A stretch of DNA of 61,217 nucleotides, counting the filler. It is 6 parts of 6 records of this genome, joined end to end, with 100 filler letters (N's around TTAATTAATTAA, not from the genome) between each part and the next. Parts side by side here need not be neighbours in the genome. Positions count along the whole stretch, not along the records: positions 35,494 to 46,607 come from SRR2962707_3195; 5 more parts are not named here. One strand, written 5' to 3'. The position numbers were made by a program, and so were the translations under genes. Position 1 is the stretch's first letter. The number at the start of each line of letters is the position of its first letter. The notes under the pieces were generated by a model. It searched no databases. It saw nothing but the letters and a program-made list of their open reading frames with translations, and was not told the DNA's origin. Shown in pieces: positions 1-61,217 of this stretch.

Positions 1-434
1 TCTGCCCCGATCTCGCCCGCATCGGCGACAAATATTCCGATCTCTGGCATGTCGCTCACCTGACCAACCCTCGCGATGTCGTTCCTGAATCGAACATGCC
101 GGCCTATCGCTGGCTGTCTCGCAATGCGCTGAAAATAAGCGATCTGCCGCAGCATCTCGCGGCGCAACGCAAGGTTGGCGTTCCCTATACCGACGACATG
201 ATCGAAAACGCGGCCGAAGACGCATACGGTCAGGCCACTCCTGACAGCGACGCCGCATATGGCGTTGCCGAGCGTTACGGTGAGGAGACGCAGGTGCGCG
301 CCTTCGATGGCGTCACGACGCGCCTGACCGAAATGGACGCCCTGGTTGCCTATCTTCAGGTGCTTGGCCGCCTGACCGCGGCCGCCTATGAAGACACGGC
401 CGCGCCCCAGAAGGCCCCGGAGCCGATCGAATGA
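1..434 (+). CDS. ccoO: cbb3-type cytochrome c oxidase subunit II, 5'-truncated
   Basis: Frame open from base 3: PDLARIGDKYSDLWHVAHLTNPRDVVPESNMPAY...TEMDALVAYLQVLG, the typical CcoO/FixO C-terminus; followed by ccoQ and ccoP. Confidence 0.95.
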   Translation, partial: CPDLARIGDKYSDLWHVAHLTNPRDVVPESNMPAYRWLSRNALKISDLPQHLAAQRKVGVPYTDDMIENAAEDAYGQATPDSDAAYGVAERYGEETQVRAFDGVTTRLTEMDALVAYLQVLGRLTAAAYEDTAAPQKAPEPIE

Positions 435-447
435 AGGAGGGTGCGTG

Positions 448-618
448 ATGGATATCGACCACGGCACTCTGGTCTTCTTTTCGAAGAGCTGGGGTCTGTT
501 CTATCTGATGGCGTTTGCGGTTTGCGTTCTCGCTTACACTTTCTGGCCCGCGAACAAGAAGCGTTTCGACAAGGCCAAGGAAAGCATTCTCGACCCGGAA
601 GACAAGCCATGGCAGTAG
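448..618 (+). CDS. ccoQ: cbb3-type oxidase subunit CcoQ
   Basis: 56 aa, one TM helix, SWGLFYL...YTFWPANKKRFD motif; GGAGG RBS; lies between ccoO and ccoP. Confidence 0.92.
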   Translation: MDIDHGTLVFFSKSWGLFYLMAFAVCVLAYTFWPANKKRFDKAKESILDPEDKPWQ

Positions 619-1490
619 AAGAGCGCGATCCCGTCAGCGGCCACAAGACTACTGGCCACGAATGGAACGGCATCAAGGAACTGGACACGCCCGTCCCCAA
701 GGGTGTGCTGATCTTCCTGATCGTCACGCATATCTTCGCGGTTCTCTGGTGGTTTCTGATGCCGACATGGCCGCTTGGAAGCACCTACACAAAGGGACTT
801 CTGGACGTCAATCAACGCAAGACGGTTGAAGAACAACTCGTCAGCTCGGCAGCCGAGCGGGCCTCCTGGAAGGACAAGATCGAAACATTGGGCTTTGATG
901 AAATTCAAGCCGACCCGGAGCTCATGACGATTGTCAAAAGCAGCGGCCATCAATTGTTTGGAGACAATTGCGCGGCCTGTCACGGCGTCGATGGAAAAGG
1001 CCGAGCCAATTATCCCGATCTGACAGATGACGACTGGCTCTGGGGCGGTGATGTCGAGACCATCGCCGAGACAGTACGTGTCGGGATCAACTCGGAGCAC
1101 CCTGATAGCCGGTTCGCGCAAATGATGTCTTTCGGAGCCGACGGAATACTCAGCCGCGCGGAGGTGAGCGGAGTGTCCGCCTATGTCTACTCACTCAGCA
1201 ATCCGGGTTATTCGACGGATGCGACCATCGCCAGGATCGAAACCGGAAGAGAAGTTTTCGCCGCCAATTGCGCCGTGTGCCACGGCGACGACGCGCGAGG
1301 GAACCGGGAACTTGGCGCGCCCAACCTGAGGGATCAGTATTGGGTGTACGGTGGCGATCTGCAGACCATCGTGAACTCGGTCCATGGCGGCAGACAGGGA
1401 CATATGCCCACATGGGATGAACGGCTGACCACAGCGGACATCAATATTCTCGCGCTCTACGTTCACTCCCTGGGAACGGAGAAACCATGA
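609..1490 (+). CDS. ccoP: cbb3-type oxidase subunit III (dihaem c)
   Basis: TTGHEWNGIKELDTPVP N-terminus; haem motifs CAACH and CAVCH; GHMP ligand. Confidence 0.96.
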   Translation: MAVEERDPVSGHKTTGHEWNGIKELDTPVPKGVLIFLIVTHIFAVLWWFLMPTWPLGSTYTKGLLDVNQRKTVEEQLVSSAAERASWKDKIETLGFDEIQADPELMTIVKSSGHQLFGDNCAACHGVDGKGRANYPDLTDDDWLWGGDVETIAETVRVGINSEHPDSRFAQMMSFGADGILSRAEVSGVSAYVYSLSNPGYSTDATIARIETGREVFAANCAVCHGDDARGNRELGAPNLRDQYWVYGGDLQTIVNSVHGGRQGHMPTWDERLTTADINILALYVHSLGTEKP

Positions 1491-1684
1491 CAGCGGGCCG
1501 CGGAAGGGCCAGTCGCGCGACGATGCTTTTCGTCTGGGTACTCATACCGGCAGCGCTGCTGGTGTTTGTCGCCGCCAACGCGCATCTTGTTTACGTCGCG
1601 TACGACTCTCGGCCCGGCTGCGTCCCGCACCTGAAAGAAGCCGGCAAGGACGGGAATTTCAGAGCAGCGAAATCTGCCTGCTGA
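1487..1684 (+). CDS. small membrane protein in cco operon
   Basis: 65 aa, one TM helix, two Cys, ATGA overlap with ccoP. Confidence 0.7.
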   Translation: MTAGRGRASRATMLFVWVLIPAALLVFVAANAHLVYVAYDSRPGCVPHLKEAGKDGNFRAAKSAC

Positions 1685-1697
1685 GGAGGTTCGACCG

Positions 1698-2516
1698 ATG
1701 AATGAAGCCGACAGCTCTTATGGACTGCTGAGCGAAACTTCCAGCATCGCCGAAACGAGAAACGTGCACCTTCAGAGGCACCTGCCCCTGTGGGCAAGCC
1801 TGCGGTGGCTGCGCGCGGGCTGGCGCGACCTGACCCGACAACCCATACAAAGCCTTGCTTACGGTCTGGGAATTTTCCTCGTTTCGCTCGCTCTTGTCTG
1901 GCTGCTCGCCTATTTCGGGCTGGATTACATTCTTTTTCCCGCTCTGGCCGGGTTCATGATCGTGGCTCCCGTTCTTGCAATCGGGCTCTATGAAAAAAGC
2001 CGGGTGCTCGAAGAGGGAGAAAGCATAACGCTGCAACGCATGGTCCGGGCAAAGCCGCGTTCCGGTGCGCAAATCTATTTTGCGGGCGTGATGCTCTGCC
2101 TGCTCATGCTTCTGTGGATGCGCGCCGCCGTCATCATTTATGCCCTTTTCTTTGGCGTGAAACCTTTCTCGGGATTGGATCACATTGTCGAAGTGTTCCT
2201 CACACAGCCAATAGGGTGGGCGATGCTTGGTGTGGGAACGGCAGTCGGCGGCCTTTTCGCCTCTTTCGCTTTTGCGATCAGCGTCTTCTCAATCCCGATG
2301 CTGCTCGACCGGGACACCGACGCCATGACTGCAATGGGCACGAGCATGGCGCTCGTCTGGAACAATTTTCTTCCGATGGTGGTCTGGGGAGTGATCGTCA
2401 TCGCTCTCTTCGCCGTGAGCGTCCTGACCGGGCTAGCAGGACTCATCGTCATCTTTCCGTTGCTTGGACATGCCACCTGGCATGCATACCGGACGGTAGC
2501 TCGTCCGGAGGAATAG
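1698..2516 (+). CDS. DUF2189 family integral membrane protein
   Basis: WLRAGWRDL, GLYEKSR and PLLGHATWHAYR motifs; about 6 TM helices; GAGG RBS. Confidence 0.85.
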   Translation: MNEADSSYGLLSETSSIAETRNVHLQRHLPLWASLRWLRAGWRDLTRQPIQSLAYGLGIFLVSLALVWLLAYFGLDYILFPALAGFMIVAPVLAIGLYEKSRVLEEGESITLQRMVRAKPRSGAQIYFAGVMLCLLMLLWMRAAVIIYALFFGVKPFSGLDHIVEVFLTQPIGWAMLGVGTAVGGLFASFAFAISVFSIPMLLDRDTDAMTAMGTSMALVWNNFLPMVVWGVIVIALFAVSVLTGLAGLIVIFPLLGHATWHAYRTVARPEE

Positions 2517-2518
2517 AG

Positions 2519-4786
2519 ATGTCGCATTGCGCACCGGACATGAGCTCCGGGTCCTATTCGCCTGACTCAGTGAGCCAACCTGCCGAAGAAATCGTTTTCG
2601 CCAGCCGGACGGTCGAGGACGGCCTCTTCCAGACAGACCTGTCTATTCCCTCCGCGCATTGCGGCGCCTGCATGGCGGCGATAGAAAAAACATTGTCGCA
2701 GCTCGACGGCGTCGTTTCGGCCCGGCTCAACCTTTCCACCAAACGCGCCTCGGTCAAATGGCGGAAGGACGGCCCCGTGCCGCCGCTTACCCAGGCGCTG
2801 AAGAAAGCCGGATACGAAGCCAGTCTCGCTTCGCACGAGGACTCGGAGGCAGACCCTGAGATCGGACGGCTGGTGCGCGCAACGGCGGTCGCCGGCTTTG
2901 CCGCAATGAACATCATGCTGCTCTCTGTTTCGGTATGGGCAGGCGCCGATGACGGAACGCGCCATGCCTTCCACCTCATATCCGCCCTGATCGCCCTTCC
3001 CGCTATCGCCTATTCGGGGCGCATCTTCTTTCTGTCCGCATGGTCTGTCCTCGGATCGGGCGCGACAAACATGGATGTGCCCATATCCGTCGGCATTCTT
3101 CTCACCCTGGCGTTGAGCGTCTACGACACATTCCAGAACGGACCCCACGCCTATTTCGACGCCGTCACCACGCTGACCTTTTTCCTGCTGGGTGGCCGCA
3201 CTCTCGACCACATGATGAGAAGGCGTGCGCGAACCGCTGTGATGGGGCTCGCGAAGATGATGCCGCGCGGCGCCACCGTGCGTGCGCCGGACGGGACGTT
3301 GGCTTACAAACCGCAAGAGGCGATCGCGCCCGGAGAACAGGTTCTCCTCAATCCGGGCGACCGCATCCCTCTGGACGGCGTTGTGGAAGCCGGAACGGCC
3401 GACATCGATGCGGCAGTCGTCACGGGGGAAGCAACCCCTGTTTCGGTAAAGCCTGGCAGCGCAGTTCTATCGGGCATGCTCAATCTCAACGGTTCGCTCG
3501 AAATCCGTGTGACAAAAACCGCGCAGAGCTCATTCGTTTCGGAAATGATCCGGATGATGGAAGGCGCCGAGCATGGCCGCGCCCGCTACAGGCAGATCGC
3601 CGACAGGGCGGCCTCCCTTTATTCACCCGTCGTTCACACACTTGCGGCGGGCGCGTTTATCGCCTGGGTGGCGCTCACCGGAGATTTTCACCGTTCGATG
3701 ACTGCCGCAATCTCGGTCTTGATCATAACCTGCCCGTGCGCGCTGGGTCTTGCCGTGCCGATGGTTCAGGTGATGGCGGCGCGGCGTCTGTTCGAACGCG
3801 GAGTTGCATTGAAAGATGGAAGCGCGCTGGAACGCCTGGCGCAAATCGACACCGTGATCTTCGACAAGACGGGAACGCTGACGGCGGGCGACCTGCAAGT
3901 GACGGACTGCACCGTTACGGGCAGCGATCTGGATGCCGCCGCGGCGCTCGCGGCACGATCGAGACATCCCGCCTCGCGCGCCGTGGCCACATTGCACCGG
4001 AGCGAACTCGATCCGCAAGACTTCGAGGAACATCCCGGACAAGGGATTGAAGCGCGAATTGGAAACGCTCGCTACAGGTTGGGCCAGCGCAATTGGGTAA
4101 CACATGAGGCTCCGCGCCGCGCAGCAGCGGGAAAGGTGTCCGCCACCTTCCTGTCGAAAGATGGAGTGCTCGTCGGGTCTTTCGAGTTCGCCGATTCTCT
4201 TCGTCCCGAAGCACGAGAGACAATTGGCATCCTGCACAGGAAGGGGCTCCGCACGGAGGTACTTTCCGGCGACCGCGAAGAGCCTGTTTCCGCGCTATCG
4301 GCTTCCATCGGGATCGAAAACTTCCATTCCGGCCTTGACCCTCACGGAAAGGTTGAGCACCTGAGAAAACTGCAAGACCAGGGCAGAAAGACGCTGATGG
4401 TCGGGGATGGTTTAAATGACGCACCGGCCCTGTCCGCCGCGCATGTCTCGATTGCACCTGCAAATGCAGCAGATGTCGGCCGGGCGGCCGCCGACCTCGT
4501 GTTCTTCGGGCGCAGCCTCAAATCCGTGCCCGAGGCACTGGATATTGCGCGAGCAGCCCGTCATCTTGTGCACCAGAACCTGACGCTCGCCATCGGCTAC
4601 AACGTGCTTGTCATTCCCGTAGCGCTTGCCGGTTATGTTACGCCACTGATGGCCGCGTTTGCCATGTCGTTGTCTTCAATCCTTGTCGTGGGAAACGCAC
4701 TGAGATTCCCGAGGCCAAAGGATCGGGGGATTGCTAAGACTGCCAGGGCGGCCACGCCGCCTCAACTGAGAGAGGTGGCGCAATGA
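2519..4786 (+). CDS. ccoI: Cu-transporting P1B-type ATPase FixI/CcoI
   Basis: HMA CGAC, TGE, CPC, DKTGT and GDGLNDAP motifs; cco context; start placed at ATG 2519. Confidence 0.93.
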   Translation: MSHCAPDMSSGSYSPDSVSQPAEEIVFASRTVEDGLFQTDLSIPSAHCGACMAAIEKTLSQLDGVVSARLNLSTKRASVKWRKDGPVPPLTQALKKAGYEASLASHEDSEADPEIGRLVRATAVAGFAAMNIMLLSVSVWAGADDGTRHAFHLISALIALPAIAYSGRIFFLSAWSVLGSGATNMDVPISVGILLTLALSVYDTFQNGPHAYFDAVTTLTFFLLGGRTLDHMMRRRARTAVMGLAKMMPRGATVRAPDGTLAYKPQEAIAPGEQVLLNPGDRIPLDGVVEAGTADIDAAVVTGEATPVSVKPGSAVLSGMLNLNGSLEIRVTKTAQSSFVSEMIRMMEGAEHGRARYRQIADRAASLYSPVVHTLAAGAFIAWVALTGDFHRSMTAAISVLIITCPCALGLAVPMVQVMAARRLFERGVALKDGSALERLAQIDTVIFDKTGTLTAGDLQVTDCTVTGSDLDAAAALAARSRHPASRAVATLHRSELDPQDFEEHPGQGIEARIGNARYRLGQRNWVTHEAPRRAAAGKVSATFLSKDGVLVGSFEFADSLRPEARETIGILHRKGLRTEVLSGDREEPVSALSASIGIENFHSGLDPHGKVEHLRKLQDQGRKTLMVGDGLNDAPALSAAHVSIAPANAADVGRAAADLVFFGRSLKSVPEALDIARAARHLVHQNLTLAIGYNVLVIPVALAGYVTPLMAAFAMSLSSILVVGNALRFPRPKDRGIAKTARAATPPQLREVAQ

Positions 4787-4980
4787 CCTCCCTTCTCTGG
4801 CTCGTTCCAATAGCATTGGGAATGGGGTTCGTGGCGCTGTGCGCATTCCTCTGGTCGATGCGGAGCCGTCAATATGACGATCTGGATGGAGCCGCGGAGA
4901 GGATTTTGCTCGGCCAGAAGGAGGACCGTCCGATCCCCGATCGCGCCGGACCACGACGAGATCGACAGGATCATGGATAA
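4783..4980 (+). CDS. ccoS: cbb3 oxidase maturation protein CcoS/FixS
   Basis: LVPIAL...FLWSMRSRQYDDLDGAAERIL signature. Confidence 0.92.
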   Translation: MTSLLWLVPIALGMGFVALCAFLWSMRSRQYDDLDGAAERILLGQKEDRPIPDRAGPRRDRQDHG

Positions 4981-5046
4981 GTAGCGAAGAAGCCCAGACC
5001 CGGATTTTAGTATCCGCCGCATTATCGCCAGATCGAGGATTGTTTC

Positions 5047-5184
5047 ATGACAGAGAAGATGACATTCAAAATCGACCCGGTTGCAGCGGTGGCTTTTCTG
5101 TTCGGAGCCGCTGTCATCGTCCCGAGCGTGATCGCACTCGTCATCACTCTTTTCGCTGTAGCTCGCATCCTTTTTCACCTTTGA
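5047..5184 (+). CDS. putative 45-aa hydrophobic small protein (not in ORF track)
   Basis: GAGGA RBS then MTEKMTFKIDPVAAVAFLFGAAVIVPSVIALVITLFAVARILFHL. Confidence 0.45.
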   Translation: MTEKMTFKIDPVAAVAFLFGAAVIVPSVIALVITLFAVARILFHL

Positions 5185-5313
5185 GAACAGGCGCGACCGC
5201 GATCTCCATACTTCTGCCAATAGCGCAGTGTTCTGGAGCTTAAACCACGCCGGCGCGTGACCGGTGCTCCAGCCCGTGAAAGCGCGGGCGGTTATCCCAT
5301 TGTGTCGTGAAGC

Positions 5314-6708
5314 TCAATTTCTCCGGGAGTTGCGGCGCGCGAGCGAGGCGCTGAGGCGCGCTTGCCGTTCGCGGCTGATGGGATAGTTCCAGATCACCAG
5401 CATCGAGCAGAAGGAGAGGACAAGCGGTACGGCGCAATAGACAATGAGCATCGCGTTGATCGCGTTTGGGCTATGGGTTTCGGTTTGCGGATCGAACCCC
5501 GCCCACGCAAGCACCGGCAGAGCGAGCCCGATGCCAACGGCCTCGAAAATCTTGCGGACCATTCCCAGAAACGAGACAAGAAAGGCCGCCCGCGGCTCCC
5601 CACTTTTCAGCATGTCGATGTCGCCGATATCGGCAAGGATGGAGAGCCCAAGAATGGATCCCGCACCGCTGGTAAACCCTTGCACGATGGCGACCGCCAG
5701 CATGGCCGGGAAAACAAGTTCAGGCGACACCGGCTTAAGCCAGAGAATGATGAAAGGCACGAAAGCGAATGCTGCGATGCTCAACGCCGCCGCGCAGCCG
5801 AGCGCCTTATGCTTGCTGACCCGCCCGCCGAGAAAAACCCAGAATGGGGCACCCAAAATTGCAAAAAGAAACATCGCGAAAATGAGAAGCGGTGCTTCGG
5901 CGCCAAGCCCCGCGACATGCTCGTAGAACAGGATTGCGACCCCTGTACCGACCGAGCCGGAAAGTGCTCCGAAAATGGATGCGACAAGCAGGACGCGAAA
6001 GGGTTTGTTCTGAAGCACGATCTTCAGCCCCTTGCCGAAGGGCACGGACTGGACCGCCGGCCGCTTCGGTTCTCCGAGCGCCAGGAACAGCCAGATCGCA
6101 CCAATCGGGAGGAGAATGACCGTCGACCAACCGAGCCATGACATGGCACCGCGGCTTGAAGCGACGTTCTCGCCCGCGTCGTTTAAGACACCATAGAGTA
6201 GCGGTATCGAAATCGCTGTGAGCAGGCCAACCTGCAAGAATATTTCGCGCGCGCCGGCGATGCGGCTGCGCTCCTGGTAGTCATTCGAAATCTCCGTTCC
6301 CCATGCGACATAGGGAATGGCGATCAGCGTAAAGGCGAGATAGATCGCCGATATGCAGAACAGGAGATAAAGGTTGCTGACCTCGGCGGGAGGCTGAAAG
6401 AGCATGAACGAAGAGGCGGCCAACAAAGGCACACCGACGATGATCCACGGCCGGCGGCGACCGAAGCGCGTATGCGTCTTGTCGCTCAGAAAGCCGATAA
6501 GCGGATCGGTCACGACGTCGCTCAATCGCGCAATCATGAGAATGAAGCCAACAGTGGCGAGGTTCAACCCCAGCGTTCCGGCATAGAAAGACGGAATGTA
6601 AATGCCAATCGGCAGGCCGATGATCGCCAGCGGGATGATGAACTGTCCATACCCGATGAGCTGCCCGGTCTTGAGACGGGCGCCGTCGCCATTTGTACCG
6701 TCTGTCAT
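5314..6708 (-). CDS. MFS glycoside-pentoside-hexuronide (GPH) symporter
   Basis: ARLSDVVTDPLIGFLSDKTHTRFGRRRPWI and ERSRI motifs; about 12 TM helices; alternative start 6729. Confidence 0.9.
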   Translation of the reverse strand: MTDGTNGDGARLKTGQLIGYGQFIIPLAIIGLPIGIYIPSFYAGTLGLNLATVGFILMIARLSDVVTDPLIGFLSDKTHTRFGRRRPWIIVGVPLLAASSFMLFQPPAEVSNLYLLFCISAIYLAFTLIAIPYVAWGTEISNDYQERSRIAGAREIFLQVGLLTAISIPLLYGVLNDAGENVASSRGAMSWLGWSTVILLPIGAIWLFLALGEPKRPAVQSVPFGKGLKIVLQNKPFRVLLVASIFGALSGSVGTGVAILFYEHVAGLGAEAPLLIFAMFLFAILGAPFWVFLGGRVSKHKALGCAAALSIAAFAFVPFIILWLKPVSPELVFPAMLAVAIVQGFTSGAGSILGLSILADIGDIDMLKSGEPRAAFLVSFLGMVRKIFEAVGIGLALPVLAWAGFDPQTETHSPNAINAMLIVYCAVPLVLSFCSMLVIWNYPISRERQARLSASLARRNSRRN

Positions 6709-6737
6709 GCGCAGTCCGTTCGCGATCATGAGAATTT

Positions 6738-6772
6738 AAAAAGACCGGCCGCAATGTTTCCACTGCGGCCGG
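6738..6772 (-). terminator. rho-independent terminator after DUF1329 gene
   Basis: Minus strand CCGGCCGCA-GTGGAAACAT-TGCGGCCGG followed by TCTTTTT. Confidence 0.7.
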
Positions 6773-6820
6773 AGAGTCACAGGTCGGGAACGCAGACCCG
6801 TGGAGGGTTCATGATCGTTC

Positions 6821-8164
6821 TCAGCGCCGTCCGTAGCGGCGCATCGAATCCGGCGTGAAGAAGGTGTTGTCCACCACCTCTTCAGCCGCATAGTCCGCTC
6901 TTCCGGGACCGACGATGATGCTGTCGGCCACGTAACGGTCGGCGTTCAGATCGTGATAGAAATCGGCCGCCGTCACGCAGCCCGGCATCTCCGGCGCCAT
7001 GAAGGTGTGGTTCTCCTGGAAACGATAGAGGTTGCCCTTCGTGTCGTAGAGATCGGCGACAACGGGTGTCCAGGTGTCTTCATCCATATAGAAGACGCGC
7101 TTGCTGAACGTGTTCCGCCAGCCCTCTTTCACCGTTGCCTCGACAACCCAGACACGATGGAGTTCGTAGCGGGCAAGGTCTCGGCTCGGATACTTGCCGC
7201 TCGTGATGACGTCCGAGACTTCGACACCGGCAGTCCGGAATTTCGAGGCGTTGTAGGGAACATAGAGTTCCTTCTTGCCGACGAGCTTCCAGTCGTAGCG
7301 GTCCGGCAGACCGTTATACATATAGGTCTGGTCGAAGGTGCGGATATCGTCCTGGCCGGGCGTGTCGTAATTCGCGGTCGGCGCCTTTTTCACGCGGCGG
7401 AGGCCGGGAATGTAGACCCAGGATTCGTTGCTGTCGTCGTAGGGCTGCAACGTCATGATGATGCCGCCGACAGACGCCGCGGGGGCAATCTGCTTGTAGA
7501 CGAACTTCGTCATGTACTCGTTGTCGATTTCGCGCGCATTCGACTCGTAGTAGGGCGCATAGGTGTGGATGACGCCGGTGTTGACGACGTAGCTGCCATC
7601 CGTTTGCGAGTTGACGATGTTGACGGTGAGATTGGTGTGCTTGCCCTTGAAGGCGGTGCGATAATTCGCAATGGCCTGCAAACCGGTCTCCGGCAGGGGA
7701 AACAGGAACCCGCCATGGCCGGCGAGAATGCCACCCTTTTCACTCAACTTCGCAACGCCGACATTTGCCTTCGTACCGTCGTAGATTTCCTGCGAGTATC
7801 CGCAGCTCCGGCGCGAGGGGTAGACGTCCATCCGGTAGCCGTCATATCGCTTGACGATGGCGACCTGTCCCGGCGACAGCTTGTCGGCGTACTGATCGAC
7901 ATTCGACGCGTCAATCGAGAAGAGCTTGGCGTCGCCCGCATAAGGATCGACCCGCAGGTCGCCCTTCTTCCACCCCGCTGGAACGGCAAGATCGCCGCCG
8001 GTCCATGCCGGGATCGTTCCGTCCGCATTTCCGGCACGCTCCGCCCCGACAGGCGTGAGAGAGTTACCGAGATCGCTGACGTCGGCCGCCAAGGCACCGC
8101 CAGCCAGAGCGAACGTCAATGCAAAACCAGCAAGGCCGTTCATCCAATTGTTTCTAACAGACAT
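6821..8164 (-). CDS. DUF1329 family periplasmic protein
   Basis: Signal peptide; LTPVGAERAGNADGTIPAWTGG, WVYIPGLRRVKKAP, DRYDWKLVGKKELYVPYN and RYELHRVWVVEAT motifs. Confidence 0.93.
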   Translation of the reverse strand: MSVRNNWMNGLAGFALTFALAGGALAADVSDLGNSLTPVGAERAGNADGTIPAWTGGDLAVPAGWKKGDLRVDPYAGDAKLFSIDASNVDQYADKLSPGQVAIVKRYDGYRMDVYPSRRSCGYSQEIYDGTKANVGVAKLSEKGGILAGHGGFLFPLPETGLQAIANYRTAFKGKHTNLTVNIVNSQTDGSYVVNTGVIHTYAPYYESNAREIDNEYMTKFVYKQIAPAASVGGIIMTLQPYDDSNESWVYIPGLRRVKKAPTANYDTPGQDDIRTFDQTYMYNGLPDRYDWKLVGKKELYVPYNASKFRTAGVEVSDVITSGKYPSRDLARYELHRVWVVEATVKEGWRNTFSKRVFYMDEDTWTPVVADLYDTKGNLYRFQENHTFMAPEMPGCVTAADFYHDLNADRYVADSIIVGPGRADYAAEEVVDNTFFTPDSMRRYGRR

Positions 8165-8203
8165 TATTTTCCTCCCGGTCCGCCTCTGCGGACCACCCTG
8201 TGG

Positions 8204-9883
8204 TCAGAATGAATAGGACGCAGTGACCGTGACAAAGTCCCGGTCGGAATTGCGCGCGGTCAGTCCGCCACCGATGTTGTTGGTGTACTGAATGGATGCC
8301 GTGTAGGTCGACCGGAAGTCAGCCGATACGCCGACCGATACCGCCCGCTTGCCTTCGACGGGCGTGCCGGAGACGGAGCGATCCAGAGCCGTGCCGTTCA
8401 CATCGCAGTTGAAGCTGATGCTCGGCGTAAGCTTGAGGCCCGAAATGAACACGTTCGAATAGGCCGCACTCGCGCTGGTCGTGAAGCCCCAGGCAGATTC
8501 ATTGCCGGAGACGCCCACAGGCGTTTCATCGAAAGTGACGACACCCACTTCGCCGTAGAGGTCGACCGTGTCGGCACCGATCCAGGCCGGTACCTGGCCG
8601 ATATAGGGCAAGCTCGGCGCAACCGTCACGGCGACGTTGGCGATATAGCTCATGCGGTCCGCGTAGGTCACGCCATCAACCCGCGAGGTGGTGCCGGAAG
8701 CCGCCGCCGCATTGGTCGCCGCCGTTATGGCGTCGTCCAGCATCAGCGGAAAGTCCGGCTGATAGGCTGCTTCAGCGCCGAACGCCACGGGACCGAGCGG
8801 GAAGCTCAGGCTGGCGCCGTAAAGGTCGATGTCCTCAGGAAAATGCGCGTAGTAACCCGTCGGAACAGCGAGCAGGCAGGGCGGCAAGTTGAAGAGACAG
8901 GCGCCCGTGGCCGAGAGGTAGGGCGTTTTGGCGTGGTAATTCAGATAATAGAGGCTCGCTTCCGTAGCGAGACTGTCGATGAAGTAGCGCGCGGCAACGC
9001 CGTACTGCCCGCTGTCTTTCGGCTCATCATCCGCAAGCTTTGGAATGCCGGCGGCAATGGCTGCCGGATAGCCGACGCCGCCCGGGTCACCGGCAAAGAA
9101 GAAGCCTTCTGCGCCTTCCCCGAGGATATCTTCAGTCGAATGGAACGTGCCGACCGGAACGAGCTCCGTGTTGCGCCACAGGAACTGGTAATAGGCTTCG
9201 AGGCTGAGCCCCGGAAGCGGCGCGATATTCGCGTAGATCATGGGCGAGGGCAGATAGCCTTCGCGGATGTTGGTACCAGGCGTTACCAGTCGTCCGACAT
9301 CGACCGCATTGGTCTGATTGATGCCACCCGGACGGAAAAGCGCCTCGCCCCAGTTGATGACCTGATTGCCCCCTCGAACCGTAAGCGGCATGCCTGCGAC
9401 GTCGAAGTCGCCATAGACATAGGCGTCGTAGAGATCGAAACCACGGCCGACCTGGCTGCGCGTCGCGTCGGAAAGATCGGTACGTCGCGTGCTTTCGGCG
9501 TTGTTGTTCACGAAGTCGTAGAAATAGGCCACGCTGACGAATGCCCCGTAGTTTTCCCACGACATATCGATCTCGTGCAGCATTCGTGTGGAGGCGGTGA
9601 AGATATCACCCCTTTTGTAGTTCAGATTACCGTCGTCAAAGTTTTCAGCCGCGACATTCGCATCCCGCCCGCCATTGAGGACGGAAATGAGATCCCCATC
9701 CGGATCGACGGTGCGAACACCGAGACCGCCGGACAGTGTCGATTTCAGATTCACGTCGATATTGCCAAACTTCCAATCGGCAGCCGACGCCGGTGCGATA
9801 GCTCCCATACCGGCAATCATCGTCCCCGCCAAAAGGCATGTTGTGCGTCCGGCCAAGGGCCGTCTCTTGTGCTTGTGTATCAT
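8204..9883 (-). CDS. DUF1302 family outer-membrane beta-barrel protein
   Basis: Signal peptide; DDGNLNY, LYDAYVY and GNQVINWGE motifs; C-terminal DRDFVTVTASYSF; adjacent to DUF1329. Confidence 0.92.
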   Translation of the reverse strand: MIHKHKRRPLAGRTTCLLAGTMIAGMGAIAPASAADWKFGNIDVNLKSTLSGGLGVRTVDPDGDLISVLNGGRDANVAAENFDDGNLNYKRGDIFTASTRMLHEIDMSWENYGAFVSVAYFYDFVNNNAESTRRTDLSDATRSQVGRGFDLYDAYVYGDFDVAGMPLTVRGGNQVINWGEALFRPGGINQTNAVDVGRLVTPGTNIREGYLPSPMIYANIAPLPGLSLEAYYQFLWRNTELVPVGTFHSTEDILGEGAEGFFFAGDPGGVGYPAAIAAGIPKLADDEPKDSGQYGVAARYFIDSLATEASLYYLNYHAKTPYLSATGACLFNLPPCLLAVPTGYYAHFPEDIDLYGASLSFPLGPVAFGAEAAYQPDFPLMLDDAITAATNAAAASGTTSRVDGVTYADRMSYIANVAVTVAPSLPYIGQVPAWIGADTVDLYGEVGVVTFDETPVGVSGNESAWGFTTSASAAYSNVFISGLKLTPSISFNCDVNGTALDRSVSGTPVEGKRAVSVGVSADFRSTYTASIQYTNNIGGGLTARNSDRDFVTVTASYSF

Positions 9884-9976
9884 CTCATCCTCCCGTTAAG
9901 CCCGAGACGCCGCACCACCCGGCACGGACCGCCCCCCGTTTTCTCACGTTTCATCGCGCACCGAGATGCGCGGTCT

Positions 9977-11443
9977 TCAAACCTTCTCCGCGACGGTAAC
10001 CGCGGGAGCGGAACTCCCCGGCAGCGGTTGCCTGAACTCCAGCACCAGATCCGCTCCTTCCTGGCGCAGCGAAACCGGGCTCCCATCCGAAAGGAGTTTT
10101 CCCTCACCCGCGAGCGAGACATCGCGTAGCCGCAGCGTGCTGCCCGAAGGTTTTCCGAGAGGGATAATGTGAACGTTGCTTCCCGCGCGGGTGAAGCGGA
10201 CCGGCATGCCGTCATCCGTTACTGCATCCGAGGAGTCGGCACCGTCGCGCCGCCAGGCTTGCGTGCCATAGACTGCCGATCCATTCACAGAGAGCCAGTC
10301 ACCGAACACCTTGAGACGAGAGAGTTGCTCGTCCGGTATGCGCGCGTCGGTCGCGCGCGGTCCGACATTGAGGAGCAGATTTCCGCCCTTCGACACGCCG
10401 TCGATGAAGTCGGACAGCAGCGTTTCGGCGGGTGAATAGTCTTCTTCGGTGTCGTTGCGGTTAAAGCCGAAGGAATGGCTCATGCCGCGCGTCGCTTCCC
10501 ATTTCTTCTTCTGTATCTTTGGGAAGCGCGCATACTCCGGCGTACGGAAATCGCTATGCGGAATGGGCTGCGGAATAACGCCGCTTACCGCATCCGGATG
10601 CTTCTTGATGTGGCGCTGGGCGAGGTAGTCGAAGACACGCCGCGGAAGCTTGTGCCGCATCAGCTTCGAAAAGAGCCGCTCGTGAACCCAGCGATCGTTG
10701 ACTACGCCTTCAGGCACAGTGTTGTAGTAGTCCGCGAAAAGGGTCAGCAGTTCGTCGAAACCGGTCGGCCATGAAATATCGTTCCAGAGAACGCTCGGTT
10801 CATAGCGCTCGATCAATTCGCGCGTTTGGGCCATCGCATAGGCCGGGTAATCGCCGCCCGGCATGGAGCCGATGAAATCGCCGAGCGTCTTCAACGGTTC
10901 CCGATTAAAGGTCCAATCGATGCCGCCCGAATAATAGACACCAAAACGCAGCCCTTGCGCTCGCACCGCGCGGGCCAGCTCACCGACAATGTCGCGCTCG
11001 CTCGTCCAGTTCTTTTCGTGAGGATTATTGACCGCGCTTGGCCACAGGCAGTAGCCGTCGTGATGCTTGGTGACGAGCACAACATATTTTGCGCCCGAAT
11101 TGCGGAAAGCTTCCGCCCATTCGTCCGGGTCCCACTGCTTCAGTCCTTCCTCGAAAGGCGCCTTGAAATCCGTGTAGGGCCGATTGCCGAATTCCTTTGC
11201 ATGGAACTCGGCCGAGGGCGTGCCCGGAACCTTGATCGCATTGCCATACCACTCGGTATAGGGTGTCATCGCGACGCCGCGATGATACTCCTTCTTGAAG
11301 GCGTCCGAAATATTGCCGAGATGCGGCGCAAAGCCGGGGATCGCCCAGACGCCCCAATGAATGAAAATGCCGAACTTCGCATCGTCATACCATTGCGGCA
11401 GCGGCCGCGCGTTCAGCGATTCAAGATTACCTTCATATGGCAT
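9977..11443 (-). CDS. alpha-L-fucosidase (GH29)
   Basis: WYDDAKFGIFIHWG, VTKHHDGYCLWPS, GVYYS, LWND nucleophile, VVNDRW, SKGGNLLLNVGP; no signal peptide. Confidence 0.93.
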   Translation of the reverse strand: MPYEGNLESLNARPLPQWYDDAKFGIFIHWGVWAIPGFAPHLGNISDAFKKEYHRGVAMTPYTEWYGNAIKVPGTPSAEFHAKEFGNRPYTDFKAPFEEGLKQWDPDEWAEAFRNSGAKYVVLVTKHHDGYCLWPSAVNNPHEKNWTSERDIVGELARAVRAQGLRFGVYYSGGIDWTFNREPLKTLGDFIGSMPGGDYPAYAMAQTRELIERYEPSVLWNDISWPTGFDELLTLFADYYNTVPEGVVNDRWVHERLFSKLMRHKLPRRVFDYLAQRHIKKHPDAVSGVIPQPIPHSDFRTPEYARFPKIQKKKWEATRGMSHSFGFNRNDTEEDYSPAETLLSDFIDGVSKGGNLLLNVGPRATDARIPDEQLSRLKVFGDWLSVNGSAVYGTQAWRRDGADSSDAVTDDGMPVRFTRAGSNVHIIPLGKPSGSTLRLRDVSLAGEGKLLSDGSPVSLRQEGADLVLEFRQPLPGSSAPAVTVAEKV

Positions 11444-11790
11444 AGCGTTTCCCGATTCCCGTTTCTTCACCGCTTTCGGCTACGGTCTTTTGCTTTTGCT
11501 CACCCAGCCCGCCGATACCGAGGCGCATGTTTTGGCCGGCGCGGAGATAGACAGGCTCCGGCTTCATGCCGAGGCCAACGCCGGGCGGAGTGCCGGTCGA
11601 AATGATGTCGCCTGGTTGCAGGCTCATGAACTGCGAGATGTAACTGACGATTTCTGCCACGCCGAAGATCATGGTGCGCGTGTTGCCGTTCTGGCGGCGC
11701 TCGCCATCGACCTCAAGCCAGATGTCGAGCTCCTGCGGGTCCGCCACCTCGTCGCCCGTGACCAGCCATGGGCCGATCGGGCCGAAGGTG
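11433..11790 (-). CDS. fumarylacetoacetate hydrolase family protein, 5'-truncated
   Basis: QNGNTRTMIF...SLQPGDIISTGTPPGVG motif. Confidence 0.9.
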
Positions 11791-11890
11791 NNNNNNNNNN
11801 NNNNNNNNNNNNNNNNNNNNNNNNNNNNNNNNNNTTAATTAATTAANNNNNNNNNNNNNNNNNNNNNNNNNNNNNNNNNNNNNNNNNNNN
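11791..11890. other. artificial contig spacer
   Basis: N44-TTAATTAATTAA-N44; stops in all six frames. Confidence 0.99.
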
Positions 11891-14800
11891 GACCGCATCA
11901 AACGGCAGGTCGACCGGCGCTTTTGCCATCTGTGACAGATCTTTGATCAAACGCGATAACGGATAATCCTGGATATCGAGCATCGATAGTATTTCGCGGG
12001 CGACAGTGCTGACCAAGACGTCAAAGCCTGCCTGCAGGTCGACCTTGATCGCAATTGGCAAAACGTTGGCAAAGCAACCGATGATTTGTTGGTTCTCGCG
12101 ACCATGTCGCCCGGAAAACGGTTGCCCGAGAACCGCGACGCCATGTTCCTTGTGGCGTGCAATCACAGCCAGAATGAGTGCGTTCCAGATGGCGGTCGGC
12201 GTGGCGGTTTTAATATGGCGCGATAGCGTCGTAAAGGCGTCAACCTGCTGGCTGCTCAGTTTCTTAAACAGGCGTGTGGAACGACCAGGATGTGTCGCAT
12301 CTGATCCGGCAGGCAATGGTGTTGCTAGCAGCAATTCACTGCGTTCTTTCCAGAAATCTTTTCCTGTTTTCCCACGGTTGCCAGCCAAATCCTCATGCCC
12401 GCGCCTTGCAATGGATTGTGCCGTTTCGGGACGAGGGTTTTCGATACCGTTTAGGGCGTCGAGAAACGCAAGTTCGAGGGTGGGGGCGGATTGTCCGTCA
12501 AAGCAAATGTGATCAATGGCAAGTGCAAGGATCGGCGGACGGGAGCTATTTTGCGCAACATAGCCAACTCGGGCCAGCGGACCGTTTCGCAAATCAAACA
12601 GGCCAATTCGGATGTCTTCAACGCGATCAAGTTCTCTAACCGGGACCGGCATAGTGGCGTGAACGCGATGCTGCAGCTGACCTTGGTGCTCGTCAAATGT
12701 GGAACGCAGGGCGTCATGGCGCTCTATGACCTGTTCAATGGCGCGTTTGGCATCTTTAAAATCGGTGTTTTGAGGCAATCGGAAGCTGACAATAATATGA
12801 TGGCTGTTGTCTGCTGGCTGATCGCGACGGGCCAGCCATTGCCCCTCGACTGCAGGATGGGCCGGAAACGCAGAGACGATGGGACCGGGTTTTAGATCTT
12901 CCTCGTCATTTGAGGTTTGTGCCGGTTGCTGTTGCGGTTCTGCGGAGCCGGTTGTTTCAGAGCTAAACGCAAGCTGTGCGCCATGTGCCCACATGGTTGC
13001 CAGGCCATGGGCGAGTGCATCCTGTCCCCGAAGCATTTTTCCTGCTGTGCTTTCGGGCGGGGAGGCAGATTGCAGGGCAATGCAGTGTTCTGCCTTGACC
13101 CCGTTCACCGCTGCCAGACGGGTTGCCGTCTGGCCCGGACCGCATTCAATAAACAGACCTGTGGGGGCGGATGACAACAGGCTATGAATATTGTCGGCAA
13201 ACCGGACACCATGACGCAAATGGCGCACCCAATAATCCGGGTTTGTCGCGTCTTCATCGGTCAGCCATTTTCCGGTCAAGTTCGACTGGATCGGGATGTT
13301 TGGTGTGTGCAGGCTAATTGTGGAAACTTCATCACGGAATGCCGCAAGGATGGGGTCCATCAGATCAGAATGGAAGGCGCGTGAGACCACCAGACGCCTG
13401 CCAGATTTACCTGTCGCTTTCAGATGATTTTCAAGGCGATCAATAGACGCGATATCACCTGCAACCACATGCTGGCGCGGTCCGTTTTTCGCCGCCAAGG
13501 ACAGCTTGGAGCCAAAATGCGTCAGAATATCGGTAACGTCGTCTTCGGGCATGGAAAGGGCGTACATCGCACCGGGGGCGGTTTGGCGCATGAGTTTGCC
13601 GCGCATCACAACAAGGCGCAGGGCATCTTCAAAGGACATGACGCCTGCGATGCAAGCCGCAACATATTCACCGATACTATGTCCAGCCAAACCTGATGGC
13701 GTGACGCCATACCGCATCAACCAGGTCGCAAGTGTATACTCAAAGATAAACAAAGCCGGTTGGGCATAGTCGGTGTTGGCAAGTTGTTCTGTTTCGCCAG
13801 GCGTGGGGGCGGTCGATAAAAGCAAATCCCGCAGGTCAATCGGGCCGGAAAAGCCAATAACTTCTTTACAGGCGCGATTGATCAGTTCGGCGGATCCCGG
13901 GTCCGCATCAAACAGAGCACGGGCCATCCCCGGGCGTTGAGACCCTTGGCCGGGAAATAGCAAGAAGGTTTCGATTGGATCGCCCGAAAGGCTTGCGTCG
14001 ATGCGCATTGGCGAATGGCTGGACGTGAGTGCGTCAATGGCTGATGCTGTATCGTGTGCGAGGATCACGGCACGTTCTGAATGAGGTTCGGCTACTGCCA
14101 GTTCCGTCGCCAGAAGGGTGAGCTGGTTAGCTGAGCCATCATAGCTTAGTTGCGCGGAAGCATGTGCGGTAATTGCGTCGAGTTCGCTACGGGTCGGGGC
14201 GCTGAACTGCAATATGTGAAGGCCATTTTGCCAGATAACCGGGATTTCTTTTGGTAAAGATCGAACGGGGGCACTTGTTTCTTCTGACAAGGGGGTGTTG
14301 GTGATTGTGTTTTCACGCACCGTCTTGAAATTGGGGCAGGTTTCGCAGATACGGTCAGCAAGGGCATTGATTGATGCACACTCGGCAATCTCAAGCAGGG
14401 ACATATCAATCCCGAAGAGTTCCGAAAACTCGTACTGCACTCGGGGCAGTAGCAGTGAATGAGAACCCGCTTCGATCAGATTTTCATCCGGCCCGATATC
14501 GTCATTTTCAAGCAACACGGCCCAGATACGGGTGATGTCAGCGACGATCTGTTGTCTATCCTGAACGATCGGCTCAGGAGTGCCTTGGTGCGTCCCGACA
14601 ACGGTGTTTGTGTCTGGGGCGCCGTCGATACCTTGACCGTGGTTAGCCGAGGTCACCTTAACATTGGGAAAGGTATCGCAGATATGACGTGTGAGACCAT
14701 TTATGGTTGGGTGTTCAAAAATCTCAAGCAGGGAAAGATCATGACCTACAAGTCGCGACAGCGCATATTGCGCGCGGGGCAGCAGCAGCGAATGGGCGCC

Positions 14801-16309
14801 AGCTTCAATCAGGTTGTCATCTGGCCCAATATCGTCATTCTGGATCAACCCGGTCCAGATGCGGGTGATATCTGTTGCAAGTTGCTTTTCATTTTCTGAT
14901 GCGAGAACCGGGACGTCATGCGAACTGGCGGACAGTTTTTCGCTATGTGACGTGTTGTTGTTCAGACCGAGGCTTTCTTGGTCAATCGTCACAAGATTGC
15001 CAAGGGCCTCGATATCCTGATCGGGATTGGCCAAAACTGCTTTAAGAAGCAGTTCAAACTGATCTGCAATTTGTCTGACGGCAGGCTCATCAATGCGATT
15101 GGCGTCAAATTGCCAGATCAGTTCTGCTCTTGATTGCGTGGGGGATATTGCTTCACTGAAAAATGCCAGACTAAGGTCGTTGGCCGGGCCAACCTGAATG
15201 TTGATGCGTCGGGTTAAAAGGCCGGAAAATGCAATCGGTGTTGCAGAATCAAGACTGTTGAAATTAGCACCTGACGCCGAAAGGCTTTTTGCGCCAATAC
15301 TGGCCATCCGTAAACGCAGCGGGGTTATGCGGGCATGGCGCACGTCTCGGCGGGATGTGGCAAAGATATTTTTGCCCAGTTCCGATATACTTTTGTGTTT
15401 ACTTAAATTTGTATCGTAGGGGGCGACGCATGTGAATGTGCCGGGTGTGTTTCGCTCAGCCTTACCAAGCCGATTGAGCATCGGCATATTCCAGACTGGA
15501 TGATTTTGATGTGTAATCCGGCCGAGCAGGATGGCAAAAAGGCTCGTTGTCATCGCGGTTGCTGACATGCCACATGCGCGTGATACGCTTTGTAAAGACT
15601 TTAGCGTCGCGTCATCAAGTGTGTCGGTAAATTGTGCGCTTTTCTGTGCCTCTCCAACCGGGTAGGCCGAAAACGTGGATGGTGGCCTGTCGGGTGTAAG
15701 GCGTTCGCGCCAATAGACCAGATCATTTTGATATGCAGGCCTATCAGAATAGGAAGCGTCGGCTTCAACAAACGCGCGGTAGGAATGGAATGGGCATTCG
15801 GGAATGTCGCTCTTTGCGCTTAGCGCGTTATAGATCGATGCTGTCCGTTCGGCGATCAAGTGACCCGCGTATCCATCACACACAAGATGGTGATAAACAC
15901 GGACCCACCAGAAAAGGTCGTCGCCTAGCTGCAGGACCTGATGACGACAGTTCTCGCCAACCTCAAATGCAAGAGGGCGGGTCTGAAGGGCTTTGGCTTC
16001 GCGGAAGGCAGCGGCCTTTGGATCGTCCTCAGAGCGCAGATCAATGACACCAAAGTTTGTTGGTCGGCATTCATCAACAAAGAACTGAGTGACCTCGCCT
16101 TGATGACTTGAAAAATGCAGGCGCAGAGCATCATTTTCCCCGTCACACTGGACAATGGCCCGGTGCAAAAGGTCTATATCGAGTTTTCCAGCGAACTCAA
16201 TAACATTGCAGATATTATATTGTACGGGATCACGGCCTTTGGCCAGATCCAGCCAAATAGCTGCTTGTGGCGATGTAAGAGGATAATGGTCCTTATCCTT
16301 CCCAGCCAT
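11891..16309 (-). CDS. hybrid NRPS/PKS protein (C-T-T-AT-C...), 3'-truncated
   Basis: C domain (YPLTSPQAAIW, HHLVCDG); two carrier domains (GAHSLL, GSHSLL); acyltransferase (LFPGQGSQ, GHSIGE, RAFHS); second C domain (DHICFDG). Confidence 0.88.
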
Positions 16310-16743
16310 AATATTTGCTTGTTCTTTTTGCAACGTCTGGCCCTTCAAACGTTGGTGCTGAAATCAAAATGCTCGCTCAAGAAACGTGTCTTTGGGTGTT
16401 TTTTTTTGCGTTGAACTTTTTGATTTCCCCCGAAACCTTGAGGTTGGAATATGACGTTGTTTAAGCATGGTTTTCAAGTGGTACATGAAAAAAAACTGTT
16501 AAAGTTTAATGGTGTTATGCAATTTTTGGTTGGGCGGTAATTTCGCCGAAAGGAAGGGACCTTCTGCGCGCCGGATTTATGTTTGTTCTGAGTGATTTCG
16601 CATCTGAGCGATAACCGATCACTCTAAATTCAAGGTTGATCGAATTTCGCTCCTTATAACGCAATTTTTCCCGGTTTCCCGTGTTGTTTTCTTGGCATGT
16701 TAATTGCCCATCCTTGAGTCCTTATCAACTTAGGGAGGAAACA

Positions 16744-17688
16744 ATGCAGAAATCAAAAATCCTGATCGCAGCGTCGGTTATTCTGGGCATAGCCTGTGCC
16801 AATGCTGTTCATGCCGAAGACCGGTTTGCCTCAAAATTTGGTCCGAATGACCAGATCGGGGCGGCTAATAATCTGAGTGCAGAAACAACCTTGGCGGCGA
16901 TCAAGCTGATCTCAACGGGAAAGGTCTATTCACTGGGGATGGAAATATCGCGCGAAACACCGGCCTTTGCACCGCGTGGTGTTGCGGTAACAGTATTCTC
17001 GCCCAGTCAAAGCGGGAATAAAACCATCGGCAGCAATTCCGGAACATATAACGATGATATGTTCACCGGCTGGCTGGGCGTTGGGACCCAGATTGATGGT
17101 CTTGGTCATCTTGGCGATCATCACACCTATTATAACAACAACCATGCCGAGGATTTTGTCATGGCCACCGGCCTGACCAAGCTTGGCATTGAAAATGTGC
17201 CGCCGATTGCGACGCGGGGGGTGTTGCTTGATATCGCAGCGATCAAGGGAACAGATCGCCTTGACGGTGGGTATGTGATTACCCTTGATGATCTGATGAA
17301 GGCGCAAAAAGCGGCTGGAACGGAAATCCGCAAAGGCGATGTGGTCCTGATCCATACCGGGTGGCTTGATCTGGTGGGCAAGGATGATGGGCTTTATGGC
17401 CGTACCGAACCGGGTCTTGGGCTTGCCGCCGCGTCCTGGCTGGCTGATCAGGGTGTCGTCGCCGTTGGGGCCGATACATGGGGGCTTGAAGCCGTCCCGC
17501 ATGAAGACCCGGACGCGTTTTTCCCGGTTCACGTCAAACTTCTGGCCGAAAACGGGGTTTATATCCTTGAAAACATTGTCACTCGCGACCTTGCTGCGGA
17601 TCGTGCGCATGAGTTCCTGTTTGTACTGGGTCAGGCCAAGCTTAAAGGTGCGGTACAGATGATCATTAATCCGGTGGCTGTCCGTTGA
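16744..17688 (+). CDS. secreted cyclase / kynurenine formamidase-like metal hydrolase
   Basis: Signal peptide; GTQIDGLGH, RGVLLD, GDVVLIHTGW, GADTW and GVYILEN motifs; GGAGG RBS. Confidence 0.88.
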   Translation: MQKSKILIAASVILGIACANAVHAEDRFASKFGPNDQIGAANNLSAETTLAAIKLISTGKVYSLGMEISRETPAFAPRGVAVTVFSPSQSGNKTIGSNSGTYNDDMFTGWLGVGTQIDGLGHLGDHHTYYNNNHAEDFVMATGLTKLGIENVPPIATRGVLLDIAAIKGTDRLDGGYVITLDDLMKAQKAAGTEIRKGDVVLIHTGWLDLVGKDDGLYGRTEPGLGLAAASWLADQGVVAVGADTWGLEAVPHEDPDAFFPVHVKLLAENGVYILENIVTRDLAADRAHEFLFVLGQAKLKGAVQMIINPVAVR

Positions 17689-17717
17689 ACTGACAATCGG
17701 CTTTGATGTTAAACATA

Positions 17718-17750
17718 GAAACCGGCGGTCCATCAGGATCGCCGGCTTCT
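17718..17750. terminator. hairpin between convergent genes
   Basis: AGAAACCGGCGGTCC-ATCA-GGATCGCCGGCTTCT. Confidence 0.55.
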
Positions 17751-17761
17751 GTCAGCTTGCG

Positions 17762-18311
17762 TTAAGTCAGGTACTTGTTGAACCAGTCGATGGTGCGTTG
17801 CCATGCCAGTTCGGCCGCGTCTTTATCGTAGCGCGGGGTGGTATCGTTGTGGAACCCGTGATTGGCACCGGGATAAATGTGGGCCTCATAGACCTTATCA
17901 TTGGCTTTGAGCGCCGCTTCATAGTCGGGCCAACCGGCATTGATGCGTTCATCAAGCTCGCCGTATTGCAGCAATATTGGGGACTGAATGCGTGGCACGT
18001 CTGCGGCGTCTGCCTGACGGCCATAAAACGGTACAGCAGCCCCCAGTTCCGGGTAGGCCACCGCCGCGGCGTTGGCAACGCCCCCACCATAGCAAAAGCC
18101 GGTAATACCGATTTTGTCAGTGGTGGCATCATGGGCGGTAAGGAATTCAATGGCGGCGAAAAAGTCATTCATCAGCTTGGTCGGGTCGACTTCGCGTTGC
18201 AGTTCACGGCCTTTGTCATCATTGCCGGGATAGCCGCCGACCGATGTCAGGCCATCGGGTGCAAGGGCGATGAAACCCGCCTTGGCAACGCGGCGCGCGA
18301 CGTCTTCGATA
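17762..18311 (-). CDS. dienelactone hydrolase family (YghX-like), 5'-truncated
   Basis: GFCYGG nucleophile motif; [12 protein letters not shown]. Confidence 0.9.
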
Positions 18312-18411
18312 NNNNNNNNNNNNNNNNNNNNNNNNNNNNNNNNNNNNNNNNNNNNTTAATTAATTAANNNNNNNNNNNNNNNNNNNNNNNNNNNNNNNNN
18401 NNNNNNNNNNN
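18312..18411. other. artificial contig spacer
   Basis: N44-TTAATTAATTAA-N44. Confidence 0.99.
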
Positions 18412-18646
18412 TCTGGAGCGCCATTTCAATGTGATGGTGCCGCAGGACGCGCCGCACTACGAGCACACCCTGGAAGGGCCGGACGACATGCCCGCGCACA
18501 TCAAGAGCGTGCTGATCGGGCCGTCCCTGTCATTGCCGCTCCATGATGGGACCCTGGCCCTGGGAACCTGGCAGGGGATTTATCTGTGCGAGCACCGTGA
18601 TCACGGCGGCGCGCGCAGAATAGTGGCGACCTTGCAGGGCGAGTAG
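18412..18646 (+). CDS. yjbQ: YjbQ/UPF0047 family protein, 5'-truncated
   Basis: [15 protein letters not shown]...[13 protein letters not shown]. Confidence 0.9.
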
Positions 18647-18668
18647 CCCGCGTTGGTTTGGGGGTGGA

Positions 18669-19574
18669 TTAGCCGGAGGCCCCGAAGGAGCGGACCAGGG
18701 CCCGCACCGGTGGCGAGGGATCGCGCGTGGCCAGTACCAGTTCGAAAGCGGCTCCGGGGGCCGGCAGTGGGTGGTAGCGGATCCAGTCTTCGCGAAAGCC
18801 CTTCATGCTTTCGGGCACGATGGCGACGCCAACGCCGACGGCCACCAGGGACAGCACGGCGTGCATGCCGTGTGCTTCCTGCGCGACCCTGGGAACGAAA
18901 CCGGCATCGGCGCAGAGACGCACGACTCGAAGATAAAAGCCGCTTCCCTCAACGCTGGGCCAGAGTACGAACGGCTCGTCCGCCAATTCGGCGAGGGCGA
19001 GGGCGAGGGCGGAGTGCCCGCTCAGCGGGTGGTCCCGTGAAAGGGCCAGGCACAGACGGTCGTGGTCAAATGGAGTGACAGCAATATCCTGGGCGTTGGT
19101 CAGAGGTGGAATGAGAACGCCCGCGTCCAGCTCTCCGTCTCGCAGCGCGGCGATCTGAGCGGCGGTGGTCGCTTCGCGTAATTCCAGGCGCACCTTTGGA
19201 TAAGTCGAACGAAACTGGCGAATGACCGTCGGCAACCGTCCATAGAGCGCACTCCCGACATAGCCGAGGCGCACCACTCCGGTGCGGCCGGCCGCCACAT
19301 CCCGTGTGGCGGTGACCGCTTGTTCCGCCTGGCGCAATGTCTCACGTGCCTGTTCAAGAAAAGTCCGGCCGGCGTCGGTCAAACCAAGCACGCGTTTGTC
19401 CCGTTTGATCAGGATGACGCCGAGTTCGTCTTCCAGCTTTCTGATGGCGTGGGTGAGGGGAGGCTGCGACATGTTCAGCCGCGCCGCCGCCCGGTGAAAG
19501 TGCAGCTCTTCCGCCACCACGACAAACTGTTCAAGCGTGCGCAGGCTGATGCGAGGGGGATCGGTAGTGGTGAT
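18669..19574 (-). CDS. LysR-type transcriptional regulator
   Basis: LRTLEQFVVVAEELHFHRAAARLNMSQPPLT HTH; start uncertain (ATC at 19574 behind GGAGG; first canonical start is GTG 19520). Confidence 0.9.
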   Translation of the reverse strand: MTTTDPPRISLRTLEQFVVVAEELHFHRAAARLNMSQPPLTHAIRKLEDELGVILIKRDKRVLGLTDAGRTFLEQARETLRQAEQAVTATRDVAAGRTGVVRLGYVGSALYGRLPTVIRQFRSTYPKVRLELREATTAAQIAALRDGELDAGVLIPPLTNAQDIAVTPFDHDRLCLALSRDHPLSGHSALALALAELADEPFVLWPSVEGSGFYLRVVRLCADAGFVPRVAQEAHGMHAVLSLVAVGVGVAIVPESMKGFREDWIRYHPLPAPGAAFELVLATRDPSPPVRALVRSFGASG

Positions 19575-19703
19575 GGTTCACCTCCGGAGGGCTCTTCGCT
19601 TGATACTTTCAATATATTAACAGGCTACTTTAATGGTATTGGATATATCAAACAGCGACTCCTAAGCTCCTTGAGAATCCTCAAGAGGCTGTGGGAGTAA
19701 GCA

Positions 19704-20573
19704 ATGACGGACTTTGACGGGCAAGTCGTGCTCATCACCGGAGCCGGGCGCGGTCTTGGGTTGGCCTACGCTCGATGCATCGCCGAGCAGGGCGCGAAGG
19801 TTCTGATCCAGGATTCCGGTGCGGACACTGGTGGCCATGGACGGGACCTGAAGGTGGGGGAGCACGTGGCGGCAAAACTGCGTTCGCAAGGGCTGGATGT
19901 CCATGCCCTACCGGGGACCATCGATACCCGGCAGGCGTGCATTGAACTGCTGCACAGGGCTTTGGCCGTCGGAGGAGGACGTCTGGACGCCCTGATCCAC
20001 AATGCGGGATGGGTCGCCTACGAAAAGATCGAGGTGCTGGAAGAAGAGTCCTTTGATCGGATGATGGTGGTTACCGCCAAGGCTTCCCTGTGGCTTGCTC
20101 AGGCTGTCTGGCCCGCGATGAAGGCGGCGGGGTACGGCCGTATCGTCCTGACCACCTCCTGCAGGGCACTCTATCCCCAGTATGTTCAGGAAGGGCTGGC
20201 GTCCTACGCTGCCGCGAAAATGGCCGTGGTCGGCATCATGAACGTGCTGGCGTCCGAAGGCCGGCGACACGGCATCGTCGTCAATGCGGTGTCGCCGGTG
20301 GCGAAAACCCGCATGTGGGGGATCGAGGATGAACCGGACGAATTGCTTCCCGCCGAGGTCGCACCCGGCGTGGCGTTCCTGGCGTCCCGAAACTGCACGG
20401 AAGGCGGCTGGGTATTGCGCGCCGCGAACGGTCAGTTTCATGCCACCAGGGCGATGGAAGCCGCGGGTGTGGATTACCCTCGCGATTTGCGCGCGGTCCG
20501 GGCTGCAACCACCGACGAAGTCGCCGCGTGCTGGTCGCGCATTGCCGTGGGCAACGAGGAACCTCGTTCGTGA
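19704..20573 (+). CDS. short-chain dehydrogenase/reductase
   Basis: TGAGRGLG, HNAG and YAAAK motifs; divergent from LysR. Confidence 0.92.
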   Translation: MTDFDGQVVLITGAGRGLGLAYARCIAEQGAKVLIQDSGADTGGHGRDLKVGEHVAAKLRSQGLDVHALPGTIDTRQACIELLHRALAVGGGRLDALIHNAGWVAYEKIEVLEEESFDRMMVVTAKASLWLAQAVWPAMKAAGYGRIVLTTSCRALYPQYVQEGLASYAAAKMAVVGIMNVLASEGRRHGIVVNAVSPVAKTRMWGIEDEPDELLPAEVAPGVAFLASRNCTEGGWVLRAANGQFHATRAMEAAGVDYPRDLRAVRAATTDEVAACWSRIAVGNEEPRS

Positions 20574-21436
20574 GCGCCGTATCGGTGGCGTTTCCGGGGC
20601 AGGCAATGCTGGGCGAGAGCCCGGTCTGGAGCCGCTTCGGCGACGGCCTGCTGTGGGTGGATACGATGGCTGCCTCCCTCAACAGGTACTGTCCGGCGAC
20701 CGGCGAGAACGTCCGACAACCGATGCCTGGCCCACTGGGTTTCGTCACCGAGAATCAGGCTGGCGAACTGATTATCGGGATTGGCTGTGATGTGGCAACG
20801 GTGGATAAATCCGGCGTGGTGCGGCGAGTCGCCACGGCGCCGCACGCGCGGGACGGCTACAGATTGAATGATACCCGTCTGGATCCGGCCGGCCGCCTGT
20901 GGGTTGGCTTGATGGATGAACAACTGAGTGAGGGGAGCGGCTATCTCTATTGCCTGGAGCCGGACCTGCGATGGCGCGTTATGGATTCCGGGTTCACGCT
21001 CATCAATGGCCTCCAGTGGAGCCGTGACGGGCGAACCCTCTATGTGACGGATTCACGGCGAGGCCTCATCCATGCCTACGCTTATGATCCCGATTCGGGG
21101 AGCGTCCGTGATCGCCGGGAATGGCTCCATATTGATGCGAACCTGGGCAAACCGGACGGGCTGACGATCGATCGGGAGGGCTTTCTGCTCAGTGTGCTCT
21201 TCGACGGTGCCGCGATCGCCCGGATCTGTCCGCGCGGTGGCCTGGAGCGCCTGATCTCATTGCCGGTCCCTCGCCCCACCAGTTGCGCGTTTGATGCGGA
21301 TCAGCGGTGGCTGTTCATTACCTCCGCCCGGCTAGGATTGTCCGGGGCCGCGCTGGAAGCGTATCCGGCGTCTGGGGCGCTGCTGCAACTCGACTACGAG
21401 CGGTCACTGTGGGAAAGCACTGAGCGGAATCGTTAA
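20570..21436 (+). CDS. SMP-30/gluconolactonase family protein
   Basis: LGESPVW, RLND, NGLQWS, PDGLTIDREG and PTSCAF motifs; GTGA overlap. Confidence 0.9.
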   Translation: MSAVSVAFPGQAMLGESPVWSRFGDGLLWVDTMAASLNRYCPATGENVRQPMPGPLGFVTENQAGELIIGIGCDVATVDKSGVVRRVATAPHARDGYRLNDTRLDPAGRLWVGLMDEQLSEGSGYLYCLEPDLRWRVMDSGFTLINGLQWSRDGRTLYVTDSRRGLIHAYAYDPDSGSVRDRREWLHIDANLGKPDGLTIDREGFLLSVLFDGAAIARICPRGGLERLISLPVPRPTSCAFDADQRWLFITSARLGLSGAALEAYPASGALLQLDYERSLWESTERNR

Positions 21437-21492
21437 AGGTGGGACCGGATGGACGAAGCTCCCAAGGGGCGCTTCGTCCAGGGCTGTGCCGC

Positions 21493-22212
21493 TTACTTGG
21501 AAATCCACTGCAGGAACTCGCGACGCTCTTCCGGCGTGGCCTGGTTCCATTGGGCTTTCAAGGTGTCCACGTAGCTGCCGGCCGGTGCCGCCGCTGGTGC
21601 CGCCGAGGAAGACGGAGCGGGAGCTGGCGCGGAGGCCGCTTCCTTGGGCGCGATCACGGCGGCGGGCTTGGGCGCTACCGCTTCGCTGGTGGAGGATTCC
21701 ACCTCGGTGCCGGTGAGTGGCGCCAGAATGCTGCGCTTGAGCACCAGGCCACTGGGCTGGGTCGGGGTCTTTTCGCCGGTGGCGGTGTTTTCCACCCAGC
21801 CGGAGAAGTTGTTCGCCAGTTCCCGGGCTTCGCGGGCGTTTTCCGGCTGCTTGTAGTTCATGGCGTAGTACTGGCCGGCCTTGCCGTTGACCGGGAACAC
21901 CACCGGATCGGATTTCATCACTTCGTGGCTTTCCGAGTTCAGGTCCCACAGTTCCTTGTAGTAGGCCACGATTTCATAGGTGCCGGGGGTCAACTTCAGA
22001 TCCTTGTGGGAGGTGTTGAAGAAGGTGTTGGCGCCTTTTACCTCCTGGCCATTGATGGTGACGACTTCCATCTGGGTCGGGACCCGCACCGTCAATACCT
22101 GGGTGTCCGGCTTTTTCGGGCCATCATAAAGCTGCACCACCGGATTGCGGGCGCAAGCGGTGAGTGCCAGGGTGGCGAAGATCAGGATCAGAAGGGAACG
22201 CGGAGAAGGCAT
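21493..22212 (-). CDS. DUF2057-like lipoprotein
   Basis: Lipobox LTAC; C-terminal LKAQWNQATPEERREFLQW. Confidence 0.8.
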   Translation of the reverse strand: MPSPRSLLILIFATLALTACARNPVVQLYDGPKKPDTQVLTVRVPTQMEVVTINGQEVKGANTFFNTSHKDLKLTPGTYEIVAYYKELWDLNSESHEVMKSDPVVFPVNGKAGQYYAMNYKQPENAREARELANNFSGWVENTATGEKTPTQPSGLVLKRSILAPLTGTEVESSTSEAVAPKPAAVIAPKEAASAPAPAPSSSAAPAAAPAGSYVDTLKAQWNQATPEERREFLQWISK

Positions 22213-22316
22213 GGTGAACTCCCGATAAAACAGGCCCGACAGTGTGCCGATGGCCGGTGAAGGTTTTATGACAATATTCATGACAGTGTGTGCCACGACG
22301 GCAACAGCGGGGCGGG

Positions 22317-22652
22317 TCAAAAGCCCCAGGTTTCCAGATTGGCCGGTGGCTGGCCGCGGTTCAGTTTGTCCAGGCCGCGCAGACCCCGTATTACCCACCA
22401 CACCACCGTGATGGTCAACAATACCCAGCCGATCAGCGCCAGCGTGGTCAGCCCGGAGATGAAGTAATACAACAAGCCGATCCAGAATGTCCGGTACTGG
22501 AAGCGGAAATGGGCGCGGACCGGGTCATCGGTCTGCGGTGCATAGAGGTGCGCGATCACCACCGCCACCAGCGCGGTAAGGCCGCCGGTAAGGATGCCCA
22601 GAAGAAGCAAAACATAGGCCAGTTTACACAGCTGGGTATGATTATCCGGCAT
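22317..22652 (-). CDS. DUF4870-like membrane protein
   Basis: HFRFQYRTFW motif; three TM helices. Confidence 0.75.
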   Translation of the reverse strand: MPDNHTQLCKLAYVLLLLGILTGGLTALVAVVIAHLYAPQTDDPVRAHFRFQYRTFWIGLLYYFISGLTTLALIGWVLLTITVVWWVIRGLRGLDKLNRGQPPANLETWGF

Positions 22653-22722
22653 TGAGGGTCTCCTGATCGGCCGGGCGGGAACCGAACAGCACCTTACCCC
22701 GGCCTTCGCTGCAAATGAAGCA

Positions 22723-23364
22723 TTAGCCGCGATGATCGGCAACGAAAGGATTGTGCTGGCGCTCGTGGCCGATGGTGGACATTGGTCCGTGCCCGGGGAT
22801 GAACGCCACGTCGTCGCCCAGGGTGAACAGCTTGGTCTGGATGGCGTCGATCAGGGTCTGGTAGTCGCCCCGGGGGAAGTCGGTGCGCCCGATGGAGCCG
22901 TTGAACAGCACGTCGCCGACCACCGCCAGTCCGGCTTCCGGCTGGAAGAACACTACGTGCCCGGGAGTATGGCCGGGGCAATGCAATACCTTGAGTTCCG
23001 TCGCGCCGACAGTGACGGTATCGCCGTGTTCCAGCCAGCGGGCGGGAGTGAAGGGGCGAGCGGGTGGAAAACCCATCATCTGTGACTGTTGCGGCAGCAT
23101 GTCGATCCAGAACTGGTCGTCACGGTGGGGCCCTTCGATCGGTACGCCCAGTTCCTCCGCCAGGTCCGCGACACCGCCCACATGGTCCAGATGAGCGTGG
23201 GTCACCAGGATCTTTTCCACCTCGCCGCCGAGCTGCTCGAGAGCCTGGTGAATGCGGGGCAGATCGCCGCCGGGGTCGACGATGGCGACCTTGCCGGTGT
23301 CCTCGCAAACCAGGAAAGAACAGTTCTGTTCATAGGGGGTAACGGGCAGAATGGCGTATTTCAT
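22723..23364 (-). CDS. MBL-fold metallohydrolase (YcbL/GloC-like)
   Basis: [27 protein letters not shown] and PGHG motifs. Confidence 0.92.
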
Positions 23365-23424
23365 GGCGGATCGGCTTTGAAAAACGGGGCCGACAGTATA
23401 ACCCGAACAGAAAGGAGAGCAGTG

Positions 23425-24180
23425 ATGAGTTCATCTCCCGTAGCCATTGTGACCGGAGCTGGTACCGGCATCGGACGCGCGGTGATGCTGGCGCTGGTGA
23501 GCGCCGGATATCGCGTGGGTGCCGCCGGCCGTAATGGCGAGCGTCTGCGACAGGTGCTGGCGGACGCCGGGCTGGGACCGGATCAGGCGCTGGCCATCGC
23601 CACCGATATCACCGACCCGGATTCGGTGAAGGCCTTGTTCACCGAGGTGAAGGAACGCTACGGCCGGCTCGATTTGTTGTTCAACAACGCTGGTATCGGC
23701 GCTCCGCCGGTGCCGCTGGAAGAGCTGCCGGTGAAGCACTGGCGGGCGGTGGTGGACACCAATCTGACCGGGGCTTTCCTGTGCACTCAGGAAGCGTTCC
23801 GCATCATGAAGGAGCAGGACCCGCAGGGCGGGCGCATCATCAATAACGGCTCGATCTCCGCCACCTCGCCGCGACCGCGTTCGGCCCCCTACACCGCCAC
23901 CAAGCACGCCATGACCGGGCTGACCAAATCCACGTCTCTGGATGGCCGCGCTTACAACATCGCCTGTGGTCAGATCGACATCGGCAACGCCGCCACCGAA
24001 ATGACCGAGCCGATGCGGCGCGGCATCCCCCAGGCCAACGGCGACACCCTGGTGGAGCCGATGATGGACGTGTCCCATGTGGCTGATGCGGTGGTGCACA
24101 TGGCGCGACTGCCGCTGGACGCCAATGTGCAGTTCATGACCATCATGGCCACCAAAATGCCGTTTATCGGGCGGGGTTGA
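23425..24180 (+). CDS. short-chain dehydrogenase/reductase
   Basis: [12 protein letters not shown] and YTATK motifs; AAGGAG RBS. Confidence 0.92.
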
Positions 24181-24182
24181 CC

Positions 24183-25370
24183 CTAGCCGGCCTGTTCCGC
24201 CCGCTCCAGTTCGGCGAGGATTTCCTCGTTGTGCTCGCCGAGACGCGGCGGTGGCCGGCGCAGGCTGCCCGGGGTGCGCGACAGATTCACCGGAGCCGTC
24301 GCCAGTAACGCTTCCTTGTCCAGTCCGGGAATGGTCATGGGCTGCAGCATGCCGGTGGCCTGGACCTGGGGATGGGCCAGGGATTGCGCCGGGGACAGCA
24401 CCGGCGCCGAGGGGATGCGCGCCTCCGCCAGCGCGTCCAGCGCCTCGTCGAGGGTGCGTTCCGCGCACCAGGCCGCGATACGCTCACACAGTTCCTCGCC
24501 GTGGGCGCCGCGCCCCTCATCGTCCTGGAAGCGGGGATCTTCCAGCCATTGCGGCTCATCGATCAATGTCGCCAGCCGGCGGAACAGGGGATTGCCCACC
24601 GCCTGCAACACCAGCCAGCCGTCACGGGTCTCGAACAGATCGCCGGGGTTGGTGAAGATACCCCGGTTGCCCGCCGGTTGGCGGTTGCTGGCAACCAGAT
24701 GCTGTTCCACCAGGGGCTGGGCGTGGGCGGACAGCGCGGTATTCAGCAGGGCCCCTGTGACCTCCTGGCCGCGTCCGCTGAGATTGCGTTCCATCAGTGC
24801 CAGCAGGGTGCCGAAAGCCGCATGGGTGGCGGTGGCGTGGTCCACCCAGTTCACCTGGGTGCGGCGGGGTTTACCATCCTCACCACTCAGATACACCCCA
24901 CCGCACATCACCTGGCCGATACTGTCGAAGCCGGGACGGGTGCTCCATGGACCTTGCTGGCCGTAGGCGCTGAGGTTGACCAGGATAATATCCGGCTTGA
25001 TGGCGCTGAGCGTGGCGTAATCCAGGCCCATCTTGCGCAGGGTGGTGGGGGGCAGATTGGCCACCACCACATCGGTGTTGGCCAGCAGCCGGCGCACGAT
25101 GGCGCGGCCCTCATCGCTGGTTACGTCCAGGGCCAGCGAGCGTTTATTGCGGTTCATCTGCAGGTACAAGGCACCGGTGCCGTCGTCGGTCACCGGCATC
25201 AGGAAACGGTCTTCCGCGCCTTCCGGGCGTTCCACCCGGATCACATCGGCGCCGAACTCCGCCAACAGTGCCGCGCAAAAAGGGCCGGCGATGAAACGGC
25301 CGAAATCCAGAACACGGACACCGGTAAGCGGTCCCGCGTTGCCGCCAGCGGGCGGTGTTGTTGTACTCAT
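24183..25370 (-). CDS. CoA-transferase family III (CaiB/BaiF)
   Basis: GVRVLDF...AGPF, NRNKRSLALD, RPGFD and PPRLGEHN motifs. Confidence 0.93.
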   Translation of the reverse strand: MSTTTPPAGGNAGPLTGVRVLDFGRFIAGPFCAALLAEFGADVIRVERPEGAEDRFLMPVTDDGTGALYLQMNRNKRSLALDVTSDEGRAIVRRLLANTDVVVANLPPTTLRKMGLDYATLSAIKPDIILVNLSAYGQQGPWSTRPGFDSIGQVMCGGVYLSGEDGKPRRTQVNWVDHATATHAAFGTLLALMERNLSGRGQEVTGALLNTALSAHAQPLVEQHLVASNRQPAGNRGIFTNPGDLFETRDGWLVLQAVGNPLFRRLATLIDEPQWLEDPRFQDDEGRGAHGEELCERIAAWCAERTLDEALDALAEARIPSAPVLSPAQSLAHPQVQATGMLQPMTIPGLDKEALLATAPVNLSRTPGSLRRPPPRLGEHNEEILAELERAEQAG

Positions 25371-25399
25371 GATCTCTCCCGGTGTCTGTCTTTGTTATG

Positions 25400-25414
25400 A
25401 TTTACACTGTATCA
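25400..25414. promoter_or_regulatory. putative TetR operator 1
   Basis: ATTTACACTGTATCA, similar to the palindromes at 26132 and 26191. Confidence 0.5.
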
Positions 25415-25474
25415 ATAAACCAATATAAGCCCATAACCGAGGTCCGCGCCAATGGCGTGGTTGGGGAGAACCGG

Positions 25475-26122
25475 GTGCCGAAGAAACCGAAGACCAATCA
25501 GGAAGTGGCGGTGTTCCGTAAACGGGTGTGCGATGTCGCCACCCGTTTGTTCATCGAGCATGGGCCGGAGAACGTGACCATGCGGCAGATCGCCGCCGAA
25601 CTGGGCGTCAGCGCGATGACACCGTATCGCTACTTCCGGGACAAGGATGAAATCCTCGCTGCCGTGCGCGCCGCCGCCTATAACAAGTTCGCCTCGTCGT
25701 TGTCACGGGCGGTGAACCGGGCCCCGGATGTCCGTGCCAAGGCCCGCGCCGTGGGCGATGCCTATGTCCGTTTCGCCAAACGCTATCCCGCCGCGTACCA
25801 GATGATGTTCGACTTCTCCATGCAGGACGAGGAGCGCTATCCGGAACTGGTCAAAGCCAATGCCCGTGCCCATGAAACCATGATCGGCTATGTGCAATTA
25901 ATGATTGATGCCGGCCTGCTGCAAGGGGACGCGGATCTGATCGGGTATATGTTCTGGGCCACCATGCACGGCATCGTGGTGCTGGAGATGGCCGGCCGTC
26001 TGGACCGGGAAATCGACGCCGATACCCTGCGTGAGAAGTGCATGCGTACACTGTACGCGGGCATGCTGGCATCGCCGCCCTCACTGGAGCCGGGGCCTCC
26101 GGCGCACGAAGATCAGGCTTGA
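25475..26122 (+). CDS. TetR family regulator (WHG-type C-terminus)
   Basis: VTMRQIAAELGVSAMTPYRYFRDKDEIL HTH; WATMHG; GTG start with GGAG RBS. Confidence 0.9.
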   Translation: MPKKPKTNQEVAVFRKRVCDVATRLFIEHGPENVTMRQIAAELGVSAMTPYRYFRDKDEILAAVRAAAYNKFASSLSRAVNRAPDVRAKARAVGDAYVRFAKRYPAAYQMMFDFSMQDEERYPELVKANARAHETMIGYVQLMIDAGLLQGDADLIGYMFWATMHGIVVLEMAGRLDREIDADTLREKCMRTLYAGMLASPPSLEPGPPAHEDQA

Positions 26123-26128
26123 TCTTTA

Positions 26129-26205
26129 AAGATATACGGTGTAAATCTTACCGCCATCCCGGAGCGATGCGCTTCCGAGCAGACCATTGAATTTACAATG
26201 TAAAT
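26129..26205. promoter_or_regulatory. putative TetR operators 2 and 3
   Basis: AAGATATACGGTGTAAATCTT (26129-26149) and perfect palindrome ATTTACA-A-TGTAAAT (26191-26205). Confidence 0.55.
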
Positions 26206-26266
26206 AAATTTTCAATGTCAATATGAGACCGGCCGCCGACGGGCGCCGGAATGAAGAGGATTTCCC

Positions 26267-27262
26267 ATGGCACTTCCCGCTTCCATCGCCGACCGGCTGC
26301 GTTTGCCGGTACTGTGTTCGCCGCTGTTCATCATCTCCAACCCGGATCTGGTTATCGCCCAGTGCAAATCCGGCGTGATCGGTTCCTTCCCCTCCCTGAA
26401 CGCCCGTCCGCTGTCACAGCTGGACGAGTGGCTGCACCGGATCACCGAGGAACTGGCGGCCTGGGATCGTGATCATCCGGATCAGCCCGCCGCGCCCTTC
26501 GCGGTCAACCAGATCGTGCACAAGACCAATGATCGTCTGGAGCAGGACCTGGAGCTGTGCGAGAAGTACAAGGTGCCGCTGGTGATTACTTCCCTGGGCG
26601 CCCGCGAGGACCTCAATCAGCACGTGCACAGTTGGGGCGGCATCACCCTGCACGACGTCATCAATGATCGCTTCGGCCGCAAGGCCATCGAGAAGGGCGC
26701 GGACGGCCTCATCGCGGTGGCCGCCGGTGCCGGCGGTCACGCCGGCAAGTTGTCGCCGTTCGCTCTGGTTCAGGAATTACGCCAGTGGTTCGATGGTCCG
26801 ATCGGGCTGTCCGGCTCCATCGCCAATGGCCGTTCCATTCTCGCCGCCCAAGCCATGGGCGCGGACCTGGCCTACATCGGCTCCATGTTCATCGCCAGCG
26901 AGGAAGCCAACGCGGCGGAAGGCTACAAGCAGATGATCGTCGACAGCTCCGCCAACGATATCGTCTACAGCAACCTGTTCACCGGCGTGCATGGCAACTA
27001 CCTGGCGCCGTCGATCCGCAATGCCGGCCTTGATCCGGAGGACCTGCCGGAAAGCGATCCGTCGAAAATGAACTTCGGTTCCGGCGGCAACAGCAAGGCC
27101 AAGGCCTGGAAAGATATCTGGGGCTGCGGCCAGGGCATCGGCACGGTGGACAAGGTGACCTCCGCGGCCGAACACGTGGACCGTCTGGCGCGGGAATACG
27201 AAGCCGCCAAGGCCGAGCTCAACGGCAAGGTCGCCTCTCCGGCGCTGCGCGCCGCGAGCTGA
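26267..27262 (+). CDS. nitronate monooxygenase family flavoprotein
   Basis: AVNQIVH, AAGAGGHAG, GADLAYIGS and KAWKDIWGCGQG motifs. Confidence 0.9.
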   Translation: MALPASIADRLRLPVLCSPLFIISNPDLVIAQCKSGVIGSFPSLNARPLSQLDEWLHRITEELAAWDRDHPDQPAAPFAVNQIVHKTNDRLEQDLELCEKYKVPLVITSLGAREDLNQHVHSWGGITLHDVINDRFGRKAIEKGADGLIAVAAGAGGHAGKLSPFALVQELRQWFDGPIGLSGSIANGRSILAAQAMGADLAYIGSMFIASEEANAAEGYKQMIVDSSANDIVYSNLFTGVHGNYLAPSIRNAGLDPEDLPESDPSKMNFGSGGNSKAKAWKDIWGCGQGIGTVDKVTSAAEHVDRLAREYEAAKAELNGKVASPALRAAS

Positions 27263-27267
27263 TCCCG

Positions 27268-27786
27268 ATGACGCATACCCTGATCCTCGGCGGTATCCGT
27301 TCCGGCAAAAGCGCGGAAGCGGAGCAGGCGGCGGCGAACAGCGGCCGCCCGGTGACCTACGTGGCCACCGCCACCGCCGGGGACGGGGAAATGCGGGATC
27401 GTATCGAACGGCATCGCCACCGCCGCCCGGACCATTGGGGGCTGGTGGAAGAACCGCTGGCGCTGGGCCGGGTGCTGCGCGAGCAGGCGCCGGTATCGCC
27501 GTGTCTGCTGATCGACTGCATGAGCCTTTGGCTGAGCAACCTGCTGCACGCCGGCGAGGAACGCTGCCAGAAGGAGCGCGACGATTTCCTTGAGACCCTG
27601 GTCGAGTATCCTGGCCCGGTGGTGATCGTCAGCAATGAAGTGGGGCTCGGCATTATTGGCATGGACCCGCTCACCCGCCGCTTCGGCGATGAACTCGGCT
27701 GGCTCAATCAGGCCCTGGCGCAACGTTGCCAGAATGTACGGCTGGTGGTGGCCGGACTGTCCCTGGACCTGAAATCCGTCACCTGA
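27268..27786 (+). CDS. cobU: adenosylcobinamide kinase/guanylyltransferase
   Basis: GGIRSGKS P-loop, YVATA, EMRDRIERH, LIDC, SNEVGLG and VVAGL motifs. Confidence 0.93.
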   Translation: MTHTLILGGIRSGKSAEAEQAAANSGRPVTYVATATAGDGEMRDRIERHRHRRPDHWGLVEEPLALGRVLREQAPVSPCLLIDCMSLWLSNLLHAGEERCQKERDDFLETLVEYPGPVVIVSNEVGLGIIGMDPLTRRFGDELGWLNQALAQRCQNVRLVVAGLSLDLKSVT

Positions 27787-27983
27787 ATCCGCTACCCGAT
27801 CCGGCTGATCCGGAACGCCTCTCCCCCTTTGACCCAAGCGTCGCCCGGCGCTCATCCGGTTGTCATGTTTGTGCCGGACAGCAACGCTATACTTTTCGCT
27901 ACGCGACCCAGGCGTTACTTAAAAAAGCCATAATCCTTTCCCCGTCTGGGGCGAGTCCGGGAACATACCGCCAAGAGTTGATC

Positions 27984-28334
27984 ATGTTGATGCGATCCTT
28001 TTATATCATGACATTGCCGTTGGTGCTGGCGGCGTGCACGGATGCCGACAGTACTTCTTCCGACGTAAAAAAAGCAGTTCGCGACGGCGCATCCATCTAT
28101 CAACAATACTGTGTGGTTTGTCATTCCAGCGGGGCCGGCGGAGCGCCGATAGTGGCCAAGAAAAACCGCTTGCACTGGTCCCACGAAGTGGAAGAGGAAG
28201 GCTTTGACGCTATCGTGCGCGAGGCCATCAACGGCGTTAACGCGATGCCGCCACGGGGCGGGTGCGTGGATTGCAGCGACGAGGAAATTCGCGCCACCGT
28301 GATTCATATGTTGCAGTTGAGCGGCGCCAAATAA
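27984..28334 (+). CDS. cytochrome c5-like lipoprotein
   Basis: LAAC lipobox, CVVCH and MPPRGGCVDCSDEE; start uncertain. Confidence 0.85.
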   Translation: MLMRSFYIMTLPLVLAACTDADSTSSDVKKAVRDGASIYQQYCVVCHSSGAGGAPIVAKKNRLHWSHEVEEEGFDAIVREAINGVNAMPPRGGCVDCSDEEIRATVIHMLQLSGAK

Positions 28335-28369
28335 GATTCATTGCGGAATAGCGAGAGAGAGTCTCGATC

Positions 28370-28423
28370 GGGGGCACGGGTCTGTACGGAGGTCTTCCGG
28401 GATCGCCGTGAATACGTCCCTGT
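28370..28423. repeat. probable REP-like repeat truncated at contig end
   Basis: CGCCGTGAATACGTCCCTGT resembles, from memory, extragenic repeats of marine Gammaproteobacteria; contig breaks here. Confidence 0.35.
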
Positions 28424-28523
28424 NNNNNNNNNNNNNNNNNNNNNNNNNNNNNNNNNNNNNNNNNNNNTTAATTAATTAANNNNNNNNNNNNNNNNNNNNN
28501 NNNNNNNNNNNNNNNNNNNNNNN
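28424..28523. other. artificial contig spacer
   Basis: N44-TTAATTAATTAA-N44. Confidence 0.99.
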
Positions 28524-28608
28524 AAACTCCGGGGGTTTGGGGGCTGGCCCCCAACCTTATCGCGGTACATGGGCTGGTTCCTGTGCGATCAGACCCTATC
28601 TAAACCCT

Positions 28609-31059
28609 ATGCAAATCCTCCCGCCCCAATTCACTCAATGGTTCGCGCGCAAAAGCTGGACGGTTCATCCCCACCAGCAAGACATGCTTGACCGTGCAGA
28701 TGCGCCAGCCTTGCTCCTGATCGCGCCCACGGGCGGGGGCAAGACCCTGTCCGGCTTCCTCCCCACCCTTGTCGAACTGGCCGATGGCCATCACCAAGGG
28801 ATGCACACGCTTTATATCTCCCCCCTCAAAGCGCTGGCCGCAGATATCAAACGTAACCTCACGACGCCGGTCACAGAAATGGATCTGCCGATCCGCATCG
28901 AAGACCGCACCGGGGACACATCGCAAACACGTAAGCGTCGCCAGCGCGCCGACCCTCCGCATATCCTCCTAACCACCCCCGAAAGCCTCGCCCTGCTCAC
29001 CTCCTACGAGGATGCACCGCGCATGTTCAAAGGCCTGAAACGGGTGGTGATTGACGAAATCCATGCCCTCGCAGAAAGCAAACGCGGCGATCAGCTGATG
29101 CTGGCTTTGACACGCCTGCAAACGCTATGCCCTGACCTGAAACGCGTCGGACTGTCCGCCACCGTCGAAGACCCCGCTGCCATTGCCCACTTCATGGCGC
29201 GCCACCCCGATCCCTGCCCCATTCTCTTGGCGGATCCCGGTCCGCCCCCCGATATTCAAATGCTCCGCACAACCGAGGCCCCGCCGTGGGCTGGCGGCGG
29301 TGCGGCCTATGCGATCCCCGCCGTTCTTGATCAAATCCGCCAACACAACACGACGCTGATCTTTCATAACACCCGCGCACAGGCCGAGATTTTCTTTCAC
29401 AACCTATGGCTGGCAAATGACGACAGCCTGCCCATCGGTATCCATCACGGCTCTCTTGACCGCACCCAGCGTGAACGGGTCGAGGCCGCAATGGTACGCG
29501 GCGATCTGCGGGCAATCGTTTGCACCGGCAGCCTTGATCTGGGCATCGACTGGGGCGACGTTGATCTGGTTATCCAGATCGGCGCGCCAAAGAATGTGAA
29601 ACGCCTTGTCCAGCGGATTGGGCGCGCAAACCACCGCTATAATGCCCCGTCCAAGGCCCTTCTAGTACCAGCCAACCGGTTCGAGGTCGTTGAATGCGTC
29701 GCAGCACTTGAAGCCGTATTGGACGGAGAGCTGGACGGAGAACCTCGCGGCCCCGGCCCCCGCGACGTACTGTGCCAGCACATCCTGATCACGGCCTGCG
29801 CAGGTCCTTTCGACGCAGATGCATTATTTACCGAGGTTACCTCAGCCGGCGCATATGCCGCGCTGACCCGATCCGAATTCGATGCCTGTCTCGATTTTTG
29901 CGCGACGGGGGGCTACGCATTGCGGGCCTACGACAAATGGCAACGCCTGATGCAAAGGGACGGGTTGTGGTCTTTGCGTGATCCCCGCGCCAGCCAACGC
30001 ATCCGCATGAACATCGGCACGATCCAGGATACAGATACCCTAAAAGTACGCATGAAACGCAACCGCGGCGGCAAACCTCTGGGCGAGATCGAAGAAGGCT
30101 TTGCCGCGTCCCTCACGCCCGGCGATACATTTTTGATCGGCGGCCAAATCGTGAAATACGAAGGCCTGCGCGAAATGACCGTCGAAGTCAGCCGCGACTC
30201 CGCCAAAAAGCCCCGCATTGCCTCTTTCATGGGCACGAAATTCGCCACCTCAACGCAGCTTTCAGCGCGGGTTCAGCGGATGTTCACCCAAGCCAGCTGG
30301 CCCGAACTGCCTGACCACACCGCTGATTGGCTGGCCCTCCAACGCGAGGTCAGCCAATTGCCCCAGCCGGGCCGTTTGTTGATCGAAAGCTTTCCCCATG
30401 ACGGACATGCCCAAACCGTGATCTACGGCTTTGCCGGACGTAACGGCCAGCAAACTCTTGGTCTGCTCCTGACCAAACGGATGGAAGATTTTGGGTTAAA
30501 CCCTCTGGGCTTTGTCGCGACAGATTATGCGACATTGATTTGGGGTCTCGATACTGTCACAGACCCCGCGCCCCTGTTTGACCCGATCTCACTGCATGAC
30601 GGGCTTGATACGTGGCTGGCAGGAAACGCCATGATGAAACGGACGTTCCGCGCGTCAGCCACGATCGCCGGACTGATCGAACGCAACACGCCCCAATCCC
30701 GCAAATCAGGCAGACAGGCGACCTTCAGTTCCGATATCCTCTATGACACGCTTGCCAAATACGACCCCGATCATCTTATGCTCGACATCACACGCCAAGA
30801 AGCCCTGCGCGGGTTGGTCGATTTTGGTAGAATCCAAGAGATGCTTGCGCGCATTGAAGGGCGGATTGACCATAGAGTTTTAGGCAAAGTCAGCCCCCTC
30901 GCCGCCCCGCTCTTTTTGGAACCTGGGCGCGTTCCAGTAAAAGGGGCCGCCGAAGAAAAATTGCTTGCCAAGGAGGCCGCACGTTTGATGGAAGCGTCAG
31001 GGCTGGCCAATATTACGCCCAGCCCCTCCGACAAACCTCGGTGGCGGGTGGGGCCATAA
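28609..31059 (+). CDS. ligase-associated DNA damage response DEXH-box helicase (Lhr-like)
   Basis: APTGGGKT, SPLKAL, TTPESL, DEIH, LSAT, HHGSL, SLDLGID and QRIGRANH motifs; upstream of pdeM. Confidence 0.93.
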   Translation: MQILPPQFTQWFARKSWTVHPHQQDMLDRADAPALLLIAPTGGGKTLSGFLPTLVELADGHHQGMHTLYISPLKALAADIKRNLTTPVTEMDLPIRIEDRTGDTSQTRKRRQRADPPHILLTTPESLALLTSYEDAPRMFKGLKRVVIDEIHALAESKRGDQLMLALTRLQTLCPDLKRVGLSATVEDPAAIAHFMARHPDPCPILLADPGPPPDIQMLRTTEAPPWAGGGAAYAIPAVLDQIRQHNTTLIFHNTRAQAEIFFHNLWLANDDSLPIGIHHGSLDRTQRERVEAAMVRGDLRAIVCTGSLDLGIDWGDVDLVIQIGAPKNVKRLVQRIGRANHRYNAPSKALLVPANRFEVVECVAALEAVLDGELDGEPRGPGPRDVLCQHILITACAGPFDADALFTEVTSAGAYAALTRSEFDACLDFCATGGYALRAYDKWQRLMQRDGLWSLRDPRASQRIRMNIGTIQDTDTLKVRMKRNRGGKPLGEIEEGFAASLTPGDTFLIGGQIVKYEGLREMTVEVSRDSAKKPRIASFMGTKFATSTQLSARVQRMFTQASWPELPDHTADWLALQREVSQLPQPGRLLIESFPHDGHAQTVIYGFAGRNGQQTLGLLLTKRMEDFGLNPLGFVATDYATLIWGLDTVTDPAPLFDPISLHDGLDTWLAGNAMMKRTFRASATIAGLIERNTPQSRKSGRQATFSSDILYDTLAKYDPDHLMLDITRQEALRGLVDFGRIQEMLARIEGRIDHRVLGKVSPLAAPLFLEPGRVPVKGAAEEKLLAKEAARLMEASGLANITPSPSDKPRWRVGP

Positions 31060-31095
31060 TGGCCACCGTCTTTCACTGATTTAACGTTAGAATTT

Positions 31096-31273
31096 TGAGT
31101 ATTTTTAAAAGGGTGAAGATCGGAAGACGTCCCGGTCCAGACCTTACAGCCAACCAAGACGCCTTCACCCTTTACGGCCATCGGCTCTCCAGCCTGTACC
31201 GCACCATCAGCCTAAGCGCGGCGTAGTTAATGACGCGTAAACGCCTTCGGCTTCACCCTTTTTAAAATACTCA
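31096..31273. repeat. inverted-repeat-bounded intergenic element
   Basis: TGAGTATTTTTAAAAGGGTGAAG (31096-31118) and CTTCACCCTTTTTAAAATACTCA (31251-31273), 22/23 complementary. Confidence 0.75.
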
Positions 31274-31349
31274 TAGCGGCACCATCACGGCCGATGACAA
31301 CGCTGGCGATCCTCTTGCAGTTGGCGCATCTATACACCATGAACGAAGC

Positions 31350-32015
31350 ATGAACCCAGGTTATGATTTTTCCCTTTCCGGCGCGCGGTTAACGGCGCTT
31401 GGCTCTGGCGCGCTTTGGTGGGCCGAACACCGCTTGCTATGTGTTTCTGATCTGCATTTGGGCAAATCCGAGCGCATCGCGCGCCGCGGCGGCAGTACAT
31501 TACCCCCGTATGAGACGCGCGATACATTGACCAAGCTGGCTCATGATCTGGAACGCTGTAACCCGCAGACCCTTGTGGCCTTGGGCGATAGTTTTGATGA
31601 TTTAGGCGCGGCAGATGCTTTGCCTCCAGACGAACGTGACTGGATCGCCAAGCTACAGGCCGGGAGAAAATGGATCTGGATTGAGGGCAACCACGACCCG
31701 GGGCCCGTAGAGCTTGGGGGGGAGCATCTGAGCGAGTTGCAACTTGGCGCGTTGTCTTTTCGGCACATCGCGACGCCCGGAGCGCAGGGCGAGATTTCGG
31801 GGCATTATCATCCCAAAGCGACGCTAAACCTGAAGGGGCGAAACATCTCAAGGCCCGCGTTCGTTTATGACAGTGCCCGCCTTATCCTGCCCGCCTACGG
31901 CACCTATACCGGTGGACTAAGGACAAGTTCGGACCCGATCCGGTCCCTTATGTCATCACAGGCCTGTGCCGTTCTCACAGGGGCGCATCCCACCGCCGTA
32001 CCGATGCCGCGATAG
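31350..32015 (+). CDS. pdeM: ligase-associated metallophosphoesterase PdeM
   Basis: SDLHLGK, LPPYE, LGDSF, GNHD, SGHYHPK and LPAYG motifs. Confidence 0.9.
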   Translation: MNPGYDFSLSGARLTALGSGALWWAEHRLLCVSDLHLGKSERIARRGGSTLPPYETRDTLTKLAHDLERCNPQTLVALGDSFDDLGAADALPPDERDWIAKLQAGRKWIWIEGNHDPGPVELGGEHLSELQLGALSFRHIATPGAQGEISGHYHPKATLNLKGRNISRPAFVYDSARLILPAYGTYTGGLRTSSDPIRSLMSSQACAVLTGAHPTAVPMPR

Positions 32016-32066
32016 CTGGTTGCATGTTCTTCAGAATATGCCAGCTTGTGGCCAAAGGAGCATTCC

Positions 32067-32486
32067 ATGGACGACGCGACAAGAGCCCGAATTCATACCA
32101 GTTTTGATGCACAATCCATGATGGCGACCTTGGGGGCCAGGCTGTCTGAGGTGTCCCATGGAAATGTCAAAATCGAAGCCCCCATTTTGCCAGGTGCGCT
32201 TCAACAGCAAGGGTTCGGCCATGCGGGCCTTACGTTTTCCATCGGGGATAGCGCGGCGGGCTATGCTGCCTTGACCAGTCTGCCGCTCGACATGGAAGTT
32301 GTCACCGGCGAGATCAAGATAAACCTGATCGCACCGGCGCGTGGCGAAAAGCTGATCGCGATCGGCAAGCTGGTTAAACCCGGCAAACGGCTGTGTGTCG
32401 TCACATCAGAAGTGTTCGCCGTCGAGAACGGCCAAGAGAAACTGATCGCGATATTGCAGGGCACGATGGTGCCTGTGCCAACCTAG
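32067..32486 (+). CDS. PaaI family thioesterase
   Basis: QQGFGHAG...DSAAGYA hot-dog motif. Confidence 0.9.
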   Translation: MDDATRARIHTSFDAQSMMATLGARLSEVSHGNVKIEAPILPGALQQQGFGHAGLTFSIGDSAAGYAALTSLPLDMEVVTGEIKINLIAPARGEKLIAIGKLVKPGKRLCVVTSEVFAVENGQEKLIAILQGTMVPVPT

Positions 32487-33214
32487 ATTAATCCGGCCTC
32501 TAACACTGCGGGTCGAAAGCTGCGACTGACAGGGATTTCATCCCCCGAAACGAGAACCAGAAAGTCCCGCCCTTGTATGCGGCGGTGATGCACGACCGCA
32601 TTTCTAGCAACCCAATGTGACCGATGAACCTGTAATCCATCCGCAGCTCGCAGCGCGGCGACAGCATCCTGAAGACGAAGCAGCACCAGTGCGCTGCCGT
32701 TCTGTGTCACCACGTTCAAATAGTGATCCTGCGCCTCGACCCTGACGAGCGGCCCCCGTCGGTCCGGTGGGAGATGGCGCAGAAAAGCCGCCTCCGGGTC
32801 TTGAGGGGCCCCCTCAAACGGGGGCACGAATACATAGCGCGCCAATGCCAGTGCGCCATGCACCACCAGCACCGTTACCGCAATAATCACACCCAGATAT
32901 AGGAACTGGCCTGCACCCGCCCATTGCGGAAACACCCAGCTGTTCAAGATGTGAATAAGCACCGAGAGGATTAAAACAAAACCGCCCCAGAACACGGCGC
33001 TTTTCCAAACAGGTGCGCCCCTCGCCAAGCCAATGACCAATGCCGATCCAAGCACGGACAGCGCAATAATGCCAGCCCAATAGACCAACCTGAGCCCCGG
33101 CGTCAAAGCATCATGGGTACCAAACGGCCCCGCAACGGTGCTGAGCACAGTTGCCAAAGCCCAAACGCCCAGCCACACCAGTTGCCCTTTTCGTTCACGA
33201 AGCGTCGATGACAT
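32483..33214 (-). CDS. membrane-anchored LytTR DNA-binding protein
   Basis: Four TM helices then EAQDHY...GLQVHRSHWV...IPVSRS. Confidence 0.88.
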   Translation of the reverse strand: MSSTLRERKGQLVWLGVWALATVLSTVAGPFGTHDALTPGLRLVYWAGIIALSVLGSALVIGLARGAPVWKSAVFWGGFVLILSVLIHILNSWVFPQWAGAGQFLYLGVIIAVTVLVVHGALALARYVFVPPFEGAPQDPEAAFLRHLPPDRRGPLVRVEAQDHYLNVVTQNGSALVLLRLQDAVAALRAADGLQVHRSHWVARNAVVHHRRIQGRDFLVLVSGDEIPVSRSFRPAVLEAGLI

Positions 33215-33261
33215 TCTCAAACCCAACCTGCAATTCACGAAGCCCCGATGCCGTTCGCGAA
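33194..33261. promoter_or_regulatory. putative LytTR binding repeats
   Basis: TTCACGAA 33194, TTCTCAAA 33214, TTCACGAA 33234, TTCGCGAA 33254: 20-bp period. Confidence 0.55.
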
Positions 33262-33327
33262 ACCCCGCTTGGGCTCAGCACGCCAAGTCTGGCACGCAAA
33301 GGCAAGTGAACACAACGGAGTTTCCCA

Positions 33328-33726
33328 ATGTCCCTGTCCCCCCTTTTGAACGCCAGCCTGGCAATCCAGATCCACGCGTTTCTGGCCATTGCTGCGGTCG
33401 TGCTGACCATCGCCATCTTCACCCTTCCGCGCGGGTCAACTGCCCACCGATGGATGGGATGGTCTTGGGTCACCCTCATGGCAATCGTAGCATTGAGCAG
33501 CTTTGGCATCCACGAGATCAGAATGGTCGGCCCCTTTGGCCCGATCCATATCCTGTCGGCCTTCGTTCTGTTTCAGCTCGTGGTAAATGTCCGTGCCGCC
33601 AGAACCAAAAACATCCGCGCACATGCCCGCGGCATGAAGCTGCTAACCTTGGGCGCACTTGTCGGTGCCGGCGCATTCACGTTTCTGCCCGGGCGTATCA
33701 TGTATCAGGTGGTGGCTGGCGGCTAA
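33328..33726 (+). CDS. DUF2306 family membrane protein
   Basis: [23 protein letters not shown] and FTFLPGR motifs. Confidence 0.85.
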
Positions 33727-34625
33727 GCAGTCAGCCCCTCAGGCTCGGGCAAATCATTGGCGCGGCAACAGGCGGTGACGGTGTTAGCCAACAGGCACGC
33801 AATCGTCATCGGGCCAACGCCACCGGGCACCGGCGTGATCGCGCCCGCAACTTCGACGCAGCTGGCAAAATCCACATCACCCACCAGACGTGTTTTGCCT
33901 TCGCCTTTTTCCGGCGCGTCTAGGCGGTTGATACCCACGTCGATTATGGTCGCGCCGGGCTTGATCCAATCACCGGGAACCATCTCCGGGCGACCCACTG
34001 CTGCTACAACGATATCCGCACGGCGCACGACATCCGCTAAATCTTTGGTGCGCGAATGGGCGATCGTCACGGTGCAACTGTCGTTCAGCAAAAGCTGCGC
34101 CATCGGTTTGCCCACAATATTGCTGCGCCCGATAATGACGGCATCCATGCCAGACAGACTGCCATGATGGTCGCGCAGCAGCATCAAACATCCCAGCGGC
34201 GTACAGGGCACCATCGATTTTTGCCCAGTCCCCAACAACCCCACGTTCGAGATATGAAACCCGTCCACATCCTTGGCGGGATCAATCGCGTTGATCACCA
34301 GATCTTCGTTCAGATGCTTGGGCAACGGCAATTGCACCAAAATCCCGTGAATTTCCGGATCAGCATTCAAATCGGCAATCAACGCCAGCAAATCAGCCTC
34401 GGTGGTCTCGGCATCCAACCGGTGCTCGACCGACTTCATCCCGACCTCGACGGTCATCTTGCCCTTTGATCGTACATATACCTCGGACGCCGGATCAGAG
34501 CCCACCAAAACAACCGCCAGCCCCGGCGTGATCCCATGATCTGCTTTCAGCCGGGCCACATTTGTACCCACCTGCCCCCGCACGCGGGCTGCAAATTCCT
34601 TGCCGTCAATGATCGTCGCTGTCAT
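33723..34625 (-). CDS. folD: methylenetetrahydrofolate dehydrogenase/cyclohydrolase
   Basis: [34 protein letters not shown] and [11 protein letters not shown] motifs. Confidence 0.97.
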
Positions 34626-34719
34626 GGAAACCGTCCTTCATTTTCTCTGGCTCTTAAATATCCCTGCCAGAGGCAGGAAAGGGCGCGGGGGTATTCCCCC
34701 GCGCCCTTTTCATACGCCC

Positions 34720-35393
34720 TTAGAACAGACCTTCAACATCGCCATTATCATTCAGGCGAATATTTTCGGCCGATGGTACCCGTGGCAGCCCCGGCATGGT
34801 CATGATCTCGCCGCAGATTGCCACAACGAACCCTGCCCCCGCCGACAAACGTACCTCGCGGACGGGGATGTTAAAGCCGGTTGGCGCGCCGCGACGTTCA
34901 GGGTCGGTGGTAAAGCTATACTGCGTTTTGGCCATACAGACCGGCAGATCGCCATATCCCTGATCTTCCCAATCCTTCAGCTGGTTCAGGATTTTCTGAT
35001 CCATCACCGCTGCATCCGCGCGATAGATCTTGGTCGCAATGGTGTTGATCTTGTCGGCAAGGCTCATCTCATCCGGATAGATCGGCGCGAAATTCGCCTC
35101 ACCCTTTTCAATCACTTCGACGACTTTGGTTGCCAGATCGGCAGACCCTTCGCTGCCCAGCTCCCAGTGCCGTGACAGGACCGCTTCTGATCCCTGGCTG
35201 GCGACATAATCCTTTACCGCCTGCACCTCGGCATCGGTGTCGGTCACAAAGTGGTTGATTGCGACGACCACCGGCACACCAAAGGATTTCAGGTTCTCAA
35301 TATGGCGACCAAGGTTCGGGCACCCGGCCTGCACGGCCGCGACATTCTCGGCCCCCAGATCAGCCTTGGCGACGCCACCGTTCATCTTCATCG
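34720..35393 (-). CDS. fhs: formate--tetrahydrofolate ligase, 5'-truncated
   Basis: [18 protein letters not shown] and IMTMPGLP motifs; C-terminal GLF. Confidence 0.95.
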
Positions 35394-35493
35394 NNNNNNN
35401 NNNNNNNNNNNNNNNNNNNNNNNNNNNNNNNNNNNNNTTAATTAATTAANNNNNNNNNNNNNNNNNNNNNNNNNNNNNNNNNNNNNNNNNNNN
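35394..35493. other. artificial contig spacer
   Basis: N44-TTAATTAATTAA-N44. Confidence 0.99.
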
Positions 35494-35494
35494 G

Positions 35495-35544
35495 TGGTGC
35501 CCGGGACCGGAATCGAACCAGTGACACGCGGATTTTCAATCCGC
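35495..35544 (-). tRNA. tRNA-Phe(GAA) 3' half only (att core)
   Basis: Reverse complement GCGGA-TTGAAAA-TCCGC-GTGTC-ACTGGTTCGATTCCGGT-CCCGGGC-ACCA; the D arm and 5' acceptor strand are absent. Confidence 0.9.
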
Positions 35545-35587
35545 CCATTATCTATATTTCACGGCGCAAATCGCCTATATGTTGCGC

Positions 35588-36283
35588 CTATGTCGCGTTC
35601 GTTGTGAGCGCCTTCCACTTGCGCGCACTATGATCCTCGACAACGTTGAAAGTTTTATGTGCCGGGCGAGCCTTTCGAACTGTGACCCCCGGATATTGGG
35701 AAAGCAGCATTGCGAGCCTGCCAGCGCTAAGGACTGAGCGATGGCCTACGATAATCTCGCGCAATTGCAGGTGAGGTTCGATATCTGCGAAGTGGAGCAT
35801 ACTGACTGGGTCAAGATTTTTGAGACCAGAGAACAACCGCCACTCTTTCTCATAGCTCCACGCCTCAAATTTAAGCCCGATTAGCCTATTGTACGCCTTA
35901 GCGAATTCTCCGGGGTCTGCCTGTGCTTCCGCTTCGACCGGATCTTTCAAATTGAGCATCTCGGCGGTCGGTCTGACTGTCACATATTCGACCTTGGTCA
36001 AGTACTTTTCATCGACGTCGAAGCCGAGGCAAATACCTTTGTGCGACGCCGCATAATGCGCCCACAACAGCGGCTCATTCCAATGTTCGCTGAAGCAGAC
36101 AAGTCCGGCGTGATCGTTCCAATACGCTTTCCAGCTGCGCAAGTACCTCCGGACTTCCTTTTCGGCGATCACTCCAGCAAATTCAAACGGATCGTTGAGC
36201 TCAGAAATGCGGGCCAACTTCAGGCGCCTATCCCGAAGCGCGGCAAGCCCGTACTCCATGCCAGTGAAATGATAGAGCCTCAT
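35588..36283 (-). CDS. DUF2971 family protein
   Basis: MRLYHFT, LNDPFE, CFSE, LLWAHYAASHKGICLGF and KFEAWSYEKEWR motifs; ATGA overlap with integrase stop. Confidence 0.85.
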   Translation of the reverse strand: MRLYHFTGMEYGLAALRDRRLKLARISELNDPFEFAGVIAEKEVRRYLRSWKAYWNDHAGLVCFSEHWNEPLLWAHYAASHKGICLGFDVDEKYLTKVEYVTVRPTAEMLNLKDPVEAEAQADPGEFAKAYNRLIGLKFEAWSYEKEWRLFSGLKNLDPVSMLHFADIEPHLQLREIIVGHRSVLSAGRLAMLLSQYPGVTVRKARPAHKTFNVVEDHSARKWKALTTNAT

Positions 36284-37521
36284 CCTGTTGAGCCGAGCAA
36301 ACTCGCCTCCGCTGCCGCCATTTCGTCGGCATCCTCCCCCCGCGGAAACAGGTGCGAGTAGGTGTCCATCGTCAAATTGATAGTGGCATGACCTAGCCGC
36401 TCCTGCACCACCTTCGGCGGCAGGCCAAGCCCGCCATCCTGCGGCCGGTTGATGCACCAGCTGGCGTAGAAGTGCCTCAAGGCGTGCATGCCAGTATAGC
36501 GGGCGGTGGTAATCGGCTGGCCATCGGCGTCGACCTCGCCAGTCTCCACTGTCACTCCAGCCCGGCGCTGGACCGGTAGCAAGCCGCGGTTGACCATGTT
36601 GGCCAGGCTCTCGACCTTGCCACGGCCATTGGGGAACACCAGTTCCAGATCCATGATCGGGTGCCCCTGATCATCCTTGCGGCCGGTATCGCGGCGCGGG
36701 CACACCAGGCGCCATTCGCGCAGCGTGTTGACCACGATCGGCGGAAGGGGCACTTCGCGCTCGCCAGCTTCGGACTTCGGCTGGCCAATGTCATTAAAGC
36801 GGTCTGCGCGCTGGTTGACGTGCAGCCACTTGCGCTCCAGATCAACGTCGCTCCAGCGCAACCCACGCAACTCCGAAGCGCGCAGGCCAGTGAAGATTGC
36901 AGTGAGCAGCACCGGGCGCCATCGCCCCTGCAGCGCCCCCACAATAGCTTTGATCTCTGCGGGCGCTGGAATATCCACTCCCACCTTCAATTTGCCCTTG
37001 GCGCGCTTCTCTGCCCGCCTATCAGATGATCCGCGCCGCCCGCGCATCTCACGCACCACATTGCGGGCAACCAGGCCGCGCTCCTGGGCGTCGGCAATGA
37101 GAGAGCCGAGGCTGACCACCACCTTGCGAACCATGGCCGGTGAGCGACCCTCATCGAGCATCCGCTCTTCGAATTGTCGCAGCGCCGGCAGTGTCAGGGC
37201 GTTGAGGCGCGTTTCACCGATGAACGGGCCAATGTGGAGCTCAAGGTGTTGGCGATACTGGTCGACAGTAGAGCGCTCGCGCCCTGCCCTGCCCTTCGCG
37301 GCGATCCACATGCGGCCGGCGTGCATGACCGTCGCGCTGGCCGCGTCTGCCACGTGCACGCCCTCGCGGACTTCCACGGCGGCGGTGGAGGCGAACTGGT
37401 CGGCCTCTTTCTTGCGCTCAAAGGTCTTGAGGCGCCGCTTGCCCTGGCTATCGAGGTAATCGACCACCCATGCGGATTTCTCGACGCCGCCAGTCGACCA
37501 GGTGCGTTTACGGACGCTCAT
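36280..37521 (-). CDS. int: tyrosine recombinase/integrase
   Basis: TGLRASEL (R), PKS (K), HALRH, LGH and TMDTYSH (Y); N-terminal arm-binding region. Confidence 0.96.
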   Translation of the reverse strand: MSVRKRTWSTGGVEKSAWVVDYLDSQGKRRLKTFERKKEADQFASTAAVEVREGVHVADAASATVMHAGRMWIAAKGRAGRERSTVDQYRQHLELHIGPFIGETRLNALTLPALRQFEERMLDEGRSPAMVRKVVVSLGSLIADAQERGLVARNVVREMRGRRGSSDRRAEKRAKGKLKVGVDIPAPAEIKAIVGALQGRWRPVLLTAIFTGLRASELRGLRWSDVDLERKWLHVNQRADRFNDIGQPKSEAGEREVPLPPIVVNTLREWRLVCPRRDTGRKDDQGHPIMDLELVFPNGRGKVESLANMVNRGLLPVQRRAGVTVETGEVDADGQPITTARYTGMHALRHFYASWCINRPQDGGLGLPPKVVQERLGHATINLTMDTYSHLFPRGEDADEMAAAEASLLGSTG

Positions 37522-37916
37522 TTGCGTCTAACTGGAGGCACAAGCCAAGGCTTCATTTCGTCACGCGAAATGCTGTCATTGGCAATCTGGTCCATTTTAG
37601 ACCGCATGGCATTGAGGTGTGACTCGCACGCTTCAATTATGCCCCGAGCCAGCTGCAGCCGCGCCAGTTCATCGATCAGGTTACGCTTGTCCGGCAATGT
37701 ACCCTCCGACAGGGGAAGACGTGCCGGAATTTCACCCTCAAATGGCTCGATCCGGGCATGCAGCCCGGCGATATCTCGCTGCAATCTTTGCACTTCGACC
37801 GTAAGTTTTGTGACGCCATCAGCTAGCCTGGCAATTTGCTCTTGGATTTCGCTCACGTTCGCCTCCTGGATGTTTGATGTCGGTGATGGCATCGGGCCAG
37901 GTGCGCTTGCGGACAC
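37518..37916 (-). CDS. hypothetical coiled-coil protein
   Basis: 132 aa, ATGA-coupled to int. Confidence 0.6.
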   Translation of the reverse strand: MSASAPGPMPSPTSNIQEANVSEIQEQIARLADGVTKLTVEVQRLQRDIAGLHARIEPFEGEIPARLPLSEGTLPDKRNLIDELARLQLARGIIEACESHLNAMRSKMDQIANDSISRDEMKPWLVPPVRRK

Positions 37917-37953
37917 TCATCGCTTTGACGGCTCAATTTGCTCCGCGCTCCAG

Positions 37954-38235
37954 TCACGCCCGGACCTCCTGAAGACTGGCGGCGCGTCCAGCGGGCGACG
38001 CAGAGCGCAGGCCTGAAGTACGCAAGCCCGCCTCAGTGGCAGTCGGGCCAAGCACCACGCGATTTTGTTCGATGAAGCGGGTGATTTCCTCACGCTCATA
38101 TCGGCGAGTTGGGCACTTTTTACCCAAGCCGATGTTGGTGCTACTCAGACGCCCCGCGTCTGAAAGCTCCCGCAGCTGCCGTTCAGAGATAGCTAATAGC
38201 TGCGAAGCCTGTTGTGGCGTCAGCAGTGCGGCCAT
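37954..38235 (-). CDS. excisionase-like HTH protein
   Basis: LLTPQQASQLLAISERQLRELSDAGRL...RRYEREEITRFIE. Confidence 0.8.
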   Translation of the reverse strand: MAALLTPQQASQLLAISERQLRELSDAGRLSSTNIGLGKKCPTRRYEREEITRFIEQNRVVLGPTATEAGLRTSGLRSASPAGRAASLQEVRA

Positions 38236-38237
38236 GG

Positions 38238-38681
38238 CTAGGCCTTGCCCTTGTTTTGTCCGTCCTTGGTCACTGCGTTCTTCATAATTTCAACGTTTCG
38301 CATCGCCTCGTCAAAGGTGGCCGCGCCACGCCAAATGTCCTGATTAAGCTGTACGTCAAATAGCGGAATACATAGGCCCAATGCCGCCTGAACTACTGAA
38401 AGGGACATTTCAAAGTGCGCCTCCCAGTCCAGATCGGCCCCTTGAGATGGATGCCATCCCTCAAAGAGTTTGCGCATTTCCGTGGTGAGATCGACAACTT
38501 CGTGGCTGCGTTCATCCAAGGCATCCGCATTTTTCTCGAGAGATAGAGCGATTTGGCAAAGGCGCCGTATTGCCTCGCCTCTCGAGCGAATTCGTTTGGA
38601 AAACATCCAGTCGTCGATTTCTGCCAGTTCGCCTGGCGTCATCATTGTAACAACCCGCTGGTCCTTCAGCTCTCCCGACAT
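38238..38681 (-). CDS. ribbon-helix-helix repressor-like protein
   Basis: DQRVVTMMTPGELAEIDDWMFSKRIRSRGEAIRRLC; GGAG RBS. Confidence 0.75.
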   Translation of the reverse strand: MSGELKDQRVVTMMTPGELAEIDDWMFSKRIRSRGEAIRRLCQIALSLEKNADALDERSHEVVDLTTEMRKLFEGWHPSQGADLDWEAHFEMSLSVVQAALGLCIPLFDVQLNQDIWRGAATFDEAMRNVEIMKNAVTKDGQNKGKA

Positions 38682-38705
38682 TCCAGCTCCTGCAGAAACA
38701 TGCAC

Positions 38706-38779
38706 AACTTTACCAAGTCCTATTGACACATTTGGCCGACGCAGAGCAAGAATGTGCGTGTTGGTAAACTTTACCAAGT
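38706..38779. promoter_or_regulatory. divergent promoter/operator region
   Basis: Palindrome TTGGTAAA-C-TTTACCAA (38761-38777); AACTTTACCAAGT repeated at 38706 and 38767; TTGACA at 38723. Confidence 0.7.
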
Positions 38780-38797
38780 GTGAAAGGAAATTGCAGA

Positions 38798-39001
38798 ATG
38801 CAATCGCAGCGATGCAATCGCTTTGTGCTGATGCTCTCAGATGGGGAGGTGGCAGCAATCCAAGACTATCGTTTCGCTCACCGCGTCGGCAGCAAGGCCG
38901 GCGCAGCACGCAGGCTCATCGAAAATGGTCTAAAAGCCGAAAAAGAAAATGGCCCAGCAGCGACGGCAATCGCTCTGGACCAGGAACCGACCACCCCCTG
39001 A
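38798..39001 (+). CDS. small ribbon-helix-helix regulator
   Basis: RFVLMLSDGEVAAIQDYRFAHRVGSKAGAARRLIENGL; AAGGA RBS. Confidence 0.7.
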   Translation: MQSQRCNRFVLMLSDGEVAAIQDYRFAHRVGSKAGAARRLIENGLKAEKENGPAATAIALDQEPTTP

Positions 39002-39015
39002 ACAGGAATAGATCA

Positions 39016-39339
39016 ATGCTCAGCAATGAGAATAGCACCAGCACGCCTGGCAGCGCAACGCCCATCGACTGGCGGGCTGTGGTAGATGGCCATGACGGCC
39101 TCTACGACCATGCAGTCATCATGGCCCGCCATCTTTACGTTTTGATGGACCGGCTCGAAACCGGCCTCAATGCGAACCGTGGACGTGTGGCTGAAACCGG
39201 TATCACCCTTGTTTTCCAGCAAGATGGCATCGACGCCAACCTTTGGCTCGTTAGCGAGGCATGGCAGCTCGCCAAAAGCCTTCGTGAGAAGATCGAGGCC
39301 GTCCAGGACCAGATGGAAGCCGACGAGGTGGTATCATGA
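39016..39339 (+). CDS. hypothetical protein
   Basis: 107 aa, AGGA RBS, ATGA-coupled to next gene. Confidence 0.65.
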   Translation: MLSNENSTSTPGSATPIDWRAVVDGHDGLYDHAVIMARHLYVLMDRLETGLNANRGRVAETGITLVFQQDGIDANLWLVSEAWQLAKSLREKIEAVQDQMEADEVVS

Positions 39340-39578
39340 CCCCGCGCGAACGCCTCGAATACATCATCGAAACCGCCCTCTGCCTGCTCGACCAGATCGA
39401 TGGCGATTGCGACCTCGAACCAGAAACTCTCGAAAGTTCCCTTGGTGGAGCCTGCTACAGCGCTAGCGACAAGCTGTTCGATGATCTGGAGCTCGACAAT
39501 TCCGACAACGAACTGGAAGAACCAACCCGCTTCGATCCTCAAGGCAGCTGGATCTCTGGAGGCTCAAATGCAGCCTGA
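39336..39578 (+). CDS. small acidic hypothetical protein
   Basis: 80 aa, LLDQIDGDCDLE, 20 Asp/Glu residues; GAGG RBS. Confidence 0.7.
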   Translation: MTPRERLEYIIETALCLLDQIDGDCDLEPETLESSLGGACYSASDKLFDDLELDNSDNELEEPTRFDPQGSWISGGSNAA

Positions 39579-39759
39579 ACTCGAGACTCTCGATCTGGTC
39601 TGGGGCGCCAAAGCAATCGCCAAAATCCTTGGCGTCACCGACCGCGCCGTTTTCCACATGCTGGCCAAAGGCGAGCTGCCGGCGCGCCAGGTGGGCCAGC
39701 GATGGGTGGCCAGCCGTCGAAAGCTTGTCGAGCACTTCGAGCGGGAGACCCTGCCATGA
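39568..39759 (+). CDS. AlpA/excisionase-like DNA-binding protein
   Basis: DLVWGAKAIAKILGVTDRAVFHMLAKGELPARQVGQRWVASRRKL; GGAGG RBS. Confidence 0.82.
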   Translation: MQPELETLDLVWGAKAIAKILGVTDRAVFHMLAKGELPARQVGQRWVASRRKLVEHFERETLP

Positions 39760-39881
39760 GATTGATCGGCATCTACATCGCTCGGGCCCGCCTAGCGGTG
39801 GCCAGATGGCACCGCAGACAAGCACTCGCCCATGTTGCCGCGGCTGCTCGATACTTGGAGGGGCTGCGCAATGAGACATAG
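39756..39881 (+). CDS. 41-aa basic hypothetical protein (not in ORF track)
   Basis: MRLIGIYIARARLAVARWHRRQALAHVAAAARYLEGLRNET; overlaps both neighbours. Confidence 0.5.
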   Translation: MRLIGIYIARARLAVARWHRRQALAHVAAAARYLEGLRNET

Positions 39882-40125
39882 CCAGGCACGCCGCCGGCGG
39901 TGGAAGACATTGCTGCCGCCAATTCATGATCGGCGCCCTGACCCGCTTGCAGCCCATCGCAGGGCCAACCTGGCTGTTGCTGTCGCCTTGCGCGATGGCA
40001 GGCTTGAGAAACAGCCCTGCGAGGTCTGTGGAACGGCGGAGGGCGTAGAGGCGCACCACGACGACCTAACCGCGCCTCTCGACGTGCGGTGGCGCTGCGC
40101 AACCCATCCGCAGGGGCGTCAATGA
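39871..40125 (+). CDS. small HNH-like zinc-binding protein
   Basis: CEVCG...EAHHDDLTAPLDVRWRCATH; GGAGG RBS. Confidence 0.65.
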   Translation: MRHSQARRRRWKTLLPPIHDRRPDPLAAHRRANLAVAVALRDGRLEKQPCEVCGTAEGVEAHHDDLTAPLDVRWRCATHPQGRQ

Positions 40126-40943
40126 CCAGTTCCCCGCGGTGGTACCGCTTCTTTCCAACGGACTGGCTATCGCGCATCGGCGACCTGTCTTCAGTCGAGC
40201 GTGGCGTATTGCTGACGCTGGTCTGTCTGATGTTCGAGCGAGGCGACAGATTGCCACGTGATGACGCACGGTTGGCCCGACTTTGCGGCATGACTCCAGC
40301 GTCGTTTCGCAAGGCTTTGAACGCTCTAATTCATGAGGGCAAGGTGACCGAAACCGATGGCCTGCTATCCACGGAATGGGTCGCGGTTGAACTCGCAAAC
40401 ACATTTCAAAAGGCGAACTCCGCAAGTCGGAGTGCGAAAGCAAGGTGGGATAAAAAGCCCAACGAAAACAATGACACCCCTGATGCGTCCGCATCGCCAA
40501 CGCATCCAGAACGCATATGCGAACCGGATGCTACCCAGAACCAGAAAGAAACCCCTATAGGCCCTAAGGGCCAAAATGGTTTGATTGATCTGAGTGGAAT
40601 GTCTCGGGAGATCCAGACCTACACAAGCCTGGGGATCAACCGGGAGGCAGCGCTGGGCGTCGAATGCCATCGGTGCGGTGCAACGCCGAACGCGCCGTGT
40701 GTTGGCACTGATGGCGCCCAGCGGGCACGATCCCACATCCAGCGCTATCAGTTGGTTGCGCATCACCGGAACGTCCCAACGGCAAGCACCGGCGGCGAAC
40801 TTCCCGTGATCCGCGAAGATGACCCGATAGCCCCGTTCCTGGCCAAGGTGCGTGGGAAGCCGATCTATTGGGGCATCAGGTCATGCACAACGGCTACACC
40901 TGCCGAGATGGACGCTGCTCGGGCGCTGGCAGGTGCAGCATGA
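40122..40943 (+). CDS. DUF1376/YdaU-type phage replication initiator with C-terminal zinc finger
   Basis: WYRFFPTDWL...LSSVERGVLLTLVCLMF...LPRDDARLARLCG...KARW; CHRCGATPNAPC...H. Confidence 0.82.
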   Translation: MTSSPRWYRFFPTDWLSRIGDLSSVERGVLLTLVCLMFERGDRLPRDDARLARLCGMTPASFRKALNALIHEGKVTETDGLLSTEWVAVELANTFQKANSASRSAKARWDKKPNENNDTPDASASPTHPERICEPDATQNQKETPIGPKGQNGLIDLSGMSREIQTYTSLGINREAALGVECHRCGATPNAPCVGTDGAQRARSHIQRYQLVAHHRNVPTASTGGELPVIREDDPIAPFLAKVRGKPIYWGIRSCTTATPAEMDAARALAGAA

Positions 40944-41097
40944 CCGGGGGCGCGTCTGCAAAGTCCACCGAACCAACAGCCCAGACCGGTGCTGGGCCAA
41001 ATCTCTCGTATTTGCAGATTGATGTTCTGAGAGATCCAATCTGCAACGCCGACTGACCCACCTGCCAGCCCACCCACAACCCGAGAAAGTACAAATC

Positions 41098-41367
41098 ATG
41101 AACAAAACACCAGCCAACGACACCCAGCCAAACCAAAAGCGGGTCAAGGAAATGTGTGACCTCATGGTCGAGCGCGCCACGACAATGATGGCCGATGAAG
41201 CTGGGGCGCCGGTCGAGATGATTGTCGATCGTCTGCTCACGTTCGCCATTGCTCAGATGGCATCGACCCATGGCCGCCAGGAAGCGCTCAACATGCTGCG
41301 CTTTGCGTCCGATCAGGTGAAAGCTGGGAAATTCGACCACCTGATCCACAGCGGCCGGCCAAACTGA
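41098..41367 (+). CDS. hypothetical protein
   Basis: 89-aa helical ORF at the end of the early operon. Confidence 0.65.
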   Translation: MNKTPANDTQPNQKRVKEMCDLMVERATTMMADEAGAPVEMIVDRLLTFAIAQMASTHGRQEALNMLRFASDQVKAGKFDHLIHSGRPN

Positions 41368-41368
41368 C

Positions 41369-41480
41369 TTGCCGGCCAATGCCTTCGCGCCTATTATCGG
41401 GGCGTCTGATTTGCATGCGTCACCAGCTGGTCTGGGACGAAAGGCAACCAGGCACCTTCGATGTCACCAGCTGGTCTGGG
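41369..41480 (+). promoter_or_regulatory. sigma70-like promoter plus two 18-bp direct repeats
   Basis: TTGCCG-N17-TATTAT (41369-41397); GTCACCAGCTGGTCTGGG at 41419 and 41463. Confidence 0.65.
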
Positions 41481-41539
41481 GCGCGAAGCACTGAAAAAGG
41501 GCACCACGGTGCCTGTGCTTTGTCGCATCGAGGTGCCTT

Positions 41540-42190
41540 ATGAAATTCGACACAACCACCAAGCAATCTGGATTCCTTCGCCTCAAATTCGCTTCCGATC
41601 AGTCGGGCGTGTTCGAGGGCTATGGCGCGATCTACGGCAACGTAGACAGCTATGGCGACATGATCATGCCAGGCGCATTCGCGAAGAGCTTGGCGGCACA
41701 CAAAACGGCTGGCACGCTGCCAGTGATGCTGTGGGGGCACGACTCGTCCCGGCCGATCGGCCGCTGGCTGGAAGTGCGCGAGGACTCATTCGGCCTCTTC
41801 GTTCGCGGCCAGTGCAATCTCGAAACGACTGCAGGCAAGGACGCCCAAGCCCACATCGCCAATGGCGACGTAACGGGCATGTCGATCGGCTATCGCCTCC
41901 CAGATGGCGGTTGGCACCGGGACGAAGGCGTCACCAAACTCACAGAAATCGATTTGAAAGAGGTGTCAGTCGTCGCCATCCCCGCGAACGACCGCGCCCG
42001 TGTCACCAGCAAAGCCGATTTGGTCGACCTGCTGATTAAAACCGGCCTGCCCCGTGCAGCCGCATCGAAGGTCGCCGCCGGCGGCTTCTCTGCCCTCTCC
42101 CAGAACCACCATACCGACGACGAACTGGTCAAGGCCGCCTTGGTCGCAGTGAACGCGTCACTGAAAAATCTTGAAAGGAATACCCGATGA
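41540..42190 (+). CDS. HK97 family prohead protease
   Basis: FEGYGAIYGNVDSYGD, PGAF, MLWGHD (His), GMSIGY (Ser) and LKEVSVVAIPAN (Glu). Confidence 0.95.
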   Translation: MKFDTTTKQSGFLRLKFASDQSGVFEGYGAIYGNVDSYGDMIMPGAFAKSLAAHKTAGTLPVMLWGHDSSRPIGRWLEVREDSFGLFVRGQCNLETTAGKDAQAHIANGDVTGMSIGYRLPDGGWHRDEGVTKLTEIDLKEVSVVAIPANDRARVTSKADLVDLLIKTGLPRAAASKVAAGGFSALSQNHHTDDELVKAALVAVNASLKNLERNTR

Positions 42191-43413
42191 GCAAAGGAAC
42201 CCGCGCTGGCGGCTATGGCTTCACCGCAATGAACTATCTGGGCGCACCTCAGATCGCATTCGATCACACCGAACGCGGCGGCGGTGGCGATATCAACGTC
42301 AAAGACCTGATGTCCGCATTTGAAAAGCGCGACGAAAAGCTGATCGCTGAACTGGCAACCGTACAGGTCAAAACCGCGGCGGTGGCCGAACAGCTAGCCC
42401 AGATTGAACAGCGCATCGCGGAAGGTGACGGCGGCAGCTTCCAGAGCCGCGACACCGGCGCCACCGTTGGTGAGCAATTCATCAACAGCGAGAACGTGAA
42501 AGGACTTCTCGAAACCGCCAACCGTCGCGGGAAGGCCGATCTTCAGCTCAAGGCGTCCTTGACCTCGCTGACCACTGACGCAGCCGGATCTGTTGGCGTT
42601 GGTATGGCCCGCAGTCGGGATAACATGGTGTTGCTCCCGCAGCGCCGGCTGACCGTACGCAGCCTGCTGCCACAAATTCAGATCACCACTGGCGCCGTGG
42701 AGGTGCCGGTGCAGAAGGGCCGCAACAACAATGCCGCGATGGTGGCGGAAGGTACGGCGAAGCCGCAAAGCGACATCCAGCTCGAGCTCAAGACTTTCAA
42801 CGCTCGAACTATCGCCCACTGGATGAAGGCGTCGCGGCAGGTGCTGGATGACGTGCCACAACTTCGCGGTATCGTTGACAATGAACTGCTGCAGGGCCTG
42901 GGCTTGAAGGAGGAAGGGCAGCTACTGAACGGCGACGGCACCGGCCAGAACCTCTTCGGCATGGTTCCGCAGGCGACCGCCTATTCCGCGCCTATCGCTA
43001 TCGCTAGCGCCACGAGCATCGACACAATTGGCCTGGCACTGCTGCAGAACGCGCTGGCTGAGTACCCTGCGGACGGTATCATCATGAACCCTGCAGACTG
43101 GCTCTACATCCGCCTGCTCAAAGACGCGGGCGGCAACTACATTTTTGGCGAACCAGGCCAGACAGTGGAGCCGCGCCTGTTTGGTGTTCCGGTGATTGCA
43201 ACGCCAGCCATGGCTGTCGACAAATTTCTCGTAGGCCAATTCCAGACCGCCGCGACCATCTATGACCGCTGGGACGCTCGCGTCGAGATCGCCACGGAAA
43301 ACGAAGACGACTTCATCAAGAACATGCTCACGATCCTGGCCGAGCAGCGCCTCGCATTTGCCGTCAAGCGCCCTCTCGCTCTGACCTATGGTGACTTTGG
43401 GCGCGTGGCATAG
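42187..43413 (+). CDS. HK97 family major capsid protein
   Basis: Coiled-coil delta domain; RRLTVRSLL, VAEGTAKP, TIAHWMKASRQVLDD, LLNGDGTG, MNPADW and DDFIKNMLTILAEQR. Confidence 0.95.
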   Translation: MSKGTRAGGYGFTAMNYLGAPQIAFDHTERGGGGDINVKDLMSAFEKRDEKLIAELATVQVKTAAVAEQLAQIEQRIAEGDGGSFQSRDTGATVGEQFINSENVKGLLETANRRGKADLQLKASLTSLTTDAAGSVGVGMARSRDNMVLLPQRRLTVRSLLPQIQITTGAVEVPVQKGRNNNAAMVAEGTAKPQSDIQLELKTFNARTIAHWMKASRQVLDDVPQLRGIVDNELLQGLGLKEEGQLLNGDGTGQNLFGMVPQATAYSAPIAIASATSIDTIGLALLQNALAEYPADGIIMNPADWLYIRLLKDAGGNYIFGEPGQTVEPRLFGVPVIATPAMAVDKFLVGQFQTAATIYDRWDARVEIATENEDDFIKNMLTILAEQRLAFAVKRPLALTYGDFGRVA

Positions 43414-43582
43414 CCATTGCGACGACCGGCCCGGCAGTCGGTCAGCGCAGGGGGCGGGAATAATCCCACCCGCCCCCAATTACTCCACCGGTGACCAAGT
43501 TCCGTTCGCACCGAGAGCAAATTCAAAAACAAAAGTTGAGGCCACCCCCGTAGGGGGTGATGTGTATCGAAAGATAATCCCA

Positions 43583-43756
43583 ATGACAGAAAACCTGTCT
43601 CCGAAGATGGCAGCCCGTCGCGCGGCGCTTGCCGAGGCTATCATTCCAATGCTTGAGGCTCAAAAAGTAAAGCTCGATGCCGGCAGGCCAGCATCAAGCG
43701 AGGATAGGGCACGGCTTGAGGAAGATCTGGCTTGGTGGTCGAGGGAGGCGAAGTAA
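43583..43756 (+). CDS. 57-aa hypothetical protein
   Basis: TAATG overlap with the fibre gene; start uncertain. Confidence 0.5.
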   Translation: MTENLSPKMAARRAALAEAIIPMLEAQKVKLDAGRPASSEDRARLEEDLAWWSREAK

Positions 43757-45399
43757 TGGCAACACCTGGCCCCTACAACGTCGGCACTATCACGGTGGCG
43801 AACGGCTCGACATCGATCGCAGGCACAAACACCTTTTGGGTTGGTGCGGTTCGGGAGAATGACATGCTGTTCGTCCCTTCGCAGGGATTGATGGCCCGCG
43901 TCACTGCTGACCCAACGAATAACGCAGTCTTGGCGATCACGGCCTGGGCCGGCACGTCTCTCGTAGATGCCGCCTATGAAATCATCCCGGCCGCGGATTC
44001 CACCACAAGTTCGGCTCGGGTGCGCGATCTGCTGGCCAACCTCACAGTCGTGGAAGCCAACGGACGCGGCCTGTTCTATCGCTTCAGCGACAGCGTGTCC
44101 GATGCCGATCCGGGCTCTGGCTATCTGCGCTTGAACAACGCATCGATTGGAAGCGCGACTGCGGCCTATGTCGACAATCTCGACGCCAACGGCGCCACGG
44201 TCTTGGCCGTTCTCGACAGCTGGGATGATGCAGCCACTGCAGCAGCGCGCGGGCAACTGTGGCTACGCTCCGTTGCTGACCCTGCAGCCTTTCATGCCTT
44301 CAAGGTCTCCGGCTCTGTCGTGGACGGCAACGGCTATCGCAAGCTGACCCTGACCTATATCGGTGGGTCGAGCACGTTCTCGGCAGATGACGAGATGATG
44401 GTAATGTTTTCAGCTCAAGGCGCGGACGGCACAAATGCCATTCTCGGCGTCTGGCAAGGCGCATGGGTCACTGCTACCGGCTATGACGTTGACGACCTCG
44501 TCGAGGAGTCCGGCAGCACCTACATCTGCGTTGAGGCGCATACGTCGGGAACATTTGCGACAGACCTTGCTGCGGCCAAATGGGAACTCGCGGTCGAGAA
44601 GGGCGATACCGGCGGCCAAGGCGATCAGGGCGACAAAGGTTGGTCTCCGCAGATTGTGGTGGTTTCAGATGGCACGAGGCGCGTTCACCAGCTTGCCGGC
44701 TATGTAGGCGGCACTGGCACGGCACCCACGGCGAACGTCGGTGAATACCTCAAGGGAGACGGCACGTTTACCGCAACGATAGGCGATGCGGTTGAAATGC
44801 GTGGCCCGGCTGGCCTCAACGGCGCAGGCACTGTTGCAAGTGTCGAGGCGGGCACTGCCATTGCAGTGGATAGCGCCGACGCGACCGCTCCCATCGTCTC
44901 CGCCATTCTCGCAAGCCAGGTGGAGGCGGAGGCCGGGGCAATCAACAGCAAGCTGATGACGCCCCTGCGTGTGCAGCAAGCCATCGAAGCGGCGGTCCCC
45001 AACGTTGGAACATTCACTGGTCAGCTGACCCCGGCTTCATCGGGGTCCATCACGATGGGCAACAACACCGGCACCTACTTTCGCTTTGGTGACATGGTGT
45101 TCTTCACCGGCATATTCGACGCTTCGTCGGTCTCTTCGCCGTCTGGGCTGCTAACCCTTGTCACTACCGGCTTGCCGGTGAGCGCAAACAACAACCGCAA
45201 CACTGCGGCTATCACACTGAACATATTCAGCCAGGTAGGCGGCGCCGATACCATCTTTCAGGCTCGCCTTCTGAAGAACACGGCCGATATCAAGATCGTT
45301 CACCTCAATCTTACCAGTGGCACAGAAGGATCAAACACAAGCGCCTTGATCAAAGCCAATACGGCAGTGGTGCTGAGTGGATTCTACATGGTTGCATGA
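43756..45399 (+). CDS. phage tail fibre/receptor-binding-like protein
   Basis: N-terminal YNVGTITVANGSTSIAGTNTFW; CBM-like WQGAW...GSTYICVEAHTS; collagen-like GDTGGQGDQGDKG; fibre repeat ASQVEAEAG...MTPLRVQQAI; GGAGG RBS. Confidence 0.8.
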   Translation: MATPGPYNVGTITVANGSTSIAGTNTFWVGAVRENDMLFVPSQGLMARVTADPTNNAVLAITAWAGTSLVDAAYEIIPAADSTTSSARVRDLLANLTVVEANGRGLFYRFSDSVSDADPGSGYLRLNNASIGSATAAYVDNLDANGATVLAVLDSWDDAATAAARGQLWLRSVADPAAFHAFKVSGSVVDGNGYRKLTLTYIGGSSTFSADDEMMVMFSAQGADGTNAILGVWQGAWVTATGYDVDDLVEESGSTYICVEAHTSGTFATDLAAAKWELAVEKGDTGGQGDQGDKGWSPQIVVVSDGTRRVHQLAGYVGGTGTAPTANVGEYLKGDGTFTATIGDAVEMRGPAGLNGAGTVASVEAGTAIAVDSADATAPIVSAILASQVEAEAGAINSKLMTPLRVQQAIEAAVPNVGTFTGQLTPASSGSITMGNNTGTYFRFGDMVFFTGIFDASSVSSPSGLLTLVTTGLPVSANNNRNTAAITLNIFSQVGGADTIFQARLLKNTADIKIVHLNLTSGTEGSNTSALIKANTAVVLSGFYMVA

Positions 45400-45403
45400 T
45401 GCG

Positions 45404-45475
45404 CCGGGGGCACCCAAAACTTCAGAAAGCGACCGTTCTCTGGACCCGCCATTCCCTCACGCAGAGATTTTTTTC
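45404..45475 (+). other. putative cos-like packaging site
   Basis: GGGGGCACCCAAAACTTCAG...GGACCCGCCATTCCCTCACGCAGAGATTTTTTT; resembles, from memory, cos regions of HK97-like phages. Confidence 0.5.
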
Positions 45476-45492
45476 TTGCTGGAAGTTCCCAG

Positions 45493-45630
45493 GTGCGAAC
45501 CAAGTGCGAACCTTGGCAAGAACCTGATATAAGTCTCTGATAACATTGGATCTCCTCAATTTTGAGGAGAACCCAAAATGGTTCGCAGTTCGCAGCTAGG
45601 TTTGCAGCGTGCGAACCAGTGCGAACCAGT
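45493..45630. repeat. cluster of GTGCGAACC repeats around a palindrome
   Basis: Copies at 45493, 45504, 45609 and 45619; inverted partial copies at 45580 and 45588; palindrome TCTCCTCAA-TT-TTGAGGAGA at 45551-45570. Confidence 0.8.
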
Positions 45631-45634
45631 AAAA

Positions 45635-46123
45635 TCACAGGCGCTGTGTCATTCGCATGTAGGGCGCAACAAGCCCTGGCAGGTCTTTTCTCAGCGCGAT
45701 AGCAACAGCCACATATTTCCCCTTGGCGGCCGTTCTCCCAGCGTCGGTAGAGTTAGTTCTAACGAACGACAGCGTGACACTCAGAGCTTCGCTCTGCAGC
45801 TGCTCAACTCGCAACGGAACCGTCCCACCGAAAAGAAAGCTGCATTCAGCGGCAAGTCTGGTGATGGTCAGGAACGCTGCATGAACCTCCTGCTCAGAAG
45901 CGTCGAGCTGAGCGAAGAGAACGTTTGCTAGTTCGAAATACCAAGCAAACCGGCGTTCAAATAGGTCGAGTACCAGCTTTTCTCGTGCAACTCGCCATTG
46001 CCGATAAGCGACAATGGCAACTGCAACTGCGACACAGGCCGTTATTGCAGACGCACTGGCTGGCGCTAGGGCAGCAAACCATTGCGCCCATTCTGGCAAA
46101 ATCAACACTTCGACAGCCGCCAT
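45635..46123 (-). CDS. hypothetical membrane-anchored cargo protein
   Basis: TM helix then YRQWRVAREKLVLDLFERRF; GAGG RBS. Confidence 0.7.
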   Translation of the reverse strand: MAAVEVLILPEWAQWFAALAPASASAITACVAVAVAIVAYRQWRVAREKLVLDLFERRFAWYFELANVLFAQLDASEQEVHAAFLTITRLAAECSFLFGGTVPLRVEQLQSEALSVTLSFVRTNSTDAGRTAAKGKYVAVAIALRKDLPGLVAPYMRMTQRL

Positions 46124-46187
46124 TTATTCGCCCTCATGTCGTATCCATGTCGCATGGATTCGCCGAAAGTGTCACGCATGTGGTGCA

Positions 46188-46433
46188 CTAGGTGTTGTCT
46201 CCCTTGCCCGCTCGATCTGCAAAACTGTGTCTCGGCTCAGTGGGCTGCAGGTCACTTAGGAAATCGAGCCACCTGTCTATTGCCCTGATGTCATAAAGAG
46301 CCTTGGCACCAATCTTCACGGGCACCACCGGACACCAGGCAGAGAAGCCATCGGTGGATTTGAAGCCGACATAGTTGGCGGCCTCGATCTTGGTGAGCAT
46401 TCGCCGGGTTGGTAGCGCGAGCGCTGGTTTCAT
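46188..46433 (-). CDS. excisionase-like small DNA-binding protein
   Basis: RMLTKIEAANYVG...LYDIRAIDRWLD; AAGGA RBS; next to att. Confidence 0.75.
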   Translation of the reverse strand: MKPALALPTRRMLTKIEAANYVGFKSTDGFSAWCPVVPVKIGAKALYDIRAIDRWLDFLSDLQPTEPRHSFADRAGKGDNT

Positions 46434-46577
46434 GTTGCATCCTTGTCGCGTGGATTCGCCGAGACAGTCGAGAACGTCGCGGAAATGCTGGGAATTGCTT
46501 TGCAACACGCACGCAACAAATTTGCGCCAACTTCGCGGGCGCAACACAATTAACTGATTGAAACATATGGGAAAATT

Positions 46578-46607
46578 GTGGTGCCCGGGACCGGAATCGA
46601 ACCAGTG
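46578..46607. repeat. second att copy (tRNA-Phe 3' end)
   Basis: GTGGTGCCCGGGACCGGAATCGAACCAGTG, identical to 35494-35523. Confidence 0.95.
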
Positions 46608-46707
46608 NNNNNNNNNNNNNNNNNNNNNNNNNNNNNNNNNNNNNNNNNNNNTTAATTAATTAANNNNNNNNNNNNNNNNNNNNNNNNNNNNNNNNNNNNN
46701 NNNNNNN
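46608..46707. other. artificial contig spacer
   Basis: N44-TTAATTAATTAA-N44. Confidence 0.99.
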
Positions 46708-47094
46708 CTGATAGGTGTCGTACATGAAGTCCTTGCGGAGGACCGGGAGCGCCGTCGCGGCGCGGGCGGCGGTGAGAAAATCCGGAGCGCCCTGGAAGGA
46801 GGGCGTGTCGGTGAGAACGGACAGGCAGGTGGCGCCACCCGCTTCATACGCGCGGGCGAGGGCGGGGGGATCGAAATCCGCGCGGATGAGGCCCTTCGAT
46901 GGGCTCGCCTTCTTGATTTCGGCGATGAGGCCAAAGCCGCCGCCCTCCTCGCGGGCGCGGAGCGCCGAATGGAAGCCGCGAACGGGCGAGGCGTTGCGCG
47001 CCGCTTCCTCGACGGAGGCGAGGGGGTGCGCGCGCTTCGCGGCGGCGATCTCGTCGAGTTTATAGGCGCCGATCTTTTCGAGAATGTCAGCCAT
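46708..47094 (-). CDS. trpC: indole-3-glycerol phosphate synthase, 3'-truncated
   Basis: [19 protein letters not shown] and LRKDF motifs. Confidence 0.96.
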
Positions 47095-48112
47095 CGGTTT
47101 TTCCGTTCGAGACGGCGACGAGTTTCGCGAGCGCCGTTTTGGCCGCGCCGCTGTCGATTGCCTTTGCGGCCATGACGGCGCCTTCCTTCAGGGTGGCGGC
47201 CTTGCCGGAGACGATGAGCGCGGCGGCGGCGTTCAGCAGCACGATATCGCGATAGGCGCATTGCTCGCCATCGAAGAGGCGGTGGATCGCGGCGGCGTTC
47301 TCAGCCGGGTTGCCGCCCTTCAGGTCGGCGATAGAGGCGCGCTTCAAGCCGGCCTCTTCCGGCGTCACTTCAAAGACGCGGATCTTGCCGTTCTTCAGTT
47401 CGGCGACGGTACTCGGGCCCGTGGTCGTGATTTCGTCCATGCCGTCGGAGCCGTGAACGACCCAGGCGCTGTCGGAGCCCAGATTGCGGAGCGCTTCGGC
47501 GAAGGGCTCGACCCATTCGGCGGCGAAGACGCCGAGCAACTGGCGCTTCACGAGGGCGGGGTTCGAGAGCGGGCCCAGCATGTTGAAGATCGTCTTGATG
47601 CCGAGATCGCCGCGCACGGGGGCGACATGCTTCATTGCTGAATGATGCGCCTGCGCGAACATGAAGCCGATGCCTGCCTTTTCGATGCAGGCCGAAATGG
47701 TCGCGGGGTCGATGTCGAGATTGACGCCGAGTTCCTGCAGCGCGTCCGCCGTGCCGGAAAGGGAGGACGCCTTGCGGTTGCCATGCTTGGCGACCGGCAC
47801 GCCCGCTGCCGCAACGACAATGGCGGTGGCGGTCGAGATGTTCCAGGTGCCGACGCCGTCGCCGCCGGTGCCGACGATGTCGATGGCGTCCGCCGGCGCC
47901 GTGACCTTCAGCGCGCGTTCGCGCATGACGGTTGCGCCTGCCGTGATTTCCTCGACGGTTTCGCCGCGCACGCGCAGGCCCATCAGGAAGGCCGCGATCT
48001 GCGCGGGCGTTGCCTCGCCGGACATGACGGTTTCGAAGGCGGCGCGCGCCGTGGCGGCGTCCAGCGGGCGGCCCTCGGCGAGCCGCGCGATGATGGATTT
48101 GAAGTCGGTCAT
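47087..48112 (-). CDS. trpD: anthranilate phosphoribosyltransferase
   Basis: [25 protein letters not shown] and DGMDE motifs. Confidence 0.96.
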
Positions 48113-48128
48113 GCCCCCAGCGAACTCC

Positions 48129-48722
48129 TCACGCCAGTTCTTTGACGTTGATGCCCGCAAGCTGCAGGAAGTTGCGCAGGATGTCGTGCCCATGTTCGGA
48201 AGCGATGCTTTCCGGGTGGAACTGCACGCCGTGGATCGGCAGCTCCTTGTGCTGCGCGCCCATGATGATGCCATCCGTGGTCCATGCCGTGATTTCGAGG
48301 CAATCGGGCAGGGTTTCGCGCTCGACGATCAAAGAGTGGTAGCGCGTCGCCTCGATGGGGCTCGGCAGGTTCTGGAAGATGCCTTTGCCGCCATGATGGA
48401 TGGCGCTCATCTTGCCGTGCATGAGGGTGGGCGCGCGGACGACCTTGCCGCCGAAGGCCTGGCCGATGGCCTGATGGCCGAGGCAGACGCCGAGAAGCGG
48501 AATGCGATGGGCGGCGGCGGCCTGAATGAGATCGAGGCAGATGCCCGCCTTGTCCGGGTCGCAAGGGCCGGGCGAGAGGACGATAGCCTGGGGCCGGGTC
48601 GCCAGCGCCTCGTTGACCGTGATCTTGTCGTTCCGGTGGACAGTCGCCTCCGCGCCCAGTTCACCGAGGAAATGGACGAGGTTATAGGTGAAACTGTCAT
48701 AGTTATCGATGAGCAGCAGCAT
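48129..48722 (-). CDS. trpG: anthranilate synthase component II
   Basis: [27 protein letters not shown] and QFHPES motifs. Confidence 0.96.
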
Positions 48723-48968
48723 TGGCCGAACCTTGAAGGGCGGCGGCCGGAGGGCTGCCGTGTGACTTCTATATAGGCTCCGGGCCCCTGCCGGGGCAAG
48801 GCTTGGGGGAGGCGGCTTTTTTGCCAATCGGCCGAAGGAAAGCCGGGCCTGACGACAAATCCGGGGTATGCTGCGGTGTGACTAGACGGCAAGGAAACGG
48901 CGAATCGTTAACGTTGTCGGAACCATAAGCGATCGATGCTCCCAGGGCCGCAACCAAGGGACCGTCCG

Positions 48969-51236
48969 ATGAAATACCGTTCGTTCATTACCGCTGCGTT
49001 CACCGCCTTTGCCCTTCCGGCGATGCCGGCTTTCGCAGTCGACTATGAATACTCGGGGGCCCGGCAGGGCAACCTCGGCCAGATCGGGGTGACGGAGGAG
49101 TTGCACGAGACTGTGAGCGGCGCCGGGTTCGGCATCGCGATCTTCGACTCGCTGGCCGACTTCACGCATATCGACCTCCAGGGGAAGACGAGCGCCTATA
49201 CGCCCTATGCGGGGCGCTACGGGAGTTTCGATTTCCATGGCACGCATGTTTCGGGAATCGCGGGCGGGCTTGCAAACGACATCGGTGTTGTGGGTGTCGC
49301 CCCAGGCGCGGCGATCTACAATTACGCATTTTTCGACGATGACGGCTGGGTTGCCTATGACGGCGGCAGGCGCGCGCTCGACGCTGTTCGTACGCAGAAC
49401 AATGGTGGTGCCAATATCGTTTCCGTGAACATGAGTTACGGCCCCGGAGCGAAGGGCGACGTATTCATGAACGGCGAACTCGACCTGTTCGACGATTACA
49501 CCGACGATTTCGTGATCGTGCGCGCGGCGGGCAATGACGGGGCCAAGGCACGCCTCGAACAATATTCAGGGACTGCAAGCACCGCCCTGGCGCATCTGCT
49601 CATCGTCGGGAGCGTCGACAGCAACAACCATCTGTCGAGCTTTTCCAACAGGCCGGGGAAGGTCTGCATCTCCCTCACCAACCGCTGCGCGGCCAGTGAG
49701 AAGATGTTCAGCTACTTCATCGTGGCGCCGGGCTCCGGCATTCTTTCGGACTATCCGGGGCAATCGCTTGCCACGGCTTCCGGCACGTCGATGGCGGCGC
49801 CGCATGTCGCGGGCGCGGTTGCGCTGATCGCCGAGGACGCGGCCAACAAGAACACCACGCTGACGCCCGCGCAGATCGTCTCGATCATCAAGGATTCGGC
49901 GAAGGATCTCGGCGCGAAGGGGGTCGATGCGGTTTATGGCTGGGGCTTGCTCGATGTCGCCGCGGCGCTTGGGCCGGTCGGCGGGACGGTGATCGAAACG
50001 GCGCCTGTCGTCGTGGTGAAGAAGCAGAAGAAGCAAAAGAAGCTGAAGGTGGCGAAGAAGCCCAAGAAGAAGCCCGGAAAGAAGCCGGGTTGGGGCGGGT
50101 TTTCGCGAGCAGCAGCGGGCACGGGCGACCTCATCAACGGGCTTGTCGTGTTCGACGATTACGGCCGTCCGTTCGAGGCCAACACGGCGGCACTGACCCA
50201 GCCCGAGCGGAACGCGCTTTCGGAGCGGGGCATGGCGGTGCTGGGGCTGGTGTCGCGGCAGGAGACGGCGGATGTGGACAATGGCGAGCATGCGTTGCTG
50301 GCATGGAGCGCGACCGGGCTCGACGGCAAGGCGACGTCCGCGCTCAGGATGGTTTCGGACAGCTATGACATCAATATCGGCATAGGCGCGCCGGAACTCT
50401 TTCTGATGGAAGTGCCTTCGGACAATCGCGCGGCGGCGCCGCAGCGCTTCTCGCGGATCATGTTCTCCTCGCTCGGCGATGCGGGCGAGATGTTCGAGGA
50501 TGCGTTGTCCATCGGGTTCACCACGAGGCTCAGCGACCGCGTGTCGGGCCATGTGTTCGGAATGACGGAAGCGGGCTGGCAGGAAGAAGACGGCGCGGCG
50601 CTGCTCGAGGCGACGCCGGAGACGGAAGGCGACGCGGATTTCGCGGCGGCGGGGCTTTCCTACCGCGTGGCGGACAACTGGTCGCTCGGCGGGTCCTATG
50701 CGGTGCTGCGCGAACGCGGCACGGTGGTGGGGGCGGCATCGTCCGGCGCGCTGTCGCTTGGCGAGGAAGCGCTTACCCAGTTCTGGGGCACGAACCTGAC
50801 CGGCGAGATTGACGAGACTTTTTCGGTTTCGGCCTTCTATACGCGGGCCGTCATCAACAGCACGGGCACGGAGGCTTCGTTGTTCGAGGCCGCGGACAAT
50901 TGGGGTGCGGATCACTACGGCGTGATGTTCGACGCCCGGAACCTCGTTCATGAGAACAGCGTGTTGCGGTTCACGCTGGTGAAGCCGCTGCAGATCACGA
51001 GCGGCACGACATCGGTGCGCGTGCCTGTCGGCCGGGAGCTTGACGGAACGATCAACTATGTGCGGCGGCAGTCGGACTTCGGCGGCAGAGCGCTGCCGAT
51101 CGAGGCGGGGGTGAGCTATCTCGCCGAGACGGGCGCGGGCACGTTCGGCCTGACGCTCGACGTCGTCGACACCAACGTCAATGGCGCAGGCGAGCAGGGC
51201 CTTGCCGTCGGCGCGGGCTTCGCCTTCGAATTCTGA
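48969..51236 (+). CDS. secreted S8 subtilase with Lys-rich linker and beta-rich C-terminal domain
   Basis: Signal peptide; IAIFDS, HGTHVSG, AAGN and GTSMAAPHV; terminal Phe. Confidence 0.9.
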   Translation: MKYRSFITAAFTAFALPAMPAFAVDYEYSGARQGNLGQIGVTEELHETVSGAGFGIAIFDSLADFTHIDLQGKTSAYTPYAGRYGSFDFHGTHVSGIAGGLANDIGVVGVAPGAAIYNYAFFDDDGWVAYDGGRRALDAVRTQNNGGANIVSVNMSYGPGAKGDVFMNGELDLFDDYTDDFVIVRAAGNDGAKARLEQYSGTASTALAHLLIVGSVDSNNHLSSFSNRPGKVCISLTNRCAASEKMFSYFIVAPGSGILSDYPGQSLATASGTSMAAPHVAGAVALIAEDAANKNTTLTPAQIVSIIKDSAKDLGAKGVDAVYGWGLLDVAAALGPVGGTVIETAPVVVVKKQKKQKKLKVAKKPKKKPGKKPGWGGFSRAAAGTGDLINGLVVFDDYGRPFEANTAALTQPERNALSERGMAVLGLVSRQETADVDNGEHALLAWSATGLDGKATSALRMVSDSYDINIGIGAPELFLMEVPSDNRAAAPQRFSRIMFSSLGDAGEMFEDALSIGFTTRLSDRVSGHVFGMTEAGWQEEDGAALLEATPETEGDADFAAAGLSYRVADNWSLGGSYAVLRERGTVVGAASSGALSLGEEALTQFWGTNLTGEIDETFSVSAFYTRAVINSTGTEASLFEAADNWGADHYGVMFDARNLVHENSVLRFTLVKPLQITSGTTSVRVPVGRELDGTINYVRRQSDFGGRALPIEAGVSYLAETGAGTFGLTLDVVDTNVNGAGEQGLAVGAGFAFEF

Positions 51237-51341
51237 TTTTCGGGATAGTGGGGCCAGGCTCCTCCTTCGTCTCCAGCCTGTACAGGCGGCTTGTCATTCG
51301 ACACGATGGCCGCATGTAACGGGCGGGGATGGAGGAGGTCT

Positions 51342-52565
51342 GTGGACCAAAACGCACGCACGATCCAGACCGGCTGCGCGATTGCGGGCGGCGGACCTGC
51401 CGGCATGATGCTCGGGCTGATGCTGGCGCGGGCGGGCGTCGAGGTCACGGTGCTGGAGAAGCATGCCGATTTCCTGCGCGATTTTCGCGGTGACACGATC
51501 CATCCATCGACGCTTGAAGCGATGCATGAGCTGGGGCTGCTGGACGGGTTGCTGAAACGCCCGCACCAGAAAGTGGACGAGGTGGAAATCGAGATCGGAG
51601 CGACGCGCATTGCGGTTGCCGATTTCACGCATCTGCCGACCAAGTGCAAATTCATCGCCTTCATGCCGCAATGGGATTTTCTCGACTTTCTCGCGAGCGA
51701 GGGAAAGCGGTTGCCGAATTTCCGGCTTGTCATGCAGGCGGAGGTGACGAGGCTGATCGAGGTGGGCGGGCGCGTCGCCGGGGTTCTGGCCGAGACGCCG
51801 GAGGGGCAGATGCGCGTGGAGGCGGGGCTCACCGTCGGCGCGGACGGGCGCGGCTCCGTGGTGCGGGAGAAGGCGGGGCTGACGGTGCGCGATATCGGCG
51901 CGCCTTTCGACGTGCTGTGGCTGCGGCTGCCGCGCAAGGAGAGCGACCCGGAGGTGACGCTGGGGCGCGTGAATTATGGGCATGTGTTCATCACGCTCAA
52001 TCGCGGCGACTACTGGCAATGCGCCTTCATCATTCCGGAGGACGGGCTCGACGCGATGAAGGAACGCGGGCTCGACGATTTCCGCGCGCGGATCGCTATG
52101 CTTGCGCCGCATATGGAAGACCGGGTGAGGGCGATTGCGTCGTGGGACGAGATCAAACTGCTGACGGTGAAGATCGACCGGCTGACGGAATGGGCGCGGG
52201 ACGGGCTGCTCTGCATCGGCGATGCGGCGCATGCGATGTCGCCGGTCGGCGGTGTCGGCATCAACCTCGCGATACAGGACGCGGTCGCGGCGGCGAATAT
52301 TCTGGCCGGGCCGTTGAAGGCGGGAACGCTGACCACGGACGATCTGCGCGCCGTGCAGAAGCGGCGGATGTTCCCGACGCGGGTGACGCAGGCTTTTCAG
52401 GTTTTCGCGCAGAGGTTTCTGATCGGGCCGGTGCTCCGCAGCAGTGGCGAGGTTTTGCCGCCCTGGCCGTTCCGGCTGTTCGGCATGTTTCCGCTGCTGC
52501 GGCGATTGCCTGCACGCGCCATCGGCATGGGCGTGCAGCCGGAGCATGTGAAGGCGGGGCGCTAG
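51342..52565 (+). CDS. FAD-dependent oxidoreductase/monooxygenase
   Basis: GGGPAG, RDFRGD, GADG and IGDAAHAMSPVGGVGINLAIQDA; GTG start with GGAGG RBS. Confidence 0.9.
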   Translation: MDQNARTIQTGCAIAGGGPAGMMLGLMLARAGVEVTVLEKHADFLRDFRGDTIHPSTLEAMHELGLLDGLLKRPHQKVDEVEIEIGATRIAVADFTHLPTKCKFIAFMPQWDFLDFLASEGKRLPNFRLVMQAEVTRLIEVGGRVAGVLAETPEGQMRVEAGLTVGADGRGSVVREKAGLTVRDIGAPFDVLWLRLPRKESDPEVTLGRVNYGHVFITLNRGDYWQCAFIIPEDGLDAMKERGLDDFRARIAMLAPHMEDRVRAIASWDEIKLLTVKIDRLTEWARDGLLCIGDAAHAMSPVGGVGINLAIQDAVAAANILAGPLKAGTLTTDDLRAVQKRRMFPTRVTQAFQVFAQRFLIGPVLRSSGEVLPPWPFRLFGMFPLLRRLPARAIGMGVQPEHVKAGR

Positions 52566-52566
52566 T

Positions 52567-54074
<1,508 letters not shown>

Positions 54075-54078
<4 letters not shown>

Positions 54079-55970
54079 GCACCGCCGCCTGTGGAGGCGA
54101 TCTGCTTCAGCAGCGTCTGGTTTACCTCGACGCCCAGCTCGCTCTGGTAGCCGACGACGAAGGTCTGAAGCATGTCGGACGAGAGGGAGTCGGTGAGGTT
54201 CGCCTTTGCATCCGCGTAGGCCTTCGATTCCTTCGTGGTATCGGGATCGCTGATGGTGCGGACGCGCATGACGAGGAGGCTGTCGCCGAGGCCAACGGGG
54301 CCGTAGACGAAGCCGCCTTGGGGCGCGGCAAAGAGTTTGGTCACGGCGGTGCGCGAGAAGGTGTCGTTCTGCGCGTAGCGCTGGATGCCGGGCATGGCGA
54401 GAACGCTGCGGCCATATTCGCTCGCGATCTTTTCGAAGCTCTCGCCCGCATTGCCGCGGTCGACGAGTTTCGCGGCGAGGGCTTCGAGTTCGGCGGCGCG
54501 CTTGCGCTCCTTCCAGAGCGTCACGAGACGGTCGCGGACCTCATCGAGAGGCTGGACGGCGGCGGGCGTGATCTCGTCCACCTGGACCCAGTAGTAGCCT
54601 TCCTTGCCTGTGTCCTTCGGCGGGTTCTGATCGCCGAGCTGGCTGTCATAGACCGTTTCGAGGAGGCCCGGCAGTTCGGGCAGCTCGACGTCATCGCCCG
54701 AGCGCGTCTTGCCCTCTGCGGTGACGCCGGAGACACGGCGCAGGTTGAGGTCGTAGCGCGCGGCGATATCGGCGAGCGGCTCGCCGCCCGCACGGGCATC
54801 TTCGATGGAGTTCTGGATGTCGTAGATCTGCTCGCGGGCGAGTTCGATTTCGAGCGAGGTGCGGACCTGGTCCTTCACCTCCGCGAAAGTGCTTTCCTTG
54901 CCCGGCGTTACCTCGCCGACATGAAGGATCGACCAGCCGAGAGGGCCCTTGACCGGCTCGCTCCAGGCGCCGCTTTCGAGCGCGAAGGCGGCATCGGCGA
55001 TTTCATCCGACAGCAACTCCTCGCGCGAAATCGAGCCGAGGTCGACGTCGTCCATGGTGAGGCCGAGTTCCTTCACGATGGTTTCGGGCTCGCCGCCGCC
55101 GCGCAGCGTTTCAAGCGCGGCGCCGGCGTCTTCTTCGGTGGCGAAGGTGATCTGCTGCACGGCGCGCCGCTCCGGCACGTCGTATTCGCCGCGGCGCTCC
55201 TCATAAGCGGCCTGCAGCGTCTCGTCCGAAATCGTGATGGTGTGGACGATGTCGGCAGGTTCGATTTCCACGAAGCTGAAATCGCGCGTCTCGGGCAGGG
55301 TGAAGGCGGAGGCGCCCGCCCCGTAGAAGGACTGGATCGTTTCCTCGTCCGGGTCCGCGATGTCGCCGACAACGGAAGGCGGCAGGATGATGTAGCCCGC
55401 GGTGCGGGTTTCCTGCTGGAAGCGCAGGATGGCGGCGACCATCGCTTCGGGGGCGGCGACGCCGGCCGTGACCGTATCGGTCAACTGGATCCGCGCCATG
55501 CCTTTGCGGCGTTGTTCGACGAAGCGCTCCTCCGGGATCCCGTTCTGGCTCAGCAACTGGCGGAAGAGGTCGCGGTCGAAGCGGCCGAAGGCACCCTGCA
55601 GGTTCGGATCGGTCATGATATCCGTGCCGACCGCTTCATCGCCGACCGCGAGACCGATATCGTCCGCCGCTTCATCGAGCGTTGCGACGCCGATGAGACG
55701 CGACAGGGCGAGCCGGTCGACGCCGAAACGCTCCGCCTGGTCGCGTGTCAGAGGCTGGCCGAGACGCTCGGACATACGGGCGAGTTCGGCGCGCATCTCC
55801 CGGTCGTAGCTGGCGGAATCGATCTTCTGGTCGCCGACTTCCGCGACCGTGTCGCCGGTGAAGCCGGTGAAGATGTCGGCGATACCCCACACCGCGAAGG
55901 CAATCACCAGGATGCCGATGATGGCCATTCCGACGAAGCCGGAGGCACTTCTTCGCAGCATATCGAGCAT
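54075..55970 (-). CDS. ppiD: PpiD-like chaperone (SurA N-terminal plus rotamase domains)
   Basis: N-terminal TM AFAVWG, VAEVG and parvulin-like region; usual position between tpiA and trpE. Confidence 0.85.
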
Positions 55971-56152
55971 GATCGGTCTTTCTCTTCAGCCACCCGGCGA
56001 GGCGGCGTGTCCAGTTGTACGTGTGTTGCGGCCCGCCGCCCTGGGGCCCCGCGAATGAGGGCGGCATGATAGGTGCGGGGACAGGGCCCCGCAAGCGGTC
56101 CGGCGGGGCTTCGCGCTTGATTTTCCTCAGGAAAAGCGCGACCCCCCGCCGG

Positions 56153-56494
56153 TCATTGCGCGTGGTTGTAGAGCGGCGGAAGACCGAAGGCCACATAGAC
56201 TTCAATGCTTGCCGCCGTTGCCTCGACGAGCCCCCACATCGCGACGAAGGTTGCACTGCCCCAGAGCATGGCGGCGAAGACGGCGCCGAGCTGATGGGGC
56301 TCCTCGTCGCGGACGGCAGCGAAGACGGACACGAAGACCGCCACTTCCGCCGAGGGCAGGAGGATGGCGAGGGCCTGGAGCAGGTCCTCCGGCGGGTGAA
56401 GGCCGAAGCCAAGCAGGAGGAAGGCGACGAAGGCGAGGGCGACGCCTGTGCTGCGGCCGTTCTGGACGAACCAGGAGAGGGTGAGTGTCAGCAT
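56153..56494 (-). CDS. hypothetical membrane protein
   Basis: 113 aa with three hydrophobic helices; AGGG RBS. Confidence 0.55.
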   Translation of the reverse strand: MLTLTLSWFVQNGRSTGVALAFVAFLLLGFGLHPPEDLLQALAILLPSAEVAVFVSVFAAVRDEEPHQLGAVFAAMLWGSATFVAMWGLVEATAASIEVYVAFGLPPLYNHAQ

Positions 56495-57100
56495 AATTCT
56501 TCTCTGTTCCCTCTCCATGCAAATGAAGAAGGCTGAAAGTAATCTTGAGTATTCGCCGGTTCCGGCGGGCAAGACTTCAGCGTTCGCTCCCGAGAGAAAC
56601 GCGCGGGAACGATGCCTGTCCGGTAGGAAAAGGCTGTTTAGAAGCGATTCATCGCGGCGGCGCGCGGATGTCGAGCGCGGGATATGCGATGCGATTCAAG
56701 TATTCATGAGGCATGACGAAACTCCGGGTACACGGGCGATGGTTCGTGACCGGAGTTCTGAAAACACAAGAGCCCCGATCTGGTGGATGGGGCTCTGAAG
56801 TGTCGATTTTTGCAGGCTTTATCAGCGCACGCGCAAGCGACCCGGCCCCGAAGGCGAGTAGTTCCAACCGAAGGCCTTTTCGGCCATTTGCAAACGATGC
56901 GTTGTCATGGCGCGGAACCTACACCCGAGTCGTTTACTTGCCAAATGAATAGTCATCGAACCGACAGTTTCAGACTTGCTGTGTTCTATTTCCCTCAGGT
57001 CTATTTGACCCATCTGCGTTTCGGGCGCTGCGCCCTTGGTTGGCGGGTGCGGAGCCTTCTGCTAAACGGACGCACCACATTCGGGAAGCGGAGCGAGAAG

Positions 57101-57856
57101 ATGGCGGCACGTGTGAAGGCGCTGGTAGCGGGCAACTGGAAGATGAACGGGGTGAAAGCCTCGAAGAAGGAAGTGACGGCGCTGGCGAAGAAGCTCGCGA
57201 AGTCGAAGCCCGGCTGCGACGTGTTGATCTGTCCGCCGGCGACGCTTGTTGCGACGCTGAAAGAAGCGGCGAAGGGAACGAAGATCGCGATCGGCGGGCA
57301 GGACTGTCACGCAAAAGAGAGCGGCGCGCATACCGGCGACGTCTCGGCGGAGATGCTGAAGGATGCGGGCGCGGCCCATGTCATCGTCGGGCATTCGGAG
57401 CGGCGTGCCGATCATGACGAGAGCGATGCGACCGTGAAAGCCAAGGCGGAAGCGGCGCACCGGGCGGGACTTACAGCCATCGTCTGTGTCGGCGAGACGG
57501 ACGCCGAGCGCGACGCGGGTCAGACGCTGAAGATCATCAAGGGACAGCTCAAGGGATCGATGCCGGACGGCGCGAGCGCGAAGACGACAGTCGTCGCCTA
57601 TGAGCCGGTCTGGGCCATCGGTACAGGGCGCACGCCGACGCCGGACGATGTGGCGAAGGTTCATGCCGCGATCCGCAAGGCGCTCGAAGCGCGCTTCGGC
57701 GCGGAAGGCACGAAGATGCGCATTCTCTATGGCGGCTCGGTGAAGCCGTCGAACGCGGCCGAGCTTATGGCGGTGCCGAATGTGAACGGCGCGCTGGTTG
57801 GCGGGGCGAGCCTCAAGGCGGACGATTTCTGGGGTATCATCTCCGCCTATCTCTGA
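57101..57856 (+). CDS. tpiA: triosephosphate isomerase
   Basis: [35 protein letters not shown] and VGGASL. Confidence 0.98.
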
Positions 57857-57948
57857 CGCCGGAAGAAGACGGGCTTCATTCACGTTTCAGGCACCAATTC
57901 GAACTAGCCTCATCGGCCAAGCCCGCTTGTGTCTGGAGGCGTTTCGCA

Positions 57949-58836
57949 ATGAAGACCTGCGTCCTTGCGATTGTACTGCTGTCCCTGATCCCGGTTTCCG
58001 CCCGGGCTCTCGAACTCGAGGGAATACCCGGGGTCACGCTCCGTATGGACATTCCCCAGGATTACTGCGCCGTGTCACCGGACGGGGGCCCCAACGAACG
58101 CGCACAGTTCGAAAACGCTTGGGGCACACCGCTGCCGGACAAGGTGCTGCTCGCGTACTTCATCGATTGCGAGGCTCATGAGGTTCTGGTGACCGAGGGG
58201 GCGAAGGCGATGCGCATCCAACGGTCTATCGAGGTTTCGACGCCCCTTCCGCTGGGAGAGGGGCGGATGTGGCCGCGGGAGGAGATTACGGATCTGGCGA
58301 TGGAGCCGATTGGCAGCAACAAGGTCGGCTCGCCCGTCGTGACCGAGATGAACCGCCGGATGCAGGCCTATCTCGGCGAAGACGGGACCAAGTTCGACAT
58401 CTGGGTCATGGGTCCCATCTCACACGACATGAATGGTGCCTATTGAAACACCATAACCGACTTCTATTATCCTGACGGGACAATGCCGATGGTCGGAACG
58501 ATTGCATATATCGACGTCCGGGGCCGTCCGATCATCGTAACCAACAGCCACATCTATCAATCAGGCGAAACGACCCAGGACGTTCAGAGCGAAGCGTTTC
58601 ACCTTGCGGGGCATCTGGTCCATCAGAATCCGCTTACGGCTGAAGACGTCAGGCGGAAACGCTGGGACGAAATTCTGAGGTACGGCGAGAACATGGCGCT
58701 GTTCGCGATCGGCGTGATGATATGCGGCCTCACCATCATTTTCATTGCTGTTCCGGCGCTGCGGCTTGCCCAGCGGACGGATGCGAGGCGGAAGGCCGAT
58801 GTCTTCAGAAAACCTCCGGGAAGCCGGCTTCTCTAA
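57949..58836 (+). pseudogene. exported membrane-anchored protein interrupted by in-frame TGA at 58444-58446
   Basis: ORFs 57949-58446 and 58483-58836 share a frame and the 36 nt between them are open; signal peptide in the first part, TM helix in the second. Confidence 0.6.
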
Positions 58837-59108
58837 AAGCGATGCTTCCCGGCATCTGGACCAGCGGGAATTCGGGCATCAGGGATGCGACAAAGGGCGG
58901 AATCTGGGCGCATCCGGCAGGCTTCCGCGCTTATTCCTTGTAAAGAGGCGACGAAGGGACTATATACCGGCCATCGAATTTTACTGGTTCGGCTGCTCTC
59001 CACGCTCACGATCGAGCGCCGGACCTGTCTTTCCCGATCCCGAAAAGTTTGATCCCCCGGTTGCATGAGCGCCGGAGGTACCTATCCACGTTATAAGGAA
59101 TGCCATCC

Positions 59109-59318
59109 ATGGCAAGCGGAACAGTCAAGTGGTTCAACTCCCAGAAGGGCTTCGGCTTCATTCAGCCGGAAAGCGGCGACAAGGACGTTTTCGTCCACAT
59201 CTCCGCCGTTGAACGCGCGGGCATGCGCTCGCTGAACGAAGGTCAGGCGATCGAATACGATCTCGAGACCGATCAGCGCAGCGGCAAGGTTTCGGCGGCG
59301 AATCTTCGCTCGGCCTGA
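59109..59318 (+). CDS. cspA: cold-shock protein
   Basis: [15 protein letters not shown] (RNP1) and DVFVHISA (RNP2). Confidence 0.96.
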
Positions 59319-59328
59319 ATCCAATGAG

Positions 59329-59358
59329 GAAGGGGCGCTCCGGCGCCCCTTTTTTATC
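59329..59358 (+). terminator. rho-independent terminator
   Basis: AAGGGGCGC-TCCG-GCGCCCCTT followed by TTTT. Confidence 0.8.
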
Positions 59359-59369
59359 TTCGGAGCTCT

Positions 59370-59597
59370 ATGATGGCGCGCAAGAAGCCGATGGACGGTG
59401 AATTCATCGCATTCAACGTCGTCTATGAGGACGGCTCGCTGAGCTCCAACCGAAAGGTGCCGACTTCGGCACTCGAAAACCTCACCGACACGGCCAGCGC
59501 GAAGGCCGTCATCGAGGCGCAAGACCGCGACATTGCCGAGAAGTCCGGCAGGCCACGCGGGCGCGTCAAAACCCTCGAGCGCGTCAAGCGGAAGTGA
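59370..59597 (+). CDS. small hypothetical protein
   Basis: FNVVYEDGSLSSNRKVP...IEAQDRDIAEKSGRPR; GGAG RBS. Confidence 0.75.
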   Translation: MMARKKPMDGEFIAFNVVYEDGSLSSNRKVPTSALENLTDTASAKAVIEAQDRDIAEKSGRPRGRVKTLERVKRK

Positions 59598-59601
59598 GGC
59601 C

Positions 59602-59757
59602 ATGGCTTTCAAACCGAATTACCGGCACGAGCGTGCCGAGCGCGACCGCGCCAAAGCGGCAAAAGCGCAGCAGAAACTGAAAGAGCGCGAGGAAAAAGCC
59701 GCGCTCCGGAAGGAACCCGAAGACGGCGGGGCGGCAAGCGAGACGCCAGAGGACTAA
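59602..59757 (+). CDS. small charged hypothetical protein
   Basis: MAFKPNYRHERAERDRAKAAK; GAGG RBS. Confidence 0.65.
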   Translation: MAFKPNYRHERAERDRAKAAKAQQKLKEREEKAALRKEPEDGGAASETPED

Positions 59758-59762
59758 GACGC

Positions 59763-59951
59763 ATGGAAAAGCACAAATACGACATCGGCGAGACGGTGGA
59801 GTTCACCGCGGGCGGTTCCTATCCTCCGGCAGCGCGCGGGCGATACACGGTTGTGCGCCAGCTTCCCTCCGAGGGCGCGGGCTACCAGTACCGCATCAAG
59901 AGCCTGTCCGACGGCCATGAACGCATGGTCCATGAAGGCCAGCTCGGCTAG
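59763..59951 (+). CDS. small hypothetical protein (SH3-like beta fold likely)
   Basis: HKYDIGETV...YTVVRQLP...YQYRIKS...HER; GAGGA RBS. Confidence 0.75.
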   Translation: MEKHKYDIGETVEFTAGGSYPPAARGRYTVVRQLPSEGAGYQYRIKSLSDGHERMVHEGQLG

Positions 59952-60199
59952 ACGACGATTCGAGCGCGGAAGGCCCCGCGTTCACACGGTTTCTTAAAGC
60001 GATTTCTGAACAAAAAAGGTGCGGGAGCGCACACCGGGACGCCGCTTCGGGCGTGGCGGTGCGAGAGGGCTGGAAACGGCGCGCTTCATGCGCTACAACC
60101 CGCCGCGACCGGCCCGGCTGCCGTCCAGGCAGCTTGCGGCCTTTTCCTGTTTCAACAAGCCGGTTGTTCAACAAACGGTTTCGGGCGACCCGAGGTGTC

Positions 60200-60664
60200 A
60201 TGGCGACCATCATTCTGATCATTCATCTGATGCTCGCGGTGGCGCTTGTCGCGACCGTTCTGTTGCAGCGTTCCGAAGGCGGAGCGCTGGGCATTGGCGG
60301 CGGCGGAGACGGGCTGATGTCCGGCCGCGGCGCAGGCAATGCGCTGACTCGGGCGACGGCCGTTCTGGCGGCACTGTTCATGACGACGAGCCTGGTGCTC
60401 GGCATTCTCGCGGCGCGGGGCGGCATGGCGGACAGCGTGCTCGACCGCATTGTACCGCCGGCCGAGGACAGCAGCAGCGACTTCGACGCCGACGTACCGG
60501 CACCTCTCGGCACGGAATTCGATACGCCCGAGGCTCCCCCGGCAGACGGCACGGACGCCATCGCGCCGACGGCGCCCGCCGAGGCCCCCACGGGCGGCGA
60601 CACGGGGCAGGGCCCGGCAACGGCGCCGGAACCGGCCGAACCTGCCGTTCCTCGCGCGGAATAG
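60200..60664 (+). CDS. secG: preprotein translocase subunit SecG
   Basis: VLLQRSEGGALG...LTRATAVLA; upstream of pyrG. Confidence 0.93.
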   Translation: MATIILIIHLMLAVALVATVLLQRSEGGALGIGGGGDGLMSGRGAGNALTRATAVLAALFMTTSLVLGILAARGGMADSVLDRIVPPAEDSSSDFDADVPAPLGTEFDTPEAPPADGTDAIAPTAPAEAPTGGDTGQGPATAPEPAEPAVPRAE

Positions 60665-60770
60665 GCGAACTCGTAACGAAGCCCGGCGCGGGGCTCAGGT
60701 CTCGCGCGGGTACTATTTTTGTCTGGGGTGGCGTTTCGCCCTCCGAATCGTTTGGCTTGGTGTAATCTAG

Positions 60771-61217
<447 letters not shown>

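What the first reader, a model, noticed from the sequence alone, without database searches (positions are those of the whole stretch)
35494..46607. Complete ~11.1-kb tRNA-Phe element: candidate new type of phage satellite (capsid + protease + fibre, no portal or terminase)
Seen: an att-bounded unit of 11,084 bp with intact, tightly coupled genes. The order is DUF2971, int, xis, a divergent RHH pair, an early operon with AlpA-like, HNH-like and DUF1376 rep genes, then protease, capsid, fibre, a cos-like site and cargo. No recognisable portal, terminase, head-tail connector, tail tube, tape measure or lysis gene is present, and no unassigned ORF is long enough to be a portal or TerL. Known: PICIs carry int/alpA/primase and sometimes a capsid-size gene or TerS; cf-PICIs carry capsid, protease, portal and both terminases but no tail genes; P4 uses Sid/Psu. 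Inference: this combination fits none of them. It suggests a satellite, probably alphaproteobacterial, that builds its own small head and supplies its own adhesin while taking portal, terminase and tail from an HK97-like helper.
Basis: partly seen in the sequence, partly recalled or inferred. Interest (0 to 1): 0.92.

Follow-up and report, generated by a model that had tools for sequence, protein, structure and literature searches.

The report
Portal-less capsid-carrying phage satellite family
This 11-kb mobile element that inserts into a tRNA-Phe gene carries its own phage head-shell, head-protease and tail-fibre genes but no portal or DNA-packaging motor, and it belongs to a small, conserved lineage of such elements that most likely travel as parasites of full-size phages.

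Summary
The 11,114-bp stretch is real but is one whole contig of a draft assembly: N/TTAATTAATTAA linkers lie on both sides, so its window neighbours are not its real neighbours, and no complete tRNA-Phe is present. Its ends share 30 bp inside a 51-nt tRNA-Phe 3' fragment. The gene calls hold: PDC-S31/DUF2971, integrase, HTH_17, RHH-like pair, AlpA-like, HNH, DUF1376 replication protein, S78 protease, HK97 capsid, fibre-like protein. No portal or TerL appears in any frame. A sibling (L104; MCP 99% aa) sits integrated between a 54-55-nt attL and an intact tRNA-Phe in a 635-kb scaffold (11,198 bp). A second sibling (L105) is 11,622 bp. Allorhizobium has a 9.9-kb relative at tRNA-Phe. All nine portal-less elements form one MCP clade (100/100) nested among portal-bearing phages. 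MCP, orf89, integrase, HNH and fibre are under purifying selection. One member is inserted in a prophage's portal gene. So this is not a one-off deletion or a misassembly. It is a PICI-like satellite lineage. Small integrase+capsid islands (phiRv1/2, Gram-negative PICIs with captured late genes, 'twilight' portal-less HK97 mini-genomes) are already in print, so I rate it a new variant of a known kind, not a new type.

The parts
35494..35544 (-). attL: 51-nt copy of the 3' part of tRNA-Phe (anticodon loop to 3' end); the first 30 nt are repeated at the right end
   Evidence: This stretch is 100% identical to the 3' part of the intact tRNA-Phe of L104. Contigs in runs X1, X5 and X8 read on from 35544 into the rest of a real tRNA-Phe (table 7).
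35588..36283 (-). Accessory gene: DUF2971 / PADLOC candidate defence family PDC-S31 (the ORF is open to 36457; the likely start is M59)
   Evidence: Pfam DUF2971 1e-6; phrog_1762 6e-31; PDC-S31 4.8e-27. The same family occupies the same slot in L104.
36280..37521 (-). Tyrosine integrase
   Evidence: Phage_integrase 5e-14; phrog_1 5.4e-63. It is 92% aa identical in L104 with dN/dS 0.12 and 80% identical in L105.
37518..37916 (-). orf132, coiled-coil protein of unknown role; belongs to a swapped module
   Evidence: Only sub-threshold coiled-coil Pfam matches. No homologue in L104.
37954..38235 (-). HTH_17 protein (excisionase/MerR-like)
   Evidence: HTH_17 1.3e-8. Absent from L104.
38238..38681 (-). 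Leftward RHH/repressor-like gene (the ORF is open to 38909; the likely start is M77)
   Evidence: phrog_4738 transcriptional repressor 5e-5 and phrog_18767 1.5e-4, aa 77-128. L104 carries an Arc-like RHH gene (1.4e-18) in this slot.
38780..39001 (+). Rightward RHH-like gene, divergent from the previous one
   Evidence: phrog_18767 9.5e-5; 37% aa identical in L104.
39336..39578 (+). orf80, acidic small protein of unknown role
   Evidence: No family match; 61% aa identical in L104.
39568..39759 (+). AlpA-like HTH_17 regulator (the ORF is open from 39400; the conserved part starts near M57)
   Evidence: HTH_17 2.2e-5, aa 73-115. The L105 match covers aa 55-117 at 73% identity.
39832..40125 (+). 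HNH endonuclease
   Evidence: phrog_2340 endonuclease 8e-14. It is 82% identical in L104 with dN/dS 0.20, 53% in L105 and 48% in L027.
40089..40943 (+). Replication initiator: DUF1376 + phage zinc-finger; a swappable module
   Evidence: DUF1376 1.3e-11 and Phage_zn_bind_8 3.6e-7; primosomal phrog_9327 2.9e-29. L104 and L105 have a wHTH + DUF6074 pair in its place.
41098..41367 (+). orf89: conserved small helical protein just upstream of the protease, a marker of the module
   Evidence: Homologues lie in the same place in L104, L105, L002 and L021. dN/dS is 0.08. The AF2 model has pLDDT 76 and no fold match.
41379..41543 (+). orf54, small ORF between orf89 and the protease
   Evidence: 70% identical over aa 3-49 in L105; no family match.
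41540..42190 (+). Prohead serine protease (S78)
   Evidence: Peptidase_S78 1.3e-32; phrog_80 1.4e-56.
42187..43413 (+). HK97-type major capsid protein with an N-terminal delta-like region
   Evidence: Phage_capsid 6.1e-54; phrog_10 3.6e-72. It is 99% aa identical in L104 with dN/dS 0.049. Its clade has 100/100 support.
43388..43756 (+). orf122, small ORF between the MCP and the fibre
   Evidence: No family match. aa 39-122 are 84% identical in L104.
43732..45399 (+). Tail-fibre-like protein (short collagen-like run at aa 291; weak CBM_5_12 match)
   Evidence: phrog_5073 tail fiber 9e-10; CBM_5_12 7.6e-4, below the cut-off. It matches phage tail-fibre genes only in part: 6 phage records, best 3e-20. 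dN/dS vs L104 is 0.27.
45493..45627 (.). Non-coding cluster of GTGCGAACC repeats (4 exact direct copies, 1 inverted with 1 mismatch) around an AT-rich palindrome; candidate packaging (cos/pac) site or origin
   Evidence: It is conserved at the same position in L104 (90% over 238 nt) and, degenerate, in L105, although the replication modules differ.
45635..46123 (-). orf162, accessory gene with a predicted hydrophobic N-terminus; a swapped module
   Evidence: No family match. L104 and the X1 contig have 985 other letters here.
46188..46547 (-). orf119, conserved gene of unknown role next to attR
   Evidence: 87% aa identical in L104 with dN/dS 0.30; no family match.
46578..46607 (-). attR: first 30 nt of the tRNA-Phe 3' repeat, cut off by the contig end
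   Evidence: In L104 the same position runs on into a complete tRNA-Phe.

Best explanation
The element is an integrative, helper-dependent phage satellite of the PICI kind. It belongs to a lineage that keeps its own HK97-type capsid protein and maturation protease, an HNH nuclease and usually one large tail protein, but has no portal, terminase, connector, tail tube or lysis genes. SHOWN: it is a discrete unit of about 11 kb bounded by a repeat of the tRNA-Phe 3' end. Siblings are integrated at tRNA-Phe with host DNA on both sides. The backbone (int, AlpA-like, HNH, orf89, orf54, protease, MCP) is conserved, while the regulatory, replication, tail-protein and accessory modules are swapped. MCP, orf89, int, HNH and fibre are under purifying selection. 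The MCPs of all portal-less elements form one clade inside phage MCPs. One clade member sits inside the portal gene of an HK97-like prophage. INFERRED: the integrase, with an HTH_17 factor, excises the element when the divergent RHH-type switch is relieved during helper growth. The DUF1376 protein replicates the circle. The late operon makes procapsids from the element's own MCP and protease on the helper's portal. The helper's terminase, possibly steered by the element's HNH and the repeat cluster at 45493-45627, packages the element. Helper tails are attached, and the element's fibre (tailspike or tape-measure-like protein in relatives) is built into them and alters host recognition or entry. 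The accessory slot next to int carries candidate anti-phage genes (PDC-S31).
For: Unit and context. The 30-bp terminal repeat is 11,084 bp apart. L104 has a 54-55-nt attL at 3590-3643 and an intact tRNA-Phe at 14789-14864, making 11,198 bp inside a 635-kb scaffold. L105 has a 50-nt repeat 11,622 bp apart. L002, from a complete Allorhizobium chromosome, has a 54-nt repeat 9,919 bp apart at tRNA-Phe. An 11,208-bp contig in run X1 is collinear end to end, with four replaced modules.

Missing genes. There is no portal or TerL in six frames of WIN, L001-L003, L021, L089/L090, L104 or L105. By contrast, 13 of 16 genome loci, 73 of 80 viral loci and 52 of 80 metagenome loci have a portal, at a median of 654 bp upstream of the MCP. 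Pfam confirms these as Phage_portal and TerL in 4 of 4 prophages tested.

Lineage. All 9 portal-less rows form one clade with 100/100 support, present in 100% of 200 bootstrap trees (56 rows). In the 98-row quick tree the SH-aLRT is 100 and the stem length 0.55.

Selection. dN/dS is 0.049 for MCP, 0.08 for orf89, 0.12 for int, 0.20 for HNH and 0.27 for the fibre.

Helper link. In provirus G004 the order is TerL, portal N-part, a 10,855-bp element, portal C-part, protease, MCP2. The att core is 11 bp, and the interrupted portal frame stops 5 codons after the junction. The helper's MCP2 lies outside the clade. HK97-type portals occur elsewhere in both host genomes that could be searched: 4 in G001 and 1 in G002.

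Satellite-like traits. Candidate defence genes lie in the accessory slot, and L003 has a Bro-N/ANT gene. The layout matches the four-zone PICI organisation (PMC10111431, section 20 read).
Against: No particle, induction or transfer data exist, and no helper is identified for the window's own strain, because no whole genome is held and the rest of the window has no portal, TerL or second MCP. No TerS or other packaging-specificity gene was recognised. According to PMC10111431 (introduction, citing earlier work), the capsid genes of E. coli PICIs are not needed for transfer, so the MCP may serve another purpose. The integration and replication modules differ between clade members: the WIN integrase matches L104, L105 and L027 but not L002 or L021. 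What is conserved may therefore be a late module rather than one element family. The post-MCP protein is a fibre in only 2 of 9 members (WIN, L104), tailspike-like in 2, TMP-like in 3, and absent in L002 and L003. The module is rare: the orf89 marker was found in 1 of 401 sampled class-level genomes, which was G001 itself. alpA and orf80 give dN/dS of about 0.7, possibly a framing problem. Long branches in the clade mean attraction cannot be fully excluded, although the shared orf89 synteny argues against it.
Confidence: 0.6

Rival explanations
1. The element is a mobilisable island whose capsid and protease genes act mainly as weapons. The MCP/protease (and the fibre or TMP) co-assemble with, or poison, the helper's head and tail assembly. 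This protects the host population, while the island is still packaged in helper-made capsids, as in PICIs whose capsid homologue is dispensable for transfer.
For: [quoted passage not shown] The element carries candidate defence genes (PDC-S31; SoFic in L002). The clade MCP is only about 49% identical to the MCP of the one identified helper, so mixed assembly could be disruptive. No packaging-specificity gene was found.
Against: A complete, co-transcribed protease + MCP pair with a delta-like N-terminus is what is needed to make real procapsids. Very strong purifying selection acts on the whole MCP (dN/dS 0.049), and the protease is retained in all 8 members whose contig reaches that position (L001's contig starts at the MCP). 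This fits a working shell better than a decoy. The two roles are not exclusive.
Confidence: 0.15
2. It is a decaying prophage remnant: a former 40-kb HK97-like prophage that lost portal, terminase and tail genes by deletion and is now an inert island that can at most excise.
For: MCP relatives at similar identity (46-57%) are common in 35-56-kb proviruses. The order HNH...protease-MCP-tail gene follows phage order. The tail protein differs between members, as random deletion end-points might produce.
Against: All nine portal-less elements form one deep clade (100/100), so the state is old and inherited. Three siblings keep 11.1-11.6 kb despite module swaps. No portal or TerL pseudogene fragments occur in six frames. 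The att sites and ORFs are intact, under purifying selection. AlpA-like, replication and defence modules are satellite traits, and one member is inserted in a prophage portal gene.
Confidence: 0.07
3. It is an autonomous portal-less HK97 'mini virus' that packages and delivers its genome by a non-canonical route, without any helper, as proposed as an alternative for 'twilight-zone' genomes.
For: Size (11.08 kb) and content (HK97 MCP, integrase, replication protein, no portal/terminase) match the 'mini genome' class of PMC13669383 (sections 8, 9, 14 read).
Against: The MCP is a canonical Phage_capsid/S78 pair with no encapsulin-type domain. There is no HUH/rolling-circle Rep. A tail-fibre, tailspike or tape-measure-like gene makes sense only with a tail. 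One member is physically embedded in a complete HK97-like prophage.
Confidence: 0.04
4. It is an assembly artefact: a circular plasmid or phage contig, or a chimeric contig, wrongly read as an integrated island.
For: The unit is a stand-alone contig with a 30-bp terminal overlap, the length expected of a k=31 graph. The window shows no chromosomal junction.
Against: The contig starts exactly at the 3' end of the tRNA-Phe homology, which is where the assembly graph would branch at an att repeat. L104 shows the same unit integrated with host flanks and a full tRNA-Phe. L105 and L002 show the same. The collinear 11,208-bp X1 contig rules out chimerism. An excised circular copy may co-exist, and that would fit a mobile element.
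Confidence: 0.05

Closest known systems
Gram-negative PICIs with captured late genes, including helper-embedded PICIs (Tommasini, Mageeney & Williams 2023, PMC10111431)
   Same: About 10-20-kb integrase islands ordered Integration (int, HTH_17/AlpA), regulatory/Bro, Replication, then Late zone. The late zone holds helper-type late genes, most often a major capsid gene. Some members insert into prophage late genes, including portal. L003 has a Bro-N/ANT gene and L027 sits in a portal gene.
   Different: The hosts here are Alphaproteobacteria or marine bacteria, not Enterobacterales. The MCP is HK97/Phage_capsid type with its own S78 protease, forming a separate deep clade. The int points outward, with a divergent RHH switch. 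Replication uses DUF1376 or wHTH+DUF6074 instead of a primase. No TerS was found. A tail fibre, tailspike or TMP-like gene follows the MCP.
Capsid-forming PICIs (cf-PICI; Alqurainy et al. preprint 10.1101/2022.09.08.507074, abstract seen in a listing; SatelliteFinder model in PMC10085698, passages read)
   Same: A satellite that encodes its own MCP, head protease and HNH and takes tails from a helper.
   Different: The cf-PICI model has 11 core components. The passages I read name terL and the head-tail adaptor and connector, and list the cf-PICI portal profile. None of these, and no TerS, was found here. Tail genes are forbidden in the cf-PICI model, yet one is present here.
phiRv1/phiRv2 and other mycobacterial integrase + capsid islands treated as PICIs (PMC10085698; PMC10654092, passages read)
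   Same: Small tRNA- or gene-integrated islands with an integrase, replication genes and a phage major capsid gene but no full virion gene set, and with no helper yet demonstrated.
   Different: A different phylum, often serine integrases, and no sequence relationship tested here. That phiRv1/2 also carry a prohead protease is my recollection and comes from no call.
'Twilight-zone' mini HK97 genomes (Aguilar et al. 2026, PMC13669383; sections 8, 9, 14 read)
   Same: Genomes of 5-11.6 kb with an HK97-fold MCP, integrase/excisionase and replication genes but no portal, terminase or tail module, with satellite status hypothesised. Of these genomes, 23 of 536 carry a tail gene.
   Different: Their dominant group is human-gut, 8.75 kb, with encapsulin-like MCP domains and a scaffold protein. 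Here the MCP is a canonical Phage_capsid with an S78 protease, in environmental Alphaproteobacteria-type hosts, with integrated copies and a helper-embedded member. Their supplementary lists, which I could not open, may include relatives.
P4 (recalled from general knowledge; P4's 11.6-kb genome size also stated in PMC13669383, introduction read)
   Same: An integrative satellite of about 11 kb that redirects a helper's head assembly. A similar genome size would suit a small T=4-like head.
   Different: P4 uses the helper's capsid protein with the external scaffold Sid. No Sid, Psu or P4 alpha primase family appeared among the Pfam/PHROG hits here.
Marine VEIMEs (Eppley et al. 2022, PMC9618062, passages read)
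   Same: Marine integrative satellites, some in Alphaproteobacteria, some with HNH and serine proteases.
   Different: [quoted passage not shown]

Membership tests
PICI (SatelliteFinder five-component definition; four-zone organisation of PMC10111431) | Integrase at one end | tested here: met
   Phage_integrase 5e-14 and phrog_1 5.4e-63.
PICI (SatelliteFinder five-component definition; four-zone organisation of PMC10111431) | AlpA/MerR/Stl-type regulator next to the integration module | tested here: inconclusive
   There are two HTH_17 proteins (1.3e-8; 2.2e-5, just under the Pfam cut-off) and a divergent RHH-like pair. Pfam Phage_AlpA itself was not hit.
PICI (SatelliteFinder five-component definition; four-zone organisation of PMC10111431) | Primase-replicase module | tested here: inconclusive
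   No primase was found. A DUF1376/primosomal PHROG protein with a zinc finger takes the place, and siblings use wHTH + DUF6074. It is functionally analogous, not homologous.
PICI (SatelliteFinder five-component definition; four-zone organisation of PMC10111431) | Capsid-morphogenesis / capsid homologue gene in the late zone | tested here: met
   Phage_capsid 6.1e-54 plus Peptidase_S78 1.3e-32.
PICI (SatelliteFinder five-component definition; four-zone organisation of PMC10111431) | Small terminase subunit | tested here: not met
   No terminase family was found for any ORF in Pfam or PHROGs. Type B PICIs lacking one component are accepted by SatelliteFinder (PMC10085698).
PICI (SatelliteFinder five-component definition; four-zone organisation of PMC10111431) | No tail or holin genes (forbidden components) | tested here: not met
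   A 555-aa tail-fibre-like gene is present. No holin or lysin was found.
PICI (SatelliteFinder five-component definition; four-zone organisation of PMC10111431) | Induction, packaging and transfer depend on a helper phage | not testable with these tools
   The only evidence is indirect: a clade member embedded in a prophage portal gene.
cf-PICI | Own portal, head-tail adaptor and connector | tested here: not met
   No portal in six frames, and no connector or adaptor family in Pfam or PHROGs.
cf-PICI | Own TerS and TerL | tested here: not met
   No TerL in six frames, and no terminase family match.
cf-PICI | Own MCP, head protease and HNH | tested here: met
Helper-embedded PICI (HE-PICI) | Integrated inside a late gene of a prophage | tested here: not met
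   The window's element uses tRNA-Phe. Only the relative L027 is inside a portal gene.
'Twilight-zone' mini HK97 genomes (PMC13669383) | Genome of 5-11.6 kb with an HK97-fold MCP and no portal or terminase | tested here: met
   11,084 bp.
'Twilight-zone' mini HK97 genomes (PMC13669383) | Encapsulin-type domains in the MCP (dominant group) | tested here: not met
   Only PF05065 Phage_capsid was hit.
Defective prophage | Remnants or pseudogenes of the missing virion genes; relatives are full prophages | tested here: not met
   No remnants were found. The nearest relatives form a portal-less clade.
P4-like satellites | Sid/Psu/Delta and alpha primase-helicase | tested here: not met
   None of the Pfam/PHROG matches of the 19 ORFs scanned is a P4 marker. 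No dedicated P4 profiles were run.

The most novel reading that the evidence does not exclude
This is a distinct satellite strategy between PICI and cf-PICI. The element builds its own HK97-type shell (MCP + protease) around a stolen helper portal, and is filled by the stolen terminase, guided by its own HNH and a repeat-marked packaging site. It then re-arms the stolen tail with its own interchangeable fibre, tailspike or tape-measure protein. The satellite, not the helper, would thus set both head size (about 11 kb unit length) and host range. Some members go further and sit inside the helper's portal gene, making helper portal synthesis depend on satellite excision.
Probability: 0.3. Interest if true: 0.8.

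Novelty: new variant of a known kind. Interest (0 to 1): 0.55.

Why it matters
If these elements work as proposed, they fill the gap between satellites that only remodel a helper's head (P4, PICI) and those that make a whole head and packaging machine (cf-PICI). They would show that shell and portal can come from different genomes. They would also be satellites that swap tail-tip or tape-measure proteins, a route by which a satellite could change where helper-made particles deliver DNA. The member inserted in a prophage portal gene extends helper-embedded satellites beyond Enterobacterales and gives a ready-made satellite-helper pair to test. Practically, current satellite finders would miss the lineage (no TerS, portal or connectors, and a 'forbidden' tail gene), so it marks a blind spot in annotating alphaproteobacterial and marine genomes. 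The module is rare in the genomes sampled, which limits its ecological weight.

Tried and rejected
(1) Whole-genome context of the window: no genome is held. The rest of the window has no portal, TerL, second MCP, tRNA-Phe 5' half or L104-like flanks.

(2) orf89 function: the AF2 model (pLDDT 76) gave no fold match (PDB best E=2, BFVD best E=0.8). The ESM Atlas gave only unnamed clusters below 0.9.

(3) Complex prediction, MCP with orf89: no verdict (score 0.00, controls not run). This is not evidence either way.

(4) Earlier notes of this scan, by place and by sequence: nothing.

(5) Sequencing runs: no run holds the whole element. Eight runs hold 8-15% of its words. I laid 4 of the 8, and all were contigs, so no read-level test of excision or circular junctions was possible.

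(6) Promoter/terminator scan: no more sites than in shuffles.

(7) GTGCGAACC with up to 1 mismatch is not enriched window-wide (20 found against 21.9 expected). Only the clustering of the exact copies is notable. 'cos site' remains a guess.

(8) My first greedy and GC3 gene callers mis-called genes in GC-rich loci and were replaced by six-frame HMM scans.

(9) att copy for L089 (tRNA-Asn) and L001 (tRNA-Ser): none within the contigs, so their sizes are unknown.

(10) Shared N-terminal anchor between the different large tail proteins: none found between the fibre class and the others.

(11) Literature searches for satellites encoding tailspikes or receptor-binding proteins, or for alphaproteobacterial PICIs with capsids, found no specific precedent. 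Supplementary tables of PMC13669383 and PMC10085698 were not opened and may list relatives.

Full report
WHAT IS IN THE WINDOW

The finding's coordinates match one whole contig of a draft assembly. The window is at least six contigs joined by 100-nt linkers (44 N, TTAATTAATTAA, 44 N) at 11791-11890, 18312-18411, 28424-28523, 35394-35493 and 46608-46707. The DNA to the left and right of 35494-46607 is therefore not its real neighbourhood.

ARAGORN finds only a tRNA-Val at 52295, and Rfam finds nothing at gathering score. The 'tRNA-Phe' is a 3' fragment. On the minus strand, 35494-35544 reads from the anticodon loop to the 3' end, and the first 30 nt recur at 46578-46607, where the contig stops. 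Of the six contigs, only this one has a terminal self-overlap, and no contig ends overlap each other.

A contig that starts exactly at the edge of the tRNA homology and ends 30 nt into the same repeat is what a k=31 graph gives at an att repeat. That pattern fits an integrated copy, with or without a co-existing excised circle. This is my inference.

GENE CONTENT

- DUF2971
- tyrosine integrase
- an HTH_17 protein
- a divergent pair of weak RHH/repressor-like ORFs
- an AlpA-like HTH_17 protein
- an HNH endonuclease
- a DUF1376/primosomal protein with a phage zinc finger
- an S78 prohead protease
- an HK97-type major capsid protein
- a 555-aa protein with a tail-fibre PHROG match, a short collagen-like run and a partial match to tail-fibre genes of 6 phage records

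I built portal and TerL HMMs from 10 related prophages, whose ORFs Pfam confirms as Phage_portal and TerL in 4 of 4 tested. These HMMs hit nothing in any frame of the element.

IS IT A COMPLETE UNIT OR A PIECE OF SOMETHING LARGER?

Four independent records answer this.

L104 is a 635-kb metagenome scaffold carrying a sibling. Its MCP is 99% identical in protein, and the DNA of conserved blocks is 87-94% identical. The sibling lies between a 54-55-nt attL (3590-3643) and an intact tRNA-Phe (14789-14864), spans 11,198 bp, and has unrelated host DNA on both sides.

L105 has a 50-nt repeat 11,622 bp apart, ending in a tRNA-Phe, and shares int (80%), AlpA-like, HNH, orf89, orf54, protease (75%) and MCP (58%).

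Run X1 contains an 11,208-bp contig collinear with the element from end to end. Contigs of X1, X5 and X8 read on from position 35544 into the rest of a real tRNA-Phe.

L002 comes from a complete Allorhizobium chromosome. It has a 9,919-bp unit bounded by a 54-nt repeat at tRNA-Phe, containing a replication-like HTH_36 gene with iterons, an orf89 homologue, protease, MCP, a Fic gene, an RHH gene and an integrase.

The misassembly and 'larger prophage' readings are therefore excluded.

ONE-OFF DELETION OR LINEAGE?

I collected MCP relatives from genomes (16 loci), viral contigs (80) and metagenomes (80). A portal lies just upstream of the protease and MCP (median 654 bp) in 13 of 16, 73 of 80 and 52 of 80 loci respectively.

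Most loci without a portal hit are uninformative. Four viral loci have under 700 bp upstream of the MCP, 26 metagenome loci have at most 1,188 bp, and L001's contig begins at the MCP. The informative portal-less loci are WIN, L002, L003, L021, L089/L090, L104 and L105. L027's portal hit is not upstream but beyond its integrase.

In a 98-row tree these rows plus L001 form one group (SH-aLRT 100, stem 0.55). I then built a careful tree of 56 rows: the nine elements plus 47 others that I chose to span the diversity. The rows left out were near-duplicates of retained rows or partial MCPs. In that tree the nine are one clade with 100/100 support, present in 100% of 200 bootstrap trees, nested among portal-bearing phages. 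An 89-aa gene (orf89) sits directly upstream of the protease in WIN, L104, L105, L002 and L021. The portal-less state is therefore inherited, not a recent accident.

ARE THE GENES MAINTAINED?

WIN against L104 gives these dN/dS values:
- MCP 0.049 (25 synonymous against 4 non-synonymous differences)
- orf89 0.08
- int 0.12
- HNH 0.20
- fibre 0.27
- orf119 0.30
- protease 0.35

alpA and orf80 give about 0.7, but their frames overlap and the long alpA ORF is probably mis-started. dS ranges from 0.09 (MCP) to 0.81 (protease). Whole modules are replaced in L104: the xis/RHH block, the DUF1376 gene and orf162. L104 and L105 use a wHTH + DUF6074 pair where WIN has DUF1376. This is the mosaic pattern of an active mobile-element population.

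LINK TO A HELPER

L027 lies in a 54.8-kb provirus (G004). There the order is TerL, portal N-part, a 10,855-bp insert, portal C-part, S78 protease, MCP. The insert carries HNH, protease, MCP, two small ORFs, a 906-aa tape-measure-like protein, DUF4145 and an integrase. The junctions share an 11-bp core within the portal's FFGV codons, and the interrupted portal frame stops five codons after the junction. The prophage's own MCP is 49% identical to the insert's and falls outside the clade.

This is the helper-embedded configuration described for enterobacterial PICIs (PMC10111431). It ties the clade physically to HK97-like siphophage-type prophages. Both host genomes that could be searched also hold HK97-type portals elsewhere: G001 has 4 and G002 has 1.

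THE GENE AFTER THE MCP

It is a fibre in WIN and L104. It is a beta-helix or pectate-lyase tailspike type in L105 and L001, which are related to each other (E 1e-22). It is tape-measure-like in L027 and L021, which are related (E 4e-8), and L089 has a TMP_2 domain. It is absent in L002 and L003. 'Capsid + protease + fibre' is thus one variant of 'capsid + protease + a variable tail protein'.

OTHER FEATURES

The accessory slot by the integrase holds PADLOC candidate defence genes: PDC-S31 in WIN and L104, a weak PDC-S67 in L105, and SoFic in L002.

All 4 exact GTGCGAACC copies in the window lie in 45493-45627, around an AT-rich palindrome. The cluster is kept in L104 and, degenerate, in L105, although their replication genes differ from WIN's. 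This leans towards a packaging or regulatory site rather than a Rep-specific origin, but that is inference only.

The orf89 marker was found in 1 of 401 sampled genomes of the class around G001, and that one was G001 itself. The module is rare.

COMPARISON WITH WHAT IS KNOWN

The layout matches the four-zone organisation of Gram-negative PICIs, which often carry a capsid gene (21 of 29 reference PICIs) and capture helper late genes (PMC10111431, sections 20 and 21 read). Mycobacterial integrase + capsid islands, including phiRv1/phiRv2, are treated as PICIs (PMC10085698, PMC10654092, passages read). Portal-, terminase- and tail-less HK97 'mini genomes' of 5-11.6 kb with integrases were reported in October 2026, with a satellite hypothesis (PMC13669383, sections 8, 9, 14 read).

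The element fails the cf-PICI definition, because it has no portal, connectors or terminases and it has a tail gene. It lacks the PICI TerS. VEIMEs have no capsid genes (PMC9618062, passages read). My searches found no paper describing this alphaproteobacterial/marine clade or satellite-encoded tailspike or TMP swapping. I could not open the supplementary lists of these papers.

VERDICT

The satellite interpretation is well supported by comparative evidence. The 'new type' claim is too strong. This is a new variant of the PICI-like kind: a rare, conserved lineage that carries shell, protease, HNH and a swappable tail protein, while lacking portal and terminase. No experiment exists, so small-head formation, helper identity and the role of the fibre remain inferences.

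Noticed in passing
window 11791-11890, 18312-18411, 28424-28523, 35394-35493, 46608-46707: The window is a concatenation of at least six contigs joined by 44 N + TTAATTAATTAA + 44 N linkers. Any synteny read across these points is artificial.
   Followed up: yes
window 52295-52375: ARAGORN calls an 81-nt tRNA-Val(GAC) with the anticodon at position 37, yet Rfam cmscan at gathering score reports no family at all in the window. The two results disagree and I did not resolve this.
   Followed up: no
L027 / L103 (G004:C1:17000-36000): A 10,855-bp clade member is inserted in the portal gene of a 54.8-kb HK97-like provirus. The att core is 11 bp and the portal frame is truncated 5 codons after the junction. 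This is a ready satellite-helper pair outside Enterobacterales.
   Followed up: yes
L002 7815-7972: Three sets of tandem short repeats (19-, 26- and 21-nt units; 2, 3 and 3 copies) lie inside or beside the HTH_36 replication-like ORF of the Allorhizobium element. They are probably origin iterons.
   Followed up: no
window 35588-36283; L104 3672-4346; L105 631-1194; L002 11252-11926: The accessory slot of the elements carries PADLOC candidate defence genes: PDC-S31 (WIN 4.8e-27, L104 3.6e-24), PDC-S67 (L105, 3.2e-7, weak) and SoFic (L002, 6.7e-21).
   Followed up: partly
L003 957-1730 and 5397-5861: The Sphingomonas member has a Bro-N/ANT antirepressor-type gene between alpA and the protease, and a DUF6950 gene after the MCP. 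The same genome (G002) has a second, portal-linked MCP at 41% identity on another contig, a possible helper.
   Followed up: partly
window 45493-45627: All four exact GTGCGAACC copies in the 61-kb window cluster here with one inverted copy and a CTCCTCAA..TTGAGGAG palindrome. The cluster is conserved in siblings that have a different replication module.
   Followed up: partly
L104 versus window element: dS differs about nine-fold between adjacent genes (MCP 0.09, protease 0.81). The MCP may therefore have been exchanged recently between otherwise diverged siblings.
   Followed up: no
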